A stretch of DNA of 64,000 bases from IMG/VR virus record IMGVR_UViG_3300025929_000012, positions 32,001-96,000 of that record; one strand, 5' to 3'. The position numbers were made by a program, and so were the translations under genes. Positions within the stretch are counted from its first letter, which is position 1. The number at the start of each line of letters is the position of its first letter. The stretch comes from a virus. This document shows, in pieces, positions 1 to 64,000 of this stretch. The notes beneath the pieces are model-generated. The model was not told the origin of the DNA and ran no database searches. It saw nothing but the letters and a program-made list of their open reading frames with translations.

Positions 1-89
1 ACGGGGGTGCCGTCGTCGGCCTCCAGGGTGAGCATGGAGATGAGCACGTTGTGAACGGGGTCAGTGCTGACGATGCGCGCCAGGCCCAT
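1..89 (-). CDS. Partial hypothetical tail-region protein (MGLARIVSTDPVHNVLISMLTLEADDGTP...)
   Basis: ATG at 89 overlaps the TGA of the upstream gene; runs off the window. Confidence 0.7.
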   Translation of the reverse strand, partial: MGLARIVSTDPVHNVLISMLTLEADDGTP

Positions 90-2494
90 CAGGTGCTCAC
101 TTCCCCCGTCGTGATCTCGGTGGCCACTGAGGAGGCGACTGCCTCGGCGGCGACTGCCCCGGCCTTGATCTCACTGGCGATCCCTGCTGCGGTGACCGGG
201 GTGACGATGATCCCGGCGCGGACCCGGGGCACGATCCGCCCGGCGATCATGACCAGGAACGTGACGGTGAACGACCCGGTTGCGATGGTGACGGTGAACG
301 CGGTGCCGGTGAGGAAGATCCCGGACAGGACCGCCCCGGCAGCCACCGTGACGGTGACCGAGGTCCCGGCGATCGCCAGCCGTGCCGTGAACGCGGCCGT
401 AGCAGCCGTGCCGGACGACGCGCTGCCCGTGAGGACCGCTGTCCAGGTGAAGCCCCCGGCCGTCCCGGACGCGACAGTAGCCGCCCCGGACACGGTCATC
501 GTGAGGGTGAGGGAGCCTGACGTGGTTCCCGTGGTGACGGCGGCCCCGGTGAGGCGCCCCGGCGCGGTGAGGTCGCCGGCCGCCGAGGACGCCGTGGACG
601 CTGAGCCGGCGAGCAGCGCGGACCAGGCGAGGTTCCCCGCGGTAGCCGAGGCCGAGGCGGCGGTGCCCGTGACCGCCGCTGCCTGCGCCAGTGCCCCGGC
701 GGCAGCGCTCGGGGTAGCGGCGGTTCCCGCGATAGCCCAGTTGACGGTGCCGGACGTGACGGTGAGGTCACCTGCGCCGGCGGACGCTGATACTGCGGTG
801 CCCGTGAGGACCGCTGTCCATGCTAGTGCCCCGGACGTGGCGCTCGAGGTGGCCGCGGTGCCGGTGACCGGAGCCAGCCACGCGAGCGTGCCCGTAGCCG
901 AGGACGCGGCTGCCGAGGTGCCGGAGACCACGGCGGACCAGGTCAGGCTGCCCGCGGTGGTTCCCGCGGTCGCAGAGGCCCCGCCGAGGGCCATCGCCTG
1001 CGTGAGCGCCCCGGAGGCGGCTGTGAGGGACGCCGCGGTGCCCGTGAGCGCCATCGCCTGGGCGAGGCTGCCTGCGGACGATGACGGTGATGCTGAGGAC
1101 CCGGCCAGGGCAGCGGACCACGCCAGTGACCCTGTGGTCGCGGAAGCGGATGATGCGGTGCCGGATACCAGGGCGAGCCACGCCAGCGTCCCGGAGGCGG
1201 ACGACAGCGCGGCGGAGGTCCCGGAGGCCGTCATCGCCTGGGTGAAGCCGCCGGCTGCCGCTGATGCCTTCGCCGCGGTACCTGAGAGGGCTGCCTGCCA
1301 TGCCAGCGCGCCCGCGCCCGCGGACGGCGCCGTCGCGGTGCCCGCAAGGACCATGGCCTGCGCGAGCGCCCCGGAGGCGGTCGCCGTGCCGGGAGCCGTC
1401 CCGGACAGGGCCATCGCCTGGGTGAGCGTGCCTGACGCGGAGCTGGCCGACGCCGCAGGCCCGGACACGGCCATCGCCTGCGTGAAGGCCCCGGACGCGG
1501 CGGAGGATGAGGCGGCAGGCCCGGACAGGGCAGCGGACCATGCGAGGCTGCCGGCGGAGGATGACAGCGAGGCCGAGGTCCCTGAGATGACCGCTGTCCA
1601 CGCGAGCGCCCCGGCGGTAGCCGCTGAGTCGGGCGCGGTCCCGGCCAGGACCGTTACCTGCGTGAAGCTACCTGCGGCGGTCGCTGAGTCCGGTGCGGTG
1701 CCCGCGAGGGCCATGGCCTGGGCGAGCGATCCTGAGGTCGTGGCGGCCTTCGACGCCGTCCCGGCCAGCGCTGCGGACCATGCCAGCGATCCCGTGGTCG
1801 TGCATGCCGCCGTCGCGGTCCCGGTGAGCGCCCAGGTGGTGGTGCCGAGCTTGAACGCGCCGAGCAGCGAGCCCCACTGGGCGGTGCCGGTGTACGCCCA
1901 TGACGTGGTCTCAGCACTGCCGGTGGACGACTTGTAATCAACGAACAGGGTGGAGAAGGAAGAGGCGTTGACGTTCTTGGCGTCGGCGGTCCACCCGGTG
2001 GAGTTGCCTATGGTGACGGCGTAGCCGGGGTCCCCGTAGATCCCCATCAGGTACTCGCCGGACACGGCGGCGGTGTAGGCGCCGCACGTCGCGGGGGACG
2101 TGACGCCGTGGCCGGGGGCGGGGACGCCGTCGCACATCGCGGTGGTGTTCCCGGCGAGGAGCCCGGAGACCTCTTGCACGAGGATCGACGCGCCGAAGTT
2201 CGTGGTGATCGTCGCGGTCAGGGTCGGCTTGGCCCCGACGTCGCCGGCGGGGGTGTCGAGGGCGTACAGGCCGGTGAAGCAGTTGGCGTTGGACGTGTAG
2301 CTCGTGATGAGCGTCCAGGTGTTCAGCGCGCCGTCCTTGACGGACGTGACCGGGTTGCCTCCGGTGCTGAAGGACACGACGACGACGACGATGACCTTGG
2401 TGCCGGCTGTGAGGTTCGCGGTGGTGAACGCTACGGCGACGTTCCCGGACCCGGCGTTGGTGGCCGAGTTGGACTGGATCCGCGTCCACGCCAT
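89..2494 (-). CDS. Minor tail/fibre protein with ~26 tandem 20-aa repeats
   Basis: 801 aa, A/S/T/G-rich; repeat ALxGTAxxxSxxxGxL(AW/TQ)xx; tail module position. Confidence 0.8.
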   Translation of the reverse strand: MAWTRIQSNSATNAGSGNVAVAFTTANLTAGTKVIVVVVVSFSTGGNPVTSVKDGALNTWTLITSYTSNANCFTGLYALDTPAGDVGAKPTLTATITTNFGASILVQEVSGLLAGNTTAMCDGVPAPGHGVTSPATCGAYTAAVSGEYLMGIYGDPGYAVTIGNSTGWTADAKNVNASSFSTLFVDYKSSTGSAETTSWAYTGTAQWGSLLGAFKLGTTTWALTGTATAACTTTGSLAWSAALAGTASKAATTSGSLAQAMALAGTAPDSATAAGSFTQVTVLAGTAPDSAATAGALAWTAVISGTSASLSSSAGSLAWSAALSGPAASSSAASGAFTQAMAVSGPAASASSASGTLTQAMALSGTAPGTATASGALAQAMVLAGTATAPSAGAGALAWQAALSGTAAKASAAAGGFTQAMTASGTSAALSSASGTLAWLALVSGTASSASATTGSLAWSAALAGSSASPSSSAGSLAQAMALTGTAASLTAASGALTQAMALGGASATAGTTAGSLTWSAVVSGTSAAASSATGTLAWLAPVTGTAATSSATSGALAWTAVLTGTAVSASAGAGDLTVTSGTVNWAIAGTAATPSAAAGALAQAAAVTGTAASASATAGNLAWSALLAGSASTASSAAGDLTAPGRLTGAAVTTGTTSGSLTLTMTVSGAATVASGTAGGFTWTAVLTGSASSGTAATAAFTARLAIAGTSVTVTVAAGAVLSGIFLTGTAFTVTIATGSFTVTFLVMIAGRIVPRVRAGIIVTPVTAAGIASEIKAGAVAAEAVASSVATEITTGEVST
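258..1831 (-). repeat. Degenerate 60-bp (20-aa) coding tandem repeat
   Basis: About 26 units counted in the translation. Confidence 0.85.
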
Positions 2495-2512
2495 AACGGC
2501 CTCTTCAGGGGA

Positions 2513-2818
2513 TCAGCGGTGCCCGGGGCGCGGGAGGCCCGTCACGGGGACGGCGATGACGGCGACGGGGCAGCGGTGCGCCCAGCGACCGAGATCAGCG
2601 CAGTCCCGGCAGGTGGCCATGCCCGCTGTTGCGGCGATGTCCTCGTGGGTGGCGCACAGGTGCAGGTCACGGGCGTGGCGGCAGGCGCAGATGCGGCGGA
2701 ACGGGGCTGCAGGGGTGGCTCCGCAGTCCTGCCCGGTGTGGTCAATAAACGCGGCGCACGGCCAGGCGCGGGGGACGCGCAGGTCAGGCGCGACCGGCTC
2801 AATCAGATGGACGGCCAC
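2513..2818 (-). CDS. Small Cys/His-rich hypothetical protein
   Basis: GTG at 2818 after a GGGAG RBS; CxCxH and CxxC motifs. Confidence 0.65.
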   Translation of the reverse strand: MAVHLIEPVAPDLRVPRAWPCAAFIDHTGQDCGATPAAPFRRICACRHARDLHLCATHEDIAATAGMATCRDCADLGRWAHRCPVAVIAVPVTGLPRPGHR

Positions 2819-2832
2819 GGTGGGCGACTCCC

Positions 2833-3261
2833 TTACAAGGTGCAAGTAAAGGCCGCTGCAGCCGCCGTCAAACTGTCCCCGACAAGAGGCGTCCGGGCGT
2901 TCGCCAAAAGGAAACTCGCGAGCACGAGGCTGGTCGTGCCCGACACGGCGTCGGTGAGGACCGCCCACGTGCAGGTTCCCGGCCCGGCGGTGGTGATCGG
3001 ACCGTAGGTGATCGTGCCCGCGTTGGAGATGACGGACGGGGACGCGGCGGTGGCGGCACCGGGGCCGAAGACCTGCCTCGCGTACCCGTCAGCGGTGCTG
3101 AACTCGGTCAGCGCCGCCATGGTCAGGTCGGTCGCGTTCGGCGCGGCAGTAATCAGCGCCAGCCAGATAGACCCGGCAGCGGCGCTCTGCGTCTTCCTGA
3201 AGATCGCTTCGAGCGCGATCTGCTCGCCGTGCTCGTTGAGCTGCCCGGATGCGAGCGCCAT
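2833..3261 (-). CDS. Tail fibre-associated structural protein
   Basis: WLALITAAP...GYARQ...ISNAGTITYG pattern typical of small fibre proteins beside repeat fibres. Confidence 0.75.
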   Translation of the reverse strand: MALASGQLNEHGEQIALEAIFRKTQSAAAGSIWLALITAAPNATDLTMAALTEFSTADGYARQVFGPGAATAASPSVISNAGTITYGPITTAGPGTCTWAVLTDAVSGTTSLVLASFLLANARTPLVGDSLTAAAAAFTCTL

Positions 3262-3528
3262 TCAGATCGCCTCCCCGTCCGTGACCTCGGTGAAGTGGGT
3301 GGAGAGGAACTCCGGGCTGACCGCCGTGTTGCGCGGCACCCCGGTCTTGTCCTTCCACGCGACGATGACCGCGCCGGTCTCCTCGTCGGTGCCCGCGTGC
3401 TCCACTTCGGTGCCGTGGGGCATGTCGAGGTCGCGCATCTCAGCCGGCAGTTCCCGGCCGTGCTCAGTGGCGTGGTGCTCACCGAAGCCGAGCGACTCCG
3501 GGTGGTCGTAGACGTACTTCGCTGGCAT
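3262..3528 (-). CDS. Hypothetical acidic protein (MPAKYVYDHP...)
   Basis: GAGAGG RBS before ATG 3528; stop abuts next start. Confidence 0.7.
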   Translation of the reverse strand: MPAKYVYDHPESLGFGEHHATEHGRELPAEMRDLDMPHGTEVEHAGTDEETGAVIVAWKDKTGVPRNTAVSPEFLSTHFTEVTDGEAI

Positions 3529-3571
3529 CAGTGCCTCTCTCAGGGCCGGGATACGGGGAAAGGGCGGGAAC

Positions 3572-3600
3572 TTGCCTCCCACGTCTTTACCAGGTAAAGT
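3572..3600 (+). promoter_or_regulatory. Leaderless promoter with operator 1 (CTTTACCAGGTAAAG, 3585-3599)
   Basis: TTGCCT-17bp-TAAAGT, ATG 7 nt downstream; motif occurs 4 times. Confidence 0.85.
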
Positions 3601-3607
3601 AAATGGC

Positions 3608-3838
3608 ATGACTAGCGTCCACGTACTGCAGGCCGTTACGCCTGCGGAGCTCCTGGCGGCTGAGGATGTCCCGGCAGGCGCTGCCCTCGTGCTTGACTGC
3701 TCATGCGGCGCGGAGATCCCGTGTGGTGGAGACGACGCCGATGCGGTCGAAGCGGCGTTCCAGGGGCACGTTCCCGGCAGCACTCTGGTGCGGGCCGGGA
3801 TGAACCTGCACGGCTCATGGCTGGAAGCGCCACAGTGA
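3608..3838 (+). CDS. Hypothetical protein (CxC...H)
   Basis: Leaderless start after operator-promoter. Confidence 0.7.
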   Translation: MTSVHVLQAVTPAELLAAEDVPAGAALVLDCSCGAEIPCGGDDADAVEAAFQGHVPGSTLVRAGMNLHGSWLEAPQ

Positions 3839-4095
3839 GCGCCGGCGAGGTGACCACTGCGGGCCTCGAAGGGGCTAACGGCAATGAGCTGACCGTTGAC
3901 GAGGTCAAGGCCATCCGCAGTCTCCACCGGCTAGCCAAGCGCTGGCCGCAGACGCTCAAGCTCGTCAGCATGGGCGGCTCGCTCTACGTGATCCACACGG
4001 CCGATGAGCGGTTCAACGACCCGTTCGCCCTCGTGCGAGGCGAAGCGATCCTTGACACCATCTTCGGCATTCCGAACGACGGGGGCGACTGGTGA
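3835..4095 (+). CDS. Hypothetical protein ending IPNDGGDW
   Basis: GTGA coupling to upstream gene. Confidence 0.75.
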   Translation: MSAGEVTTAGLEGANGNELTVDEVKAIRSLHRLAKRWPQTLKLVSMGGSLYVIHTADERFNDPFALVRGEAILDTIFGIPNDGGDW

Positions 4096-4136
4096 ACGTG
4101 CCGGGGCGCACGCCGTCCCGCCCTGCCCGGGCCATC

Positions 4137-4709
4137 TCAGGTTGCGGTGCCTGCCCCGGCGATTGACCCGAACACGCTGTTGCAAGCGAACTGGATGTCG
4201 CTGTCGGGGGGCTGCAGCTGGACGGTTCCGGTCGCCCCGCCTGCGATGGTCCCGGGAACGGGAATCGTGAACGTGTCCGCCCCGGTGACGGTGACCTGCC
4301 ACACGCCGTTGACGGCGTCGTTGACCTGGTGCCCGGCGATGGTGACCCACTGCCCGTCTGACAGGCCGTGCGCTGCGGTGGCCGTGATGGCGGCGGGGAA
4401 CGCGCCCGTGGTGGACGCGACCGGGATGAACGGCCCGACGTCGGCGGCGACGGACACGTTCGACGCGACCGCCCACGCGAACTGCGCAACCCACGGCACC
4501 CCGATAGCAGCGCCGGCGCCGGATGGCAGCCGGGACCCTTGCAGGATCGCGGCGGCGAGGTTGTGCCGCAACTGGTACGTGGTGAGGTCCATCGACCCGA
4601 CCGCCTCAGCGGCCACGTCGACCGCCGCGGTGACCATCGCGGCCTGAACCCTGGCCTGGAACAGCGGGTCGGTGGCGAGGAGCGCGGTGGCCTGGAGGCT
4701 GGCGGGCAT
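4137..4709 (-). CDS. Tail-associated protein with FCCH-like beta domain
   Basis: ITATAAHGLSDGQWVTIAG...NGVWQVTVTGADTFTI motif; AAGGA RBS. Confidence 0.75.
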   Translation of the reverse strand: MPASLQATALLATDPLFQARVQAAMVTAAVDVAAEAVGSMDLTTYQLRHNLAAAILQGSRLPSGAGAAIGVPWVAQFAWAVASNVSVAADVGPFIPVASTTGAFPAAITATAAHGLSDGQWVTIAGHQVNDAVNGVWQVTVTGADTFTIPVPGTIAGGATGTVQLQPPDSDIQFACNSVFGSIAGAGTAT

Positions 4710-4726
4710 CGGGGGTCCTTTCCGGG

Positions 4727-5197
4727 CTAGCCGAAGGCGGCGAGGAGGGCGTTGACCCGGTTGATGGTCGCCTGCGTGTCAGCGACGTGCGCGTTGTAGG
4801 TGGCCTGGAAGCTGTTGAGCCAGTTGGTGCCGTTCACGGTGAAGGTGCCGCCACCCGGGATGGTGGTGGTGAACTGGTCGCCCATGATGCTGCCCTGGCC
4901 GCCGTCCCCCGTGGTGCCGATCGCGGTCAGCGGCCCGCCGACCGCCCCGCCGCTGGCGACGAGGGCGACCGCGGGCGCGCAGGCGGCCACGTGGGCGTTG
5001 AGGCGGGTTTCGACGCTGTACGCCTTCGCGGCCGTCCTCGCCTGGACGGCGAGGTTCCCGATGGCGGCGACCGCGAGGATGCCGAGCGGCCCGCGGAGCA
5101 GTGCCTTCCCGGGCAGCCCCGTGACCCCCCAGGTGACCGCTGCCGCCATCCCCGCGGTGGCGGCACGGCGGGCCGCCCGCCTCTGCCCAGGCGTCAT
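4727..5197 (-). CDS. Hypothetical membrane/tail protein
   Basis: Two N-terminal hydrophobic stretches; GGGGAG RBS. Confidence 0.7.
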   Translation of the reverse strand: MTPGQRRAARRAATAGMAAAVTWGVTGLPGKALLRGPLGILAVAAIGNLAVQARTAAKAYSVETRLNAHVAACAPAVALVASGGAVGGPLTAIGTTGDGGQGSIMGDQFTTTIPGGGTFTVNGTNWLNSFQATYNAHVADTQATINRVNALLAAFG

Positions 5198-5219
5198 CAG
5201 GCTCCCCCCTTCTCCCTGC

Positions 5220-5876
5220 TCAGGCGGCGCGGAGGCGGTAGCCGATCCCGCGGACGGTCTCGATGCGGACGCTGGTGCCGGACAGCTTGACGCGGGCCCG
5301 CATCACGTGGACGGCGATGGCGTTCGACGCGGGCTCGTACTCCCACACGTGCCGGGCGACCTCAGCGCGGCTGACGACGGCGGGCGACCGGCGGATCAGC
5401 ACCTCGAGGATCCCCGCCTCGGTGAGGGTCAGGGGCAGTTCCCGGCCGGCGGCGCGGGCTTCCCGGACGGCAGGATCCCAGGTGACGTCCCCGGCGGCAA
5501 GGACCGGCGGGGCGGCGTCGCGGGGGCGGCGGTGCACCGCCCGGAGGCGGGCGGCGAGCTCGCCGGGGTCGGGTGGTGAGGGGAGGAAGTCGTCGGCGCC
5601 GGCGTCGAGGCCCGCTGCCCGTTCGGCGGCGGGGACGTCGCCGAGGAGGAGCACGGGGAGGCGGGCGTCACGGATCCGGATCCGGCGGGTCACGGTGATG
5701 CCGGGCAGGACAGGGAGCCGCCAGGCGATGACGGCGGCGCTGTAGCCGCAGCACCGAATGCAGGCCAGCGCTGCCTCGCCGTCGGCGGCGAGGTCGGTGA
5801 CGTACCCGTGGCCGCGGAGCGCGCGGGCGAGCTGCGCCCCCGCAAGCCTGTCACCCTCCGCTATCAGCAGTCGCAC
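5220..5876 (-). CDS. OmpR/PhoB-family response regulator with atypical receiver domain
   Basis: GLDAGADDF, ELAARLRA, winged helix SNAIAVHVMRARVKL...IETVRGIGY; GTG 7 nt after TACATT. Confidence 0.85.
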   Translation of the reverse strand: MRLLIAEGDRLAGAQLARALRGHGYVTDLAADGEAALACIRCCGYSAAVIAWRLPVLPGITVTRRIRIRDARLPVLLLGDVPAAERAAGLDAGADDFLPSPPDPGELAARLRAVHRRPRDAAPPVLAAGDVTWDPAVREARAAGRELPLTLTEAGILEVLIRRSPAVVSRAEVARHVWEYEPASNAIAVHVMRARVKLSGTSVRIETVRGIGYRLRAA

Positions 5877-6062
5877 GCACCGTAATGTATCGCGGCTTGG
5901 GCGTGGCGGCGGGGGCTTCACGGCGCGCTGGCTGCCGCGGCCTGGCTAGCGGCACGGGGAACCGCCCGCCGGCCGCGCGGCAGCCAGCACGATGACGCCG
6001 GCGGCGTTCGCGCCGCCGCCGGCTGGCCCCATGATAGGACGCGGCGTGACGGTTCCGCCGCG

Positions 6063-7214
6063 TTAAGCCACGGTGACCGGGGTGAGTACCATGGACCGCT
6101 CGCTCAGAAGCCCCGTGAGCGATTGATCCAGTGACTGGAACGCGCTGACCTGCGCGGTCTGCGTCTGGTCATCGTAGGAGTAACCGCCCACGATGAACGA
6201 CACCGGTCCCGGGACTACCTCCCCGCCGTAGGACCCATCCGTGAGGATCAGCCGGCAGACCGTGCCCGCTTGCTCGCATCCCAGGTCGACGGGTTGCCCG
6301 CCAAGGTTGAGGAGCTGCCCGGGGCCGACCGTGAAGGGCCCGGCGAATGAGGCGCGCGTGTAAGCGGCCAATACGCTTGAGCCAACTCCCTGCGCCGCTG
6401 CGAGGGTCATCGTCCCGGCGCTGCTCAGGTCCACGTAGGTTTCCATCGTCCCGTGGGCGGCGACGGAGGCGGCGTTGGACACGTAGGTGAGCGAGAACGT
6501 CGCCGCGGCCCCGGTGGCGGCGTTGTCGGCCGCTGACTGGTACCGGATGTAGATGGCGTTGATGTCGCCGCCGAGCGTCCGCGGGACCGGCGTGTTGCAC
6601 ACCAGCAGCCGGTTGACGGTGGTGGGCAGCGGGAAGACGGACAGGTCGTTGCCGGGCACGCCGCCGGGCTGGCTGGAGACGTACCAGGTGAGGCCGCCCC
6701 TGGAGCACACGAGGTTGAGGAGGTCGGTGACGGTCCCGGCTGCCGGGTCGGGGGCCTGCCCGAGCCACATCCCGGCGGGGGTGCCGATGCCCGGGTTGAC
6801 CCATTGCAGGCCGCGGGACAGGGTCCGGTTCACTGCCTCGTCGGGGTTCCCCGTCGGCCAGGTGAGGGCGTAGTACGCCTGGAAGTCACTGCCCTGGTTG
6901 CCAACGCCGACTGCCGCGAGGTTCCAGCCGGAGGCGGTGGGGACCGGCTCGTCCAGCTTCCCCGCCCACACCTGGTGCCCGCCCCGGATCACGGACACGG
7001 TGCGGCCCGGGTTGATCGCCGGCACCCGCTCGGTGGCGGGGACCTGCAGCGTGCAGGTGAGCTGATCAGGGCCGCCCGGCATTACGGTCGACCAGTTCAA
7101 TCCCGTCACATGCCCGATGGAGCCGAGCCAGCGGGGATCGCCGCCGCCGGGGAGGCTGGTGACCACCTGGGAGCTATCGGGGACTGTGTAAGCCATCGGC
7201 TCCGCCACCGTCAC
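6063..7214 (-). CDS. Minor tail protein (baseplate hub-like)
   Basis: 383 aa after distal tail gene; VIRGGHQVWAGKL motif. Confidence 0.75.
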   Translation of the reverse strand: MTVAEPMAYTVPDSSQVVTSLPGGGDPRWLGSIGHVTGLNWSTVMPGGPDQLTCTLQVPATERVPAINPGRTVSVIRGGHQVWAGKLDEPVPTASGWNLAAVGVGNQGSDFQAYYALTWPTGNPDEAVNRTLSRGLQWVNPGIGTPAGMWLGQAPDPAAGTVTDLLNLVCSRGGLTWYVSSQPGGVPGNDLSVFPLPTTVNRLLVCNTPVPRTLGGDINAIYIRYQSAADNAATGAAATFSLTYVSNAASVAAHGTMETYVDLSSAGTMTLAAAQGVGSSVLAAYTRASFAGPFTVGPGQLLNLGGQPVDLGCEQAGTVCRLILTDGSYGGEVVPGPVSFIVGGYSYDDQTQTAQVSAFQSLDQSLTGLLSERSMVLTPVTVA

Positions 7215-10200
7215 CCAGTGCGGTCATACCACCACCTGCTGTAGTAGCTGAGGCCGATCGCGGGGGCCGAGGCGTCCGCCGAGTAGGTCAAGAGCATGCA
7301 GTCATTGGGAGGGATCGTCAGCGGTCCCCCGGAGATCGCCTGGCAGGCGTCCATCACCGATATGGCCTGCGGCCGGCCTGACTGGCTGCCCATGTGGAGG
7401 CCGAGGTCAAAGAGCGGGGTCGGCTCGTCCAGGTAGTACTGCACGTAGCCGGACCCGCTGGCCTCGTTGATGATCACGCTTTGGCCGGCCACGTCCAGCA
7501 TGAGCACGTCGTAGAACCGGTCTGACGTGTTCGTGTCGGTCACTGACACCGTGTAGTACCCGGCGGTGTTGTCCCCCGCTACCGCCTTCACGGGGAGGGT
7601 GAGGACCCCGGCGATGAGTATCCCGTTGTTGACCTGGTTCCCCGGCCCGATGATGCTGGCGACCCCGGGGGACACAGTGACCGGCACCGTCGACACCGAG
7701 TAGGAGGATCCGCCGGGTGCCTCGTACTGCTTCACGGTGACCGTGACATTCCTCGATGCCGTCGGGTTGTTCCACGATGACGCGATGAGGACGACGGTGT
7801 AGGTGCCGTCGAAGTCGGCGTTGACTGCCCCGGCTGAGGCGGGGACTGAGACGGCGCAGACGGCCCCGGTGGTGGCCGTGCCGATGTTAGAGACGGACAG
7901 CGCCGCGCCCGGCGAGGTGATGATCACGGGCGCCTGCGGGTAGGCGCCCGCCGCCCCCAGGTTGACTGACGTGGCGACGACGGTGGTGCCGATCTTCAGC
8001 TGGAAGTTGTTGACGTCGGCGGCCGAGAGGGTGCCGGACAGGGTGACGGTCCAGTTGACGGTGTAAGTACCGGGGGGCACCCAGGGGCCGGCGACGATGA
8101 CGTGCCCCGCCGCGGGTGAGGTGGATGACCCGGATGCGGCCTGCCACCCGGAGGCCATCGGCACCGCGTACTCGGTAGCCCCGTTGGGGACGTCAGACCC
8201 GCCGCCGACGGGGACGAGCGGCATCAGCGACGGGGTCGCGGCCGGGCCGGGCCGGTGCACGATGAGCGTCTTGAACGGCGGTGACGCGTACGGGGTGACG
8301 GTGAGCTGACCCGCTGCCCCGGCACCGCCGGCGACGGAGGTGCCGCTTGAGTCGGCGCCTCCGCCCGCGCCACCGGGCGCTGATCCGGCCGAGCCTGCCG
8401 TGCCCGCGGTGCCGCCGCCCGCTCCGCCTGCCCCGCCGCCTACTACGGCGACGGCCCCGTTGGACGTAGGCGCGCCGCCGGGGTAGGACAGGATGATGGT
8501 TCCCGCAGCGCCGTTGCCGCCTGCGTAGCCGCCGACGTAGGAGCCGCCTCCGCCGCCTCCGGGGACCTGCCCGTTGCTGCCCGTCCCCGACTGTGGCCCG
8601 GAGCCGTTGCCGCCGTTCCCGCCGCCGCCCGGCGCGATGCCGCCGACGCTGTAGCCACTGCCCGCGTTGCCGCCCGCCGCGGTGCCAGCGCTTGAGCCGC
8701 CGCCGCCCGCGTAGGGGGTGGCGTTGCCACCTGCGCCGCCGCGATGCGGGCCGACCGGGGCACCGGTCCCGCCCGCGCCTCCCGCCCCTGACCCGGTGTA
8801 GCAGGGGCCGCCGCCGCCGCCGTGCGCGGTCACCACCGCGGACGCGGTGAACGTGCTGTTGCCGCCCGCGGAGCCTGCGTGGCCGCCGCCGCCGGACCCC
8901 AGTCCCCCGGCCCCGCCTGCCGCGACCGAGTAGGCGTAGCCGGTGCCGGGGACGACGGTGACGGTCGTGGTGACGGACTCGCCGCCTCCGCCGCCGGACC
9001 CGTTGACGCTCGATGACCCTGACCCGCCGCCGCCGCCGCCGCCGACCGCGTACACGGTGACCTGGGTGACCCCCGCCGGGGCGGTCCACGTCCCGGCCCC
9101 GGTGAGGGTGACCGCTGAGGTGCCCATCGGGGTGTTCCCCGCGGACGCAGGCCCGGCTGAGCTGCCCCCGCCGCCTCCCACGGACCCGGACGCGGTGCGC
9201 CCCGCCCCGCCCGGGTAGGTGACGGCGTTCCCCGAGACGAGGCCGCCCGCGGCGCCTGCGGTGGAGTTCTGCGCGGCTGACGCGCCGCCGTTCGCGGTGA
9301 CGGCGAGGGTCCCGGACGGGCCGGGGCCGAACACGGTCGCCTGCCCGGGCAACGGGGTCGCGCCCGCGGTTCCCCCGGCGCCGACGCTGTACGGGATCAC
9401 CTGCCCTGGCACGGCGGGGAAGACGTTCTCCCGCGCGTACCCGGCCCCGCCGCCGCCTCCGCCGAACCCGGCCACGGTCTGGGATGCCCCGGCTCCGCCG
9501 CCGCCCCAGCACTCGACTTTCAGCCACGCCGTGCCGCCGGGCACCGTGTACGTCCCTGCCCCGGCGGCGGTGACCGTCGTCGGGGTGCCGGGCGCGGGAG
9601 GCTGCTGGAACTGCGCCGAGACAGGCGCCGGGGCTGAGCCTTGCGTGCCGTACAGGGTGTGGATGGCACCCCGGACCACTGGGACGGCGGAGGCGCTTGG
9701 AGGGTAGGCGGTGAGGTTGTCGAGGTAGCCGGTGACCCACCTCAGGCTCGCCGGGGAGAAGTCCTTGGAGGTGACGGTGATCTGGTAGGAGGCGACGTTG
9801 GCGTAGTTGAAGAACGCGCGGGCGGGGATGGTGGCGGTGACCCGGGTGAACATCGGCACGCCGGCGTCCTGGCTGGCGGGCAGCCGGACCCCTGTGCGGG
9901 CGAACGCCGCCGTGACCCCGTTCACGTCAGTCAGGGTGATGTAGAAGGAGCAGGTGACGTGCCCGGCCTTGGCCCGCAGGTTCCAGAACCACCGCGAGCC
10001 GAGGCCGAACCACCATTGCAGCGACGTCATCCCGGTCAGGTTCAGCGGCGCCGGGAACGTCGCCCCGTAATTCATCGGGCTGTTCTGGCCCCCCGGGTCC
10101 CCGAAGCCGTCCGGGTCCCAGCACGCCGACCACGGGCCGATGACGCATCGCGGCGACTGGAAGAACAAGTTGCTGCTGATGGTGGTGAAGTTGTCGAGGA

Positions 10201-10732
10201 CCACGGGGGGCAGCGGGGGAGGCGGGGACGCGGGGACCGGGGCGGCGAACGCGATCTGCACCTGCGTGTCTGACCGGCCGTACGGCAGTGCCTCAAATGA
10301 GATGGTGAGTGCCGCGATCTGGGCTTGCTTCTCCCACTGCGTGTTGTACACCGGGACCGTCGGGCGGGCGCGGAAGCAGTCCAGGACCAGCGGCAGCGCG
10401 GTACCGCCCGGCCCCGGGTCCCTCGTCCAGGTGAGTGACCACGCCTGCGCGTCGATGACCTCGGCGAGCACCTCACGCGCGCCCGCGAGGATCGCCCGCG
10501 TCGGCGCACGGATGATCAAAGGAAGCGTCAGGACCCTGTTGCTGGCCCGACGGCCGAAGGGCCGTTCCCCATCCAAGATCAACGACGCTACGTAGTCGGC
10601 AGTTGGCTGAGGGCTACCTAGGTCGAATCCGGGGGCGAGCATGAACTGCGCGCCGGGGCAGCGGGGGTCAGCCGAGACGGCCTGGTCTCCGAGTAGCTCG
10701 ACACGTCCGCCCAGGAGCAGGGAATCCGCCAT
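7211..10732 (-). CDS. Minor tail protein: distal-tail-like N-terminus plus glycine-rich domains
   Basis: ATG 10732 after GGAGGG; two VECWGGGGAG / VYAVGGGGGGG glycine-rich modules. Confidence 0.8.
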   Translation of the reverse strand: MADSLLLGGRVELLGDQAVSADPRCPGAQFMLAPGFDLGSPQPTADYVASLILDGERPFGRRASNRVLTLPLIIRAPTRAILAGAREVLAEVIDAQAWSLTWTRDPGPGGTALPLVLDCFRARPTVPVYNTQWEKQAQIAALTISFEALPYGRSDTQVQIAFAAPVPASPPPPLPPVVLDNFTTISSNLFFQSPRCVIGPWSACWDPDGFGDPGGQNSPMNYGATFPAPLNLTGMTSLQWWFGLGSRWFWNLRAKAGHVTCSFYITLTDVNGVTAAFARTGVRLPASQDAGVPMFTRVTATIPARAFFNYANVASYQITVTSKDFSPASLRWVTGYLDNLTAYPPSASAVPVVRGAIHTLYGTQGSAPAPVSAQFQQPPAPGTPTTVTAAGAGTYTVPGGTAWLKVECWGGGGAGASQTVAGFGGGGGGAGYARENVFPAVPGQVIPYSVGAGGTAGATPLPGQATVFGPGPSGTLAVTANGGASAAQNSTAGAAGGLVSGNAVTYPGGAGRTASGSVGGGGGSSAGPASAGNTPMGTSAVTLTGAGTWTAPAGVTQVTVYAVGGGGGGGSGSSSVNGSGGGGGESVTTTVTVVPGTGYAYSVAAGGAGGLGSGGGGHAGSAGGNSTFTASAVVTAHGGGGGPCYTGSGAGGAGGTGAPVGPHRGGAGGNATPYAGGGGSSAGTAAGGNAGSGYSVGGIAPGGGGNGGNGSGPQSGTGSNGQVPGGGGGGSYVGGYAGGNGAAGTIILSYPGGAPTSNGAVAVVGGGAGGAGGGTAGTAGSAGSAPGGAGGGADSSGTSVAGGAGAAGQLTVTPYASPPFKTLIVHRPGPAATPSLMPLVPVGGGSDVPNGATEYAVPMASGWQAASGSSTSPAAGHVIVAGPWVPPGTYTVNWTVTLSGTLSAADVNNFQLKIGTTVVATSVNLGAAGAYPQAPVIITSPGAALSVSNIGTATTGAVCAVSVPASAGAVNADFDGTYTVVLIASSWNNPTASRNVTVTVKQYEAPGGSSYSVSTVPVTVSPGVASIIGPGNQVNNGILIAGVLTLPVKAVAGDNTAGYYTVSVTDTNTSDRFYDVLMLDVAGQSVIINEASGSGYVQYYLDEPTPLFDLGLHMGSQSGRPQAISVMDACQAISGGPLTIPPNDCMLLTYSADASAPAIGLSYYSRWWYDRTG

Positions 10733-10770
10733 CACCCTCCGTCGCGGGCGAGTGGTGGCAGGATGAGCGC

Positions 10771-11196
10771 GTGAACCTGACCGAGTTCCTGACGGCGCGG
10801 CTAGACGAGGACGAGGCCATGGCGAAGGCCGCGCCAGGCAACGCTTGGCAGGCATTCGGCGAGGCTGACGTTGCCGGCGCGGCGGTCTATGACGAGCAGT
10901 GGGTCCTGCTGAACCCGGTGCGCTACGACCATGACAACGCGCTGAGCAGCAAGCCGGGCGCGACCGGCCCGCAGTACATCCAGCGGAGCCGGGACGAGTT
11001 GTGCGCCCACATCGCCCGCCATGACCCGGCCCGCGTCCTGCGCGATGTAGCCGCCAAGCGGGCGATCCTGGCCGAATGTGCCCGCTCAATCGAGTGCGGA
11101 GACGATGGACGCGTCCTGGCCGAGGCTGTCATCGTGAACATGGCCGGCGCATGGGGTGACCACCCGGACTATGCCGAGGCAATGCAGTTCGCCTAG
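10771..11196 (+). CDS. DUF6221-like protein
   Basis: EFLTARLDEDE, HIARHDPARVLRDVAAKRAIL, DHPDY motifs; CAGGAT 6 nt before GTG. Confidence 0.85.
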   Translation: MNLTEFLTARLDEDEAMAKAAPGNAWQAFGEADVAGAAVYDEQWVLLNPVRYDHDNALSSKPGATGPQYIQRSRDELCAHIARHDPARVLRDVAAKRAILAECARSIECGDDGRVLAEAVIVNMAGAWGDHPDYAEAMQFA

Positions 11197-14100
11197 CTGT
11201 GCGGGTACCTTGCCCTGAGGCTGGCTGCCCTCGCGGTGCCGTTGATGACGTCACCGACCCCGGCCGCCGTCGCGTGGGGCAGGGAGGCGAGGATGCCGGC
11301 GATGCGGTCCAGCTTCGCGCACACGTCATTCCCCGCCACCGCTGACGTCAGCTTGTCCCACTGGCCGCCGGTCAGCACCGGCTCCGGCCGCCCGGTCCTG
11401 TTCATCACCATCGTCGCGCCGGGCTTCAGCCAGCCGCCCTCGTCATAACCATGACCGTGGCCGATTACCGATGCCATTCCCGCGCCGCCGTAACGCGCGG
11501 CGGCATAATGGATTCCGGCATAGATCTGGGCCATTGCGTTCTCGGATACGGGGCCACCGCCAAAATTCACCAATGGTGGCGTGTTCCGGTAAGGCCCAGC
11601 GTATGCGGCAAAAGTCGCAGGTATCAATTGCAATAGACCCACAGATGGATGACCAGCCTGGGCGTTAGAATCTGTGAGGTTCACTGCCGTCAGCGACCCG
11701 CCGCTTTCTGTCTGAATCTGTGATAGCCAATTGCCAACCAGGGTCAGCGGCAGGCCCATTGACCGCAATACCGTGGTAATGTCGGCGGCGTAATTCGATG
11801 ACCCGGGGCCGAGTGAGCCCGCGCCTGCCGTGACGAACCCGCCCTTGGGGACCCGGTAGCCGACAGCGTTGGAGATCGGCTGGACGATCGTGCCGACCGC
11901 GTGCCCGGACGCCGACACGTACGCGGACGGGTTCAGGGTGATGCCGACATGGCCCGGATTGGCGAAAATGCCGTCATTAAAAAATACCAATGCCCCGGTC
12001 TGATTGCCTGACGACTGGGTTAGCGGGTCAACAAACTGGGATTCCGACGTGCCATGCCTATTTCCCTGCTTCTCAGGGAAATAGCCGAAATGCTCATAAA
12101 CAAATGCAGAGAAGCCTGAGCAATCCCAGCCATTCGGCGATGCGCCGCCTAGGACATATGGATGGCCCAATCCGGTGGCGAATGTCTTCGCGTAGTTCGC
12201 GACGGACGCGCCGGATCCGCCGCCTACCCCGGCTCCGGGGTCCTTGGACTTGATGTAGCCGATGAGGTCGGTGACGAGGGCCCGGGGGACTGCCTCGATC
12301 ATGCCCTCGGCGCCACTGGCGGGCTTGGGCATGAGGCCCAGGAGCGCGTCGGCGGCGGGCGTGAACGTGGCCGCGAGCGCGCCGAGGGTGAGGTTCTTCG
12401 CCCAGTTGAGGGCGCCGGCGATCGTGCCGGTGACGTGGCCCCAGAGGCCGCCGAGGCCGCCCGGGTTGCCGCCCGCTGTCGCGGCGGGGGTGCCTGCCGC
12501 GTAGCCGGGGAACACCCCGGGCCCGGCGAGCCGCTGCGACAGCGGCGACGGCAGGACGACCTCGCCGCCCTTCATGTAGACAAGCTCAGGCCCTTCCTCC
12601 CCGGTCCACGCCCACCCGGGCGGCGCCCCGCCGGTGCCCCTGGCGAACCTTGGGACCTTCGGGATCTGCGGCAGGTGGACGAAGGAAAGGACGGCGTCGG
12701 CGTCGCCGATGAGGGGGTTGATGACGTTGTTGACCACGAACCGGGCGGGGCCGATGAAGGCGTTCTCGATCCCGGACCAGGCGCCCTTGACCCGCGCGAC
12801 GGCGGTGGCGAAGTAGCCGGGGATCGTCTGGGTGAGCCACCGGGCGATGGGGGTGCCGAAGTTGGCCATCAGCCAGTTCCAGGTGCCCCGGAACGCGGAC
12901 TCGAGGGGCGACACGAAGTTCGCCCTGAGGAACCTGATGGCGGCGTTGAAGTAGCCGGGCAGGGTAGAGGTGAAGAACCGGCTGAGGGGCACCGCGAAGT
13001 TCGCCACGAGCCAGTTCCAGGCGCCCCGGAGGCCGGCCTCGAACGGGCCGATGAGCCCGGACCGCAAATGGGCGATGGCGTCCTTGCCCATCCGGGTCAC
13101 GGTGCCGACCGTGTTGTTGTAGATGATTGCCCAGATGTGCGCGGTCTCCCGGCGCATCCCGTCGAAGATGACGGCGGCCTGGTGGCGGAGCGCGGCGAGG
13201 TCAGTGGCGGCGGCGTGGCGGATCCGGTCGAACCCGGACGCGGTGACGTGGAGGAGGTCATCGGTCCAGCGGGCGAAGTCGTGGCGGATCTCAGCGAAGT
13301 GGGCGGCGAAGTCATGCTCGACCCGCTGCCAGAACGCGCGGACGTGCGTTTCCACCGGCTTGACGAGGAGGTCTGACCAGCCGGACGCGGCGAGGGTCAG
13401 GATGCCGCCGACGCCGGACAGCGCCTTGGGGATGTCGCCGGCGATGGCATTCCAGCCGGCCTTCATGTCTTCGCGGATCTTCAGGATGAGCCCGGCGGCG
13501 ATCGCGGCGCCGCCGATGGCGATGCCTGACTTGCCGAGGATGCCGATCCCGCTGCTGACGACCCCGCCGCCGGCTGCCCCTGCGCCGGCGCCTGCGGCCT
13601 TCCCCCCGGCGCCCCCGGCTTTCCCCGCGCCGGCGTCAGCGCCGATCATCGTGTCGGCGGCCCGCTGCATCGCCGCCGCGGCGGTGACCATCGTGTCGGC
13701 CGCTACCTGCATCGCGGTCGCCGCCGTCTGCTGCGCGGTCGCGGCGACGGTGACGGTGGCACCGGACAGCAGCCTGCTGATCCACCCGGCTGCCGCGCCG
13801 ATGACCTTCACGCCGACGCTGACCACGCCGAGCTTGTTGAGGATCAGCAGCCACCCGGCTACCTCGGCGATGGGCTTCGCGAACGACGGCGGCAGCTTCG
13901 CGATGAGGTTGAAGAACCCGGTGAGCACCTGGATCTCGCCGGTCCCGCCGGCGGTGAGGCCGGGGGCGAGGGCCTTCAGCGCCCCGCCGATGGACTGCAG
14001 CAGCCCCCAGACCTTGGGTCCGTTCTGGCTGAACCACTGCATGAACCGCTGGATGTCGTCGGATGCCTTCTTCGACTGCGACCACTTCAGGACGGCGGGG

Positions 14101-15320
14101 CCGAGGTCGGCGATGTGGCCGACGGCCTCGCGGATCAGCGGGTCGAACTGGGGCAAGAGGGTGATGAACGACTTGACGAGGTCGATGATCGTGGAGCCTG
14201 CGGCGGAGACCGTCGCGGTGCCGGTGGAGGAGATAAAGTCCCGGAACCGCGTGAACGCCTGTGAGTTGACGAGGTCGCCGAACTGCTGGCCTAGCCCCTT
14301 GATGACCGGTGATACGGCCTGGATGATGGGCGGGAGGGCCTTGGTGAGGCTGGTGACGGACGTCAGCCATGGGACGAGCGCCCCGGCGATGACGGGGGCC
14401 TGGGCTGCCTTGAGGTCTTTCCAGCCTTGCGACATGGTGCCGAGCTGCCTGGACAGGTCGATTTGCGCCTGGGACATGCCCGCGTAGGCGGCCTTCACGG
14501 CCAGCGCCTGGTTGGATGCCGCGGTGGCGTCCGCCTTGCGGAGCGCGGACAGGGCGGCGACCTGCTGGGCGTGGGTTTTCGCGGCCCCGGACGCGACCTG
14601 GTACTGGGCAGCGGCCTTCCCGATCGCCGTGTTGTACGTCGTCTGCGCGGCGGCGGCGGCCTTCTGGGCTGCCTCCGCCCCGGCGAGGACCGGCTTGGCG
14701 ACGGCCCCGAACGCGGCGAGTGCCCCGGCGCCGGCGGTGAACGCCCCCGCGAGGCCCACCGCTGCGCCGGTCGCGACCCCGGCGGCGGTGCCGAGCGCCC
14801 CGACAGACAGCAGTGCGGGGCCGAGCCAGAACGGGCCGCCGGCGTTCCTCAGCTTGTCAGCGAGCCCCTGGACTTTCGCGGTCACCTTGTCCAGGTCGCT
14901 GTTCGCCTGCGCGGTGTCGGCCCTGACCCTGACCGTGGGGGACTTGCGGCCGAGCGCGTCCGCCTTGGCGGCGGCCTTGCCCAGCCCGGCGTCGGCCTCG
15001 GTGGTGTCGGCCTTGACCTTGACGACGGGGGCTTTCTTGCCGAGCTGGTCAGCTTTCGCGGCGGTCTTGTCGAAGTCGGCGAGCGCGTGGGTGCTGTCGC
15101 CCCGCACGCGGACGACGGCGGTCTTGCGGCCGAGGCTGTCGGCGTTCTTGCGGACGTCGGCGAAGGTTTTCCGGGCGTCTTCGGCGTCGGCCTTGACCTT
15201 GACGGTGACGGGCTTGCCGGAGAACTTGGCGGCGTCGGCTTTCGCTGCGTCGAGGTCCCGCGTGAACTCGTCGCGCTTCAGGACAAGCCTGGCCTCCACG
15301 CTGCCGGCGTCGAAGCTCAT
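11193..15320 (-). CDS. Tape measure protein with C-terminal NlpC/P60 and lytic transglycosylase domains
   Basis: 1375 aa helical; WTGEEGPELV; PYVLGG...WDCSG...GHVG; QIQTESGG...SVGLLQLIPATF; GYDEGG...NRTGRPEPVL. Confidence 0.92.
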   Translation of the reverse strand: MSFDAGSVEARLVLKRDEFTRDLDAAKADAAKFSGKPVTVKVKADAEDARKTFADVRKNADSLGRKTAVVRVRGDSTHALADFDKTAAKADQLGKKAPVVKVKADTTEADAGLGKAAAKADALGRKSPTVRVRADTAQANSDLDKVTAKVQGLADKLRNAGGPFWLGPALLSVGALGTAAGVATGAAVGLAGAFTAGAGALAAFGAVAKPVLAGAEAAQKAAAAAQTTYNTAIGKAAAQYQVASGAAKTHAQQVAALSALRKADATAASNQALAVKAAYAGMSQAQIDLSRQLGTMSQGWKDLKAAQAPVIAGALVPWLTSVTSLTKALPPIIQAVSPVIKGLGQQFGDLVNSQAFTRFRDFISSTGTATVSAAGSTIIDLVKSFITLLPQFDPLIREAVGHIADLGPAVLKWSQSKKASDDIQRFMQWFSQNGPKVWGLLQSIGGALKALAPGLTAGGTGEIQVLTGFFNLIAKLPPSFAKPIAEVAGWLLILNKLGVVSVGVKVIGAAAGWISRLLSGATVTVAATAQQTAATAMQVAADTMVTAAAAMQRAADTMIGADAGAGKAGGAGGKAAGAGAGAAGGGVVSSGIGILGKSGIAIGGAAIAAGLILKIREDMKAGWNAIAGDIPKALSGVGGILTLAASGWSDLLVKPVETHVRAFWQRVEHDFAAHFAEIRHDFARWTDDLLHVTASGFDRIRHAAATDLAALRHQAAVIFDGMRRETAHIWAIIYNNTVGTVTRMGKDAIAHLRSGLIGPFEAGLRGAWNWLVANFAVPLSRFFTSTLPGYFNAAIRFLRANFVSPLESAFRGTWNWLMANFGTPIARWLTQTIPGYFATAVARVKGAWSGIENAFIGPARFVVNNVINPLIGDADAVLSFVHLPQIPKVPRFARGTGGAPPGWAWTGEEGPELVYMKGGEVVLPSPLSQRLAGPGVFPGYAAGTPAATAGGNPGGLGGLWGHVTGTIAGALNWAKNLTLGALAATFTPAADALLGLMPKPASGAEGMIEAVPRALVTDLIGYIKSKDPGAGVGGGSGASVANYAKTFATGLGHPYVLGGASPNGWDCSGFSAFVYEHFGYFPEKQGNRHGTSESQFVDPLTQSSGNQTGALVFFNDGIFANPGHVGITLNPSAYVSASGHAVGTIVQPISNAVGYRVPKGGFVTAGAGSLGPGSSNYAADITTVLRSMGLPLTLVGNWLSQIQTESGGSLTAVNLTDSNAQAGHPSVGLLQLIPATFAAYAGPYRNTPPLVNFGGGPVSENAMAQIYAGIHYAAARYGGAGMASVIGHGHGYDEGGWLKPGATMVMNRTGRPEPVLTGGQWDKLTSAVAGNDVCAKLDRIAGILASLPHATAAGVGDVINGTARAASLRARYPHS

Positions 15321-15361
15321 CCGCCATCACCGCCGCCACTCAAGGTGAGATGATGTGCGCC

Positions 15362-15526
15362 ATGAGTGACGAGAAGCGGGGCGCGCGGGTGAGGGCAGCC
15401 GTGAAGCGCTGCCCGGGCAAGGGGCTGCTCACCGTCCGGGGCGTCGTGTGCGCTACAGCAGGGCTAGCCGTCGCCGGGGCCGTGGCGTGGGCTGCCGTGA
15501 AGGTGGCGGGCCGCCGTGCCGGGTGA
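15362..15526 (+). CDS. Small membrane protein
   Basis: 54 aa, one TM segment; GATGAT 7 nt upstream. Confidence 0.6.
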   Translation: MSDEKRGARVRAAVKRCPGKGLLTVRGVVCATAGLAVAGAVAWAAVKVAGRRAG

Positions 15527-15707
15527 CGTCCTGCCGCCGCCGGACGAGTGGAACCGGGCCGTTGAGCACAGCCGCGCCTGCCCGGGGCACAGCCTCGGGC
15601 CCTACGAGGACGACGACGGCAACACGCACATGTCCTGCGACGGCAGCGGCGACCCGTATGAGCCGTCGAACTGCGGCTTCGACACCGCTACCGGGGCGCG
15701 GACATGA
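15516..15707 (+). CDS. Hypothetical protein
   Basis: ORF in coupled plus-strand cassette. Confidence 0.55.
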   Translation: MPGDVLPPPDEWNRAVEHSRACPGHSLGPYEDDDGNTHMSCDGSGDPYEPSNCGFDTATGART

Positions 15708-16066
15708 GCGAGGACGACAACGGGCGGCTAGAAGATGCCAACGCCCGTCTAGGCGAGGCGATCACCGGGGCAGCCGAGGCGGTAGCCCGGTCCCTCGGAT
15801 CACTGACCGGATGCGTCATCGCGGCGCTGCGGGTCCTCGCCGCTGACCCGGTGGTGCGGTTCGCGATGGAGCACCCGGAACTGCTCCGGGCAGAGCGGCC
15901 TAAGCCGTGCTGGTGCCTGTGCGCTAAGGCCCACCCGGGGCTAGCGGTCTGCGACGGCGAGGGCGTCGCCACCGGGACGGTCACCCTGGAGGGCTACGGG
16001 CCGGTGACGGTGCAGTACTGCGCCGCGTGCGCCGCCGCGCAGGCGAGCCGGAGGTTCCGCTCGTGA
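15704..16066 (+). CDS. Hypothetical Zn-binding protein
   Basis: CxCxC..H..C..CxxC; ATGA overlap. Confidence 0.65.
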   Translation: MSEDDNGRLEDANARLGEAITGAAEAVARSLGSLTGCVIAALRVLAADPVVRFAMEHPELLRAERPKPCWCLCAKAHPGLAVCDGEGVATGTVTLEGYGPVTVQYCAACAAAQASRRFRS

Positions 16067-16386
16067 CCGTGACCGCCCCGGCTAGCACGGCCGAGTCCCG
16101 GGCTGCCGCCCTCACCATGTTCGAGGGACGGGTTCCGTGCCTGTTCCATCTCGCGGACCCGGCATGCGCGGCGGTTGCCCGGTGGCTGGCGTGGTTCGCC
16201 CATGAGGAGAACACCGCACGCTGCGAGAGCGACGAGCCGTGGCCTGTCTGCGACCAGCACAAGCAGGTGATCCAGGCGAGCAGTGACCCGTTCTGGCGTA
16301 CCTGGCACAACATGCAGCCGGTTCTCTGCACGCGGTGCGGGACGCCGCTGCGGCTGGAGCGTTTCGAGCCGCTGTCATCGCCTTAG
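16063..16386 (+). CDS. Hypothetical Zn-binding protein
   Basis: CxxH and CxxC; GTGA overlap. Confidence 0.65.
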   Translation: MTVTAPASTAESRAAALTMFEGRVPCLFHLADPACAAVARWLAWFAHEENTARCESDEPWPVCDQHKQVIQASSDPFWRTWHNMQPVLCTRCGTPLRLERFEPLSSP

Positions 16387-16716
16387 CGCCGCTGCCCTTC
16401 CAGGCTGGCGATCATCCCGGCGAGGTCGAACGCCTCCGCTTCAGCAGCTTCCACGGCCCGGTACCCGGACCCTGCGGCGGTGAGTGACCGAATGTCATCG
16501 GGGACGGTCATGTCCGCGTTCAGCGGCACCTCAGGCCGGGTCAGGAGCTCTTCGGCGTAGAAGCCTTCCAGGTACGCCTGCTGGTGCGCCCAGGGCAGTC
16601 CCGCCCATGCCTGCGGCGAGTAGCCCAGGTACCGGCGGGCCAGGTACAGGATGAGCCTGTTGTTGGCTAGCTGACGGACCTTAGCGCCGGCCTCGAAGCG
16701 GCGCCGCCTGCTTCCG
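16383..16716 (-). CDS. Tail assembly chaperone -1 frameshift extension
   Basis: Open -1 frame with no start codon (...LILYLARRYLGYSPQAWAGLPW...EGQRR*) entered at C_CCG_GAA 16718-16712. Confidence 0.75.
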
Positions 16717-17083
16717 GGTTCAGCTCACCGGCCAGCCAGCTGAAGAACGCGAGCCGCACCCTGGGGGGCAGCTTGGAGATCTGCGCGAGGGTCGGGGAGC
16801 CGCCGCACAGGTCCGCGTACGGCTTGGTCAGCACTGACAGCACTGATGGGAGCTGGCCTTCGGGGAGCGCGGCGATCGCGGTGAGGATCGCCTCCGGGTC
16901 GGTCCCGGCCGCCTCGACGCCTGCCATCGACGCCGCGTTCTTCGCCTGGCTGACGGCGAGGTCGGTGATGAACTTGTCGAGGCGCTTCTCGGACGGCTCG
17001 GGGACGGTGCCCTTCCCGCCGTTGTACGCGGTGAAGTCCCATTCGAGGGGCTCCACCACCGTGCCACTGTCGAAACCTGGCAT
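16667..17083 (-). CDS. Tail assembly chaperone
   Basis: Between tail tube and tape measure; ends ...GELNPE; GAAGGA RBS. Confidence 0.8.
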   Translation of the reverse strand: MPGFDSGTVVEPLEWDFTAYNGGKGTVPEPSEKRLDKFITDLAVSQAKNAASMAGVEAAGTDPEAILTAIAALPEGQLPSVLSVLTKPYADLCGGSPTLAQISKLPPRVRLAFFSWLAGELNPEAGGAASRPALRSVS

Positions 17084-17148
17084 GCAGGGGGTCCTTCCAT
17101 CAGCGTGTCGGCAACCTAGAGGACATTGAGATCCTGTAGGATTGGGGC

Positions 17149-17502
17149 ATGGATGAGATGAGCATCGAGCAGGCACGGCTGAAGCTCGGGGAGGTCGTTG
17201 ACCGGGCGCGGATCGCGGATCAGTTCACGACGATCACCCGCCAGGGGAAGCCCGCCGGCGTGGTCGTGTCACCGGGCTGGCTTGAGCGCACGCGGGCAGC
17301 GCTCGCCGCCTTCGCGGGCAGCGAAGACCCGCCAGTCTCGGCCAGTGAGGTACGCAAGCACGTCGTTCACCTGGGCGGCCTGCTGGACGGGATGCGCAAG
17401 ATCATGCTCACGGACGAGGTGCGGGACTACTGGAAGCACCTTCAGGACGAGGTCGTTGCCCTCGCCGCCTTGCTACCGGAGAACGCAGAGGGAGAGCAGT
17501 AA
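17149..17502 (+). CDS. Phd/YefM-family antitoxin-like protein
   Basis: MSIEQARLKLGEVVDRA...ITRQGKPAGVVV; TAGGAT 6 nt before ATG. Confidence 0.8.
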   Translation: MDEMSIEQARLKLGEVVDRARIADQFTTITRQGKPAGVVVSPGWLERTRAALAAFAGSEDPPVSASEVRKHVVHLGGLLDGMRKIMLTDEVRDYWKHLQDEVVALAALLPENAEGEQ

Positions 17503-17592
17503 TGACGGAGCACGCGGACCACGACACCGGGGGCTACCCGGCTGGGGCGATCACCATTACGTGGAACTGGACGCGGAAGGGCGCGAGAAGCG

Positions 17593-17832
17593 ATGACCGC
17601 CGACTTCGACTGTGAGGCGTACGGCCCGGAAGGCCGGAAGATCGGCGCGCTGTGCTTCATCACCGCTGACCTGGGCGGCCGGATGTGCGCCACGGCGGCG
17701 GACTGCCACCGGGTGACCGGCGCCGAACGGCAGGAGATATTCCGCGACGCCCGCGAGAGGGCCGCCGCAGGTGACCCGGTAAGCGAGGAGTGCCTTGAGG
17801 ACGCGTTCCTGTGGCCCGGAGGCGGATCATGA
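17593..17832 (+). CDS. Hypothetical protein
   Basis: Coupled ORF in cassette. Confidence 0.6.
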   Translation: MTADFDCEAYGPEGRKIGALCFITADLGGRMCATAADCHRVTGAERQEIFRDARERAAAGDPVSEECLEDAFLWPGGGS

Positions 17833-18044
17833 GCGGGCTAGGCGTGCCAGCCGGGCAGGGAGTGTTCGCTGAGATCGGCTTCCTTGAGCCCTGGGGACGC
17901 GACGACATGTCCGAGGGCGTCACCGGCTGCCTGCTGCCCAGTTACCCGGAGGCTGAGATGTGGGTGATCGAGCAGAAGGGCCTGCACCGGAACTGGCTGG
18001 TCACGAGCGTGCAGATCACCGCCGAGGGGGAGGGCGGCGGGTGA
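17829..18044 (+). CDS. Hypothetical protein
   Basis: ATGA overlap. Confidence 0.6.
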   Translation: MSGLGVPAGQGVFAEIGFLEPWGRDDMSEGVTGCLLPSYPEAEMWVIEQKGLHRNWLVTSVQITAEGEGGG

Positions 18045-18343
18045 TGGCCAGGTTCAAGAGGCTGACTGACGCCGAGGCCCGCACCCTGACGCGCCGCGAG
18101 CTACTGGACCGGATCGAGGCCGAGCAAGCCTACTGGTTCCGCAAGAAGACCCGCACGGGCGCGGATGATGCCGCGTTCCGCGAGTTCACACGGATCATGT
18201 ACGCCTACCTGGACCCTGCCGCCGCGATGCAGGACACGATCGACCACATTGAGGGCCGCTCGGCCGGCGGCTACTGGAAGACCCGCCCGGGTGAGGATGT
18301 CGCTGAGGCGGCGGCCCTCCTCGGTGGTGGTGAGGGCTCGTGA
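18044..18343 (+). CDS. Hypothetical protein
   Basis: TGATG overlap. Confidence 0.65.
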   Translation: MARFKRLTDAEARTLTRRELLDRIEAEQAYWFRKKTRTGADDAAFREFTRIMYAYLDPAAAMQDTIDHIEGRSAGGYWKTRPGEDVAEAAALLGGGEGS

Positions 18344-18648
18344 ACGCCGCCATCGTCTCGGGCTTCCTCGCCATCCTGGCCGGGATCATCGCGGAGAACG
18401 CCCACGTCTACTGGCATCGCAAGTGGCTGCGATGGCTGTCGCTAGGACTGAACATCCCCGGTGCCCTGCTGCTCACCTGGGGGGCGGACATGGCGCACAG
18501 GAGCATCCTGGCAGCCACGGCGGTCGTCGTCTGCGCGGCGTTCGTCCTAGCCGTAGGCGGGTCGCTGGCGTTCATCGCCTTCATGGCCGAGGTCAGGCAC
18601 CAGGGGTGGGCGCCGGTCGTGAGGCGCATGCGGAAGCCGCCCCGGTAG
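18340..18648 (+). CDS. Membrane protein (about 3 TM)
   Basis: Hydrophobic segments; GTGA overlap. Confidence 0.65.
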   Translation: MNAAIVSGFLAILAGIIAENAHVYWHRKWLRWLSLGLNIPGALLLTWGADMAHRSILAATAVVVCAAFVLAVGGSLAFIAFMAEVRHQGWAPVVRRMRKPPR

Positions 18649-18654
18649 CTCCCC

Positions 18655-18786
18655 CTACGAGTGCGACGCGCCGCCGCAAGGTGTCTCGTATGGCCACCTC
18701 TCGCAGCGAGGGCAGCGGCCCATGGTCGTCACCTTCGGAACGGACGCCTGCGGGTTCGCTGTCGTGTCACCTGGGATGGCAGCCAT
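18655..18786 (-). CDS. Small Cys-containing peptide (43 aa)
   Basis: GAGAGG RBS; MAAIPGD...CPRC...C...H. Confidence 0.45.
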   Translation of the reverse strand: MAAIPGDTTANPQASVPKVTTMGRCPRCERWPYETPCGGASHS

Positions 18787-18807
18787 CAGGGGCACCTCTC
18801 GTTTCCT

Positions 18808-19461
18808 TTAGTGCTTCGCCACGTACAGGAGGGTGAAGATCACCAGGGACAGCAGGAACCCGGCGACGGCGAGGACGGTCCCGGTGTTCAGCCGCGTCTC
18901 ATTCCGCTGCCCCGACGCGCCCGCCTCGCTGCCCTCGCCCCGGTCAAGCCGGGACGTGAGCCTCAGCTCCAGCGCGGACAGCCGGTCAGTCAGCCCGGTC
19001 ACCCGCTCAGCCAGCGCGTCGTGGGCCGTGTCGTACTCGGGGCGGGGCAGGAACGTCGCCGTCTGGTCGGCGAGCGCCTTCCTGAACTCATTCACCGACT
19101 CGAACCGGGCGTTAGCCGCCAGCTCCGCTTTCGCGGTGGCCTTCTCCGCGTTCGCCAGCGCCACGGCCACGGCCTGCTCAGCGGCCTTGAACGCCGCGTC
19201 CAGGGCCTTCGTCTGCGTCGCGTACCGCTCATCGAGAAGCGCCCGCATGTCCGCGATCTGCTGCCGGTGGGCGGCCTGCTGGTCGGTGAACTGCAGCCGG
19301 GCGTACTCCCGGCTGTCGATGATCCTGCCGTTGAGGGTGTCCCGGTCGGCGGCGAGCTGCCGGGTTAGCGCCTCATGCTGCATCGTCATCTGCTGCGTGA
19401 AGTGCTCACGGAGGGTGTCTACCGTCCAGCCGCTGGCAGCCGCCTCAGTCTCGCCGCTCAA
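18808..19461 (-). CDS. Coiled-coil protein with C-terminal membrane anchor (lysis-region type)
   Basis: RFESVNEFRKAL motif; C-terminal TM. Confidence 0.75.
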   Translation of the reverse strand: MSGETEAAASGWTVDTLREHFTQQMTMQHEALTRQLAADRDTLNGRIIDSREYARLQFTDQQAAHRQQIADMRALLDERYATQTKALDAAFKAAEQAVAVALANAEKATAKAELAANARFESVNEFRKALADQTATFLPRPEYDTAHDALAERVTGLTDRLSALELRLTSRLDRGEGSEAGASGQRNETRLNTGTVLAVAGFLLSLVIFTLLYVAKH

Positions 19462-19476
19462 CCGCGCCCCCCGGGG

Positions 19477-20091
19477 CTAGAAGAGCATGCCCTCCGGTGG
19501 CGGGGGGACGGCTAGCGCGATGCGGCGGAAGGCGCGGGCCAACTGCGTCCGGCTAATCCCCGACTCGGCAGCCAGCGCCAGGACGGTTGCCCCGGCCCGC
19601 CAGCGCGCGTACAGGGCGGTGTACACCTCATCGTCGTACTTGGTGTTGACGCCGCGCTCCGCGTTGACCTTCTGGGGGACTGGCTCCAGATGATTCGGGT
19701 TGACGCACCGCCTGTGAAGGCACTGCCGCCCGCCGGGGCACGTCAGCCGCTCGCGGGTGTGGCACAGGTGGTCAAGTTGGAGGCCAGCCGGGACCGGCTT
19801 CACGAAGCGCTCATACGCCCAGCGATGCGGGCCGACTACCTTCCTAGCGCCGTTCCCGAACTCGCCGTAACCGTCGCGATTGACGCTAGCCGTCCACGTC
19901 CAGCACCCGCCGGGCTCCTTGCGGACATGAGAGAAGAACCGCTCCTCCATGTCTTCGATGACCGTGGAGCGTGCCCCGCCGAGGTTGCCGCTGTTGCGCT
20001 GCCGCAGGTAGTGCATGTTGCACAACCCGAGCGCGTAGTGAGGCTTGGGGCAACTGCCGTCACCGGCATAGCCGCAAGTACGCTGTTGCAT
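19477..20091 (-). CDS. Free-standing HNH (His-Cys box) homing endonuclease
   Basis: CWTW...GYG...HRWAYE...LDHLC...CVNPNHLEPV...N; N-terminal C..C..GLCNMHY; C-terminal HTH. Confidence 0.92.
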   Translation of the reverse strand: MQQRTCGYAGDGSCPKPHYALGLCNMHYLRQRNSGNLGGARSTVIEDMEERFFSHVRKEPGGCWTWTASVNRDGYGEFGNGARKVVGPHRWAYERFVKPVPAGLQLDHLCHTRERLTCPGGRQCLHRRCVNPNHLEPVPQKVNAERGVNTKYDDEVYTALYARWRAGATVLALAAESGISRTQLARAFRRIALAVPPPPEGMLF

Positions 20092-20199
20092 GTCGATGCC
20101 TCTGACCAGGTGTCGGCGGTGCTCCGGGGTCTGCGTCTGGGAAGTCCAGACTCCGGAGCCTTATTCGTACAGTCTATCGCATTACCGCCATTATCCTGC

Positions 20200-20808
20200 C
20201 TATGAGGTCGCGATGGCGGTCAGGTCAATTAGAGAGACCGAGGACATGGGGCAGGTCGCTGAAAGGGTCACGGGATAGAGCCGCGCATTAGCGGCTCTCC
20301 GGAAATCTGTCTTCACGCTCCCGGCGCTCATGACGGTGGGCACCGACAGTACCCGGGCGAAGCCGAGCTGGTTCTTGCCGACGACCGCACAGGCAAGGCT
20401 CGCGAAACTTGTCGAAAGTACGAGCGTGGACTTGCCGGGCTGGCTGGCGCCGGGGGCGGTGACCGAGATCGAGCCACCGTTGCCGTACGCCAAGTTGACG
20501 TTCGCCAGCGTCTCCTCGGAGAGGCTCGTGGTTATCTGAAGGCTGACGTTGGTGACGATCACCGCGACCGGCGTCGTTTGCTCTTCGACATTGATGTCGT
20601 TAGTCGACGGAGCGTAGTTGACGGAAACACCCTGGTCGGTGGCCCCGACGTAGGACCAGCCGCCGGACACCCAGGAGGAGCCGACGCCGAGGTTCTGATC
20701 GGACGGGAGGGCGGTGCCGACGGGGGCGGTAAATAGAACACCAATTCCATACAAGACGTTGGTGCTCGTGTAGGCGGGAGGGGTGTAGAGCAGCGGCGCA
20801 CCAGGCAT
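20200..20808 (-). CDS. Major tail (tube) protein
   Basis: YVGATDQGV...VEEQ...LSEETLANV; strong AAGGAGG RBS; position before TAC. Confidence 0.85.
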   Translation of the reverse strand: MPGAPLLYTPPAYTSTNVLYGIGVLFTAPVGTALPSDQNLGVGSSWVSGGWSYVGATDQGVSVNYAPSTNDINVEEQTTPVAVIVTNVSLQITTSLSEETLANVNLAYGNGGSISVTAPGASQPGKSTLVLSTSFASLACAVVGKNQLGFARVLSVPTVMSAGSVKTDFRRAANARLYPVTLSATCPMSSVSLIDLTAIATS

Positions 20809-20929
20809 GGGCGGGGGCCTCCTTCAGGCGGCGGGCATGGAGAAGGCCCGCGCCAGGACGGGCGGGCCGGGGTGGCGTACGGGGCGTTTAAGCGCGGCGG
20901 GATGCGGGAAGGGCGCTACGATTGGTGAC

Positions 20930-21166
20930 ATGGGCGACACGCTGACGAGGCCGGCGGCGGCATGCCGTGACGTGATGGGCACGCTCGCGGTCCGCCTGTG
21001 CACGCTGCAGGAGGCGCGGATGGCTTCCGGGGCGGTGCTGCTGCTCCCCGCCGGGACCTGCCCCGATGCCGGGGACCGCTACTGCGGCTGGCCCGTGGTC
21101 AGGTGCTGCTGCATCCGGGAGCCGATGATCGGACTGCCGGGTCGCGATCGGGGGCGCGTGGCGTGA
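20930..21166 (+). CDS. Hypothetical protein
   Basis: TACGAT 7 nt before ATG (leaderless). Confidence 0.65.
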   Translation: MGDTLTRPAAACRDVMGTLAVRLCTLQEARMASGAVLLLPAGTCPDAGDRYCGWPVVRCCCIREPMIGLPGRDRGRVA

Positions 21167-21528
21167 GCAGCCCCTTGAAGCTGACCGTCATGACCGGGGC
21201 GGAGGGCGAGCCGACCGGGTTCGACTCCGCGATCGCATCCGTGCCCGGCCGCCTCTGGCACGTCACCGCGGACGGGGAGCGGATGCTGCTGCTGTCGGTG
21301 GCCCGCCGTGAGCTGCGGGAACTGTCGGAGAAGCTCGCCGCGGGCATCAGGGAAAGGCTTCATCACGCCGACTGGGTGATCACCGCCGACCCGGATGAGG
21401 TCGCCGCGCTGGGGCTGATGCATGACTGCGCGTCCTGCCGGGCCGGGGTTGACCAGGCGCTTGCGCGGATGCGGGAGAAGCCCGGCACGGACATGGCCGT
21501 CGGGCAGTTGTGGTGGGCGCGGCAGTGA
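21163..21528 (+). CDS. Hypothetical protein
   Basis: GTGA overlap; HDCASC. Confidence 0.65.
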   Translation: MSSPLKLTVMTGAEGEPTGFDSAIASVPGRLWHVTADGERMLLLSVARRELRELSEKLAAGIRERLHHADWVITADPDEVAALGLMHDCASCRAGVDQALARMREKPGTDMAVGQLWWARQ

Positions 21529-21776
21529 GCGGCCGGTGGGAGCACGACGACGGCGAAGCCCGGTGGGAGCTGGTCGCCTACCGCGAGGACGTCCCCAGGA
21601 TGACCACGGACCGGATTGTCGGCGCATGGGTGACTGACGAGATGATCGCGTCGGTGGCCAGCCCGCAGAGGCTCGCCGTGAGCCTGTTCAATACGATCGG
21701 GTCGGTGCCGCCCCCGCTGGAGGAGCACCTTCCGCCGTGGGACCCGAACGTGGTCACCTGCGGGGCCGGATCGTGA
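21525..21776 (+). CDS. Hypothetical protein
   Basis: GTGA overlap. Confidence 0.6.
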   Translation: MSGRWEHDDGEARWELVAYREDVPRMTTDRIVGAWVTDEMIASVASPQRLAVSLFNTIGSVPPPLEEHLPPWDPNVVTCGAGS

Positions 21777-22087
21777 GCGGCTTCAATAAGCCGGTGCCGA
21801 AGGTTGCCCGGGTGCTGCTGCGGGTTGAGTGGATGGACGGGCAGGTCCGGGAGTTCGACGCCGAGGAACCGCACGGGCTGGAGGTGGCCATCGGGCGGGA
21901 GCCGCCACCGCCGGACTTCGACGCGTGGGCGGAGGCGCTGGGGAATGAAGCGGGCCTGTGGAGGCCAGAGCACCTGCTGGGCCCGGAGGCGATCTACGAC
22001 GGGGGCGCGTTCGGCGTCGAGGTGAGGTTCAAGGCCAACTCGGACAGCAGCAGGCACCCGTTCACGATCCGGGAGCCGGAACTGTGA
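21773..22087 (+). CDS. Hypothetical protein
   Basis: GTGA overlap. Confidence 0.6.
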   Translation: MSGFNKPVPKVARVLLRVEWMDGQVREFDAEEPHGLEVAIGREPPPPDFDAWAEALGNEAGLWRPEHLLGPEAIYDGGAFGVEVRFKANSDSSRHPFTIREPEL

Positions 22088-22260
22088 CCGCGCCCGCGTT
22101 CACCTGCCCGTGCTGCGGCGCGGTGTCGCATCACCCTGCCGACGTTGAGTTCCGCTACTGCGGACGCTGCCACTGGTACACGGGTGATCCTGAGCTCGGC
22201 CCGGTGCACCTCGCGGATGCGTGCGAGGCCCGGACTGCGCCTACAGCTCGCGGAGGGTGA
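22084..22260 (+). CDS. Small Zn-ribbon protein
   Basis: FTCPCC...SHHPADV..RYCGRCH. Confidence 0.7.
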   Translation: MTAPAFTCPCCGAVSHHPADVEFRYCGRCHWYTGDPELGPVHLADACEARTAPTARGG

Positions 22261-22621
22261 GCCCGGCTGCCTGCGCTGCCGCGTAAGCCCGTTCAGCGAC
22301 CGCGTCCGGTACCTCGGTGCCGTACACGTCGATGGTGACCGTCTCCCCGCCAGCCTCAAGGGGGGGCACGATCAGCTCGGTCATCGGGGGGACGGTGGCG
22401 AGGTTCACGTGCCCTTCGCGGGCGGGCTCCATCGGCTGGGGGAAGACGGCGGTGCCGGTGTCGGTGACCGCCACCCCGCCGGCCTGCGCGGTACCCTCCT
22501 CGGCAGGCGGGGGGAACCCGGTGGGGATCGGCGGCGGCACGGGCGGGTCCTCTACGGGCACCACGGGCGGGTCCGCGGCGTCCGCCGGCTCCGGCGCGTC
22601 TTGCTCGGGCGTGAAGGGCAC
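22241..22621 (-). CDS. Pro/acidic-rich hypothetical virion protein
   Basis: AGGAGG RBS; between head-tail and tail tube genes. Confidence 0.7.
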   Translation of the reverse strand: MPFTPEQDAPEPADAADPPVVPVEDPPVPPPIPTGFPPPAEEGTAQAGGVAVTDTGTAVFPQPMEPAREGHVNLATVPPMTELIVPPLEAGGETVTIDVYGTEVPDAVAERAYAAAQAAGLTLREL

Positions 22622-22631
22622 TGCGAGCCTC

Positions 22632-23003
22632 CTAAGGGACGGGAACGCACTGATACAGCGTGACGCTGTTGCCGGTGACCACGGAGAAGTCGACGTAGGC
22701 CATGCCGGAGCCGTCGGCCTGGGTGAAGTCAGCGGCGGACCACGGGCCGAAGATGTAGTTGGTGGAGTTCGCCACCGCGGCCTGGATCGTGGACGCCGGG
22801 TACGCCTGGCCTTGCACCTTCCGGCCGATGTTCGACTGGACGTTCCCGGCCCCCGCAGCGCCGACGTACACGACGAGGAAGACCATCCCGTTGTTCGTGA
22901 ACTGGACGCCGGTGAAGGTCGCGAGAGACTGGGCGCCTGACGTGGGGAGGAGCAGGCCGGATGGCCCGGCGAGGTTGACCGGGGTGAGGGTGACGCGTGC
23001 CAT
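22632..23003 (-). CDS. Virion structural protein (beta-rich)
   Basis: FTNNGMVFLVVY...YIFGPW...YVDFS. Confidence 0.75.
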   Translation of the reverse strand: MARVTLTPVNLAGPSGLLLPTSGAQSLATFTGVQFTNNGMVFLVVYVGAAGAGNVQSNIGRKVQGQAYPASTIQAAVANSTNYIFGPWSAADFTQADGSGMAYVDFSVVTGNSVTLYQCVPVP

Positions 23004-23044
23004 CGCCGCCGCCTTCCGCTAGTGGGACTGGTAGGGCAGCCGGG

Positions 23045-23476
23045 TCACGTGGAGTCAGCCAGCCACTTCTGGAAATCGCCGTAGACGATGATCGGGCACG
23101 ACGTGACGGTGCTCCCGGCGGTGATGCCGAGGCGGATGTAGGAGCCGGGGAAGCCGCCGTTGACGGGGATGATGAAGCTCGCGCCCGTGACCGCGGTGAT
23201 CGCGGTGATGGTGGTGCCGACTCCGTTGAGGGGGTTGGTGATCAGCCCGGCGGCAGCTGCTCCGGAGGCGCCGATCCACGTGGTGCCGTTGTCGGGGCTT
23301 ACCTGGAGGAACGGCAGGATCGTGGGGGTGCCGGCGATGGTGCCGAAGATCCCGTACACGTAGCCGCGGACCCAGTCCGACGCGCTGAACGCGGGGCCGT
23401 AAGTGGTCGCCGCGGCGGCTAGGGTGGTCTGGGGGTAAAGCTTGACGACGTCGCTCTCGTACCCGATGGGACTCAA
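23045..23476 (-). CDS. Virion structural protein (jelly-roll-like)
   Basis: LQVSPDNGTTW...YIRL; AAGGAG RBS. Confidence 0.75.
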   Translation of the reverse strand: MSPIGYESDVVKLYPQTTLAAAATTYGPAFSASDWVRGYVYGIFGTIAGTPTILPFLQVSPDNGTTWIGASGAAAAGLITNPLNGVGTTITAITAVTGASFIIPVNGGFPGSYIRLGITAGSTVTSCPIIVYGDFQKWLADST

Positions 23477-23501
23477 CTCCTTGACACGGAGGCCAGCGGC
23501 C

Positions 23502-23936
23502 TCAGTTGCTCACTTCGATGAGGTACTGGCAAACAAAACTGAACCTGTCTGCGTCGTCAGGCTCCCCTGACAGCGGCGCTGGTGCCCCCGACAGCCGGTG
23601 CGCGGTCACGATCACCTGGCCGGACGGCAGCGTCACCGGGTAGGCCGCGGCGAAGATGAGGGCATCGAGGCGGTGGGCGAGCGCCTCAGCGGCGGACTGG
23701 GCGCCCGGGGAGCCGTCGCCGCCCTGCGGCCCCCGTACGCGGGCCTGGAAGCCGCACACGTCGGTGGCGCCCTCAAGGCGGTACCCGGCCCCGGGGGTCG
23801 GCGTGATCACGCACACCTGGTCAGGGCTATCGGGGATGTACGGGCCGAGGTAGAACGGGACGCCGGTCTCCTGGTTAGAGTCCCACCCGCCGAGGGTCGA
23901 AAGCCACGAGATCAACGCTGCGGACGGGACGGGCAT
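23502..23936 (-). CDS. Tail terminator
   Basis: PDSPDQVCVIT...FQARVRG...DDADR; position. Confidence 0.8.
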   Translation of the reverse strand: MPVPSAALISWLSTLGGWDSNQETGVPFYLGPYIPDSPDQVCVITPTPGAGYRLEGATDVCGFQARVRGPQGGDGSPGAQSAAEALAHRLDALIFAAAYPVTLPSGQVIVTAHRLSGAPAPLSGEPDDADRFSFVCQYLIEVSN

Positions 23937-24465
23937 CGCTCACCCCGGGCGTGGTCTCGGAGCCGGAGCACTGCCCGTCAATGGCCTGATGGCAGCCGTT
24001 GTCCTGCCAGACTGCGGCCGGGCAGGAGCATTCCGGGCCTTGACTAGGGCGGACCGGGCACCCGGGATGGGAATACGCGCACCAGTGCAGTCCGGCGAAG
24101 GTGACGCCGCCCGGCTGGCAGGCGAGGACGGCGAGGCCCCGGGCGAGGTGGTTGAACACTTCCCCGGCGGACCAGGACGGCTCACCGCGCACGTGGCAGT
24201 AGCACTTCGGGCTGACACAGCCTTCACCGTGGCAGCGGCAGTCCCTCACCGTGCAGCGCGGCCCGGAAAGGTGCCCGGCCAGTTCTTTCGCCCCGTGGCC
24301 GAACCGGGGGCCGCCGCCGTACTGGAGGACGTCGCCCTGTGACCCGGTGACGCTGGCCGCCTCTTCCGCGATCCGGTGGCGTTCCGCGAACGGCAGGCCC
24401 CGCACCTCGGCGAGGTGCATCGGGACGGCGACTTCAAGGGTGATCGCGAGGACCCCGCTATCCAC
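23875..24465 (-). CDS. Hypothetical Cys-rich protein
   Basis: GDVLQYGG...FNHLARGLAVLACQPGGVTFAGLHWC; GTG overlaps the upstream stop. Confidence 0.7.
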   Translation of the reverse strand: MDSGVLAITLEVAVPMHLAEVRGLPFAERHRIAEEAASVTGSQGDVLQYGGGPRFGHGAKELAGHLSGPRCTVRDCRCHGEGCVSPKCYCHVRGEPSWSAGEVFNHLARGLAVLACQPGGVTFAGLHWCAYSHPGCPVRPSQGPECSCPAAVWQDNGCHQAIDGQCSGSETTPGVSDARPVRSVDLVAFDPRRVGL

Positions 24466-25110
24466 GGGCTGCCCTCGCCTTGTCCCGTTCCCGGCGGCGC
24501 AGGACCCCCATGACGCTGTCGTTGCCGGAACGGCACACGTGAGCGCCCCGCCGGTCATTGCCCCACAGCCGCGACGGCTGCTCGCCCTCATGCCACAGGC
24601 GCAGGAACCGCAGCCGGGCCAGCCGGACGCGCCGGTAGTAGGCGCCCATCCGCAGCCCCAGCGCAGCCGCGGCCTTGCCGTACTCGTCATGCACCGCCAG
24701 CGCCAGCAGCGCTTCCCGGTCCACGTCGCGGAGCCGCGCCCACACCTGCCACAGCGCGAGCCGCTCCACGATGCCGTTCTCCGGCGAGGGAGTGACCCGC
24801 ACTGCCTCATTCCAGTACAGGGCGTAGCTGGGCCTCTCGCTGCCGTCCGGTTTCAGGCCCCAGTGGTGCCGCTCGTCGGTCAGGAACCCCGACAGTGCCT
24901 CCCACCCGGCATGCACTAGCTCAGACGGCTCAGGGCGGTCCTCAGCGGCGTACAGGGCCTCCGCGATGCCTGACCAGGCGAGGTGGTAGCGGAGCCGCCG
25001 GTCAGCGTTCCTCGCCCATCCCCGGGACAGCGCCGAGCGTGCCAGGACGTCCAGGTCGGCGAGGTTGTAGCCGTGGCGCAGCGCGTGAACGTCCTCGTAA
25101 GCGAGTTGCA
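24458..25110 (-). CDS. Sigma-factor region 4-like DNA-binding protein
   Basis: IVERLALWQVWARL...REALLALA...YGKAAAALG...RVRLARLRF; start uncertain (25110 or 25144). Confidence 0.65.
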
Positions 25111-25322
25111 CCCTCACCCGCCCGCAGTGCTCGGAGCCGCTCACGGGCGGCGGGATCGGCGGGCAGCCCCCAGCGCCCCGACTTCTGCCGCGCCAGCCCT
25201 GCGTCTGCGGGGTCCTTGCACAGGACGGGTGGGACGCGCTTGCGGTCTACGTCGTGGTGGCGGTCGAACGCGGTCAGGCCGGTGAACCAGCGCAGGCAGG
25301 CGGCGCACTGGCAGGCGGGCAT
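25002..25322 (-). CDS. FDXHR-type zinc-binding protein
   Basis: CAAC..WFTGLTAFDRHH...CKDP..AGL. Confidence 0.75.
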   Translation of the reverse strand: MPACQCAACLRWFTGLTAFDRHHDVDRKRVPPVLCKDPADAGLARQKSGRWGLPADPAARERLRALRAGEGATRLRGRSRAAPRLQPRRPGRPGTLGAVPGMGEER

Positions 25323-25351
25323 CGCTCACCTCAACCGGCTACGGTGAGCGG

Positions 25352-25738
25352 ATGACACTTCACGATGAGCTAACAACCGAGGTCCGCCGTATCAACTGGG
25401 GCTGGTTCGGGGAGCCATGGCCGTCAGGCATCTGCTACGGCGACGACGGCCGGCTGCTGGAGGAGATGCGCAAGCCGTTCCCCGCAGGTGAGAACTGCCT
25501 GTACTGCGATGAGCCGTTCGACGAGGCCGCCGGTGATTCCGGGCAGGCGAGACCGCTCACCGGGCCGTCCGGCCGGTCAGAGATCCGCCATGTCCACAAG
25601 GAGTGCGGGCTCCGTGAGGTGACCGGTTCGGTTGCCTGCCTTGAAGGCCACCACCGGCACGACACGGGGCAGTCCCGGCGGCAGGAGGCGCTTGCAGCAT
25701 GGGCGTGGGTTCAGGAGCACGGGACGGCGGGCGGATGA
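25352..25738 (+). CDS. Hypothetical Zn-binding protein
   Basis: CLYC...HKECGLR; TACGGT 6 nt before ATG. Confidence 0.75.
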   Translation: MTLHDELTTEVRRINWGWFGEPWPSGICYGDDGRLLEEMRKPFPAGENCLYCDEPFDEAAGDSGQARPLTGPSGRSEIRHVHKECGLREVTGSVACLEGHHRHDTGQSRRQEALAAWAWVQEHGTAGG

Positions 25739-25944
25739 CCGGCGACACGGCGGCGCAGACTGAATCGCGGTCCGTGCCCGCCTTCCTGGTGCGGAACGTG
25801 CAGGAGCTAGCCTTCAGGATCGCGCAGGACCCGTACGCATGGCAGGTGGCCAGCGACCTGCGCAAGCTCGGGCTTGAGGTAGCGCTCCAGGTCCAGCCGC
25901 TCAGAAGCCCCGGCTCCACAGGAAGCGGAGCTGTTTCGCCGTGA
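25735..25944 (+). CDS. Hypothetical protein
   Basis: ATGA overlap. Confidence 0.55.
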   Translation: MTGDTAAQTESRSVPAFLVRNVQELAFRIAQDPYAWQVASDLRKLGLEVALQVQPLRSPGSTGSGAVSP

Positions 25945-26399
25945 ACCGTGACGGCACGGGGTGATGCAGCCGGTAAAGCGCCTTCAGTTCCTCTTCGGAC
26001 AGGCGATGCTGACGCGGGGGGCGGTCGTAGACGGTGACGCCGTCACTAGTCACGCTCGGGTGGCCGGAGGCCCGCAGGTTGGCGTACAAGACCGGAGCCC
26101 TGGTTGCGACCCCGCCCTCTTCGGCAAGGTTCTCCATGCTCTCAGCAAGCGACGCCTCGCCGCCATCCTTAAGCAGCCGGTCAGCGTACGCCTGAAGGTA
26201 GCGGGGGTGGTTGTCTAGCAGCGGCTGGGAGAGGTACAGCGCCTGCCCGCCCCTGGGATGCCTTAGGTCCAGGCCCTCGGGTAAGTGCTGGTAGCGCGCG
26301 TACATCTAAAATCTGGTCGACAACTACACTGCCGACCAGATCGCCGCTACCAACGATTTCCTTCAGGGCATCGATGCGCTCGCCAAAGGTGGAAGCCAT
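25901..26399 (-). CDS. Head-tail joining/tail completion protein, split by a 7-nt and a 6-nt TTA-initiated insert
   Basis: First 30 codons (...GSVVVDQI) in one frame, YARYQH[LP]EGLDLRHPRGGQALYL in another. Confidence 0.75.
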
Positions 26400-26457
26400 G
26401 ACCCCCTATCACCTCCCCTCAGCGACTGAGGCGAGCCGCGCGGACGCGGCGCTGGCC

Positions 26458-26667
26458 GTGATCTTCAGCAACCCGTGCGCCTGCCCGGAACGCCACGCGG
26501 GCAGCCCGGACGGCGCTTGTGGGCTCCGGGCTGCGAATACGATCAGTCACGCCGGAGCGGACCTCGCGGTGTGCATCCCCTGCGTGCGGTGCCTGCTTGA
26601 CGTAGAATTCGCGGTACCCCCGGGGCGCGCAAGCGGGTCAGCGAGCAGGCGCCTGCGGACTGGCTAG
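26458..26667 (+). CDS. Possible small Cys-rich protein
   Basis: CxC..H..C..CxxCxxC; no clear RBS or -10. Confidence 0.35.
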   Translation: MIFSNPCACPERHAGSPDGACGLRAANTISHAGADLAVCIPCVRCLLDVEFAVPPGRASGSASRRLRTG

Positions 26668-26766
26668 GGACCGTGATACTGCGCGGGGCACGAGCCTGCT
26701 CGATCGGCAGGCCGGTGCGGCGCAAGTCACGGGAACGGCCCCGGGGGGATCACAGGACGGGTGCGC

Positions 26767-27120
26767 TCACGGCGGGAAGCCGAGCCGCCGCATCGTGTCG
26801 GCCGCCTCGGGCAGCTTCATGCTCAGACCGTTCGGGGTGCTGGACCATCCGGGGTAGGCAGCCGAGTAGTCCCGGTCCAGCTGCACCGCTTCCTTCTCCA
26901 GGGCATCCCCGTACTCGGCCTGCGTGATGACGCCCTTGCTGACCAGCAGCCCGGTCAGCGCGGTCACCTCGGCGCGGAGCAGGATGGTGACCTCACGGTG
27001 ATCACGGACGGCCTTCGACTCCCCGTCGCTGTCGGGGCGGGTGCCGAGCTGCCAGCCGGTGAAGAACTTCCGCCACTTGGCCAGCTTCTCCAGCGCCGCC
27101 ATCAGGCTCTCGTCACTCAT
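26767..27120 (-). CDS. Hypothetical protein
   Basis: 117 aa, normal codon usage; WRKFFTGWQLGTR. Confidence 0.75.
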   Translation of the reverse strand: MSDESLMAALEKLAKWRKFFTGWQLGTRPDSDGESKAVRDHREVTILLRAEVTALTGLLVSKGVITQAEYGDALEKEAVQLDRDYSAAYPGWSSTPNGLSMKLPEAADTMRRLGFPP

Positions 27121-27162
27121 GGTGAGTCACCGTATCGCCTGCGCTGAGGCGATGACGGCCAT

Positions 27163-27672
27163 TCACCGCCACCCGTCAGCGAGCCGTGAACCCGGTGCCC
27201 CGGCTGGCATGATGCCGCCCCGGCCGTCGGGTTCGGTGCCGCTGTCTTCCCAGGTGAAGATCCTCGGCAGCCGGTTGACGACCTTCCCTGGACGGTCAAC
27301 GGGGTCAGCGGGGCCGGTGGGCGCGACGTCGATCCTTCCCGCCGCCACGTCCTTGAGCGTCGAGATGGCGTCAAGATAACCCAGGTAGACCGGGTCCATT
27401 GGCGAAAGGTCTTTGCCTTTCCTGTACGTTAGCGTTCCGTAAAACGTGCCGATCTGGATGGTGCACGTTTTTACGAGGTCGGGGACCGTCACCGTGGGGT
27501 TGGCGGCATCCACGGCGTAACTCGTGCCGACGTAACTCGAAACCTTGGCGCTGGCCTGGGCGATCGCCGCCGAGAGCTGGTCATCGCCGAGCTGCGCGCA
27601 AGTCCCGGTTCCGGCGTCGGTACCTGCGACGTTGGCCCGGATGTCGCTTGGCAGACAATACATGGCGGCCAT
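27163..27672 (-). CDS. Head-tail adaptor (Mu gp36/DUF1320-like)
   Basis: MYCLPSDIR...AIAQASAKVSSYVG...Y.DAISTLKDVAAGRI. Confidence 0.8.
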   Translation of the reverse strand: MAAMYCLPSDIRANVAGTDAGTGTCAQLGDDQLSAAIAQASAKVSSYVGTSYAVDAANPTVTVPDLVKTCTIQIGTFYGTLTYRKGKDLSPMDPVYLGYLDAISTLKDVAAGRIDVAPTGPADPVDRPGKVVNRLPRIFTWEDSGTEPDGRGGIMPAGAPGSRLADGWR

Positions 27673-27851
27673 CAGGGCACCGGCCTCTCGCTCGCCTCAC
27701 GGCCGTCGAGGCTGTGGTGTACCAGCAGCCATCCGTCTGAGCCGTCAGCGAGCGCCACGAGCCGCGCCTGGGGCACGCAGGCGCATTCCTCGCTGACCTC
27801 ATGCTCAATCAGGTCGCCCAGGGGGATGACGTGGGCCTCGTTGCCGCTCAT
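27672..27851 (-). CDS. Small Zn-binding phage protein
   Basis: HVIPLGDLIEH...CAC.P...GWLLVHHSLDGRE; TGATG overlap. Confidence 0.7.
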   Translation of the reverse strand: MSGNEAHVIPLGDLIEHEVSEECACVPQARLVALADGSDGWLLVHHSLDGREASERPVP

Positions 27852-27856
27852 GACCG

Positions 27857-28024
27857 TCAGGCCGGGTCGTCTGGTGCGCCGGCACAGCAGCAGCAGTCCC
27901 GGTCAGTGCAGCGGTCGCAGCGGCCACGCTTGCACGGGGGGCACACCCAGTCGCCGTCCAGGTCCGCGTCCGCCGGCTCCCCTGGGGCCGTCTCAGCGGC
28001 GGGAAGGCTGCCCTGCGCGGTCAC
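27857..28024 (-). CDS. Small Cys-rich protein
   Basis: CPPCKRGRCDRCTDRDCCCC; GTGA overlap. Confidence 0.55.
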   Translation of the reverse strand: MTAQGSLPAAETAPGEPADADLDGDWVCPPCKRGRCDRCTDRDCCCCAGAPDDPA

Positions 28025-28257
28025 GGCACGAGGTCCCCGTCGTCATCGCCGTCGTCCCCGGCCGGCTGCCGCGCTCCCAGGTCACGGAGGGCTGACATGA
28101 GCTCGGCGATGCCCTCCGCCACGCACCCCGGCAGCCCCGCCGCCTCAGCCGGGGTCATCCCCGAGATCAGCGCACTGGCCGCGTGGGCACGGGCGATGAA
28201 CGACGCCACCGGCTCCACGTCGGCGACAGTGACCTTGACGACGGCGTAACGGGCCAC
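28021..28257 (-). CDS. Hypothetical protein
   Basis: Fits operon spacing. Confidence 0.55.
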   Translation of the reverse strand: MARYAVVKVTVADVEPVASFIARAHAASALISGMTPAEAAGLPGCVAEGIAELMSALRDLGARQPAGDDGDDDGDLVP

Positions 28258-28266
28258 GGCCAGCCC

Positions 28267-28731
28267 TTACCTGTCCTTCGCCGCGTCCGGGTCAACCGAG
28301 AAATCGGTCTTCGGGTCGGTGGCCTCCGGGGCGTTCCTCGGGTCCGCCGGGTCGGTGACCTCCACCCGGGACGCGCCGGGCGGGTCGGGGCGGGCGCCGA
28401 ACTGCTCAGCCTTAGGCCGCTCCCCGAACAGGTCTCGTGCCCGGATCGCCGCCGCCGGGTCGTTCTGGTCCTTCGCGGGGCGGATCACCGGGACACGGTG
28501 GCGGGTCAGGAACCCGCGGGCGGTGTCCTCGTCCAGGACGACTGTCTCGCCCTTGTGGACGATGTCGGCCATCTTCTCCCCGCTCTTGGGGTCCGTGATG
28601 GTCCTGCTGATCGACAGGTTCGTGAGGGCTTCCCACAGGCGCGTGGTGACCTTCGGCTTCGGGTCGGCCTCTGCGGTCGCCGGCCTGGCCTCGGGCGGCG
28701 CAGCGGGCTCTGCGGGCTTTGCTGGGGGCAT
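28267..28731 (-). CDS. Hypothetical head-associated protein
   Basis: GGAGG RBS; position after capsid. Confidence 0.75.
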   Translation of the reverse strand: MPPAKPAEPAAPPEARPATAEADPKPKVTTRLWEALTNLSISRTITDPKSGEKMADIVHKGETVVLDEDTARGFLTRHRVPVIRPAKDQNDPAAAIRARDLFGERPKAEQFGARPDPPGASRVEVTDPADPRNAPEATDPKTDFSVDPDAAKDR

Positions 28732-28782
28732 GGGTGACGTACCTCCATGGCGGTAGGGGAAATGCCCGCCACGGAGGGCGGG

Positions 28783-30087
28783 TCAGGTCAGGGTGGGGAC
28801 GGGCTGGCTAAGGACCGGCTCTGGCGGCAGGAACGGCTTCCATGTGCCCTTGCCGAGCATGAACGCCGTGCCGCACATCGAGTGCTTGCCGCCAACCCCG
28901 TGGTTGCACGCGGCGCACGCTGGCAAGATGTTCGCCCACGCGTCCGTCCCGCCCTTGCACAGCGGGAAGTAGTGCTCAACTTCCTCGGATGGGGCACCGC
29001 AGTAGAAGCACGGGTCCCCGGTCATCTCGATGCACCGGGCCAGCGACAGCAGCCGCTCCAGGTCGGTCAGGCCCTCTTCGGCGCGCATCCGCCGGCGCAT
29101 CCTCGCCGCTGAGCGCAGGCCGGGGTTCTCACGCGCCCAGCGGCGCGCGTTCTCCCGGTGCTCCTCCACGTAGACCGCGCGGTACAGCCGGGCGTATTCG
29201 AGGCGCGCCGCCTGCGTGTCCCGGTAGTACTCGCGGTTGTACTCCTTGCGTGACGGCGACAGGTACCTGTGCTCGCGGCAGAAGCCGATCGCGTTGTCGG
29301 CGTTGATCGTCTTCCCGCATCCGCCCTTGGCGCACTTGCGGGCGTCCGGTGCCCAGTACTCGCCCCGGTGCTCGATGCAGCGGCCGAGGGTATTGGTCGT
29401 CGTCATGCGGTTATCGCAGCCGCCGACCGTGCACTCCGGCAGTTCCAGCGGGATATAGCGGTGCTCCGCAGTGCAGCGGCCGGTCATGTTGTCTGAGCGC
29501 AGCCGGTTGTAGCAGCCCTCCTGCGAGCACTCGGCGCGCTCATCGGGGCGCAGCCTTGTCAGCTCCCGCTGCCTTGCGTTCTCCCGGTCCTTGTACACCC
29601 GCATCAAGGGAGACTCCGCGAAGTGCTCCGGGCAGTAGCCGCACGTGTTGTCCACCCGGAGTTGCCGGTCGCAGCCCCGGGCGCTGGCGCAGAACCGGGC
29701 CGGAGCGCGGGCGGTCGCGTACTTGTGCTCCTCGCAGTACCCGCTCTGGTTGTCGCGCCGGACGGCCTTCCCGCAGTGGGCGCATGCGCCCATGCCCTCG
29801 CCGATGTAGCGGTGCTCCTGGCAGCGGCCGATGCTGTTGTTCCTGCGGAGGGGAGCGCCGCACTCGGTGCAGCCGGGGCGCGCTAGCCGTGCTGCCGCAC
29901 GGTCGGCCTTGCGCTTGGCCAGCTTCCGCAGGTGGGCTTCATGGGCCACGATCGCGGCGCGCACTTCCTGGCAGTCCGGGCAGCGGACCTGCTTAGTGGA
30001 TGCGCGGGCGAATGAGACCTGGCAATCTGCGCACGTGCCCGGCTTGAAGACTCGCGGAGACCTGCGCGCGGGGGTTATATCATGCAT
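28783..30087 (-). CDS. HNH endonuclease with six tandem CxxC...CxxH repeats
   Basis: C-terminal CFYCG...EHYFPLCKGG...NILPACAACN; repeats listed in findings. Confidence 0.9.
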   Translation of the reverse strand: MHDITPARRSPRVFKPGTCADCQVSFARASTKQVRCPDCQEVRAAIVAHEAHLRKLAKRKADRAAARLARPGCTECGAPLRRNNSIGRCQEHRYIGEGMGACAHCGKAVRRDNQSGYCEEHKYATARAPARFCASARGCDRQLRVDNTCGYCPEHFAESPLMRVYKDRENARQRELTRLRPDERAECSQEGCYNRLRSDNMTGRCTAEHRYIPLELPECTVGGCDNRMTTTNTLGRCIEHRGEYWAPDARKCAKGGCGKTINADNAIGFCREHRYLSPSRKEYNREYYRDTQAARLEYARLYRAVYVEEHRENARRWARENPGLRSAARMRRRMRAEEGLTDLERLLSLARCIEMTGDPCFYCGAPSEEVEHYFPLCKGGTDAWANILPACAACNHGVGGKHSMCGTAFMLGKGTWKPFLPPEPVLSQPVPTLT

Positions 30088-30213
30088 GCGTGTTGCACCG
30101 CCGTAATCGGTGTGGCCACGTCCCGGTGCCTGTTAGCGCAGGTGCCGGGACCTTTACGTACACGAGTCTATCAGACTTTCTAAGCCCGATAACCGGCCCA
30201 TGCACGTGTTCGA

Positions 30214-31128
30214 TTATACCCCGCTGAGCAGCACAATTGCGCTTGGCTGATCTAGACCTACGGCTGACGCCCTTTGCACGTCGCTCCTCGAAGCCTTGCG
30301 GCTCTCATCCCGATAGAGCGGAGAAGCCTGGTACGGCAATTCGTCGGCAATGAAGCCGCACCTATTGCGCTGCATGATAATGGCATTCCCGGCCGGTATT
30401 TGCCTCGATACCATAACATCGAGGTTAAATATCCGATTGGGAAGCACCCCCGTATACTGTAGCGATTCCGATGCGATATCGCCAATATAGGGCGCGGCGA
30501 ATGAGGATGACTGAAGAAGGGTATTCTTCGTTCCGTGATTGATTATCATGGTGTCTGCCTCGAATCCGAGGAAAGACGAAAGGCCGGTGATCGGGCTTGC
30601 TATTGAGGCGTTTTCGATCAAATACACGCCATTGGCGATGTCCGCGCGGATGGTGGCGTTGCTTGACGCCCACGCGTTGGACACCGCCAGGGTCTGGATG
30701 CCCGCGTTAGCTACTACAGCGCTGTAGAAGGCCGCGTTCCACGAGTACACCATCGTGTTCTTGACCTGCGTCAACTGCCGCGTGACCGGGTCGACGGACT
30801 GCCGGCGCCGCATCTCGTCGGAGACCATGATGGCCATCGCCCGCTCATGCGAGAACACGACCCGGGGAATGCCGACGGACGTCGGGACGACAGGGACCTC
30901 GGCGAACTCAGCGCGGATTTCCGGCACGTCATCCGCATATAGCGGAGTGCTCTCGGAATAGCGGACGGCACCGGACTCGGCGAGGCCACCGGAGCGCAAG
31001 ACGGCGTCTACGATGAACTCGTTCTTCGTCATGTCGAGGATCAGCGCGGGGATCGTCAGGGGGTCCTTGAGGAGGGCATCAACGGTAATCCGCGGGCCGT
31101 CCATGCTGGTGTACGCGGGCGTGGGCAT
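30214..31128 (-). CDS. Major capsid protein
   Basis: 304 aa after scaffold and cement genes; ITVDALLKDP...AEFAEVP...SDEMRRR; GAAGGA RBS. Confidence 0.9.
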   Translation of the reverse strand: MPTPAYTSMDGPRITVDALLKDPLTIPALILDMTKNEFIVDAVLRSGGLAESGAVRYSESTPLYADDVPEIRAEFAEVPVVPTSVGIPRVVFSHERAMAIMVSDEMRRRQSVDPVTRQLTQVKNTMVYSWNAAFYSAVVANAGIQTLAVSNAWASSNATIRADIANGVYLIENASIASPITGLSSFLGFEADTMIINHGTKNTLLQSSSFAAPYIGDIASESLQYTGVLPNRIFNLDVMVSRQIPAGNAIIMQRNRCGFIADELPYQASPLYRDESRKASRSDVQRASAVGLDQPSAIVLLSGV

Positions 31129-31238
31129 GTCTGTGTCCTTCCGGGGTCGCTCAGTGCACCCGGCGCGGCAGGGCTGCCCAGGGCATGTCGTTCACGGGTG
31201 ATGGCCCCGGGGGAGTCAGCAGGGCGGGAAGGGGGCGG

Positions 31239-31697
31239 TTAACCGAAGATGCGGGCGCGGCCGACGGCGTTGGTGGCGACGACGACGCCGCCGGGCTGGG
31301 TGCAGCGCCCGACGATGGTCGCGGGGAGGGTGTCGGTGCCGGACACCCACGGGGTCACCTGGCCGTTCGCGGCGGCCTTCAGGAGGGTGCCGAACGCGCA
31401 GTTCGCGGCGAAGACGACGTGCATGTCCTCCCCGTGGTGGACGGAGACGTAGTCGCTGACCACGCTCACGTCCAGCAGCGGTGCCCCGCCGGCGAGGGTG
31501 TCGGTCGCGCCGGCCTGGGTGGGGATCGGGGCGGCGTCGTTCCCGGCGACGCCGAGCACGAGGATCGAGCCTGCGCCCGCGGTGGAGACCGTCGTGGCTG
31601 CAGCGCCGTCAGCGGCGACGAGGGTTCCGCCTGCGACGGCCGCGCTGACCTGGTAGGAATCGGGGCCGGACTTAAAATGCGGTAGCGAGCCGGGCAC
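31239..31697 (-). CDS. Capsid decoration/cement protein
   Basis: VLGVAGNDA...GTLLKAAANGQV...IVGRC. Confidence 0.8.
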   Translation of the reverse strand: MPGSLPHFKSGPDSYQVSAAVAGGTLVAADGAAATTVSTAGAGSILVLGVAGNDAAPIPTQAGATDTLAGGAPLLDVSVVSDYVSVHHGEDMHVVFAANCAFGTLLKAAANGQVTPWVSGTDTLPATIVGRCTQPGGVVVATNAVGRARIFG

Positions 31698-31727
31698 TGT
31701 GAGTCACCATCCTGTTCGTGGGGCATG

Positions 31728-31750
31728 AAAAAACCCGCACGCGGCGGGTG
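31728..31750 (-). terminator. Intrinsic terminator-like hairpin
   Basis: ACCCGC-CGCGT-GCGGGT followed by a T tract. Confidence 0.7.
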
Positions 31751-31774
31751 AGTGAACTGCGGGGGCGAGGCGGG

Positions 31775-33058
31775 CTAGATGCCAGTGCGGCGGCGGAACT
31801 CCGAGACGAGCGCGGCACGGTCCTGCGCGGCCTTCTCCTCCGCCTGGCGCTCCGCGTCCGCGCTGAAGTCCAGGGGGGTGCCGAGCTCGCCGGACAGGTC
31901 CAGCATCCTGACTGTCTGCCCGACCTCCTTCAGTACCTTCCGCACGATCGCCCCGGCGTCGATGGAGGAGCCGTTGGACAGTTCCACGACGTGGCCCTCA
32001 CCTTCGAGGACGGGCCGGGCGAGGTCGGTGATCCTGGGGGGGATGCCGTACTCGCGGGAGTACCAGTCGCGTTCCTTCTCGAACGCGGCACGGTTGAGCG
32101 CCTGGGTGACGCGGGCCAGTTCCAGGGACGTTTCCTCGGCGCGGCTGTTGGCGAGGTCAATCTGCGCCTGCGCCTCAGCGGACAGGGAAGCCCCGGCGGT
32201 GACAGGCTCCCGGTCGCCTTCCTTGTCGCCCCCGGCCCCGCCGTCACCGCTTGTGCCGTCGCCTTCCCCCTCGCCGTCTTCGGGGAGGGAGTCGATGAGC
32301 TCCTGCAGCTGCTCATCAGTCAGCTGGTCATCAGCGCCTTCCCCTGCGGCGGTTTCCCCCCCGGCGGCGAGGACGGCGTTGAACTGGTCGTCGGGGAGGT
32401 CCAGCAGCCGGGCTAGCCGGGCCTCCTGCGCGTCTGTGAGTGCCATGCGGTGTTCCTCCTGCGTGGGAGTGCCGGGTTCGGCTGGCGGCTGTGATGCGGG
32501 CGGGGGCGGCGGCTCAGGGGCCTGCCCTGGCGGGGCGTACTGCTCGGCGGTCAGGTCGAGTACCTCGCCGTCGCCGTCGTTGGCGGCCTCGATCGCCTGC
32601 CACGGGCGCATGCCGGTGATGCGGGGGTCGAGGGTGCCGAGGACGTGCTGGATCGCGGCGGGGAAGAACGCGCCGTCAGCGCGGTGGTAGTCCTCCACGA
32701 TGCGGGCTGAGACGCCGAGCGCCGGGTTCTTCCGCAGCACCTCATCGCCGTCCTCGGTGGCGGCGAGGATCAGGTCGAGGCCGTCGTCGGTGGCCTCGAA
32801 GCCGCGGACCTCGCCGCGGAACCGCTCCGGGTCGTTGGTGTGGGAGTTGTCGCCGGGAGCGAGCTGGAACGGCACCTGGTCGAATGCCCGCGCATTGAAG
32901 GCTTTGGCAAGGCCGGCGAGGTACTCGGGCGTGAACGCGATCTTGCGGCCCTTGTACGAGATCTCGCCGACGGGGAGAATCTGCTTCCGCCACAGGCGGG
33001 ACGCGCCGGACGGGCGGGCCTTCCCCCGGTCTACCGGGGTGAGCATGGTCGTGGTCAC
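31775..33058 (-). CDS. Prohead protease/scaffold (Mu I-like)
   Basis: WRKQILPVG...H..DPE..RG...GVSARI...HVLGTLDPRITGM; acidic coiled-coil C-terminus; GGAGG RBS before GTG 33058. Confidence 0.85.
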   Translation of the reverse strand: MTTTMLTPVDRGKARPSGASRLWRKQILPVGEISYKGRKIAFTPEYLAGLAKAFNARAFDQVPFQLAPGDNSHTNDPERFRGEVRGFEATDDGLDLILAATEDGDEVLRKNPALGVSARIVEDYHRADGAFFPAAIQHVLGTLDPRITGMRPWQAIEAANDGDGEVLDLTAEQYAPPGQAPEPPPPPASQPPAEPGTPTQEEHRMALTDAQEARLARLLDLPDDQFNAVLAAGGETAAGEGADDQLTDEQLQELIDSLPEDGEGEGDGTSGDGGAGGDKEGDREPVTAGASLSAEAQAQIDLANSRAEETSLELARVTQALNRAAFEKERDWYSREYGIPPRITDLARPVLEGEGHVVELSNGSSIDAGAIVRKVLKEVGQTVRMLDLSGELGTPLDFSADAERQAEEKAAQDRAALVSEFRRRTGI

Positions 33059-33159
33059 TGGCCGCCTCCGCTTCTTTTCCGGGTTGCCGTGCTGAGCGGC
33101 CGGGACCGCGCGCAGCCAACCCCCCAGCAACTGCGCGCGGACCGGGCGGCTCAGCCTGC

Positions 33160-33188
33160 TTGCCATCCGTGTCTTTACCGGGTAAAGT
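33160..33188 (+). promoter_or_regulatory. Promoter with operator 2 (CTTTACCGGGTAAAG, 33173-33187)
   Basis: TTGCCA-17bp-TAAAGT; ATG 8 nt downstream. Confidence 0.85.
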
Positions 33189-33196
33189 CTGGCGTC

Positions 33197-33472
33197 ATGA
33201 CTGACATGACCGCCGAGGCCCGTGACGAGTTCGACCCGGTCGGCCTCACCGAGATAGCCACGATGACCGACCCGCCGATGACGCGCCAGCACGCGCTTTG
33301 GGTGATGGGCCAGGAAGGGGCACCGGAGCCGAGGCTGCTGGCGCGGATGAAGGTGTGGCGGCGGTCGGAGGTCGAGCCGTACCTGAAGGAGCATGCCGCC
33401 CGGGTTGCCGCCGGGTGGCGTCCCGTTCCCCGCGACCCCGCGTCGGGGCGGTTCAAGGGGAAGGAGTCGTAA
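33197..33472 (+). CDS. AlpA-like HTH DNA-binding protein (candidate repressor of the operator)
   Basis: VGLTEIA...TRQ...PEP...KVWRRSEVE. Confidence 0.75.
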   Translation: MTDMTAEARDEFDPVGLTEIATMTDPPMTRQHALWVMGQEGAPEPRLLARMKVWRRSEVEPYLKEHAARVAAGWRPVPRDPASGRFKGKES

Positions 33473-33482
33473 GGCCGTCCGC

Positions 33483-33516
33483 TTGCCGTCCTTCACTTTA
33501 CCTGGTAAAGTGAAGG
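33483..33516 (+). promoter_or_regulatory. Promoter with extended operator 3 (27-bp palindrome, 33490-33516)
   Basis: TTGCCG-17bp-TAAAGT; CCTTCACTTTACC-T-GGTAAAGTGAAGG. Confidence 0.85.
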
Positions 33517-33558
33517 TGTAGCGAGGGGAGATGCCCCGCGCGGAGGGGGCAGGAAATC

Positions 33559-33852
33559 ATGAGTTACCGCGATGAGGACCCGTGGGCGGAGGTCGAGGCA
33601 GAAGAGGCCGAGCGGTTCGATGCTGACCTGCTCCAGGCTGAGATGGACGCGCAGGGCGACGCCATCGCTCGCGCCTGGAAGGCCGGCCGTTGCACCCACG
33701 GCTCTACGGCCGGGTACATGCGCCAGTCGCCCCGCCCGGAGCAGGCAGGGCTGAAGCCGGGGCAGTCGCGGTGCACCGCCGGGTGCGAGGCCGTGTTCGG
33801 CTCTGACCAGGACTGGTATGACGCGATGGACGCGGCACTGGAGGGCGTGTGA
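33559..33852 (+). CDS. Hypothetical acidic protein
   Basis: First gene after operator 3. Confidence 0.75.
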   Translation: MSYRDEDPWAEVEAEEAERFDADLLQAEMDAQGDAIARAWKAGRCTHGSTAGYMRQSPRPEQAGLKPGQSRCTAGCEAVFGSDQDWYDAMDAALEGV

Positions 33853-34880
33853 TGATCACCATCAGCCACAGCTACGCGGACGGGACCCTCATCGGAGGGT
33901 CCCGGAAAGGCGACGGCGTCTGGCAGATCCTGGTCGCGCTCCGCAGCGCCGGCCAGGGGAACTGGCGGTCATCCCGCGACGTGGGCCTGTACCTCGGCCA
34001 GTCACGCGACAAGGACGCCCAGACCTGGAAGATAGACAAGGCCGCTGAGGCGCTGCGGGCAGCCGGGTTCGAGGTCACCGTCGAGGTTGACGAGGGCGAG
34101 GCACGCCCGTTCGCCGAGCAGGAAGCCGACCGGAACGCGCGGGCGGAGGAACGCGCTGAGCGGTACGCCGGCTACGCGGACAGTGCCGCCGCGCGGTCCA
34201 CTGCCGCCTATGAGGGCGTCCGGCGGATCTCAGACGGCATCCCGTTCGGGCAGCCGATCCTGGTTGGCCATCACTCCGAGCGCCGCGCCCGCCGTGACAT
34301 CGCCCGGATGGACAGCGGGATGCGCAGGAGCATCGACGAGGGCAAGAAGGCCGATTACCACGCCGGCCGGGCAGCCGCCGCCGAAAGCTACCAGCAGCAC
34401 CGTGAGGATGTCCCAAGGACCCTGCGGCGCATCGGGAAGCTTGAGGCTGAGGAGCGGGGCGTGCAGCGCCGCCTCGCCGGCACTGGGCTGGCCATGCACG
34501 GTGAGGACAAGCCCGCCACCGGACGCTACCGGGAGCAGTTGGAGCGCCGCGCCGAGAACTTGGCCCGGGAGCTTGCCTACTGGCGGGAGCACGTCGCCGC
34601 CCGCGAGGACGAGGGCGTCAAGGTGTGGTCCCGCGCGGACTTCGCCAAGGGTGATTACGTCCGCTACTCAGGCCGCTGGTATCAGGTGGAGCGGGTCAAC
34701 CCGAAGTCACTGTCGGTGCCGCACGGCAACAATGACCACCTGCTGGCCGTGGTGACCCGGGACAAGGTGACGCATGCGCTGGGGCCGTCACAGTGGACTA
34801 GCAAGGTCACCTATGACGAGGTGCGGGGGCGGAAGACGGCCGCCGAGATGGCCGCCGCGCTCGGTGCGGCGGCGGAGTAA
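33849..34880 (+). CDS. DUF3560-containing protein
   Basis: IPFGQPILVGHHSERRARRD signature. Confidence 0.9.
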   Translation: MMITISHSYADGTLIGGSRKGDGVWQILVALRSAGQGNWRSSRDVGLYLGQSRDKDAQTWKIDKAAEALRAAGFEVTVEVDEGEARPFAEQEADRNARAEERAERYAGYADSAAARSTAAYEGVRRISDGIPFGQPILVGHHSERRARRDIARMDSGMRRSIDEGKKADYHAGRAAAAESYQQHREDVPRTLRRIGKLEAEERGVQRRLAGTGLAMHGEDKPATGRYREQLERRAENLARELAYWREHVAAREDEGVKVWSRADFAKGDYVRYSGRWYQVERVNPKSLSVPHGNNDHLLAVVTRDKVTHALGPSQWTSKVTYDEVRGRKTAAEMAAALGAAAE

Positions 34881-34887
34881 GGGACAA

Positions 34888-34922
34888 GCCCGTCATTCCC
34901 CTTGCCGGGGGGTGGCGGGCTT
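34888..34922 (+). terminator. Hairpin terminator
   Basis: GCCCGTCATTCCCC...GGGGGGTGGCGGGC stem with G-U pairs. Confidence 0.6.
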
Positions 34923-34924
34923 AC

Positions 34925-34953
34925 TTGCCTTCCATGTCTTTACCAGGTAAAGT
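34925..34953 (+). promoter_or_regulatory. Promoter with operator 4 (CTTTACCAGGTAAAG, 34938-34952)
   Basis: TTGCCT-17bp-TAAAGT; nearly identical to 3572-3600. Confidence 0.85.
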
Positions 34954-34995
34954 AAAGGCGTGAGGGGGAAACGCCCCCGGGGGAAGGGAACCGAG

Positions 34996-35181
34996 ATGAC
35001 AGTCACCACCTGCACCGGATGCGATGAGGAATGCGGATCTGAGGACTCCTACAGCGACTGCTGCAACGAGCCCGTCACCGCCAGCGCCCCGTACGGCCTG
35101 TACGGCGACCCGGACGGCTACGACCGCAACGGCGCCTGGGACGGCTTCCAGGTCACCAGCGACGCGGAAGGAGGGCTGTGA
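34996..35181 (+). CDS. Small acidic Cys-rich protein
   Basis: CTGC...C...SDCC; GAAGGGA RBS. Confidence 0.7.
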   Translation: MTVTTCTGCDEECGSEDSYSDCCNEPVTASAPYGLYGDPDGYDRNGAWDGFQVTSDAEGGL

Positions 35182-35396
35182 TGACCTACCCGGTTATCTA
35201 CGCTCCAGGCGGAGACGTCATCGGGAAAGCCAGCACCGAACGCGGGGCCATCCAGTGCGCGGGCGGCATCGTCAAGGCCAGCTTCGAGCGGTGGACAGCA
35301 TCCTTGCGCGAGACCCTGGACCGTGGCGACATGGCAGACTTCACGCTGGCGTGGTTCGTTGGCCCGCAACTCAGGACCCGGACAGTGGGCCTGTGA
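35178..35396 (+). CDS. Hypothetical protein
   Basis: AGGAGG RBS; coupled. Confidence 0.65.
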   Translation: MMTYPVIYAPGGDVIGKASTERGAIQCAGGIVKASFERWTASLRETLDRGDMADFTLAWFVGPQLRTRTVGL

Positions 35397-35734
35397 TGGG
35401 CGGCACGTACATGGCCGAGCGGGCAGCGGGCGCGACCGCCGAGGAGGCGCTTGAGGCTCTCCGCGCGGCTTTCCGGGAGCGTGGCTACACCGACGTGGAC
35501 GACCCCAGCGGTGATTGGCCTGAGGATGGCCCGCAGTCGTGGCCTGACCCGTTCGCGAAGGGCTGCGTGCAGGTGTGGGGCAAGCCGGTCAAGGACCACG
35601 CAGCCGAGTGGATGCGCGGATGGGTAGCGCAGCACCCGCCGGCCGGGGTGGACCCTGACGACAAGTGGGGGCCGTGGATGACGTTCCCGCTGGAGTCCGG
35701 GGGATGGATGTTCTTCGGGTGGGTGAACACGTGA
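35396..35734 (+). CDS. Hypothetical protein (DDKWGP...GWMFFGW)
   Basis: TGATG overlap. Confidence 0.7.
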   Translation: MGGTYMAERAAGATAEEALEALRAAFRERGYTDVDDPSGDWPEDGPQSWPDPFAKGCVQVWGKPVKDHAAEWMRGWVAQHPPAGVDPDDKWGPWMTFPLESGGWMFFGWVNT

Positions 35735-35964
35735 AGCTCCAGCGGCAGCCGCTCGCGTTCGGGATGACCCGCTGGGGGCCGCTGCCCGGCACCACGGACC
35801 TGTTCCTGTCCTGGGGTCCCGGTGACGGGATCTACCTGCACAAGGGCGAAGACGGCCCGCAGAAGCGGATACGGCATGAGTCGGCGTCCGGCATCTACGA
35901 CACGGCCAAGGCGGCGCAGCGAGCAGTCGACGCGTTCATCGCGGCAGGGGATGAGGCACCGTGA
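35731..35964 (+). CDS. Hypothetical protein
   Basis: GTGA overlap. Confidence 0.65.
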   Translation: MKLQRQPLAFGMTRWGPLPGTTDLFLSWGPGDGIYLHKGEDGPQKRIRHESASGIYDTAKAAQRAVDAFIAAGDEAP

Positions 35965-36530
35965 CCACCACGGCCGACAGCGCGAGCGCCACCTACGCGC
36001 TCGCCAGGAAGGTCGCCGCCGGACTCGGCGGCGGCGCTGCGGCCCGTCCCGGTGAGTACGGGGCTGAGATCACCGACGGCGCGACCCGGCTGCACCTGAC
36101 GATCTCCTGGCATGACCCGAGTCGCCTGGAAGTGTCCGGGGTTTACCCGTCCACGAGGCAGGAGCGCCTCAGGCGGACCAGCATCAGCGTCCGCATCGAC
36201 CGGGGGCCGGCAGTCATCGCCCGCGAGATCCGCTCCCGGCTGCTGCCCGGCTACCACGCCGAGCTCGCCCGGGTTACCGAGCTCAACGCCGGGGAGGCGC
36301 ACGACGCCGGGATGCGGGAGGCGCTGGCCGGGAAGATAACCGGCATGTTCCCCGGCGCGTTCACCCGCGTCACCGGCTACACGGGCCACGGCACTGAGGT
36401 GGTCATCCCCGGCGGCGACGGGCCGGGTGGCACCGTGAGCCTGTCCGGCAGCGGGGCCTCGGTGGCGATGACGTTCCGCTGCGTACCCCCGGAGACGGCG
36501 GTCCGCATGCTGGCGGTCCTCGCCGGGTGA
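35961..36530 (+). CDS. Hypothetical protein (IAREIRSRLLPGY)
   Basis: GTGA overlap; 189 aa. Confidence 0.75.
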   Translation: MTTTADSASATYALARKVAAGLGGGAAARPGEYGAEITDGATRLHLTISWHDPSRLEVSGVYPSTRQERLRRTSISVRIDRGPAVIAREIRSRLLPGYHAELARVTELNAGEAHDAGMREALAGKITGMFPGAFTRVTGYTGHGTEVVIPGGDGPGGTVSLSGSGASVAMTFRCVPPETAVRMLAVLAG

Positions 36531-36550
36531 CCTGAGCGCCCCGGTGAGCG

Positions 36551-36584
36551 GGCCGTCCCCCTTGACCGGGGTGGCGGCCTTTTT
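36551..36584 (+). terminator. Intrinsic terminator
   Basis: GGCCGTCCCCC...GGGGTGGCGGCC followed by TTTTT. Confidence 0.75.
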
Positions 36585-36772
36585 CAGTCCTTCATGAGGG
36601 CGTGGTCGAACGGGACGTCGGCTACCTGCCCGGCGGGGATCGCGGCGACCTCCGCCTCGATCTGCGCGAACAGGGCCCGGTTACGGGTCGTCTGCGGGGC
36701 CCCGGATTCCTCGAACGGCTTCCCCGACGCGGCGGCCATCAGCATCAGGTGGGCTGCCTCGCCGCGCTCCAT
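36584..36772 (-). CDS. Small protein coupled to the zeta toxin gene (candidate antitoxin/immunity)
   Basis: AAGGAG RBS; TGATG overlap; 62 aa. Confidence 0.65.
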   Translation of the reverse strand: MERGEAAHLMLMAAASGKPFEESGAPQTTRNRALFAQIEAEVAAIPAGQVADVPFDHALMKD

Positions 36773-38127
36773 CACTGGTTCTCCTTCGCCAGGAACCGGG
36801 CGTACGCCGCGCGGTCCTTCACTGACCATGCGCCGCCGCGGGGCTTGGCGCCGATCAGGGTGGCGGGGGTGCCCTGGGGGCCGTTGTTGTCGTGGAGCGT
36901 CGCGGAGTCGAACAGGTCACGGGCGATCGCCTGCCGGAACGTGCCGGACACGGCGGCGTGGGTTTCCCGCAGGAACGTCTCCGGGACGGCCCGGCCGGTC
37001 TTCGCTGCGCGGGCCTGCGCCCGCTTCAGTGCCTCGCCCGTGTCGACGGTGACGTACTGGCCGTGGACGTGATAGCCGGCCTTCCGCGCCGCGGTGACCT
37101 TCCCGGCGAGCTTCTCATAGTGGGAGTCACCGGTGCCGTCGAGGGTGAAGTCACGTTTCCCGGCGACCGCCCGGTCCATGATCTTCTTCGCGACCCGCGA
37201 TGACTCCTCATGGACGTACGCGGCGGCGGCCTTGTCCCCGGCGGCCTTCATCGCGGCGTACTCCGGCAGCTGCGCCTTGACGTCGTCCGGGTTGATGACG
37301 ACGCCGCGCATCTTGCCCGTCGCCGACTTCCCCGACGCCGGGCCGCCGCCCATGAACGTCGCCGTCGGGTCCGCGGACCGGGCAGACCCGGCGAGCGCCC
37401 CGGCGATGATCTTCTCGTGGAGGGCCTGCCGTTCGGGGGTGAGCTGCCCGCCCCTGGTGTGCGCGTCGAGGCTGTCGGCGGCGGGGCCGGCCCCGTCGAG
37501 CTTGACCCAGCCGTGCTTGTACCGGTACGGCGCGTGAGCGAGGTTGATCACGTCGCGGTGCCTGCCGCTGAGGGCTGGCTTCCCCGTGAACGCCGGGTTG
37601 GCCATCACCCCGGCCTTGCGCCTCGCGATGCCCTGCGCGGCGGCGAAGGCGCCGGCCTCCTTGAGGAGGGCAGTAATCGGCAGGCCGGCGCGGACCACCG
37701 GCATCCCCGCCGGGACCTTCGCGCCGCCCTCGGAGTCGGCGAGGACCCTGCCCGCCCAGGTGTGGTGCCCGTCAAGGACCCGGTTGTCGGAGCTGATGAT
37801 GACCGGCTTGGTGTCGGTGCCGGCCTTGACGGAATCAGCGATGCCCCGTATCGCGGCCGTGTCCCCGGTCGCCTGCGTCGGGCGCAGCGACCTGGCGGGC
37901 ACCCTGGCGGAGGTGACCGTGATCCCCTTGGCCTGCAAGTGCGCGATGAACTTCGGCATGAGCGCTTTCGACGGCACGTACTGCCCGTTCACGGTGCCGG
38001 AAAGCTGGGGCATGTCGCCGCGGTCGATGCCGAGGTTCCCGTGGTAGGTGACCGTGCCCCCGGACGGGACCCCGATGAGCCGCCAGCCGTGCGTGTACCG
38101 CTGCGGGGCGCCGGCCAGGTCGATCAC
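36772..38127 (-). CDS. ParB-like nuclease plus zeta-toxin (P-loop kinase) fusion
   Basis: RGDMPQL...LRPTQ...VIISSDNRVLDGHHTW; GGGPASGKS, INPDDVK, VHEESS, LDGT, TGRAVP. Confidence 0.85.
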   Translation of the reverse strand: MIDLAGAPQRYTHGWRLIGVPSGGTVTYHGNLGIDRGDMPQLSGTVNGQYVPSKALMPKFIAHLQAKGITVTSARVPARSLRPTQATGDTAAIRGIADSVKAGTDTKPVIISSDNRVLDGHHTWAGRVLADSEGGAKVPAGMPVVRAGLPITALLKEAGAFAAAQGIARRKAGVMANPAFTGKPALSGRHRDVINLAHAPYRYKHGWVKLDGAGPAADSLDAHTRGGQLTPERQALHEKIIAGALAGSARSADPTATFMGGGPASGKSATGKMRGVVINPDDVKAQLPEYAAMKAAGDKAAAAYVHEESSRVAKKIMDRAVAGKRDFTLDGTGDSHYEKLAGKVTAARKAGYHVHGQYVTVDTGEALKRAQARAAKTGRAVPETFLRETHAAVSGTFRQAIARDLFDSATLHDNNGPQGTPATLIGAKPRGGAWSVKDRAAYARFLAKENQ

Positions 38128-38168
38128 CTGGAGCAGTTCACCCCACCGGGCCGGGCTGAGGCCGCCGC

Positions 38169-39005
38169 CTACGCCGCCGCTGAGGCTTTTGGGCCTGCCG
38201 CCTTCCCGTGCATCGCCGCTGCCCGCTTCGCCATCGCCATCGCCACGGCTGGCTTCATCCCCTTGGCGAGCAGTTTCCGGTAGATGGCCGCCACGTCAGG
38301 TGACAGCCCCCCGGCTGGCTTGGCTGTCGCCGCTGGCTTCCCGGTGCCCATCGTGGTGACCCGCGGGCCGTCCACCGACGTGGCGGCCGACGTGAACGGC
38401 AGCGCCCCCGCGAGGTCCACTGCCCCGTCCTGCTCGCCTGCGTACGACGCCGTGCCATCCTGCTGAGCCGCCGGGAAGCCCCGCGCCCGCTTGTTGTGAT
38501 GGTCGATCAGCCCCGCCAGGGCGCCCTGCTGCGACCCGGACGCCCCGGTGGGAGTCCCGTCAGCGTGCTTCCCGGCGTAACCGCGCCCCTTCGCGGTGAT
38601 GACGCCGATCTTCATGCCGCTGCTCTTATGCTGAGCGGTGATCATCCCCGGAGCCGAACGGGACAACTGGACGTCAGCCGGGCCGCGGACCACCGGCATG
38701 CGTCTGGTCATGGTGGCCAAGCTGATCGCCTCCGTGTCGTTATTCGCGCCCTGGAAAGGCCATGTCCCCTTCACCCCGGGCGCGTTAGTGGCTTTGAGCT
38801 GCCTCGCCCGCTTGCGGATCAGCCGGGCCAGCGCCGGGCGCTTAGGCGCGGGCGCACGTCCCACAGACCGGATAGCGCGCTTGAGGTAGTCCAGGTTCGG
38901 GACCGGGAAAGCCGGCGGCTGGCCGTCAGCAGCGGGGAGCGCCTGTCCCTTCGCGGCGAGTTTCTTCCGGGACGCGGCGCGCTGAACTGGCGGGGTCTTG
39001 ACCAT
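38169..39005 (-). CDS. Basic putative internal head protein
   Basis: FPVPNLDYLKRAIRSVGRA...LIRKRARQL, as in prohead-associated proteins; GAGAGGA RBS. Confidence 0.75.
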   Translation of the reverse strand: MVKTPPVQRAASRKKLAAKGQALPAADGQPPAFPVPNLDYLKRAIRSVGRAPAPKRPALARLIRKRARQLKATNAPGVKGTWPFQGANNDTEAISLATMTRRMPVVRGPADVQLSRSAPGMITAQHKSSGMKIGVITAKGRGYAGKHADGTPTGASGSQQGALAGLIDHHNKRARGFPAAQQDGTASYAGEQDGAVDLAGALPFTSAATSVDGPRVTTMGTGKPAATAKPAGGLSPDVAAIYRKLLAKGMKPAVAMAMAKRAAAMHGKAAGPKASAAA

Positions 39006-39039
39006 GCAGCTTCCTCTCGCGAGCGCTACGCTGGCCCGA

Positions 39040-39148
39040 TGAAAGGGCGGGACGTACTAGTCCCCGCCGCCCGGAGAGCTAAAGCCGGTCAGTGTGATCC
39101 CGGGCAGGAGCGCGAGGGCCGGGCCAGGCGCGCTCTCCCGCCCTTTCA
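39040..39148 (-). promoter_or_regulatory. Mutually exclusive terminator/antiterminator RNA structure
   Basis: Perfect 13-bp inverted repeat 39040-52/39136-48 competing with a local hairpin at 39046-68. Confidence 0.55.
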
Positions 39149-40648
39149 CTTCGCCGTAACCAGCAGGTCATTCGCCTGCCACTCAAAACCGGGAGGGCAC
39201 AGGATCGTCGCCCGCACCCGGGTGCGCTGCGCAGGCCCCATGCTGTTGATCACCTCAGCAGTCCGTTCCGGGGTGTCATGGCGGGTGAACTGCGGCGGGC
39301 GGGGAGTGAACTGGCCGCCTTCCCGCACCCCCGGGGGGACGCGCTCAGCGGGGGCGATGAGGCGGCGGACCTCTGGGGCGGGCACCGTGAGGGCGTCAGC
39401 GATGGCGAGGTCGAGGAACCGGCCGCCGTCCCCGCTGAGCCTGATGGCGTTCGCTTGCCTGTCCAGTGCCCCGGCCTGCGCCCGCAGCGCCTTCGCCTTG
39501 CCTGTGAGGGCCGCCACCGTGGCCCGGTTCCGCGCCAGCGTCCGCCGCGGTGCCCCCGCGGAGGACTTGGTTGCCGCGTTCCCGGCCTTCCTCGGGGCCG
39601 CCTTCGCCAGCGCCGCCGTAGCCTTCGCCGCCGCCGTCGGGGCCACCTTCCTGGCCGCCTTGGCCGCTGCCGTGGCCTTCACCTGCGCCGCGATAACCTT
39701 CTGAATGCCGGCGATCTGCTGGTCGATGCCCGCTGCCTTCACCCGGTCGGCGTTCGCCTGGGCGTGGAGGGCATCCTTCCGCGCCCTGGGCGCCAGCGGG
39801 GCCGACGCTTTCGGCGTGCCCGGCTTCGGGGTACCCGGCTTGACGGCTGCCGTCTTCGGCGTGGTCGGCTTCGCCTTGGCGGGAGTTGTTCCCGTGCCTC
39901 CCGCCGGCTTAGCGGTGCCGACTGCCTTCGCCTTCGGCTTCGCGGCGGCCTTCTTCTTCACGGGCGCGTCCGGGAGCGGGTGCGCCGCGATCGCCGCAGC
40001 AGCCGCCGCCTCCGTCGCCGCCGCAGTCCCCGGCTTCGGCTTCCCCTTCGGCGCGTTCAGTGCCTTCAGCAGCCCCGCCAGCTCCTGCCGCTGCGCCGGG
40101 GTCGCCTTACCTGTCGCCACCAGGTGCTGCAGGTGGGCAATGTGGGCCATGTGCAGGGCATGCTGCTGCGCGGCTGTCTTGCCTGCCGTGCCGCCCGAGT
40201 TCGTGCCCTTCCCCGACGTGGTCCCGAACTGGCCGCCGGCCGGTGAACCTGCCGGGACATGAGGCGGCACGTAGCCGAGGTCGATGGACTGCCCGTTCCA
40301 GGTGAGCGCGATCACGGCACCGCCCTCGTTCGCATGGGCGTGGGCGACAGCGGACTTCGCGGCGAGGTCAGCCAGCGCCGCCTGAGCCGCCGCGACAACC
40401 TCAGGGTGGGCCTTCCCGCCGCCCCGCGCCCACCTGCGGATAGCGCCCCAGGTGATCGCGTACGCCACGGCGGGCGGGTGACCGGAGCGGATGAGAGCAT
40501 CCCTGACGTGCTGAAAGTACGGCAGTTATGGAGGCAGCTCCATCCCCTTCACGTGGTAAAGGCCGGGACCGCCCGGTTTCCCCGCCGGGGCTGGCGTCAC
40601 TGCCAGCCGCGCGGTATCCGCGGACATCTCGATTGGTGCTGCGCTCAC
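39146..40648 (-). CDS. Ala/Lys-rich putative internal head protein with in-frame TAA at codon 41
   Basis: GTG 40648 with GGGGGTGA RBS is in frame with ORF 39146-40468; TAA at 40526-40528. Confidence 0.7.
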
Positions 40649-40667
40649 TTGCCGATCACCCCCAGCC

Positions 40668-41111
40668 CTAGTTCGATCGACGGGCATGCATGACGTCCCA
40701 CGGGCCTGTGGCGGTCTTCGCGGTGCCTACCCATGCGGTCACCGGGCGGCCGAGCGCGATGCTCGCCAGTGCGCGGCTGTGGCCGTCCACGAGGCGGAGG
40801 AGCCTCGTGCCGGGCCGCCGGATCGCGACGACCGGCTTCCTGGCCCCCGCCCTGAGTGAGCTGACCATGGAAGCCACCTTGAGGCGGTCCTTCGCGGCCA
40901 GCGCCCAGTTCGGGTCGTTGTCGCGGTCTAGCTGCCGGGCCGGGACCATGACGGGTTGCGCCCGCCATTGGACCTCGTCAACCCAGCCGAGGGAACCGGG
41001 CGGGTAGTCGCGGGCGAGCTGGATCTTCACCTCTTGCGCCACGGTCAGCTTCTGCGGCGTGGCGAGGGGGGCGTGGGCGTCGGAGACGGGCTGGACGGAC
41101 GGAACGGCCAC
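40668..41111 (-). CDS. ParB/Srx N-terminal-like protein
   Basis: KPVVAI...LVDGHSRALA. Confidence 0.8.
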   Translation of the reverse strand: MAVPSVQPVSDAHAPLATPQKLTVAQEVKIQLARDYPPGSLGWVDEVQWRAQPVMVPARQLDRDNDPNWALAAKDRLKVASMVSSLRAGARKPVVAIRRPGTRLLRLVDGHSRALASIALGRPVTAWVGTAKTATGPWDVMHARRSN

Positions 41112-41143
41112 CGGTCACCGCCGTCGCCTTGTACCTTATCGGT

Positions 41144-42007
41144 GTGACCGACAGTGAGCACACCACTACGAAGCTGGCGCGGGCCCTGGAAGCCATCCCC
41201 GGGGTGCCCGAGGACATGATCGAGAAGGCCAGGACCGGGCACTACCATGACTACCTGTCGCCTCTTGACTTCCCCGAGATGCAACTCTTCGCCGACCTGC
41301 GGAACCTGGCCGGGCGGCGCACGATGCCCCCGGCATCCCGGCGGATGCTCCTGAACCTCGCCAAGGACGTCATCAACGGCAAGCACGGCGCCAGCAAAGA
41401 GGAATCCGAAGAGTGGGCCCGCTCCCCGGACGGGCAGGAGACGATGGCGCTCCTCACCGGGCAAGCACCCGGGGACGCCCCCGGCGAGGCCGGCCCCGGG
41501 ATCTGGATCAAGTCCACGCGCGGTCCCGACGATGAGCCTGCCTGCGAGGTCACCTGGGGGCCGCTGCAGTGCTACGCCCCGGTTGCCGACGTCCGCGACA
41601 CGGCGATCGACCTGGTCACCTGCGCCGCCTACGCGGAGATGATGATGACCCTCATCGTGCGAGTGGACCTCTCAGCTGCGATCGTGTCCCAGTTCGCCAC
41701 GGAACTGCTCGCCGGGCGGGACAAGCGCTACTTCGGGGCGAAGACCACGATGACGCTGCTGCCCGCCGGGTCATCGAAACGGCGGCAGGCCCTCGTGCTG
41801 CTGAAACGGGGGTCGCTGGAAGGCGCGCTCAGCCCGGATGAGGCACGGGCGATGGCGCTGGCCTGGCTGGAGGTCGCGGAGGCCACCGAATCCGACCAGC
41901 TCGTCAGCGAGGCCCTCCGCGGGACAGGCGTCCCCGGTGACGCGCAGGACAGGCTGTTCGGCTACCTGCGGCACCTGCGGAAGCAGCCGGAAGGCCAGTC
42001 GCGGTGA
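41144..42007 (+). CDS. Hypothetical protein
   Basis: TACCTT 6 nt before GTG; MIEKARTGHYHDYLS. Confidence 0.8.
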   Translation: MTDSEHTTTKLARALEAIPGVPEDMIEKARTGHYHDYLSPLDFPEMQLFADLRNLAGRRTMPPASRRMLLNLAKDVINGKHGASKEESEEWARSPDGQETMALLTGQAPGDAPGEAGPGIWIKSTRGPDDEPACEVTWGPLQCYAPVADVRDTAIDLVTCAAYAEMMMTLIVRVDLSAAIVSQFATELLAGRDKRYFGAKTTMTLLPAGSSKRRQALVLLKRGSLEGALSPDEARAMALAWLEVAEATESDQLVSEALRGTGVPGDAQDRLFGYLRHLRKQPEGQSR

Positions 42008-42594
42008 GCGCGCCGCCACGTGACGTTTTCGCCGCTGCCGCCCGGCTGGCCATCGAACGGCATGACGAGTGGGACGCCCCGCACGCCTTCGAGACGCTCC
42101 ACTGGGACGGGGTCAAGCTCACGACGATGACCTACGCGTGCATCATGCCCGACGTTGACCCGCCGGACTACCCGAAGCTGATGGCCAGGCTCGCGCGGGA
42201 GGAACTGGAGAAGCACCCGGACGATCCCGCCTACGGGTACCTGGTTCAGGCCGAAGGGTTCAAGGTGGTGACGCCGGCACCGGGGACCAGGGAGGCGGAG
42301 GCGTTCGACTGGGAGCAGTATCACCGGGACCGCCTCGGAAGGACGTTCCACAAGCGCCCGGATGCCGTTGAGACATGCACCGCGTGGGCCGCCGACATTC
42401 ACGGCCGGCTGTGGTGGGCGGAGAAGGCCCGCGGCGTGGAGGGCGTCCGGGAAGCATTCTTCGGGCCGGACGGCACCTCATCGGGCCAGATGCGGCGCAT
42501 GGGCGGACCGTGGCCGGAGGCGCTGCTGGCCGTCGCCTACGCTACCGGCATGACCGCGTGGGGGCTGCCGGGGCCGCAAGGGCGGATGAACTGA
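42004..42594 (+). CDS. Hypothetical protein
   Basis: GTGA overlap; EWDAPH...AADIHGRLW. Confidence 0.75.
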   Translation: MSAPPRDVFAAAARLAIERHDEWDAPHAFETLHWDGVKLTTMTYACIMPDVDPPDYPKLMARLAREELEKHPDDPAYGYLVQAEGFKVVTPAPGTREAEAFDWEQYHRDRLGRTFHKRPDAVETCTAWAADIHGRLWWAEKARGVEGVREAFFGPDGTSSGQMRRMGGPWPEALLAVAYATGMTAWGLPGPQGRMN

Positions 42595-42596
42595 CC

Positions 42597-43154
42597 ATGG
42601 GCGCGGCACGGGGGCGGCTGCTCCGCGCGGGACTGGCGGTGATCCTCGCCGGGTTCGCGTGCGGGGTCGCGTCGGCAACCCTGTCGTTCGCGTGGGCGTA
42701 CACCAGGGCAGGCGGCCTCTCTGAGGCGTCATGGTGGCTGACGTGGCTCGCCCGGGGGTGCTTCGCCATCGCGGTGGCGTGCGCGGTCCTGCAGCGGCGG
42801 CTGCGGGCACAGGAGGCCAGGATGCTGCACGATACCCGGCCGCGCCCCGACTACGCTGCCATCGCCGCGATGGAGACCGAGATCTGGGGGCACCCGTTCC
42901 ATCACGCGGGAGCGCCGTGGCGCTGTGAATGGCCTGCCTGGTGCGGGCCGGGCCGGGAAGCCGACGCGGCGGAGGCCCTCAAGGCGCGGGGCATCCTGGT
43001 TACCCGGGTCACCGGTCACCCTGCCATCCCGGACGGGGAAGTGGTCCTGGTGAACCCTGACAGCGGCTACCAGCCCGGCTACGGCAGCACCTCGGCGCCC
43101 TTAAACGGGGCAATGGCACGGCACCTGCAGTTGGGATGCGCGGACCCGGGGTAG
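42597..43154 (+). CDS. Membrane protein (2 TM; RPDYAAIAAME motif)
   Basis: Hydrophobic N-terminus; 3' end overlaps MuF gene. Confidence 0.6.
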   Translation: MGAARGRLLRAGLAVILAGFACGVASATLSFAWAYTRAGGLSEASWWLTWLARGCFAIAVACAVLQRRLRAQEARMLHDTRPRPDYAAIAAMETEIWGHPFHHAGAPWRCEWPAWCGPGREADAAEALKARGILVTRVTGHPAIPDGEVVLVNPDSGYQPGYGSTSAPLNGAMARHLQLGCADPG

Positions 43155-43744
43155 GCAGGGTGGCCTTCGACGACAGGCGGATGGTCAGCCCTGAAGTTCT
43201 TCCCGCTGGCAGCAGCGCAGCCCGGCGAGCACCTCGGGTCAAGCTTGGCCTGCCAGCCCAGGAGGTTGCCGTGCTTCGCGGCCATCCCGTCGACCGCCGC
43301 CGCCGCCGCAACTCGCTGCGCCGAGGCTTCCACGTGGAGGCCGAGGTAGCGCTTCTCCGTGGCCAGCGCGTCCCTGATCGCGGTCATGGCCGGCTGATCC
43401 TTCGACCGTGCCGCCTTGACCGCCTGCTGAACCCGCCTCGCTGCGGCCAGGAAAAACTGCGCCTTCCGGAGAAGGTTCTGCCGCGCGGCGAATCGTGACG
43501 CCGGCCCGGCGCCCTTCACGGCCTCACCCGGCCCGGAGGAGAACAGGGCGGCCACGGCGGACAGGACGGCGGCGGAGATCCCCGCCGCCTTAAAGGGTGC
43601 CCGTAGCGCCGCGCTGAGCGCCTTCACGGTCCCGTAGGCGGCGAGGGCAGCGACGATCAGGGCAATGAGGTGATCATCGGGAGACGGCGGGGGCTGCTGG
43701 CCCGGTGCGGGCTGCTGCTGCGGGGCTTGCGGGGCGGGCGGCAC
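43079..43744 (-). CDS. MuF-like minor head protein
   Basis: GWQAKLDPRCSPGC...PGSAHPNCRC. Confidence 0.9.
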   Translation of the reverse strand: MPPAPQAPQQQPAPGQQPPPSPDDHLIALIVAALAAYGTVKALSAALRAPFKAAGISAAVLSAVAALFSSGPGEAVKGAGPASRFAARQNLLRKAQFFLAAARRVQQAVKAARSKDQPAMTAIRDALATEKRYLGLHVEASAQRVAAAAAVDGMAAKHGNLLGWQAKLDPRCSPGCAAASGKNFRADHPPVVEGHPAYPGSAHPNCRCRAIAPFKGAEVLP

Positions 43745-43747
43745 GGC

Positions 43748-43909
43748 TCACCTCACGCCCCTGGGCCTCCGCAAGTCATCCCCGGCCAGCGCCACGCCGT
43801 CAGTGCAGATCAGCACCGGCCACCCGGAGGAGGTCACCCCGACCGCCATCTCATGATCATCAGGCAGGTCTGTCGCCTTCACGCCGCACGCCGGGCAGGT
43901 CACCGCCAC
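43748..43909 (-). CDS. Small Zn-ribbon protein
   Basis: MAVTCPACG...H...C; AGGGG RBS. Confidence 0.55.
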   Translation of the reverse strand: MAVTCPACGVKATDLPDDHEMAVGVTSSGWPVLICTDGVALAGDDLRRPRGVR

Positions 43910-43918
43910 GGCGACCCC

Positions 43919-44194
43919 CTACGCTTTTGGATCGCCGTGGGCAGGCACGCGCCAGAGTGCGTCGGGTGCGGTATCCAGCACCTCGGCCAGCGCGATCAGC
44001 TCATCGGCCTGCACGTAGCGTTCGCAGCGTTCAACGGCTCCCACGGTCTGCGGGTGCCAGTTGCCGTAGCCGAGGTGCCGCATGCCGTCCGCTACCTGTT
44101 TCTGGGACAGTCGCCGCCGGGCCCGCTCGGCGCGGATGTTCGCCGCTATGGACAGGCGCACGCTTACATAGCGACCTGCACCGGTATCAGCCAT
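43919..44194 (-). CDS. XRE-family HTH regulator (leaderless)
   Basis: NIRAERARRRLSQKQVA...TVGAVERCER; TAAAAT 6 nt before ATG. Confidence 0.9.
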   Translation of the reverse strand: MADTGAGRYVSVRLSIAANIRAERARRRLSQKQVADGMRHLGYGNWHPQTVGAVERCERYVQADELIALAEVLDTAPDALWRVPAHGDPKA

Positions 44195-44250
44195 GCGTGC
44201 ATTTTACATGATCTGCTTGCGCTGCACGCGGTAGGCTGGTATCATCGTAG

Positions 44251-44417
44251 ATGTAAGCAAAGCAGTTAGCCCGGCGGGGGTTCGCTACCGTCACCGGGCG
44301 CGTGGGAGGACAGGCCTTATGCACCCCGGGCCTGCCAAGTGGCCACCAGACCACCAGGGGTGAAGTAGCGGCCAGGGACCGGGTCTAGCTAACCCGGGGT
44401 CCTGGCCGTTGCGTTTC
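44251..44417 (+). ncRNA. Putative structured small RNA divergent from XRE
   Basis: TTGCGC-17bp-TATCAT (44217-44245); several hairpins; terminal hairpin followed by TTGCGTTT. Confidence 0.45.
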
Positions 44418-44418
44418 C

Positions 44419-45948
44419 CTAAGCCTTCGGTATCCCGAGGGTGGGCATCCCGAACGGCTCGGCGATGTTCTCCGGCAGCGGCTCACGGCCCGCCTGGGCG
44501 AGGGCCTGCTGCGCCACCCGGGTAGCAGCCGCCGTCCCCCCCGCCAGCCGCCCCAGTGACGCCGCTGCTTCCTTCGGCATCCCCGGCGGCGCCGTCGCCA
44601 CCACGTGGGCCTCCCGGTCCCTAGCGCCCTGCTGCACGATCTGCGACACCGCGTCCACGTCCAGGTTCAAGACCGTCGCCAGCCGTTCCGTGATCAGGTC
44701 GAGGATCGCGGGCGGCACCTGCAGCGACGGGGCAACGGCCAGCTCCTGGAACAGGCCCACCAGCTGGGATGACGACTCGTCGGTGAGCGCCCCGAACTTG
44801 AACACCGGGTAGGCGGCGGACGGCCCGAAGTTCAATGTGACTAGCGGCGCTATCACGTCATGGGTGAGGGACTCGGCGATCTCCGCCGAGATGGCCTGCC
44901 GGGACTTCAGGAAGAACGCGCTCTGGTCCTGGGACAAGGCGAGGCTGCCCTTGCCCATGGACGCGAGGCTGGACAGCCCCGTGAAGCCTGCGAGAACCGA
45001 TGCGGTCTGCCACGTCTCCAGGAACGCGAGCGCATCGGCAAATTGTGAGGCGCCTTTCCCTGAGCTTTCGAGCACCTCGAAGTCTTTTGCGCCCTGCGGG
45101 CCTCTTGTGAATCCCGCCACCCCGGAAGCCCGCATTGAGGCGACGTCATCAGCTCGCGCATTGGCCTCACGCTGATCCTGGCCGTACACGATCACTTTAG
45201 GCAACGACTGTTGCTCAAGGAACGCCAGCCACAAAAAGACCAACTTTAGCTTCGTTTTGTAACACCAGTAACAGACCGCTAGCTCGGACGTGCCGGTTAG
45301 CGGCTCACGGTGCCGGCCATTTACGTGGACGAACGAGCGCACCTTCGGGATGTCCACCCAGCCCGGCGTGGACCCCGGTCTCGTGCTCAGCGCCTGGCCG
45401 CCGAGCAGGAACAACTGCTGGCGGAAGCCCATCTCAGCGGCCGTCTTCGGATCGCGGCGCAGCTCGCACGTGGCGGTCGGGCGGTGCGCGAGCTTCTCGT
45501 AGGTGACCGCGCCGTCTTCCTCGCGAATCCGGAAAATCTTTTCGTGAAAGGATTTTCTATAGATTTGCGCTGACGTGACTTGCCCGATGACATCCTGCAG
45601 CGGCGTCTTCATGCCGCCGGACGTGGCGGGGGCGAACAGCGCGGAGTTGCAAAGCTCTGCCTCGCCGCTGTCGCCCTTGGACGGCTCGATCGCCCGCGAT
45701 GCCTGCCTGATGGGCAGGGTCAGGACGGCCTCAAGCGCAGACGCCTGGCCGTCCTGGTCAAGCATCTTCGCAACGTCACGACTTGACCACTCTCCGTAGT
45801 CGAGTACCGAGCCGTCACCGAACGTGGAGAACATGCGGGTCATGGAGTCGTACTGAGTCCCGAGTTCCCCGCCGAGGATCTGGTTGCGAGTCGCGGGCTT
45901 CAGGTCGGGGAACTTGACGATGCGCGCCGTCTGCGGGTCGGGAGCCAC
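44419..45948 (-). CDS. Portal protein (DUF935/Mu gp29-like)
   Basis: 509 aa after TerL; GSLALSQDQS...IAPLVTLNFG. Confidence 0.9.
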   Translation of the reverse strand: MAPDPQTARIVKFPDLKPATRNQILGGELGTQYDSMTRMFSTFGDGSVLDYGEWSSRDVAKMLDQDGQASALEAVLTLPIRQASRAIEPSKGDSGEAELCNSALFAPATSGGMKTPLQDVIGQVTSAQIYRKSFHEKIFRIREEDGAVTYEKLAHRPTATCELRRDPKTAAEMGFRQQLFLLGGQALSTRPGSTPGWVDIPKVRSFVHVNGRHREPLTGTSELAVCYWCYKTKLKLVFLWLAFLEQQSLPKVIVYGQDQREANARADDVASMRASGVAGFTRGPQGAKDFEVLESSGKGASQFADALAFLETWQTASVLAGFTGLSSLASMGKGSLALSQDQSAFFLKSRQAISAEIAESLTHDVIAPLVTLNFGPSAAYPVFKFGALTDESSSQLVGLFQELAVAPSLQVPPAILDLITERLATVLNLDVDAVSQIVQQGARDREAHVVATAPPGMPKEAAASLGRLAGGTAAATRVAQQALAQAGREPLPENIAEPFGMPTLGIPKA

Positions 45949-45978
45949 GAGCGCCCCCCGTCGCTACGCTGGGGTTTC

Positions 45979-46263
45979 ATGACCGGGCCGAAGACGTCCG
46001 CCGACCGCCTCCGCGAGTATCTCTACCACCGGCCGCGAGCCATGTGGGCGTACGCGAGCGAGCCGCTCTACCACGCTGAGGTCGAGTGGACGTGCCGCCT
46101 GCTGGGCATCGTGGACGAGGCAGCCGACGCGGAGACGGCGGAGAGGGTCACCGCCGCGATCTGCGAACGGCTAGCAGGCGACAGCGTCACCGAGGCCATT
46201 GAGCGGGCGCAGGACAGGCAGGCTGAGATGGACCGCCTGATGGGGCGGGGCGCTCCCGGCTAG
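45979..46263 (+). CDS. Hypothetical protein
   Basis: TACGCT 8 nt before ATG; shares CTAG stop overlap with the convergent gene. Confidence 0.75.
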   Translation: MTGPKTSADRLREYLYHRPRAMWAYASEPLYHAEVEWTCRLLGIVDEAADAETAERVTAAICERLAGDSVTEAIERAQDRQAEMDRLMGRGAPG

Positions 46264-46490
46264 TTCGCGACGCCAGTCTTCAGCCCGGGAACGCCCCTCA
46301 GAACATTCGCCGGCGTGGTCGTGTCTACCGAATTCGGGGGCGCAAGCAAGATCTTGCCCTCGGCGAGGAGACGAATCGTGGACGCCTTAGCCGGGTTAAG
46401 CGGCAGCACGTCCCCGGGCTCCGCAAACCAGTCATCGATCACGGAGTAGACGCGCAGCGGGACCAGGGCCGTGTACAAGAGAGTGGCCAC
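46260..46490 (-). CDS. Small hypothetical virion protein
   Basis: GGAGGTGA RBS. Confidence 0.7.
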   Translation of the reverse strand: MATLLYTALVPLRVYSVIDDWFAEPGDVLPLNPAKASTIRLLAEGKILLAPPNSVDTTTPANVLRGVPGLKTGVAN

Positions 46491-46493
46491 GGC

Positions 46494-48194
46494 TCACCTC
46501 CACGTGCGGACGTTGGGCCGGTCGGGGCGGCCGTCGTCGTCCTGCGGCGCCCACGCGTCCGGGGAATCCCACCCGTCCCGCCTGTCCCGGTCATCCGGAC
46601 CACCGGGACGGCGACGCGACCTGTCCTCCGTCAGCCGCTCCAAGTCGGTGTGCGCCGCCCACTGCCTCGCCGACGGAGAATGAGGCAGTGAACGCGGCCA
46701 GTAGCTCTGAACGCAGGCGTCACCGTCGTCCGTGCTGCGGCCAAGCCGCTTCTCGATCTCGTCCTTGGACTCCACCGCGATCTTGCCCCCGGAGGTGACC
46801 GTCCACTGAGGGGCCGACAGGTCGCCGAGCAGCATCTCGTCGTCGGGGAGGCACAGGTCCGAGCCCGCCGACGGGTCAAGCTGTTCCCTGAGGCCCCACC
46901 AGGCCGCGCTGCGGGTGCAGTTGAAACCGAGGGTGCCTGTGCTGTCCATGCGATCCGTGCGGTTCGACGCGCCGAACGCCTCCACCTTGCAGCCCTGCTC
47001 ATGCAGCCGGTCGTACACGCCGCCGCCGACGCCGACCACGTCAATGACCGCGGTGCGGGCCGGGTCCGCGTCGAGAACAGCCTTTACCTTGCCCGCGGTG
47101 ACCATCGTGCTTTCCTTGGCCGTCTTCCGCAGCTCCACCAGCACCGGGCCGTTGCGGACCGCGATTACCGTCTTCGCGGTCCCGTACCTGGCGACGTCCA
47201 CGCCCGCCGTGCGCGGGTAGTCCATGTCGGTGCCCGGCCTGCCCGCGAGGTCCCACTCATGCCAGCGCTCAACCGCCGCCTCGGCCCACGCCAGGGGGAT
47301 GACCGAGTCCTCATCGCCGGCGTGGAACTCGCCCAGCACCCGGTTCTGGTAGATGCTCGAATCGGGGCCCCACTGGAGCGCACGCTGGGCGGCCCATGCC
47401 GGGTCGATCTGCCCCGCCGCTATCGCCTGGTCGAGGGTTATGTGGACGGCGTGCCAGTCCTCGTAGCCGGGCTTGCGGGACTGGATGTCATAGAAGCGGC
47501 CAGACGGCGCACCGGGCGTTGACAGGGCCAGCGCGAACGCTTCCCCGGTGCCGTTCAGCGCGCCCTCGCAGGCGTCGAACGTGCCCGCCGGGATCGCCTT
47601 AGCCTCATCGAAGACGAACAGGAGGCTGTCAGCGTGCGCGCCCTCAATGAGGGCCGAGTTGGCGGACGCGCTGGCGAACGCCGCGCCGTGGTTGAGGCGC
47701 AGGTTCAGGTTCATCAGCTCATTGGGGCTGAACGGGTGGCCGCGAAGGCGGACGTTGAGCTCCTCGTGGGCGGTCAGCCGGTCACCGCGGACCTTGTCCC
47801 AGCGGACCCGGACGGCCCAGCGGTGGATCTCCCTCCACAGGAACTTGGAGATCTGATGCCATGACCCGGCGGTGGTCGCGACCTTCCAGTCCACCCCGGC
47901 GGCCTCGCGGGTCAGCGCGAACCACAAGACTGTTATCGCGGACAGCGCCGACTTGCCTGCGCCGTGCGGCGAGCGGACGCATACCCGCTTAGCGGCAGGC
48001 AGGCCGCCGATGATCTCCCGCTGGTAGGCGGTGAGGCTCTTGCCGCGCCAGTCGATGCAGTCCTCGGCGAACGCTACCGGGTCGTTGTAGTACCGCTGCG
48101 ACGCCGCTGCCTGGCTGGCCGCTGCCTGCCGCTGAAGGTCACGGAGGTAGCGGAGACGGTCAGGCGGTGCCTGTACCAGCCGGGTCGTTGGCAC
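46494..48194 (-). CDS. terL: Terminase large subunit
   Basis: Walker A SPHGAGKS, Walker B FVFDEA, STP, nuclease GVDVARYG, RSTDDGDA. Confidence 0.95.
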   Translation of the reverse strand: MPTTRLVQAPPDRLRYLRDLQRQAAASQAAASQRYYNDPVAFAEDCIDWRGKSLTAYQREIIGGLPAAKRVCVRSPHGAGKSALSAITVLWFALTREAAGVDWKVATTAGSWHQISKFLWREIHRWAVRVRWDKVRGDRLTAHEELNVRLRGHPFSPNELMNLNLRLNHGAAFASASANSALIEGAHADSLLFVFDEAKAIPAGTFDACEGALNGTGEAFALALSTPGAPSGRFYDIQSRKPGYEDWHAVHITLDQAIAAGQIDPAWAAQRALQWGPDSSIYQNRVLGEFHAGDEDSVIPLAWAEAAVERWHEWDLAGRPGTDMDYPRTAGVDVARYGTAKTVIAVRNGPVLVELRKTAKESTMVTAGKVKAVLDADPARTAVIDVVGVGGGVYDRLHEQGCKVEAFGASNRTDRMDSTGTLGFNCTRSAAWWGLREQLDPSAGSDLCLPDDEMLLGDLSAPQWTVTSGGKIAVESKDEIEKRLGRSTDDGDACVQSYWPRSLPHSPSARQWAAHTDLERLTEDRSRRRPGGPDDRDRRDGWDSPDAWAPQDDDGRPDRPNVRTWR

Positions 48195-48672
48195 TCAGCG
48201 CGCCCTCAAGGCGGGCGATCTCATCCTCGATCAGCTCGGCGGTGATCACCTCAACACGGGACCGGGACGGGGCGTACAGGCCGGTGAGCTTCGCCTCATG
48301 GTCATCGAAGCGGAGCAGCCGGTCCAGGGCATGCAGGACAGGGGCGTCATCAAGGAGCGGGTCACCGGTCACCGGGTGCAAGGCGACCTGCCCGGACGCG
48401 GTGGTGGCGTAATGCTTGGAGGTCGCTACCCGCCAGGCGAGCCGCCGGTAATCCTGCAGCCGGTCGAGCATCACCTGCAGCGCTTCCGGCCCTGCCAGCG
48501 TGTCAGCGGCGGTGGTGCGGGCGTGGCGGCGGATCGCGTCCCCCACCGACTGCGGTGACCGGTAGCCGAGCTGCTTCGCTATCTGCCGGTAGGACAGGCC
48601 CCGCCGGTACAGGTCAGCGGACTGCGCGTCACGCTCCATCACAGCCAGGGAAGGGCGCTGAGGCATGGCCAC
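48160..48672 (-). CDS. terS: Terminase small subunit
   Basis: HTH GLSYRQIAKQLG; AKLTGLYAP; directly before terL. Confidence 0.85.
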   Translation of the reverse strand: MAMPQRPSLAVMERDAQSADLYRRGLSYRQIAKQLGYRSPQSVGDAIRRHARTTAADTLAGPEALQVMLDRLQDYRRLAWRVATSKHYATTASGQVALHPVTGDPLLDDAPVLHALDRLLRFDDHEAKLTGLYAPSRSRVEVITAELIEDEIARLEGALSANDPAGTGTA

Positions 48673-48716
48673 CCCCTCGGGCTTTTGTCCAGCGTTCAGT
48701 GTCCGGTGGACAGGGG

Positions 48717-49988
48717 TCAGGCGAAGGAGACGGGGACGGTAGTGCCGTCAGGCTGGACATGCTCGGGCTTGATCCCCGTCTGGCGTTCCCAGCGTGCCGC
48801 GATCACGTCGCAATACGCTGGCTCCATCTCAAGCAGCGCCGCCGTGCGGCCGGTGTTGTGAGCGGCGATGAGCGTGGACCCGGAGCCGGCGAAGGCGTCA
48901 AGGACCACCGTGCGCTCGCCCTTGGGGTCGATCACCGAGAAGGCCCACTCGGCGAGCGCCACGGGCTTCTGCGTCGGATGCACGCGCTTACCGCGCTCGG
49001 AGGCCCGCAGCATCCCGTTCCACATGTGGCGCAGCAGGCGAACGGCCCCGGGGTGGTTCGTCCAAGCGAGCTCACAGTCGGCGAAGTCACCGTTTGTGTC
49101 CTTGTCCCAGACCAGCCAGCAGGAGGAGTCGGACAGGCCGGCGGAGGCGGCGTAGTGATTGCCGCCCCACCAGACGTGCAGGGCGGTGGGGTACTCGGTA
49201 GACAGGAGGCGGAACGCGTCGGCAGCGGTCTCTGTCGTGCTATCGCCAGCCACCGGCCTGTACTGGGTCCAGGTGACGTTCCCGAAGCCGGGCCGGTAGC
49301 GCCCCCCTGATGCCGGATCGTAGCCACCGACGTTGCCGGTTTCCCTCACGATGCCGATCCCGTACGGCGGGTCGGTGTAGACGATCCCGACCGTTCCCAG
49401 CCCTTCAGTGACCCGTTTGAGGTCATCCGGGCTGGTGGCGTCACCGCACAAAAGCCGGTGCGGGCCGAGCAAGTACAGGTCACCTAGCGCGCTGACCGGT
49501 TCCGCTGGCGGTTCCGGCACGTCATCCGGGTCACCGCTGCCACCAGTGCTGCCCGGTTCGTCCCTGCCGAGCAGGTCCGCGAGGTCATCCAGGTCATGGA
49601 CGCCCCACCCGGTGCCGTCATAGTCGCCGTCCAGCGCCAGCAGCAGCTCAGCGAGCGCCCGGTCGTCATACCGCTCACCCGTCTCCGGGTCCGGCAGTTC
49701 CCCGGTGCGGTTGTCCGCTAGGTTCACGCGGCGGGCTTCGTCGTCGGTGCAGGTGATGACCTCGCACCGTGCCGTCTCATGCCCTTCGGCCTCGAGCGCG
49801 TCGGCGGTGTGGTTCCCGGCCAGGATCACGAGGCCGGTGCCGGTGTCGCGGACGACGATGGCCCGGTACTGGCCGAGGCGGGCGACGCTCTTGCGGATCT
49901 CGGGGACGTTGCCGCGCCGGGCGTTGCCGGGGAAGCGGGTGAGCTCAGCGATCGGGACCTCCCGGATCCCCTCGGGCTGGATGGCCAC
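48717..49988 (-). CDS. ParB-domain N6A/N4C DNA methyltransferase
   Basis: ILAGNHT, LADNRT; HRLLCGD, TDPPY, HPTQKP, DAFAGSGSTL. Confidence 0.92.
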   Translation of the reverse strand: MAIQPEGIREVPIAELTRFPGNARRGNVPEIRKSVARLGQYRAIVVRDTGTGLVILAGNHTADALEAEGHETARCEVITCTDDEARRVNLADNRTGELPDPETGERYDDRALAELLLALDGDYDGTGWGVHDLDDLADLLGRDEPGSTGGSGDPDDVPEPPAEPVSALGDLYLLGPHRLLCGDATSPDDLKRVTEGLGTVGIVYTDPPYGIGIVRETGNVGGYDPASGGRYRPGFGNVTWTQYRPVAGDSTTETAADAFRLLSTEYPTALHVWWGGNHYAASAGLSDSSCWLVWDKDTNGDFADCELAWTNHPGAVRLLRHMWNGMLRASERGKRVHPTQKPVALAEWAFSVIDPKGERTVVLDAFAGSGSTLIAAHNTGRTAALLEMEPAYCDVIAARWERQTGIKPEHVQPDGTTVPVSFA

Positions 49989-50014
49989 GCGCCTGCCCCG
50001 CCCGGCTCTCTTGG

Positions 50015-50377
50015 CTAGTTCGAAGTTCCCGCGGCCGGGGGTGCCGGGGGCGCGAGGTCAGTCACCGACGACACGGAGGAGTCCAGGGACGCGGCGGTGC
50101 CCTGCGCGGCGGCGACGGCAGCGTCCAGGGCAGACGTGTCCACCGAGGCGGGGAGGGCGGCGAGGGCGGCCTTGATCGCGTCGATGTCGGTCCCCAGCTG
50201 GGCGACGTTCGCGGCGACGTCGCCGGTGAGGGCGGTCAGGGCCTGCGTGGCCAGGTCGATCGACTGCTGCTGCTCGCTCACGGTATCCAGCTTTCTCTCA
50301 AGGGCGGTCAGGGACTTGCGGATGGCTTGCAGTTCCGGGGAGTGGTCGCAGGGCCGGCGTCCCCATTCGGGCTCCAT
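50015..50377 (-). CDS. Small coiled-coil protein
   Basis: Heptad pattern; TGATG overlap. Confidence 0.7.
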   Translation of the reverse strand: MEPEWGRRPCDHSPELQAIRKSLTALERKLDTVSEQQQSIDLATQALTALTGDVAANVAQLGTDIDAIKAALAALPASVDTSALDAAVAAAQGTAASLDSSVSSVTDLAPPAPPAAGTSN

Positions 50378-50641
50378 CAGGCTGCCTCCGCCCGCCGTGG
50401 GCGGCCTCGTAGCTGCCGGGGGTCGGTGCCCGATGCGGTGATGCCGTGCTCCCGGACCAGCCTCTCAGCGGCCCTGAGCGCTTCGGGGGTGTGGAGCGGC
50501 CTGCCGCGCTCGTCAAGGCCCTGGGTGGCGAGCCAGCCGCGCCAGCGCCAGGACCGGATCGTGGCGGGGCTGACGCCGATGTACCGGGCGGCCTGGACGG
50601 TGCCGAGCATGCCGTCATCACGGGTCGGGACCACGGTCACC
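50377..50641 (-). CDS. MerR-like HTH protein
   Basis: AARYIGVSPATIRSWRWRGWL; start approximate. Confidence 0.75.
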
Positions 50642-50917
50642 GCCCTGTTACATGCGAAATGCCCCCGTACGCGAGGTGCGCAGGGGACAGTTGTTCTAGT
50701 GGTGGCTAGTGTTGCACCTTGCTCGTGAGCTGGCAAGTTACGGCGGCTGACGGCGTGGCCGCCTAACCACTCGTCATCGTCGCCCCAGCCACTAGACGGG
50801 CACCAGCAGTCCCGGCACAGGCACAGGCAATCGTCCCCGCATGAGCAGTCCGCGACCTCGTTGCCGTCCACGTCGGTGCGCCCGCTGTAGGTGTCGGCGG
50901 GGCAGCATTGCAGCGGC

Positions 50918-52045
50918 TCAGGCGGCGGCACGGCCCCGGCCCCCGCAACATGAGCACGACGCCCAGGAACATTCAGGATGCCGGTCCAGGTCGGGGCGCA
51001 TCTCGCAGCGGCGGCAGGTGAGCAGCCCCGACCCCCGCACCCACGCCGCGTACATCACGGCCCACGCGGTCAATTCCGGGCGGGTCATCTCGTCCCCGCA
51101 CTCCGCGCACCGTGTCCACCGTGGCGGCGGCTGGGCCGGGTCCGGTGGCGGCTGCTCCAGCACCGTGAGGGCTGACATGGCCTCGCACGACCGGCACGGC
51201 ATCCCGTCGAGGACCTCCGCGGACGCGGGGACCTGCCCGGTCAGCCGGCGGGCATGCCAGTCCAGGGCGAGGATCTCCGCGCCGGCGTGGACGGCGTTCC
51301 GGCGGGTCAGCACCTTCACCCACCCGTCGCCGGCGGAGACGATCTCCAGGTCGCCTAGCTCCGCCTCAGCCTCGGCGGGGACCGGCCCGGACGGCACGGC
51401 TTCCGGCACGGGGCCGGGGTCGTGGTCACAGAACCCCGCCGCCTGGCCGTCGCACGCCCACCACCAGCCCGACACCGGGGAACGGGTCACCGTCCGCCCG
51501 CACCTCCGGCACGCCCCCTGCGCCCGGTTCAGCGGGGCCGTCGCCTCGGGGAGGTCGTAGGCGCGGGTCGTCCACCCGTCCGGCAGGGCCATCAGCGGGC
51601 CGGGATGGCGGGCCAGGACGTTGCAGTCCTCCCGCACCCTGCCCGGGGTGCCCGGGGGATGCCGGGGCGGGGACAGGCGCAGGCCCGGGGTATCGCGGAC
51701 CCGGGCGGCCCACCCGGCGAGGACCGCGGACGCCTCCCGGGCCAGTGCTTCGGCGGGGGGGCTGACCAGGATCCGGGGTCCCGGAGGTACCCGGACCTTC
51801 CCCGTAGCCCGCGCGAGGGCGGCGGTACCGGAGGCTAGCAGGGAATACAGCGGGGGGAGCTCCGTCAGGCAGGTGACGATCTTTGACGTGCAGGCCGGGC
51901 AGTACGGCTGCCAGGTGAGGGCCGGATGCCATGCGCCTTCGGCGTCGCGGGTCGACGCGGCGCACCAGTCACCTCTCGAGCACGAGCGCTGCTCGTCATC
52001 GGTTACCGCCGGAACCTGGGCCTGGACTGCCTGCCGGGGAGCCAT
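50918..52045 (-). CDS. Zn-binding putative late transcription regulator
   Basis: Multiple CxxC; position before packaging genes; CATGAT 6 nt before ATG. Confidence 0.65.
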   Translation of the reverse strand: MAPRQAVQAQVPAVTDDEQRSCSRGDWCAASTRDAEGAWHPALTWQPYCPACTSKIVTCLTELPPLYSLLASGTAALARATGKVRVPPGPRILVSPPAEALAREASAVLAGWAARVRDTPGLRLSPPRHPPGTPGRVREDCNVLARHPGPLMALPDGWTTRAYDLPEATAPLNRAQGACRRCGRTVTRSPVSGWWWACDGQAAGFCDHDPGPVPEAVPSGPVPAEAEAELGDLEIVSAGDGWVKVLTRRNAVHAGAEILALDWHARRLTGQVPASAEVLDGMPCRSCEAMSALTVLEQPPPDPAQPPPRWTRCAECGDEMTRPELTAWAVMYAAWVRGSGLLTCRRCEMRPDLDRHPECSWASCSCCGGRGRAAA

Positions 52046-52192
52046 GCCCCCATCATGCCACCGGGGGTGACGGGTGCAACGCGAACAGTTAACGGGTATC
52101 AGTCGCGGGCAGCGAGAAGGGCCGCCTCCCCCCGGGAAACGGCCCTTCGCTTTAGTCCTCGCCGAGCGCCAGCCGCATGTCGCGAGGGTGAT

Positions 52193-52666
52193 CTAGTACC
52201 AGGTGTAGATCTCAGAGGGAACGGGCGGGCCAAACAGCCAGATCGCCGCGTATTGCCAGATGAGCAGCGCGTTAGGCAGCTCCATGACAGTCCCGGCGCG
52301 GGTAGCCTCTTCGTGGATCAGGTGCCGGGCGACGGTCAGCCGGTCGGCGGTCTCTCCGTCGGCGACCGGGCGTCCGAGCGAGAAGCCCTCTTCCGGGCCT
52401 GCCGCCCAGTCGGGCGCAATGGCGATCCCGCTCTGATGCAGGCCGATGGTGGTCATAATGTCGATGAGCAGGCGCAGGTCTTCCTCGGCGCGCGTGAAGT
52501 AATCACTGAAGACCGGGCTGTCCAGGGTCCCGCCGGGGGTGTCCTCGCCGAAGGTCTCGGGCTGCGCTATGTGGGGTATCGCAAGCAGGCCGAGGGGACG
52601 GGGATAGCCCGTGCTGGCGGACGCCTCGGCGGGCATGGGCTGGGTGGTTGTCTTTTTCCTGAACAT
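52193..52666 (-). CDS. Hypothetical protein
   Basis: TGATG overlap. Confidence 0.65.
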   Translation of the reverse strand: MFRKKTTTQPMPAEASASTGYPRPLGLLAIPHIAQPETFGEDTPGGTLDSPVFSDYFTRAEEDLRLLIDIMTTIGLHQSGIAIAPDWAAGPEEGFSLGRPVADGETADRLTVARHLIHEEATRAGTVMELPNALLIWQYAAIWLFGPPVPSEIYTWY

Positions 52667-52959
52667 CAGCGTCCCCGCACGCTGTACAGGACGTCGATCC
52701 ACTCGGGCCTCTCAGGGTCGAACGGGTCCTCTTCGAGCGTCACCGGGTACCCGAGTTTGCCTCCCGCCCACGCGGCGAGCTCGGCGGGAGCGAGCCCGCG
52801 CGGGCCATCCAGCGCGGCGTACGGCGGGCAGTAGAACTGCCTGTCGTAGTCGCCGCGGGTGAGCAGCGTCCAGGTACCCGGGCGGCCCGCGAGCCGGTCC
52901 CGGAGGCGGGGCTTATCCGGCTGGCTGTAGAACAGCACGTGATCGTCGTCATCCGGCAT
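52666..52959 (-). CDS. Hypothetical protein
   Basis: GAAAGGA RBS. Confidence 0.65.
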   Translation of the reverse strand: MPDDDDHVLFYSQPDKPRLRDRLAGRPGTWTLLTRGDYDRQFYCPPYAALDGPRGLAPAELAAWAGGKLGYPVTLEEDPFDPERPEWIDVLYSVRGR

Positions 52960-52976
52960 GATTCGTTTCCTTTCAG

Positions 52977-53489
52977 CTAGTACCAGTTGGGATTGGTGTG
53001 CTTCTCGTGCCACCATGCGCCGCACGGGTTGGCATAGGTGGCCGCGATGTAGTTCAGGCCCCACCTGATCTCCCAGTACGCGGACCCGCTGTTGGCCTGC
53101 CGCGCCTGGGCGTCGGTGAGGCCGAAGCCGCCGTACTCGTTTCCGAGGGTGCCGCCCCGGCCGGGCCCGCCGTGGGTCAGCGCCTGGGGGATGCCGAGCG
53201 CCCCCGACTGAGGGTTGGCGACCGACGCAGACCAGGTGTGCGCGGATTCCTCGTCCCATAGCAGGTCAAGGCAGTGCTGCTGCCTGGCCCCCCACCCGAG
53301 GGCGGCGGCCATCTCGTTGGCGAGCCGCTCGTTGGCGGGCATGCTGCTGTCCCGCACGGCCAGCACGGTCCCGCCCGAGAGTGCGTTACCCCCGGGGTGA
53401 CGGTGGGCGGCGGCGTGGCTGGCCGGCATGTACCCGGCGGCGGCGAGTACGGCGAACGTGCCCAGCGTGGCCCTGGTGCGCAGTTTCAT
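52977..53489 (-). CDS. Secreted lytic transglycosylase-like protein
   Basis: Signal peptide; CLDLLWDEES...NPQSGALGIPQAL...IRWGLNYI..TY..PCGAW..NWY. Confidence 0.88.
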   Translation of the reverse strand: MKLRTRATLGTFAVLAAAGYMPASHAAAHRHPGGNALSGGTVLAVRDSSMPANERLANEMAAALGWGARQQHCLDLLWDEESAHTWSASVANPQSGALGIPQALTHGGPGRGGTLGNEYGGFGLTDAQARQANSGSAYWEIRWGLNYIAATYANPCGAWWHEKHTNPNWY

Positions 53490-53497
53490 CGCTTGCC

Positions 53498-53587
53498 CTA
53501 GAGGTGGCCGGTGGCCCCGTAGGCGACTGCCATGATCACGGCAACGCCTACGGCCCAGGCGAGGATGAACAAGACGAGGTATTTCAC
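53498..53587 (-). CDS. 29-aa single-TM peptide
   Basis: AAGGAG RBS; MKYLVLFILAWAVGVAVIMAVAYG. Confidence 0.6.
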   Translation of the reverse strand: MKYLVLFILAWAVGVAVIMAVAYGATGHL

Positions 53588-53603
53588 GGGGGGTTTCTCC
53601 TTT

Positions 53604-54113
53604 TCAGGCCCGCGGGCGGGCGTAGCCGACGACTTTCCCAGGGCCAGTGCCGCTCAGCGCGGAATCGACCCCGAACGGGTAGGCGCCGATCGGAGTGCCG
53701 GGGGCGTACGCCTGGATCATCCGGTGAGCGCCGGTCACGAGGCCGACATGCCCCGGCGCCTTGCGGGTGCCGTCGGCCCCGGCGAAGAACACCAGGTCCC
53801 CGGGCTGCGGGCTGGTGACGTGCGGCAGTTCCGCCCACTGCTCCTGTGACGTGCGGGGGATGGTGACGCCCGCGCGGGCATACGCCTCCATGACCAGGCC
53901 AGAGCAGTCGAACGAGTCCGGGCCGGTGCCGCCCCACAGGTAAGGCTTGCCGAGCTGGGCCTCGGCGTAGGCGAGGACCCGCGCGGTGACCCGGTCCCCG
54001 GCAGGGGCGCCGTGCCGGGCGGCGCGCAGGTGCGCCGCCGTCGCGGGGGCGTGTGAGGCGACCGCGAGGACGCCGCCGGCGGCGACCACGCCCAGGAACG
54101 CGCGGCGCCTCAC
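53604..54113 (-). CDS. Secreted NlpC/P60 peptidase (Tat-like signal)
   Basis: MRRRAFL; GKPYLWGG...FDCSGL...GHVG. Confidence 0.93.
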   Translation of the reverse strand: MRRRAFLGVVAAGGVLAVASHAPATAAHLRAARHGAPAGDRVTARVLAYAEAQLGKPYLWGGTGPDSFDCSGLVMEAYARAGVTIPRTSQEQWAELPHVTSPQPGDLVFFAGADGTRKAPGHVGLVTGAHRMIQAYAPGTPIGAYPFGVDSALSGTGPGKVVGYARPRA

Positions 54114-54532
54114 CAGCGCCGTCCCCTCGAAGGGCCGGCGACCGCGGCGTGCAGGTCACGGGCGGCGCGCAGGATGTCATCGGGGCTGGCGTCCTGGTGC
54201 TCGCACGTCATCCACAGCGCCGTCTTCCGCAGGTGGTAGTCAGCGTCGCCGCCGGCTTCGCTGAGCCATGCCCGCCACTCTTCGGCGACGCCGTACACGC
54301 GGGCGCGGCCGTGGAACAGCGCGTTGCCGCGAGCCTCCAGGCGCAGGTAGCGGGCGGCGAGCGCGATCGTTACGGCCTGCGCCGCGAACAGCCGGTCAGC
54401 GACTGGCAGTTCCGGGTCAAGGCCGGTGACGCCCTTCCACCAGGGGTCGGCGTGCACGCAGGCCACGTGCGGCCCGGGGGGCGGCGGGATGGTCAACTGG
54501 TCCTCCGCTGTGTACGGGATAAGAGTGGTCAC
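54110..54532 (-). CDS. Hypothetical protein
   Basis: AGGAGG RBS; coupled. Confidence 0.7.
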
Positions 54533-56514
54533 TGGGCTGCCTCCTGGCCGCTGATGAGCGCCAGCACGGCGCCCAGGTCTTCGGGGGCCTTGAGCACGTC
54601 GCGGGCCTTGGATCCCTCACTCGGCCCGACGATGCCCCGGCTTTCCAGCAGGTCCATCAGCCGCCCGGCCTTCGCGAAGCCGACGCGGAGCTTGCGCTGG
54701 AGCATTGACGTGGAGCCGAACTGGGTGGTGATGATCAGCTCGGCGGCCTGGGCGAGGAGGTCCCGCTCGTCGTCGTCCACGATGCCCGCAGATCCCCCGC
54801 CGGCGTCCCCGTCCGGGCCGCCGCCGGCGGGCGGGGCCACGGTGGCGTAGGCGACCGGGCCGCAAGCCTTCACCTGGGCGACGACCCGGGCGATCTCCTC
54901 CTCGGACACGAACGCGTTCTGCAGCCGCACCGGGCGGGACGCGCCCATCGGCAGCCACAGGCAGTCACCCTGGCCGGTCAGCTTCTCCGCGCCCGGCTGG
55001 TCCAGGATCACCCTGGAGTCAGTCAGCGACGATGTCGCGAACGCCAGCCGCGACGGTACGTTCGCCTTGATCAGCCCCGTGACGACGTCCACCGACGGCC
55101 GCTGGGTGGCGAGCACCAGGTGGATCCCGGCAGCGCGGGCGAGCTGGGTGATCCGCACGATGGATTCCTCGACGTCACGGGGGGCGACCATCATCAGGTC
55201 GGCGAGCTCGTCGACGATAGCCACCAGGTAGGGGTAGGGCTCATACACCCGCTGCGAGCCGGGCGGCGGGACCAGCTTCCCGGCCCGCACCGCCTTGTTG
55301 AAGTCGTCCACGTGCCGGTAGCCCGAGGCCGCGAGGTCGTCGTAGCGGCGGTCCATCTCCCCGACGACCCACTCCAGGGCCTCGGCCGCCTTCTTCGGGC
55401 TGGTGATGACCGGGGTGATCAGGTGCGGCACGCCTTCGTAGACCGAGAACTCGACCCGCTTCGGGTCGATGAGGATCATCCGCACCTCCTCCAGGGTGGT
55501 GCGGGTCAGCAGGCCCGTGATCAGCCCGTTGAGGCAAACAGATTTCCCGCTCCCGGTCGCGCCGGCGATGATCACGTGCGGCATCTTCGCGAGGTTCGCC
55601 AGGACGATGCGGCCTTCCACGTCCTTGCCCAGGCCGACGGTCATCGGGTGATGGTCGGCGACCGCCTGCGGGGAACGCAGGACGTCACCGAGCATCACCG
55701 TCTCCCGGTCCTCGTTCCTGCGGGGCACGTGGACGCCGACGGCCTTCTCGCCGGGCACGGGGGCCTGGACCATGACATCGCCCGGAGTCTTCGCCTCGTA
55801 GGCGAAGTTCTTTGCCAGCGCGGCGATCTTCTCCACCTTCACCGCGCCAGTGAGGGTCAGGTCATAGCGGATGACCTGCGGGCCGCTGACCCTGCCGGTG
55901 ACGGCGGCGGGAATTTCGAACTGGGCAAGGACGGACTGCAGCGCCTTCGCGGCCGGGTCGTCCTCCAGGCTGGGATGGGGGCCGACCTGGGGTTCTGGGA
56001 GGCTGGCGAGAACAGCCGGGCCTGGCGGCGCGTACGCGGTGCCTGCCGCCGCGGGCACCGTAACGTCATCAGGGCCGGCGGGCTCGCTGGCGATGACCTG
56101 CCCGGCGAGTACCCCGGCGGCAGGCCGGGCGGCCTCGGTGACAGCAGCGGGCGGCTGGCCGGGCACGGGGTGGAAGGCCCGCCAGGAGCAGGACGCGGCG
56201 GTGAAGCCGCCGCCCGCGACCCAGGCGGCCTGCATGACCCCGCCGGCGCCGACCGGGGTGATGAGCACCGCGACAGTCAGCCACGCCGCTGCCGCCACCG
56301 CCACCATGATCACGGCCCGGCCGTCCGCGCGGGATGCCCTGGTGGCGATCATGAAGATGGTGACGGCAGCGACGGCGACGGCGGCGGCAGTGAGGCGCCC
56401 GGCGGGATGGCGGGCGGCCAGGTGGGCGATGATCGCGTAGGCGTCCCCGGCGGCGAGCAGCAGCCACGGGGCCGCTGCTCGCCTGCCCGGCATCCCGGCT
56501 GCTGGGATGGTCAC
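54529..56514 (-). CDS. ftsK: FtsK/SpoIIIE DNA translocase
   Basis: N-terminal TMs; [31 protein letters not shown]; gamma domain [21 protein letters not shown]. Confidence 0.95.
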
Positions 56515-57206
56515 GAGGCCTCCTTCGCCGGGCGCGGAGGGGCTGGCAGCCGGCCGGGACCGGGCTGGCCGCCGGCGGCCTGGGTGCCCGGGTGGGCGCG
56601 GCGCGGCGCGGCGGCCTTGCCGGCCTTGCGGTAGCCGCGGACGAACACGAGCGCGAGCACGACCAGGAAGGCCACGGCGATGATGACCACCGGGTGCCCC
56701 CCCGCCGAATGAGCGGCGGCGGCCGGGTGACGGTGACCGCCGGCGGGTGCCGTGAAGGCGGTGCCGCTGATGACGCCGGCGGCGGCGTGCCGGGCGCTGG
56801 CCAGCCCCTGACCGGTGCTGCGGGTGATCTGGTGCCACCCGCCGATCACCAGGGCCAGCGCGGCGGCGAAGGTGACGGACACCGCGATCGTCCCGTGGTG
56901 ATGATGGGCTTTACCCCGGAAGGCGCCCAGGAACGCGAAGACCCCGGTGACCGCCAGCACCGCCAGCAGGACCACCAGCCCGGCCCCGGCCCCGGTGACC
57001 TGCCACAGCACCGCGAGGCTCGGCGCGAACGCGATCATGCCGCAGAACACGGCGACCGCGAAGATGACCGCGGCGGCCCGCTCGCACGCAGCCGTCCTCT
57101 TGCCCTTCGCCTCCGCCCCGCCGCCTTTCACGTGGTTCCGCATCGTGAAGACGAGGACCCCGGCCACGGTGGCGAGCACCGCGACGGCGGCCATTGGCCC
57201 GTTCAT
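56511..57206 (-). CDS. Multi-pass membrane protein
   Basis: About 5 TM; coupled to ftsK. Confidence 0.8.
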
Positions 57207-57234
57207 GCTTTCCCCTTTCCTTTTCTCTTTGGCC

Positions 57235-57867
57235 TCATCCGAAGATGAGGATGATGAGGGCTAGCACCCCGGTAATGGCGAGCACCGTGAAAATGCGCGC
57301 GAACCGGTCACCGGCCCAGTCAATCCGGGTGCCCGCGAACACCAGCGCCTCGCCGGCGATGATGAGCGCTTTCCCGGTGAGCTTCGCCGGGGCGGTAACG
57401 GCCAGGTGGCCGGCGACGAATGCCCGCCCGGCCCACGGGGCGCCGATCTCCTCCAGGACCGGGTGGGCGGTGACGTGCCGCCAGTGCTGGCGCATCGTCT
57501 CCGTGCTGGGGCTGGCGAGCTCGGCGAGGAGGCCGCCGGGGCCGCCGCCGACCGCCTCGCTGCCGGCCAGGGTCCCCAGGTGCGCCCGCAGGCGGAGGCC
57601 GGGCGCGGAGCGGGCCTCCCGGGCGGCGGGCCCGCCGGGCCCTGTTACCCACTCGCTGGTACCGAGCCAGTCAAGCGACCGCGGGTCGTTTCCCCCGCCG
57701 GGGTGATCGCCGTTACCCGGCGGGGTAACGCCGGAGGTGACAGCGGGGGTAACGGGCGGGGTAACGCCGGGGGAAACATCCGGGGTAACAGTGCCGGGGG
57801 AAACGGCGTAGTCCGGGTCGGCCCAGTAGTCAACTGTGCCGCCGGTGTCATAGGGCATGGCGGTCAT
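57235..57867 (-). CDS. Membrane protein with VTPx repeats
   Basis: AGGAGG RBS; C-terminal TM. Confidence 0.7.
   Translation of the reverse strand: MTAMPYDTGGTVDYWADPDYAVSPGTVTPDVSPGVTPPVTPAVTSGVTPPGNGDHPGGGNDPRSLDWLGTSEWVTGPGGPAAREARSAPGLRLRAHLGTLAGSEAVGGGPGGLLAELASPSTETMRQHWRHVTAHPVLEEIGAPWAGRAFVAGHLAVTAPAKLTGKALIIAGEALVFAGTRIDWAGDRFARIFTVLAITGVLALIILIFG
57712..57804 (+). repeat. GGGTAAC array, 12-bp period
   Basis: Copies or variants at 57723, 57735, 57747, 57759, 57771, 57783, 57798; inverted copy at 57712. Confidence 0.85.
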
Positions 57868-58367
57868 CGGGGGTCCTCCTGTCCGGGTCGCCGGGCCAGC
57901 GCCCGGAACGTCGCGGTGACCGGGGCGAGCGGCGCCCACCCGGCCGGGTTGAGCTTCCGGGGCTCCCGGAACCACGGGTCGGGCTGCTCGCCGCGCTCGA
58001 CCGCGGCGGCCAGCGCGTCGATCACGTGGACCGTCGCCCAGCACCAGGCGGCGGCGTAGTGCCAGTTACGGCGGCTGGCAGGACGAAACACGCTGGTCAG
58101 GTACTCCACGGCGCGGGCCAGGGCCATGAACGGGTCAGTCTCCGCGTTGACCCTCGCGACGCCGGGAGCCCCCCGCCGGCCCCTTCCCTGCAATACCACT
58201 GCCGGGGAAGGGGTATAATCACGCGCCGGCGACGCATGCCTGCCCGTCGGGCGAGGCCACGGCCCCCCTTCGAGGGCACCCGGGCCCACGGGGGAGGGGC
58301 GTTCGGGGCGGCCCCGCGGGCCCGGCCCGGTAACGTTCTGGTCACGGATCTCTCGCATGCCGGTCAC
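57864..58367 (-). CDS. Hypothetical protein
   Basis: GTGA/ATGA overlaps. Confidence 0.6.
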   Translation of the reverse strand: MTGMREIRDQNVTGPGPRGRPERPSPVGPGALEGGPWPRPTGRHASPARDYTPSPAVVLQGRGRRGAPGVARVNAETDPFMALARAVEYLTSVFRPASRRNWHYAAAWCWATVHVIDALAAAVERGEQPDPWFREPRKLNPAGWAPLAPVTATFRALARRPGQEDPR

Positions 58368-59263
58368 TCCCCGGCCGCTGACTGCCCGGCAGCGCGGGCT
58401 TCCTTGACTCGCTTCACCAGCGGCGCGACGCGCTTCGGGGTGCCGCCGTACTCGTCCATGAAGGCGCGGACGGTGAGGTCCAGGCCGGCCCGCTCGCGCT
58501 CATCGGCGAGCTTCATCGCCAGGGCCCACATCTCGTCGTCGGCCATGGGGGGCTTGCGCATCAGGTCCGTGACGGTCGCCAGCGGGCCCGTCTCGTCCTC
58601 CGGCGGCTCGATGGCGAGGGGGGTGGCAAGGGGGAGCGCGGCCTGTCCGGCGTTACCCTCCGGGAGGCCCTGCGCGTTACCCGCGAGGCCCCCGGACGCG
58701 TTACCCCAGCCGTTACCCTCCCTGTTACCCCCGGCGTTACCCTGGCTGTTACCCCGGCTGTTACCCGGCCTGGAGAACCGGGCCGCGAGCGCCTCACGCT
58801 CCGCCTCAAGCCGCCGCGCCTCCTGCCGGGCCTCCCACCGGGCGAGGTCCGCAGACTGGGATGCCGAGTACATGAGGACCCCGACTGCCGTGAGGGCCGC
58901 CAGGTCCAGGCCGTAGGACGCGACGCCCGCCGGCACGGTGCCCATCCCCGGCGTGAGGACCTTGATGCCGGACGACGCGGACGCGAACATCAGGGCCGCG
59001 GCGATCCCGCCCACCCATATCTTCAGGGTCCAGTGGAAATTCACGTGCGCGGCCACGTGGGACAGGATCGCCACCAGCAGCGGCACCGCGAGGCCGACTG
59101 TCCAGCCGATTAGCGCGGGCATGTGCCCGAGCTTCACGTGCTGGTAAATGTTCAGCTCAACCGAAATGGTCAGCGCGATGACCGTGCCCGCCTCGCACGC
59201 GTACGCCACGTCCTTGCGGAGCGTCTTCGGACGCGGGTCGTGTAGCGCCTTAATGTCACTCAA
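58364..59263 (-). CDS. Spd/DUF2637-like membrane protein
   Basis: 4 TM, coiled coil, GNx repeats, C-terminal HTH-like segment. Confidence 0.65.
   Translation of the reverse strand: MSDIKALHDPRPKTLRKDVAYACEAGTVIALTISVELNIYQHVKLGHMPALIGWTVGLAVPLLVAILSHVAAHVNFHWTLKIWVGGIAAALMFASASSGIKVLTPGMGTVPAGVASYGLDLAALTAVGVLMYSASQSADLARWEARQEARRLEAEREALAARFSRPGNSRGNSQGNAGGNREGNGWGNASGGLAGNAQGLPEGNAGQAALPLATPLAIEPPEDETGPLATVTDLMRKPPMADDEMWALAMKLADERERAGLDLTVRAFMDEYGGTPKRVAPLVKRVKEARAAGQSAAGE
58652..58766 (+). repeat. GTTACCC array, 12/24-bp period
   Basis: 8 exact copies at 58652, 58676, 58700, 58712, 58724, 58736, 58748, 58760. Confidence 0.9.
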
Positions 59264-59415
59264 GGCCGTTTCCTTTTCTTCCGGGGGGCCTAGGGGGAAA
59301 TCGGGGATTAGTCAATCTCAATCGCGGGCATGGTGCGGGGCCTTTCCCGCAGGCGCGGCAGGCGGCCTTCCCTCGCGGCCTGCCGCGCCCTGACGGGGAG
59401 GTGTCCCAAGGGGAC

Positions 59416-59574
59416 TCAGGCCACCGCCTCGCGGCGGCGGTGGCGGACGGCCACGGTGATGAACAAGGCGGACATCACCACGAGGGCGACGAACCCGGCG
59501 GCGGCGCTATGCATCAGGTCGCCGATGAAAGCGGCTCCAACGCCGGTGATGACCGCGCTGACGAGGATGCGCAT
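59416..59574 (-). CDS. Small 2-TM protein
   Basis: GAAGGAG RBS; 52 aa. Confidence 0.65.
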   Translation of the reverse strand: MRILVSAVITGVGAAFIGDLMHSAAAGFVALVVMSALFITVAVRHRRREAVA

Positions 59575-59642
59575 GATAGGTGCTCCTTCCGAGAGCTGAC
59601 TTGTGCTGTTTCCTTGCGTGACTGCCTGGCCGGGCGGCCAGG

Positions 59643-59876
59643 TCAGGACTTGTGGCCCCGGGTCCGCCTCGCCCAGCCAGTGAGGGTGAGGATGACGGCC
59701 AGGATGATCACCACGGCGGCGATAGAGCCGGCGTGGGTCGCGGACCCGGCGGGATCCGGGTGGCTGGTGAACGCGGAGATGAACGCGTGGATCGCGGCCG
59801 GGGACTCGCGGACGGCGGAGAGCACGTCACCCGCGTAGTGGGTGAGGTGGGCTTGCCAGGGAGCCGGGCGGGCCAT
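59643..59876 (-). CDS. Small membrane protein
   Basis: TGATG overlap; C-terminal TM. Confidence 0.65.
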   Translation of the reverse strand: MARPAPWQAHLTHYAGDVLSAVRESPAAIHAFISAFTSHPDPAGSATHAGSIAAVVIILAVILTLTGWARRTRGHKS

Positions 59877-60058
59877 CAGTGACGCCTCAGCCGTATGAAC
59901 GCGACCACGAGCAAGATGAGCAGGGCGAGTAGCAGCCACCAGGCCGAAGGACCGGCATGATGGCGGGCGGCGACCGCGAGGGCGACGCCGGCGAAGGACT
60001 TGATCACCAGGGGGCTTCCTTCCGGGGGGTCAGGCGGCGCGGGGACGGCGGCGTTCAC
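59876..60058 (-). CDS. Small membrane protein
   Basis: Hydrophobic; coupled. Confidence 0.65.
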   Translation of the reverse strand: MNAAVPAPPDPPEGSPLVIKSFAGVALAVAARHHAGPSAWWLLLALLILLVVAFIRLRRH

Positions 60059-60405
60059 GCTGCACGCTCCCGGGTGCGGGGACGGGCCTCGGGGGCGGTT
60101 GCAGTGCGGGCACGGTCTAGCCTGATCCGCTCGCGTTCCGGCGCGGACTTGCCGCCGTACACGCCGTGCGGGTCACCGATCCCGTACTCAAGGCAGGGAG
60201 CCTTCACCGGGCAGGTGGCGCACACCCTCTTCGCGTACGCGACGGAGCCGCCCTTTTCCGGGTAGAAGAGGTCTGGGTCGACGGTCGCGCACAGCGCCGC
60301 CTCGGTCCAGTGGGGAGGACGGGGAAGCACTGGCGGATCATCGGGAGGCGGGAGGGCGGGCGCCTTGGCGGGCCAGTGCCTCGCGGTCCTGGTGCGGGTG
60401 CTCAC
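60055..60405 (-). CDS. whiB: WhiB-family transcription regulator
   Basis: WTEAALC..DPDLFYP...AKRVCATCPVKAPC...GVYGG..ER. Confidence 0.93.
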   Translation of the reverse strand: MSTRTRTARHWPAKAPALPPPDDPPVLPRPPHWTEAALCATVDPDLFYPEKGGSVAYAKRVCATCPVKAPCLEYGIGDPHGVYGGKSAPERERIRLDRARTATAPEARPRTRERAA

Positions 60406-60665
60406 GACGCCTCCTTCTCGCTGCCGGGCCGGGTGTTGACGGTCAGCACGGCGATCGCGAGGGTCACGTATGTGGCGGCGAGCGTCAGCCACAGCGCGTG
60501 GCGCCCGTGGCCCGCGAGGATGAGCGCGAGTTCCACGACGGCAGCCGGGATGCCCCACAGGGCGACCCGGAGGGCCTGCGCCGTGACACGGCGGGACCGC
60601 ACTGGGCCACCGGAGACCGTGATCATGTACACGGGCTCAGGGAACGGGATCACGGGGAGCCTCAT
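60402..60665 (-). CDS. Small 2-TM protein
   Basis: GGAGG RBS; coupled. Confidence 0.65.
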   Translation of the reverse strand: MRLPVIPFPEPVYMITVSGGPVRSRRVTAQALRVALWGIPAAVVELALILAGHGRHALWLTLAATYVTLAIAVLTVNTRPGSEKEAS

Positions 60666-60961
60666 GATTCCGCCTCCGTCCGGTCGCTTGCGCACTCCGG
60701 GCACCGGCCGCGGCCAGTGGCATCCCAGGTGACCGGGTCATAGCAGCGGGTGCACCCGAGCCACCAGCCGCCATCGACAGCCGGGATTGCGAGGCCGAGC
60801 ACCTGCCCGCAGGGATGAGGGCCTTCGCTGTCGATGACCAGGAGGCACCCGTCACTGGCGGGGGTCAGGTACAGGCTGGGCCTGCGGGGGATCCGCAGGG
60901 CGGACAGCACGCCGGCTTCCATCTCCGGGGAAACCCGCGCGGGGGACAGGACGGCGGTCAT
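60662..60961 (-). CDS. Zn-binding hypothetical protein
   Basis: CTRC, CPEC; GAGGAG RBS. Confidence 0.65.
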   Translation of the reverse strand: MTAVLSPARVSPEMEAGVLSALRIPRRPSLYLTPASDGCLLVIDSEGPHPCGQVLGLAIPAVDGGWWLGCTRCYDPVTWDATGRGRCPECASDRTEAES

Positions 60962-61272
60962 GACGACTCCTCCCCTGCCGGGATGACCCGCTCCAGGCAC
61001 ACGTAGGAGTCCCCGGCATGCCAGAAGATCAGGTAGTCGCCGAACCGGTCCCAGTAGCCTTGCCCGGCCATCGGGGTGGCGGGCCTGTCCTCAACCGGGC
61101 CTGTCCCCCTGTCGCGCTCGCCGGCGAGGAACCTCGCCACCTCAGTGACGCCCAGCTGGCCGTACTCGCTGATGTGCCGCAGGTACCAGCGTGCGTAGTC
61201 GTGCTCCAGGTGCGCGACATGCTGGTAGCGGTCACCCGGCACCGGGGACCATCCGCTCTTGTGCCCGGTCAC
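60958..61272 (-). CDS. Hypothetical protein
   Basis: Coupled at both ends. Confidence 0.65.
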   Translation of the reverse strand: MTGHKSGWSPVPGDRYQHVAHLEHDYARWYLRHISEYGQLGVTEVARFLAGERDRGTGPVEDRPATPMAGQGYWDRFGDYLIFWHAGDSYVCLERVIPAGEESS

Positions 61273-61712
61273 GCGGTCACCTGCTCTCGTGCCTGGTCCC
61301 ACGCAGCGGCCAGGACGACCCGGAGCGGCGGTGAGCAAGGCAGCCCGCCCGCGTGCCCGCAGGCGTCAAGGAGGAGGTCCCCGGCAGTGCCCGGGTCGCC
61401 GTCAGCGGCAGTGAGGAGGGCGAGCGACGCCGCGTTCAGCGCATGCCACAGGCCCGCCCGCCACGGCGCATCGGCGTTCGACGGCCTGGAGGCGGCGAGG
61501 ACCAGGCCGAGGGCGTGGACGACCTCAGGCGCGGCGGTGACCCCGGAGGCGGCGTCACGGGCTGCCCCCCATGCGGCCCGCGCCCGGTGAGGCCTGCCCG
61601 AGCCTGCCTCGTCGACCGCGACAGCGCACAGGTCAAGGGCGTCGTACAAGGCGAACAGCGCCTCCGGCGGCGGGCCCTCATGGCCGCACCCCGGGGCGCA
61701 GGGCGCGGTCAT
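61269..61712 (-). CDS. Hypothetical protein
   Basis: ATGA overlap with 61709-61906. Confidence 0.6.
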   Translation of the reverse strand: MTAPCAPGCGHEGPPPEALFALYDALDLCAVAVDEAGSGRPHRARAAWGAARDAASGVTAAPEVVHALGLVLAASRPSNADAPWRAGLWHALNAASLALLTAADGDPGTAGDLLLDACGHAGGLPCSPPLRVVLAAAWDQAREQVTA

Positions 61713-61906
61713 GACACGGCCTGCAGGTGCCGCCGCTTCCCCGCAGGGCGCGGGAAAATGCGGGCCTCGGTGTCGGCGCACCCCTGCTCGTAGGCGGCTG
61801 CGGCGATCTGCCCGTGCAGTTCCCCGGCGCGCAAGGCCCGCAGGAACTCCCGCTGCTGCTCGGTCAGTTCCGGGGCCGGGGCGTCGCCGGGTGATAGTGT
61901 GTCCAT
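61709..61906 (-). CDS. Hypothetical protein
   Basis: GAAAGG RBS; ends RRHLQAVS. Confidence 0.65.
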   Translation of the reverse strand: MDTLSPGDAPAPELTEQQREFLRALRAGELHGQIAAAAYEQGCADTEARIFPRPAGKRRHLQAVS

Positions 61907-62070
61907 CAGTCGTGAACCTTTCAGTGGGGGAATGACTTACGGCGGGTCCCGGCGTGGCAGCGTCACGGGGCCCGCTTTCATTGGCGGGGCTGTTACCGGT
62001 GGTACGGGCACCCCGCGCCGACGTTGGCGCACAGGATGCAGTGGTCGCGGTCGGGTCCGTCTTCGCGCAT

Positions 62071-62702
62071 GACAGCGCTCCTTCACTCGCCCGGGGCGAG
62101 CAGCCAGGGCACGGCAGGCCAGCCCACTTCGGGGACCCGCAGTTCAGGCAGACCCCGGTCTGGTCAAGGGCGTCCGGGACGGCTGCGGTCACGCGGGTGA
62201 CAGGCTGCATCGGATGCCCGCACGTCGGGCACGCGCCCGGCGCCGAGGACATGTTCCCGTGGCAGGCGTAAGCGGGGGCGGCGGCCGGAGGGTAAGGGAT
62301 GAAGGGGGTGCCGTCGGGGAGCGCCCCCGGCAGCGGCGGCAGTGCCGGGAGCCGCACCGCGCCCCGCTTGTCCGGCGGCTGGCTGGCCATCTTGGCGTAC
62401 TGGCGCAGGACGATCTCAGCGACCCTGCACGACGGGCACGGGTACCCGGCCTCGATGACGTGCCGCCAAGCCAGGCAGCACTCGTGAACCGGGCCGTCGC
62501 CGTCAGCGCGCCACGACGGGCGGGCGCAGATGCGGCACGGGGCCGCTTCCAGTACAGCGCTGGTCCGGTTCAGGTTCTGCGGCGGCACCGGGGTGTACGC
62601 CATGCCGGCCGGCCGTGGCGGCGCGCAGGCGGCGCACAGCCGGCCACCGGGGTACAGGCCCGCCGGGGACCCGCCGCACGTGCTGCACGGCGCGGTCATC
62701 AC
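62071..62702 (-). CDS. Cys-rich hypothetical protein (3' end uncertain)
   Basis: Multiple CxxC; frame stays open to 61269. Confidence 0.45.
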
Positions 62703-62875
62703 GCAGCCGCCTTCACAGCCGGGGCGGTCATCGTGACCTCCGGGGCGTCCATCTGATGGGTCGCGCCGTCTGCCGGGCAGATCCCCCGGGCACCGCCACC
62801 TACCGGGGCCAGCTCACGATCCGGGTGGACCGGGCAGGCGACGGCGGCGCGGATGCGGAGAGCGGAGGTGGTCAT
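62699..62875 (-). CDS. Small hypothetical protein
   Basis: 58 aa; coupled at both ends; CPVH...CPAD. Confidence 0.6.
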   Translation of the reverse strand: MTTSALRIRAAVACPVHPDRELAPVGGGARGICPADGATHQMDAPEVTMTAPAVKAAA

Positions 62876-63147
62876 CAGGCCACCGCCTCGGGGGCTGCGT
62901 TACGGGTCGCCCACTCGGCTGCGAACGCTTCAACATCCACGTTGCGGCCAGAGCAGATCTCGCCGATCAGGGCAAGCACGAACGGCCGGTAGAGGTCGAT
63001 CTTGCGGCCGAACCTGCGACCGGGGAACTGGCCGGCGTTGAAGCGCCGGTAGACCGTGAGCGGGCTGACCTTCAGGAGTCCCGCCGTCTCCCTGACGGAG
63101 ATGTACGTGGACTCCTGTTCGCCCGCTTGTTTCCCGAAGCTCTGCAC
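62875..63147 (-). CDS. Excisionase/Cro-like HTH_17 protein
   Basis: YISVRETAGLLKVSPLTVYRR...FPGRRFGR; leaderless, TTGCAT-17bp-TAACTT. Confidence 0.85.
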   Translation of the reverse strand: MQSFGKQAGEQESTYISVRETAGLLKVSPLTVYRRFNAGQFPGRRFGRKIDLYRPFVLALIGEICSGRNVDVEAFAAEWATRNAAPEAVA

Positions 63148-63206
63148 ACTCCGAAGTTAACTCATCGTATCGCATAATGCAAGCATTGCCAGAGATATGC
63201 GATACT
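63148..63206. promoter_or_regulatory. Divergent promoter/operator region
   Basis: AT-rich; inverted repeat GTATCGCATA (63167-76) / TATGCGATAC (63196-205). Confidence 0.7.
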
Positions 63207-63337
63207 GACGGTGCCAGGTTCCGCACCCCGGGTGGGCGCGTACCCCGGCTGACCGCACGTCAGCCGGGGTACGTTGCTCGCAGCCTCGCAATTTGGGAGC
63301 ATGGAAGCGGCAATGCGGAACCAAGGAGGTACCAGCC

Positions 63338-63550
63338 ATGAAGTTCGACCAGATCGAGTTCCTGTGGAAGACCGCCGACTCAGGCGGCGGCAACTGCCCG
63401 TCGCTCAGCCGGGTCGCGGGCGGTTACATCGTCAACGGCGTCCCCGTGGACGAGGAGACGCGCGCCACGATCCCGCACGCCGCAGCAGGCGGCGAGGCTG
63501 CCGTGTTCGTCCCCGCCGACGTCCTGGACCGCCTGAAGGGACTTATGTGA
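63338..63550 (+). CDS. Small protein preceding DUF6879 gene
   Basis: AAGGAGG RBS; SGGGNCPSL...GYIVNG...AVFVP. Confidence 0.8.
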   Translation: MKFDQIEFLWKTADSGGGNCPSLSRVAGGYIVNGVPVDEETRATIPHAAAGGEAAVFVPADVLDRLKGLM

Positions 63551-64000
63551 CCCTGCTCGACGACGCCAAGTTCTCCGAGGTGCTGCTCAGCTTCGAGCAC
63601 ACCGCCTTCAGGCTTGAGCTTCAGCGCTCCTACGCCGTCGCCCACGAGGCACCGCAGTTCGCGGCCTTCCTCCGGGGCGACCCTCAGCCGGGGCCGGACG
63701 ACCCTGAGCTGCGGGACTGGTACAAGGGCGTCGCCGGGCATGTCGCGCAGGGCGGCAAGGTGGAGCGAGTGCGCGTCCAGGAGGACCCGCCGACCGACTA
63801 CCAGCGGTTCGAGCGGTGGCTTGACCAGTGGAACATCGAGGCCGGCGAGGTCATGCGGTACATGACCCGGCAGCGTGCGCACGAGGTCGGGCTGCTGCCG
63901 GCGGCGGGAGACGCTGACTGGTGGCTGCTCGACTCAGCGCGGCTGATCGTGATGCGGTTCGATGACGCAGGGCACCGGATCGCAAGCGAGCTCGTCACCG
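63547..64000 (+). CDS. DUF6879-family protein (partial)
   Basis: FEHTAFRLEL..Y...RVRV..PPTDYQRFE...N.EAGE...DWWLLD. Confidence 0.85.
   Translation, partial: MTLLDDAKFSEVLLSFEHTAFRLELQRSYAVAHEAPQFAAFLRGDPQPGPDDPELRDWYKGVAGHVAQGGKVERVRVQEDPPTDYQRFERWLDQWNIEAGEVMRYMTRQRAHEVGLLPAAGDADWWLLDSARLIVMRFDDAGHRIASELVT

Follow-up and report, generated by a model that had tools for sequence, protein, structure and literature searches.

We propose that the minus-strand interval 40648-39146 of the window is a single gene of 497 codons, in which a 9-nt non-coding block led by a TAA stop codon is crossed by a short programmed hop of the ribosome from CCA to CCG. The window, i.e. the whole 64,000-nt stretch of DNA analysed here, corresponds to bases 32001-96000 of a 110,328-bp IMG/VR virus record with a GC content of 70.7%. 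From the comparison of the gene with its uninterrupted homologues, with alleles of relatives that are interrupted at this codon and with a second gapped gene of the same phage group, we give this reading a probability of roughly 55%. It is also possible, at somewhat under even odds, that the locus represents a natural, selected in-frame 'stop-hop', in a group of actinophages that tolerates, and perhaps exploits, gaps of 4-13 nt led by UUA, AGA, UAA or UGA in several virion genes.

The interrupted gene and its surroundings

Direct reading of the minus strand from GTG 40648 gives 40 sense codons that end in CTG CCT CCA and are followed by TAA at 40528-40526, CTG at 40525-40523, CCG at 40522-40520 and TAC at 40519-40517, the order CTG CCT CCA TAA CTG CCG TAC given by an earlier sequence-only reading of this DNA. 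Coding part 1 closes with AAG GGG ATG GAG CTG CCT CCA, of which ATG GAG CTG CCT CCA occupies 40543-40529. Past TAA the frame remains open for 459 codons, until TGA 39148-39146, close to the 460 or so estimated previously, and both halves share one frame. The gap block is thus 9 nt long, in frame, and led by TAA rather than UUA. The good ribosome-binding site claimed for GTG 40648 is indeed present: GGGGGTGA precedes the start codon and lies just 3' of the TAG (40670-40668) that closes the upstream ParB-like ORF. Four relatives (L016, P0009, P0022 and P0054) begin at the equivalent position, with VSAQTARL or MSAQTARL. It was also pointed out that the ORF track hides the junction, as is the case, the mechanical list starting the downstream ORF at GTG 40468. 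The features of the locus, all on the minus strand, are as follows.

40656..40663, minus strand: Shine-Dalgarno (SD)-like GGGGGTGA, by direct reading; its G-run ends 10 nt ahead of the start codon
40529..40648, minus strand: coding part 1, GTG plus 39 codons (MSAAPIEMSADTARL...GLYHVKGMELPP), with homology to the N-termini of uninterrupted relatives
40538..40549, minus strand: internal SD-like purine run AAGGGGATGGAG (codons K-G-M-E), by direct reading
40529..40531, minus strand: proposed take-off codon CCA (second Pro), preceded by CCT, by direct reading
40526..40528, minus strand: in-frame TAA, putative slow A-site codon, followed by C, by direct reading
40523..40525, minus strand: CTG spacer within the gap, not found in homologues
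40520..40522, minus strand: proposed landing codon CCG, which like the take-off codon specifies Pro, from the sequence and the take-off/landing comparison
39146..40519, minus strand: coding part 2, from TAC (Tyr) onward, 457 codons, stop TGA 39148-39146, from the frame and homologues
40466..40468, minus strand: GTG at which the mechanical ORF restarts, with no SD-like sequence ahead; a start here loses the conserved YFQHVRDALIRSGHPPA segment
40668..41111, minus strand: upstream ParB-like module gene (147 aa), fused to the interrupted module in P0033, P0034, P0045 and P0047
38169-39005, minus strand: downstream 278-aa module gene, part of the module gene set 36772..39005
36772-38127, minus strand: ParB-like and zeta-toxin protein (Pfam Zeta_toxin, 3.3e-26; PHROG 16619, minor head protein, 2.3e-41)
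43079-43747, minus strand: MuF-like gene, upstream head-gene context
44419-45963, minus strand: portal gene, upstream head-gene context
46494-48194, minus strand: large terminase gene, upstream head-gene context

Two plus-strand ORFs with no assigned function lie between the MuF-like gene and the ParB-like ORF. Fusions in relatives tie the interrupted module to its neighbours in several ways. It is joined to both ParB-like and 2H phosphoesterase parts in P0034 and P0045, and to a 2H phosphoesterase without the ParB-like part in P0003. The interrupted module, or its C-terminal part, is linked to the 278-aa module in P0035 and P0038, and P0040 is also a fused form. Position after the portal and MuF genes, toxin-type modules nearby and fusions in relatives are thus all found at this locus, as in the MuF-linked set of polyvalent or minor-head protein modules reportedly described by Iyer et al. 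in 2017. Given the terminase, portal and MuF context and these fusions, the interrupted gene belongs, by its genetic context, as one module to the MuF-linked genes for minor-head or ejected proteins in an approximately 110-kb actinophage. No function match for the module was found in Pfam, PHROGs or the ESM Atlas, and an AlphaFold model of the relative P0004 was poor (mean pLDDT 49.8). Among isolated phages, Streptomyces phage TurkishDelight and Actinoplanes phage phiAsp2 have the closest terminases, with about 50% identity. An Rfam search of 36000-44000 yielded no match.

Homologues and other gapped alleles

A homologue search matched the downstream part to 52 proteins. At least 15 homologues read ...GM(E/S/Q/A)LPPYFQHVR... 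without a break, with L-P-P-Y adjacent; they include the proteins P0003, P0004, P0008, P0009, P0021, P0022, P0024, P0033-P0036 and P0054 and, at the DNA level, the loci L009, L010/L014, L012, L015 and L016. Complete N-termini read ...LSA.TARLA.TPAPAGKPGGPGLYHV.GM.LPPYFQHVRDALIRSGH... in a single frame. As L-P-P-Y is adjacent in the homologues, the window is exactly 9 nt longer at that codon, in agreement with the 9-nt insert posited by the sequence-only reading. The alignment of homologues across LPPY that it had recommended as a check is unbroken, and the homologues start ahead of the stop rather than after it. Its predicted product of a Pro-to-Pro hop, MELPPYFQHVR, exists in nature as an uninterrupted sequence, since P0008 reads exactly GMELPPYFQHVR. 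Beyond these matches, a survey of IMG/VR with the KPGGPGL motif yielded about 80 family members, all unbroken at the junction. In 86 of 87 distinct uninterrupted relatives, 10 residues separate GPGL from the conserved Tyr; in P0050, which the spacing script did not assign, the distance is also 10 by eye.

Several other proteins (P0012, P0013, P0017, P0018 and P0030) start with M(Q/E)LPPYF, and we considered whether such starts are signs of a break. We rejected this idea: the full N-terminus is present in their cluster mate P0054, so that these starts are start-calling choices. Scans of genome contigs returned no relative, and blastn against phages and plasmids and tblastn of P0004 against isolated phages gave no match.

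Different interruptions occur at the very same codon in two relatives. The 1,083-nt metagenome contig L013 reads ATG ATG CTG CCT CCT TGA CGC GAA GCT T TAC TTC GAG; its block, CTG CCT CCT [TGACGCGAAGCTT] TAC, is 13 nt long, with TGA right after L-P-P. Past the gap, YFENIRDALIRSGH... goes on in the +1 frame, and the downstream ORF is intact until its natural stop (172 codons), beyond which lies the syntenic next gene. The protein P0010 has the N-terminus MSRTWSCLLDDPYFQNV (..WSCLLDDPYFQNV), in which WSCLLDDP would be the +1 reading of ATG GAG CTG CCT CCT TGA YGA YCC N TAY. Back-translated in this manner, P0010 would have a CCN triplet ahead of the Tyr codon and a gap of some 10 nt. The window and L013 are the two gapped alleles read as DNA, that of P0010 being deduced from the protein. 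The L013 and P0010 blocks both begin with TGA-C right after L-P-P, and all three stops, that of P0010 by deduction, have Pro-Pro before and C after them. A stop codon followed by C after Pro-Pro is a poor termination context. The blocks are 9, 10 and 13 nt long, one in frame and two +1, and all resume at the same Tyr codon; with these lengths and a common point of resumption, no single frameshift or readthrough event can serve all of them. A scan of IMG/VR for such patterns found no further gapped alleles.

These comparisons bear on what the sequence-only reading had left as a choice between a stop-hop and readthrough of TAA. Readthrough would yield ...LPP-X-L-P-YFQ..., three residues longer than the hop product. 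The gap of the window is in frame, and TAA-C after Pro-Pro makes a weak context for termination. However, the L013 and P0010 gaps are out of frame, whereas readthrough would keep the frame in all members, and three or four added residues are without precedent among relatives whose spacing is fixed in 86 of 87 cases. Furthermore, the sole tRNA of the genome is Ser-GCT, no suppressor tRNA was found in it, and TAA serves as an ordinary stop codon of other genes in it. For these reasons, the out-of-frame blocks and invariant spacing on the one hand and the lack of a suppressor tRNA and ordinary use of TAA on the other, the hop is favoured, and we regard readthrough as very unlikely.

A +1 frameshift at CCU-UGA in the relatives, combined with another event in the window, would dispense with bypassing at the cost of separate mechanisms. 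The 10- and 13-nt gaps are both +1, and the combination of UGA-C and an SD-like run ahead of it is reminiscent of the prfB site. Nevertheless, the two halves of the window gene, unlike those at a prfB-type site, are in the same frame, and frameshifting would insert three or four residues where the spacing is invariant. It would also leave unexplained the in-frame 9-nt gap of the window and the +2 gaps (8 and 11 nt) of the connector-like gene described below, and the slip of tRNA-Pro from CCU to CUU demands the same weak pairing as the hop model. We consider this combination highly improbable.

Might the gene instead be split, with a 40-residue peptide and a separate protein re-initiated at GTG 40468 or CTG 40525? 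Gene callers do start the ORF at GTG 40468 (P0001, P0002 and P0005), and post-termination ribosomes can slide and re-initiate nearby, as mentioned in PMC11194080. GTG 40468, however, has no SD-like sequence, no promoter-like site was found ahead of it, and a start there drops a conserved helix. In L013, no in-frame ATG, GTG or TTG occurs until 36 codons after the gap, by which point the invariant TWGAIRRWA.GGG block has been passed, so the L013 gene would be dead unless recoded. Small N-terminal proteins ending in LPP are absent from a collection of 5.8 billion proteins, in which ORFs so small are not called. Taken together, these points make a split gene very improbable.

As the record is a metagenome-assembled virus genome, an assembly or sequencing artefact must be considered as well. 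The truncated ORF of the window is on record from JGI (two contigs) and from Logan: the 440-aa ORF of the window, with its truncated start, has an identical counterpart (P0055) in a separate Logan assembly, making a one-off assembly error unlikely. In addition, L013, an unrelated metagenome contig, has a different gap at the same codon, and a 9-nt block is atypical of sequencing errors. We find an artefact hardly credible. P0002, from a separate assembly, and P0005, present on 49 contigs, both known as proteins, start at (V/M)AYAITWG as does the ORF call of the window. Judging by the called starts of P0002, P0005 and P0055, the truncated-start ORF recurs, suggesting a reproducible interruption that is no rarity.

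The more serious alternative, although in our view still unlikely, is that the 9-nt insertion has knocked out a dispensable accessory module, the intact downstream frame reflecting a recent event. The closest protein relatives of the window (P0003, P0004 and P0008) are unbroken and identical to it over the first 60 residues past the gap. With nearest relatives that are gap-free and identical at the site, the insert may be recent, in which case low dN/dS values say little, as they would reflect the history before insertion. Over the first 36 codons of part 2, pairwise dN/dS is 0.07-0.25. The module set is highly mosaic, its domains being gained, lost and fused, so that a loss could be tolerated. 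Against inactivation, three differing blocks are found at one codon, each with a stop-C after CTG CCT CCW and a last triplet compatible with tRNA-Pro. Neither the 459 codons of the window nor the 172 codons of L013 contain further lesions, the truncated-start ORF recurs on many contigs, and the phage group retains gapped, otherwise conserved connector genes. In favour of the hop, synonymous differences between the window and L013 are near saturation (pS about 0.5), and dN/dS between them is 0.09-0.16 over stretches that only recoding would allow to be translated, although with a young insert these values too would date from before the insertion.

As for the origin of the gaps, the greatest likeness over the 51 nt upstream of the gap is between the window and L013 (42/51), and the first 60 nt downstream of the L013 gap are 92% identical to the gap-free L015. 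Such mosaic flanks fit recombinational spread of a gap-bearing segment as well as independent origins.

A proposed short hop and gaps in a connector-like gene

Translation across the gap, its efficiency and its purpose are what we infer, and the mechanism we favour would operate as follows. The ribosome would arrive at CCT CCA with TAA-C in the A site, where the weak stop context after Pro-Pro would slow release down. The peptidyl-tRNA-Pro would then let go of CCA, the mRNA would slide by 9 nt, and the tRNA would re-pair at CCG, with decoding restarting at TAC. The hop product would read ...GMELPPYFQHVR..., with the same spacing as in uninterrupted homologues. Those ribosomes that terminate would release a 40-residue peptide, so that the gap would act as a throttle to keep protein copy number low. 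Since a stop codon, in contrast to a UUA left unread, attracts release factors, the efficiency of the hop could be very low.

The two Pro codons ahead of the stop, CCT and CCA, are rare in this phage, at 4.5 and 5.6 per thousand compared with 34 for CCG. The landing pairings would be CCA to CCG in the window, CCT to CCN in P0010 and CCT to CTT in L013, where the landing triplet fits the take-off tRNA only via a middle G.U pair. According to fold prediction, ATGGAG in AAGGGGATGGAG can pair with CTCCAT (40533-40528) in a 6-bp hairpin. In the predicted hairpins, the take-off codons belong to the 3' arm and base-pair with the SD-like K-G-M codons, yet the hairpins of the window (6 bp) and of L013 (9 bp) are no stabler than shuffled sequences (z about 0; 0.14 for the window). 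A role of AAGGGGATGGAG and the hairpin as 5' stimulators is thus suggestive only.

Comparison with 13 IMG/VR relatives revealed a second gapped gene in the window, coding for a connector-like protein. Its gaps and those of its relatives, shown in brackets between the flanking codons, are listed here.

25901..26399, minus strand: second gapped gene, connector-like
26309-26303, minus strand: gap of the window, ATT[TTAGATG]TAC, 7 nt
26284-26279, minus strand: in-frame TTACCC of the window, 6 nt
L111: GTA[AGACCCACCGGTC]TAC, 13 nt
L112: GTA[AGACCCCGGTC]TAT, 11 nt
L113: CAT[TTAC]GAG, 4 nt
L114: CAG[TTACCCGG]CAT, 8 nt
L115: CAA[TTATCCGA]CAT, 8 nt
L118: CAG[TTACGCGG]CAT, 8 nt

The connector is unbroken in L116, L117 and L119-L123, where ...VDQ(I/V)YA.YQHEGLD.RHPRGG... 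is read in one frame. In the window and six IMG/VR phages, the gaps are TTA- or AGA-led, measure 4, 7, 8, 11 or 13 nt and fall in all frames. Their lead codons are the rarest ones, with TTA at 0.3 and AGA at 1.0 per thousand. Wherever a gap would have to be bypassed, the take-off tRNA is able to pair, by Watson-Crick or G.U pairs at positions 1 and 2, with the triplet 5' of the resume codon. For seven lineage-independent gaps, such take-off/landing compatibility has a joint chance of about 4e-6, a rough estimate because the gap boundaries were set by homology. A genome-wide scan for TTA based on GC3 was confounded by antisense frames. The relatives with gapped connector genes carry more distant, uninterrupted versions of the minor-head module.

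Comparison with known recoding systems

Few natural examples of short-distance bypassing are available, the Streptomyces-phage case consisting of three terminase genes, two of them in prophages (PMC10732093). Antonov et al. (2023, RNA Biol, PMC10732093), who credit the short-bypass proposal to Smith et al. (their ref. 45), described UUA-led short bypassing in the terminase genes of phiHau3 and of the StrepC.1 and S. catenulae prophages. The phiHau3 terminase gene contains two 10-nt UUA-led blocks and those of the two prophages 7-nt blocks; the full-length phiHau3 product was detected in Streptomyces, whereas in Escherichia coli the cassette was recoded only after UUA had been replaced with UAA, and the junction peptide was sequenced (PMC10732093). 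In our reading of the phiHau3 record (L110), the blocks are GGC[TTACTCC GGT]AAG and TCT[TTAACGG TCC]ACG.

The similarities with the window are numerous. Both are actinomycete phages with a short block (7-10 nt there, 9 nt here) that is missing from counterparts with adjacent flanks. In both, a take-off codon is followed by a slow A-site codon leading the block, a few nucleotides, a synonymous landing codon and the resume codon, the landing being GGC to GGT and TCT to TCC in phiHau3 and CCA to CCG in the window, directly 5' of the resume codon. A purine-rich SD-like run just upstream and a K-G pair in the nascent peptide are also common to both. The argument of invariant spacing that we use here was applied by Antonov et al. 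to the phiHau3 terminase (PMC10732093). Finally, the UAA of the phiHau3 cassette that works in E. coli is the codon naturally present in the window, which would thus be a natural cassette with UAA in place of UUA.

There are differences as well. The block is led by a true stop codon, TAA in the window and TGA in relatives, instead of the bldA-dependent UUA. With such a codon, release factors compete with the hop, and the logic of a sensor of host growth phase proposed for phiHau3 is not transferable; if our reading is correct, a stop-led gap in an ejected-protein module would be a constitutive throttle rather than a bldA-dependent switch. The phiHau3-type blocks of 10 or 7 nt disrupt the frame, while that of the window (9 nt) is in frame and that of L013 (13 nt) is +1. 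The genes also differ, a terminase in one case and a minor-head or ejected-protein module in the other. The UUA lead of phiHau3, absent from the gap of the window module, is present in the 7-nt gap of the connector-like gene, and the TTA- or AGA-led connector gaps of the phage group share the layout of the phiHau3 terminase blocks.

Synthetic 'stop-hops' in E. coli date back to Weiss et al. 1987, as summarized in a review (PMC5009743). They share with the window matched codons around an in-frame stop, re-pairing of the peptidyl-tRNA downstream and a product shorter than that of readthrough. They differ from it by a 6-nt skip, in which 9 nt specify one residue, whereas the extra CTG of the window makes the skip 9 nt long. 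That review, dating from 2016, presents in-frame stop-hopping as confined to synthetic constructs and states that 'no occurences are known' in nature (PMC5009743).

The bypass of phage T4 gene 60 resembles our proposal in that the take-off codon, matched by the landing codon, is immediately followed by a stop, two ORFs together yield one protein, and the insert is recognized by comparison with homologues. Unlike the 9-nt gap of the window, that of gene 60 is 50 nt long and relies on a stop-containing take-off stem-loop and a strong nascent-peptide signal. Gene 60 also has a mobA homing-endonuclease cassette, whereas Pfam and PHROG scans of the genes flanking the window module returned ParB-like, zeta, MuF and unknown proteins and no homing nuclease (HNH, GIY-YIG or LAGLIDADG), the closest HNH ORF lying about 10 kb off (28783-30132). 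The byps of Magnusiomyces mitochondria are 27-55 nt long. As outlined in PMC5009743 and PMC10732093, they amount to several short inserts per genome, of variable length, in different genes and in any frame, tolerated via bypassing at unused or slow A-site codons, a situation reminiscent of our phage group. However, byps are mitochondrial and repeat-like, while the phage gaps are 4-13 nt long and have nothing in common beyond the slow codon.

The value of the locus lies in its natural variants, since different gap lengths and frames at one codon separate bypassing from readthrough and frameshifting, and a second virion gene has UUA- or AGA-led gaps in at least seven genomes of the phage group. 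These variants make the rules of bypassing testable: which slow codons permit it, over what distance the hop can occur, and which landing mismatches are tolerated. Gene callers split or truncate such genes, as with the start called at 40468, and phage annotations and protein databases consequently misreport them. If the proposed hop is real, short bypassing would extend from three terminase genes to a lineage-wide decoding habit, of which the window would provide the first natural stop-led case. Our best-supported interpretation of the sequence data is that the window harbours short bypassing of the phiHau3 type, yet stop-led, in frame and in a different gene.

A split coding sequence in the connector-like gene

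The connector-like gene of the window genome has its coding sequence distributed over two frames.

25901-26399, minus strand: connector-like gene, coding split over two frames

The first part starts at ATG 26399 and runs for 30 codons, the last being ATT, directly after which comes TTAGATG (26309-26303, minus strand). TAC 26302 is the point at which the conserved YARYQH...RHPRGGQALYL part resumes. Comparison with relatives confirms that the N-terminal 30 residues and this conserved part are segments of one protein. A second block, TTACCC, lies in frame at 26284-26279, where relatives have QHE.

TTA codons, TTACCC repeats and tRNA genes

In-frame TTA codons number only two across 11 long genes (6,293 codons), and TTACCC hexamers are clustered elsewhere in the window.

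33472-33510, minus strand: both in-frame TTA codons, within the first 30 codons of open frame 31778-33556
58653-58780, plus strand: TTACCC hexamers, eight or more in a cluster; read along gene 58364-59311 they are GGGTAA
C1:20984-21076 of the genome, outside the window: tRNA-Ser(GCT), the sole tRNA gene of the 110-kb genome

The two TTA codons may lie upstream of the true start of their frame, or they may be regulatory, and the hexamer cluster probably represents a repeat within a structural protein. Neither tRNA-Leu(UAA), nor tRNA-Pro, nor a suppressor tRNA is encoded in the 110-kb genome.

Module borders and the head operon

A short motif of the general form (A/V)(I/V)(D/E)L(A/S) precedes each module of the head-linked set (36772-41111, minus strand), also in the related proteins P0015, P0029 and P0038. 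AVDLAG, VINLAH, MIDLAG, AISLAT and RFLDLAI are examples, and the joints of fused module forms also bear it; the motif may delimit domains or serve as a protease site. In the homologue P0008, about 20 first residues of the ParB-like protein (cf. 40668-41111) are joined straight to the module encoded at 39146-40648 (minus strand), which shows mosaicism by deletion and fusion at module borders.

41129-42594, plus strand: two co-oriented ORFs (292 and 196 aa) that break the minus-strand head operon

This pair sits between the MuF-like and ParB-like genes, and neither ORF has a Pfam or PHROG match.

Gaps in related phages

The connector-like gene also has gaps, at about 1440-1560 of each locus, in six related IMG/VR phage contigs (L111-L115 and L118). 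Their gaps, of 4, 8, 8, 8, 11 and 13 nt, fall at two positions within the gene, which has no gap in L116, L117 and L119-L123. AGA, absent as a leading slow codon from the published Streptomyces-phage bypass cases compared (PMC10732093), is together with TTA one of the two codons that lead these gaps.
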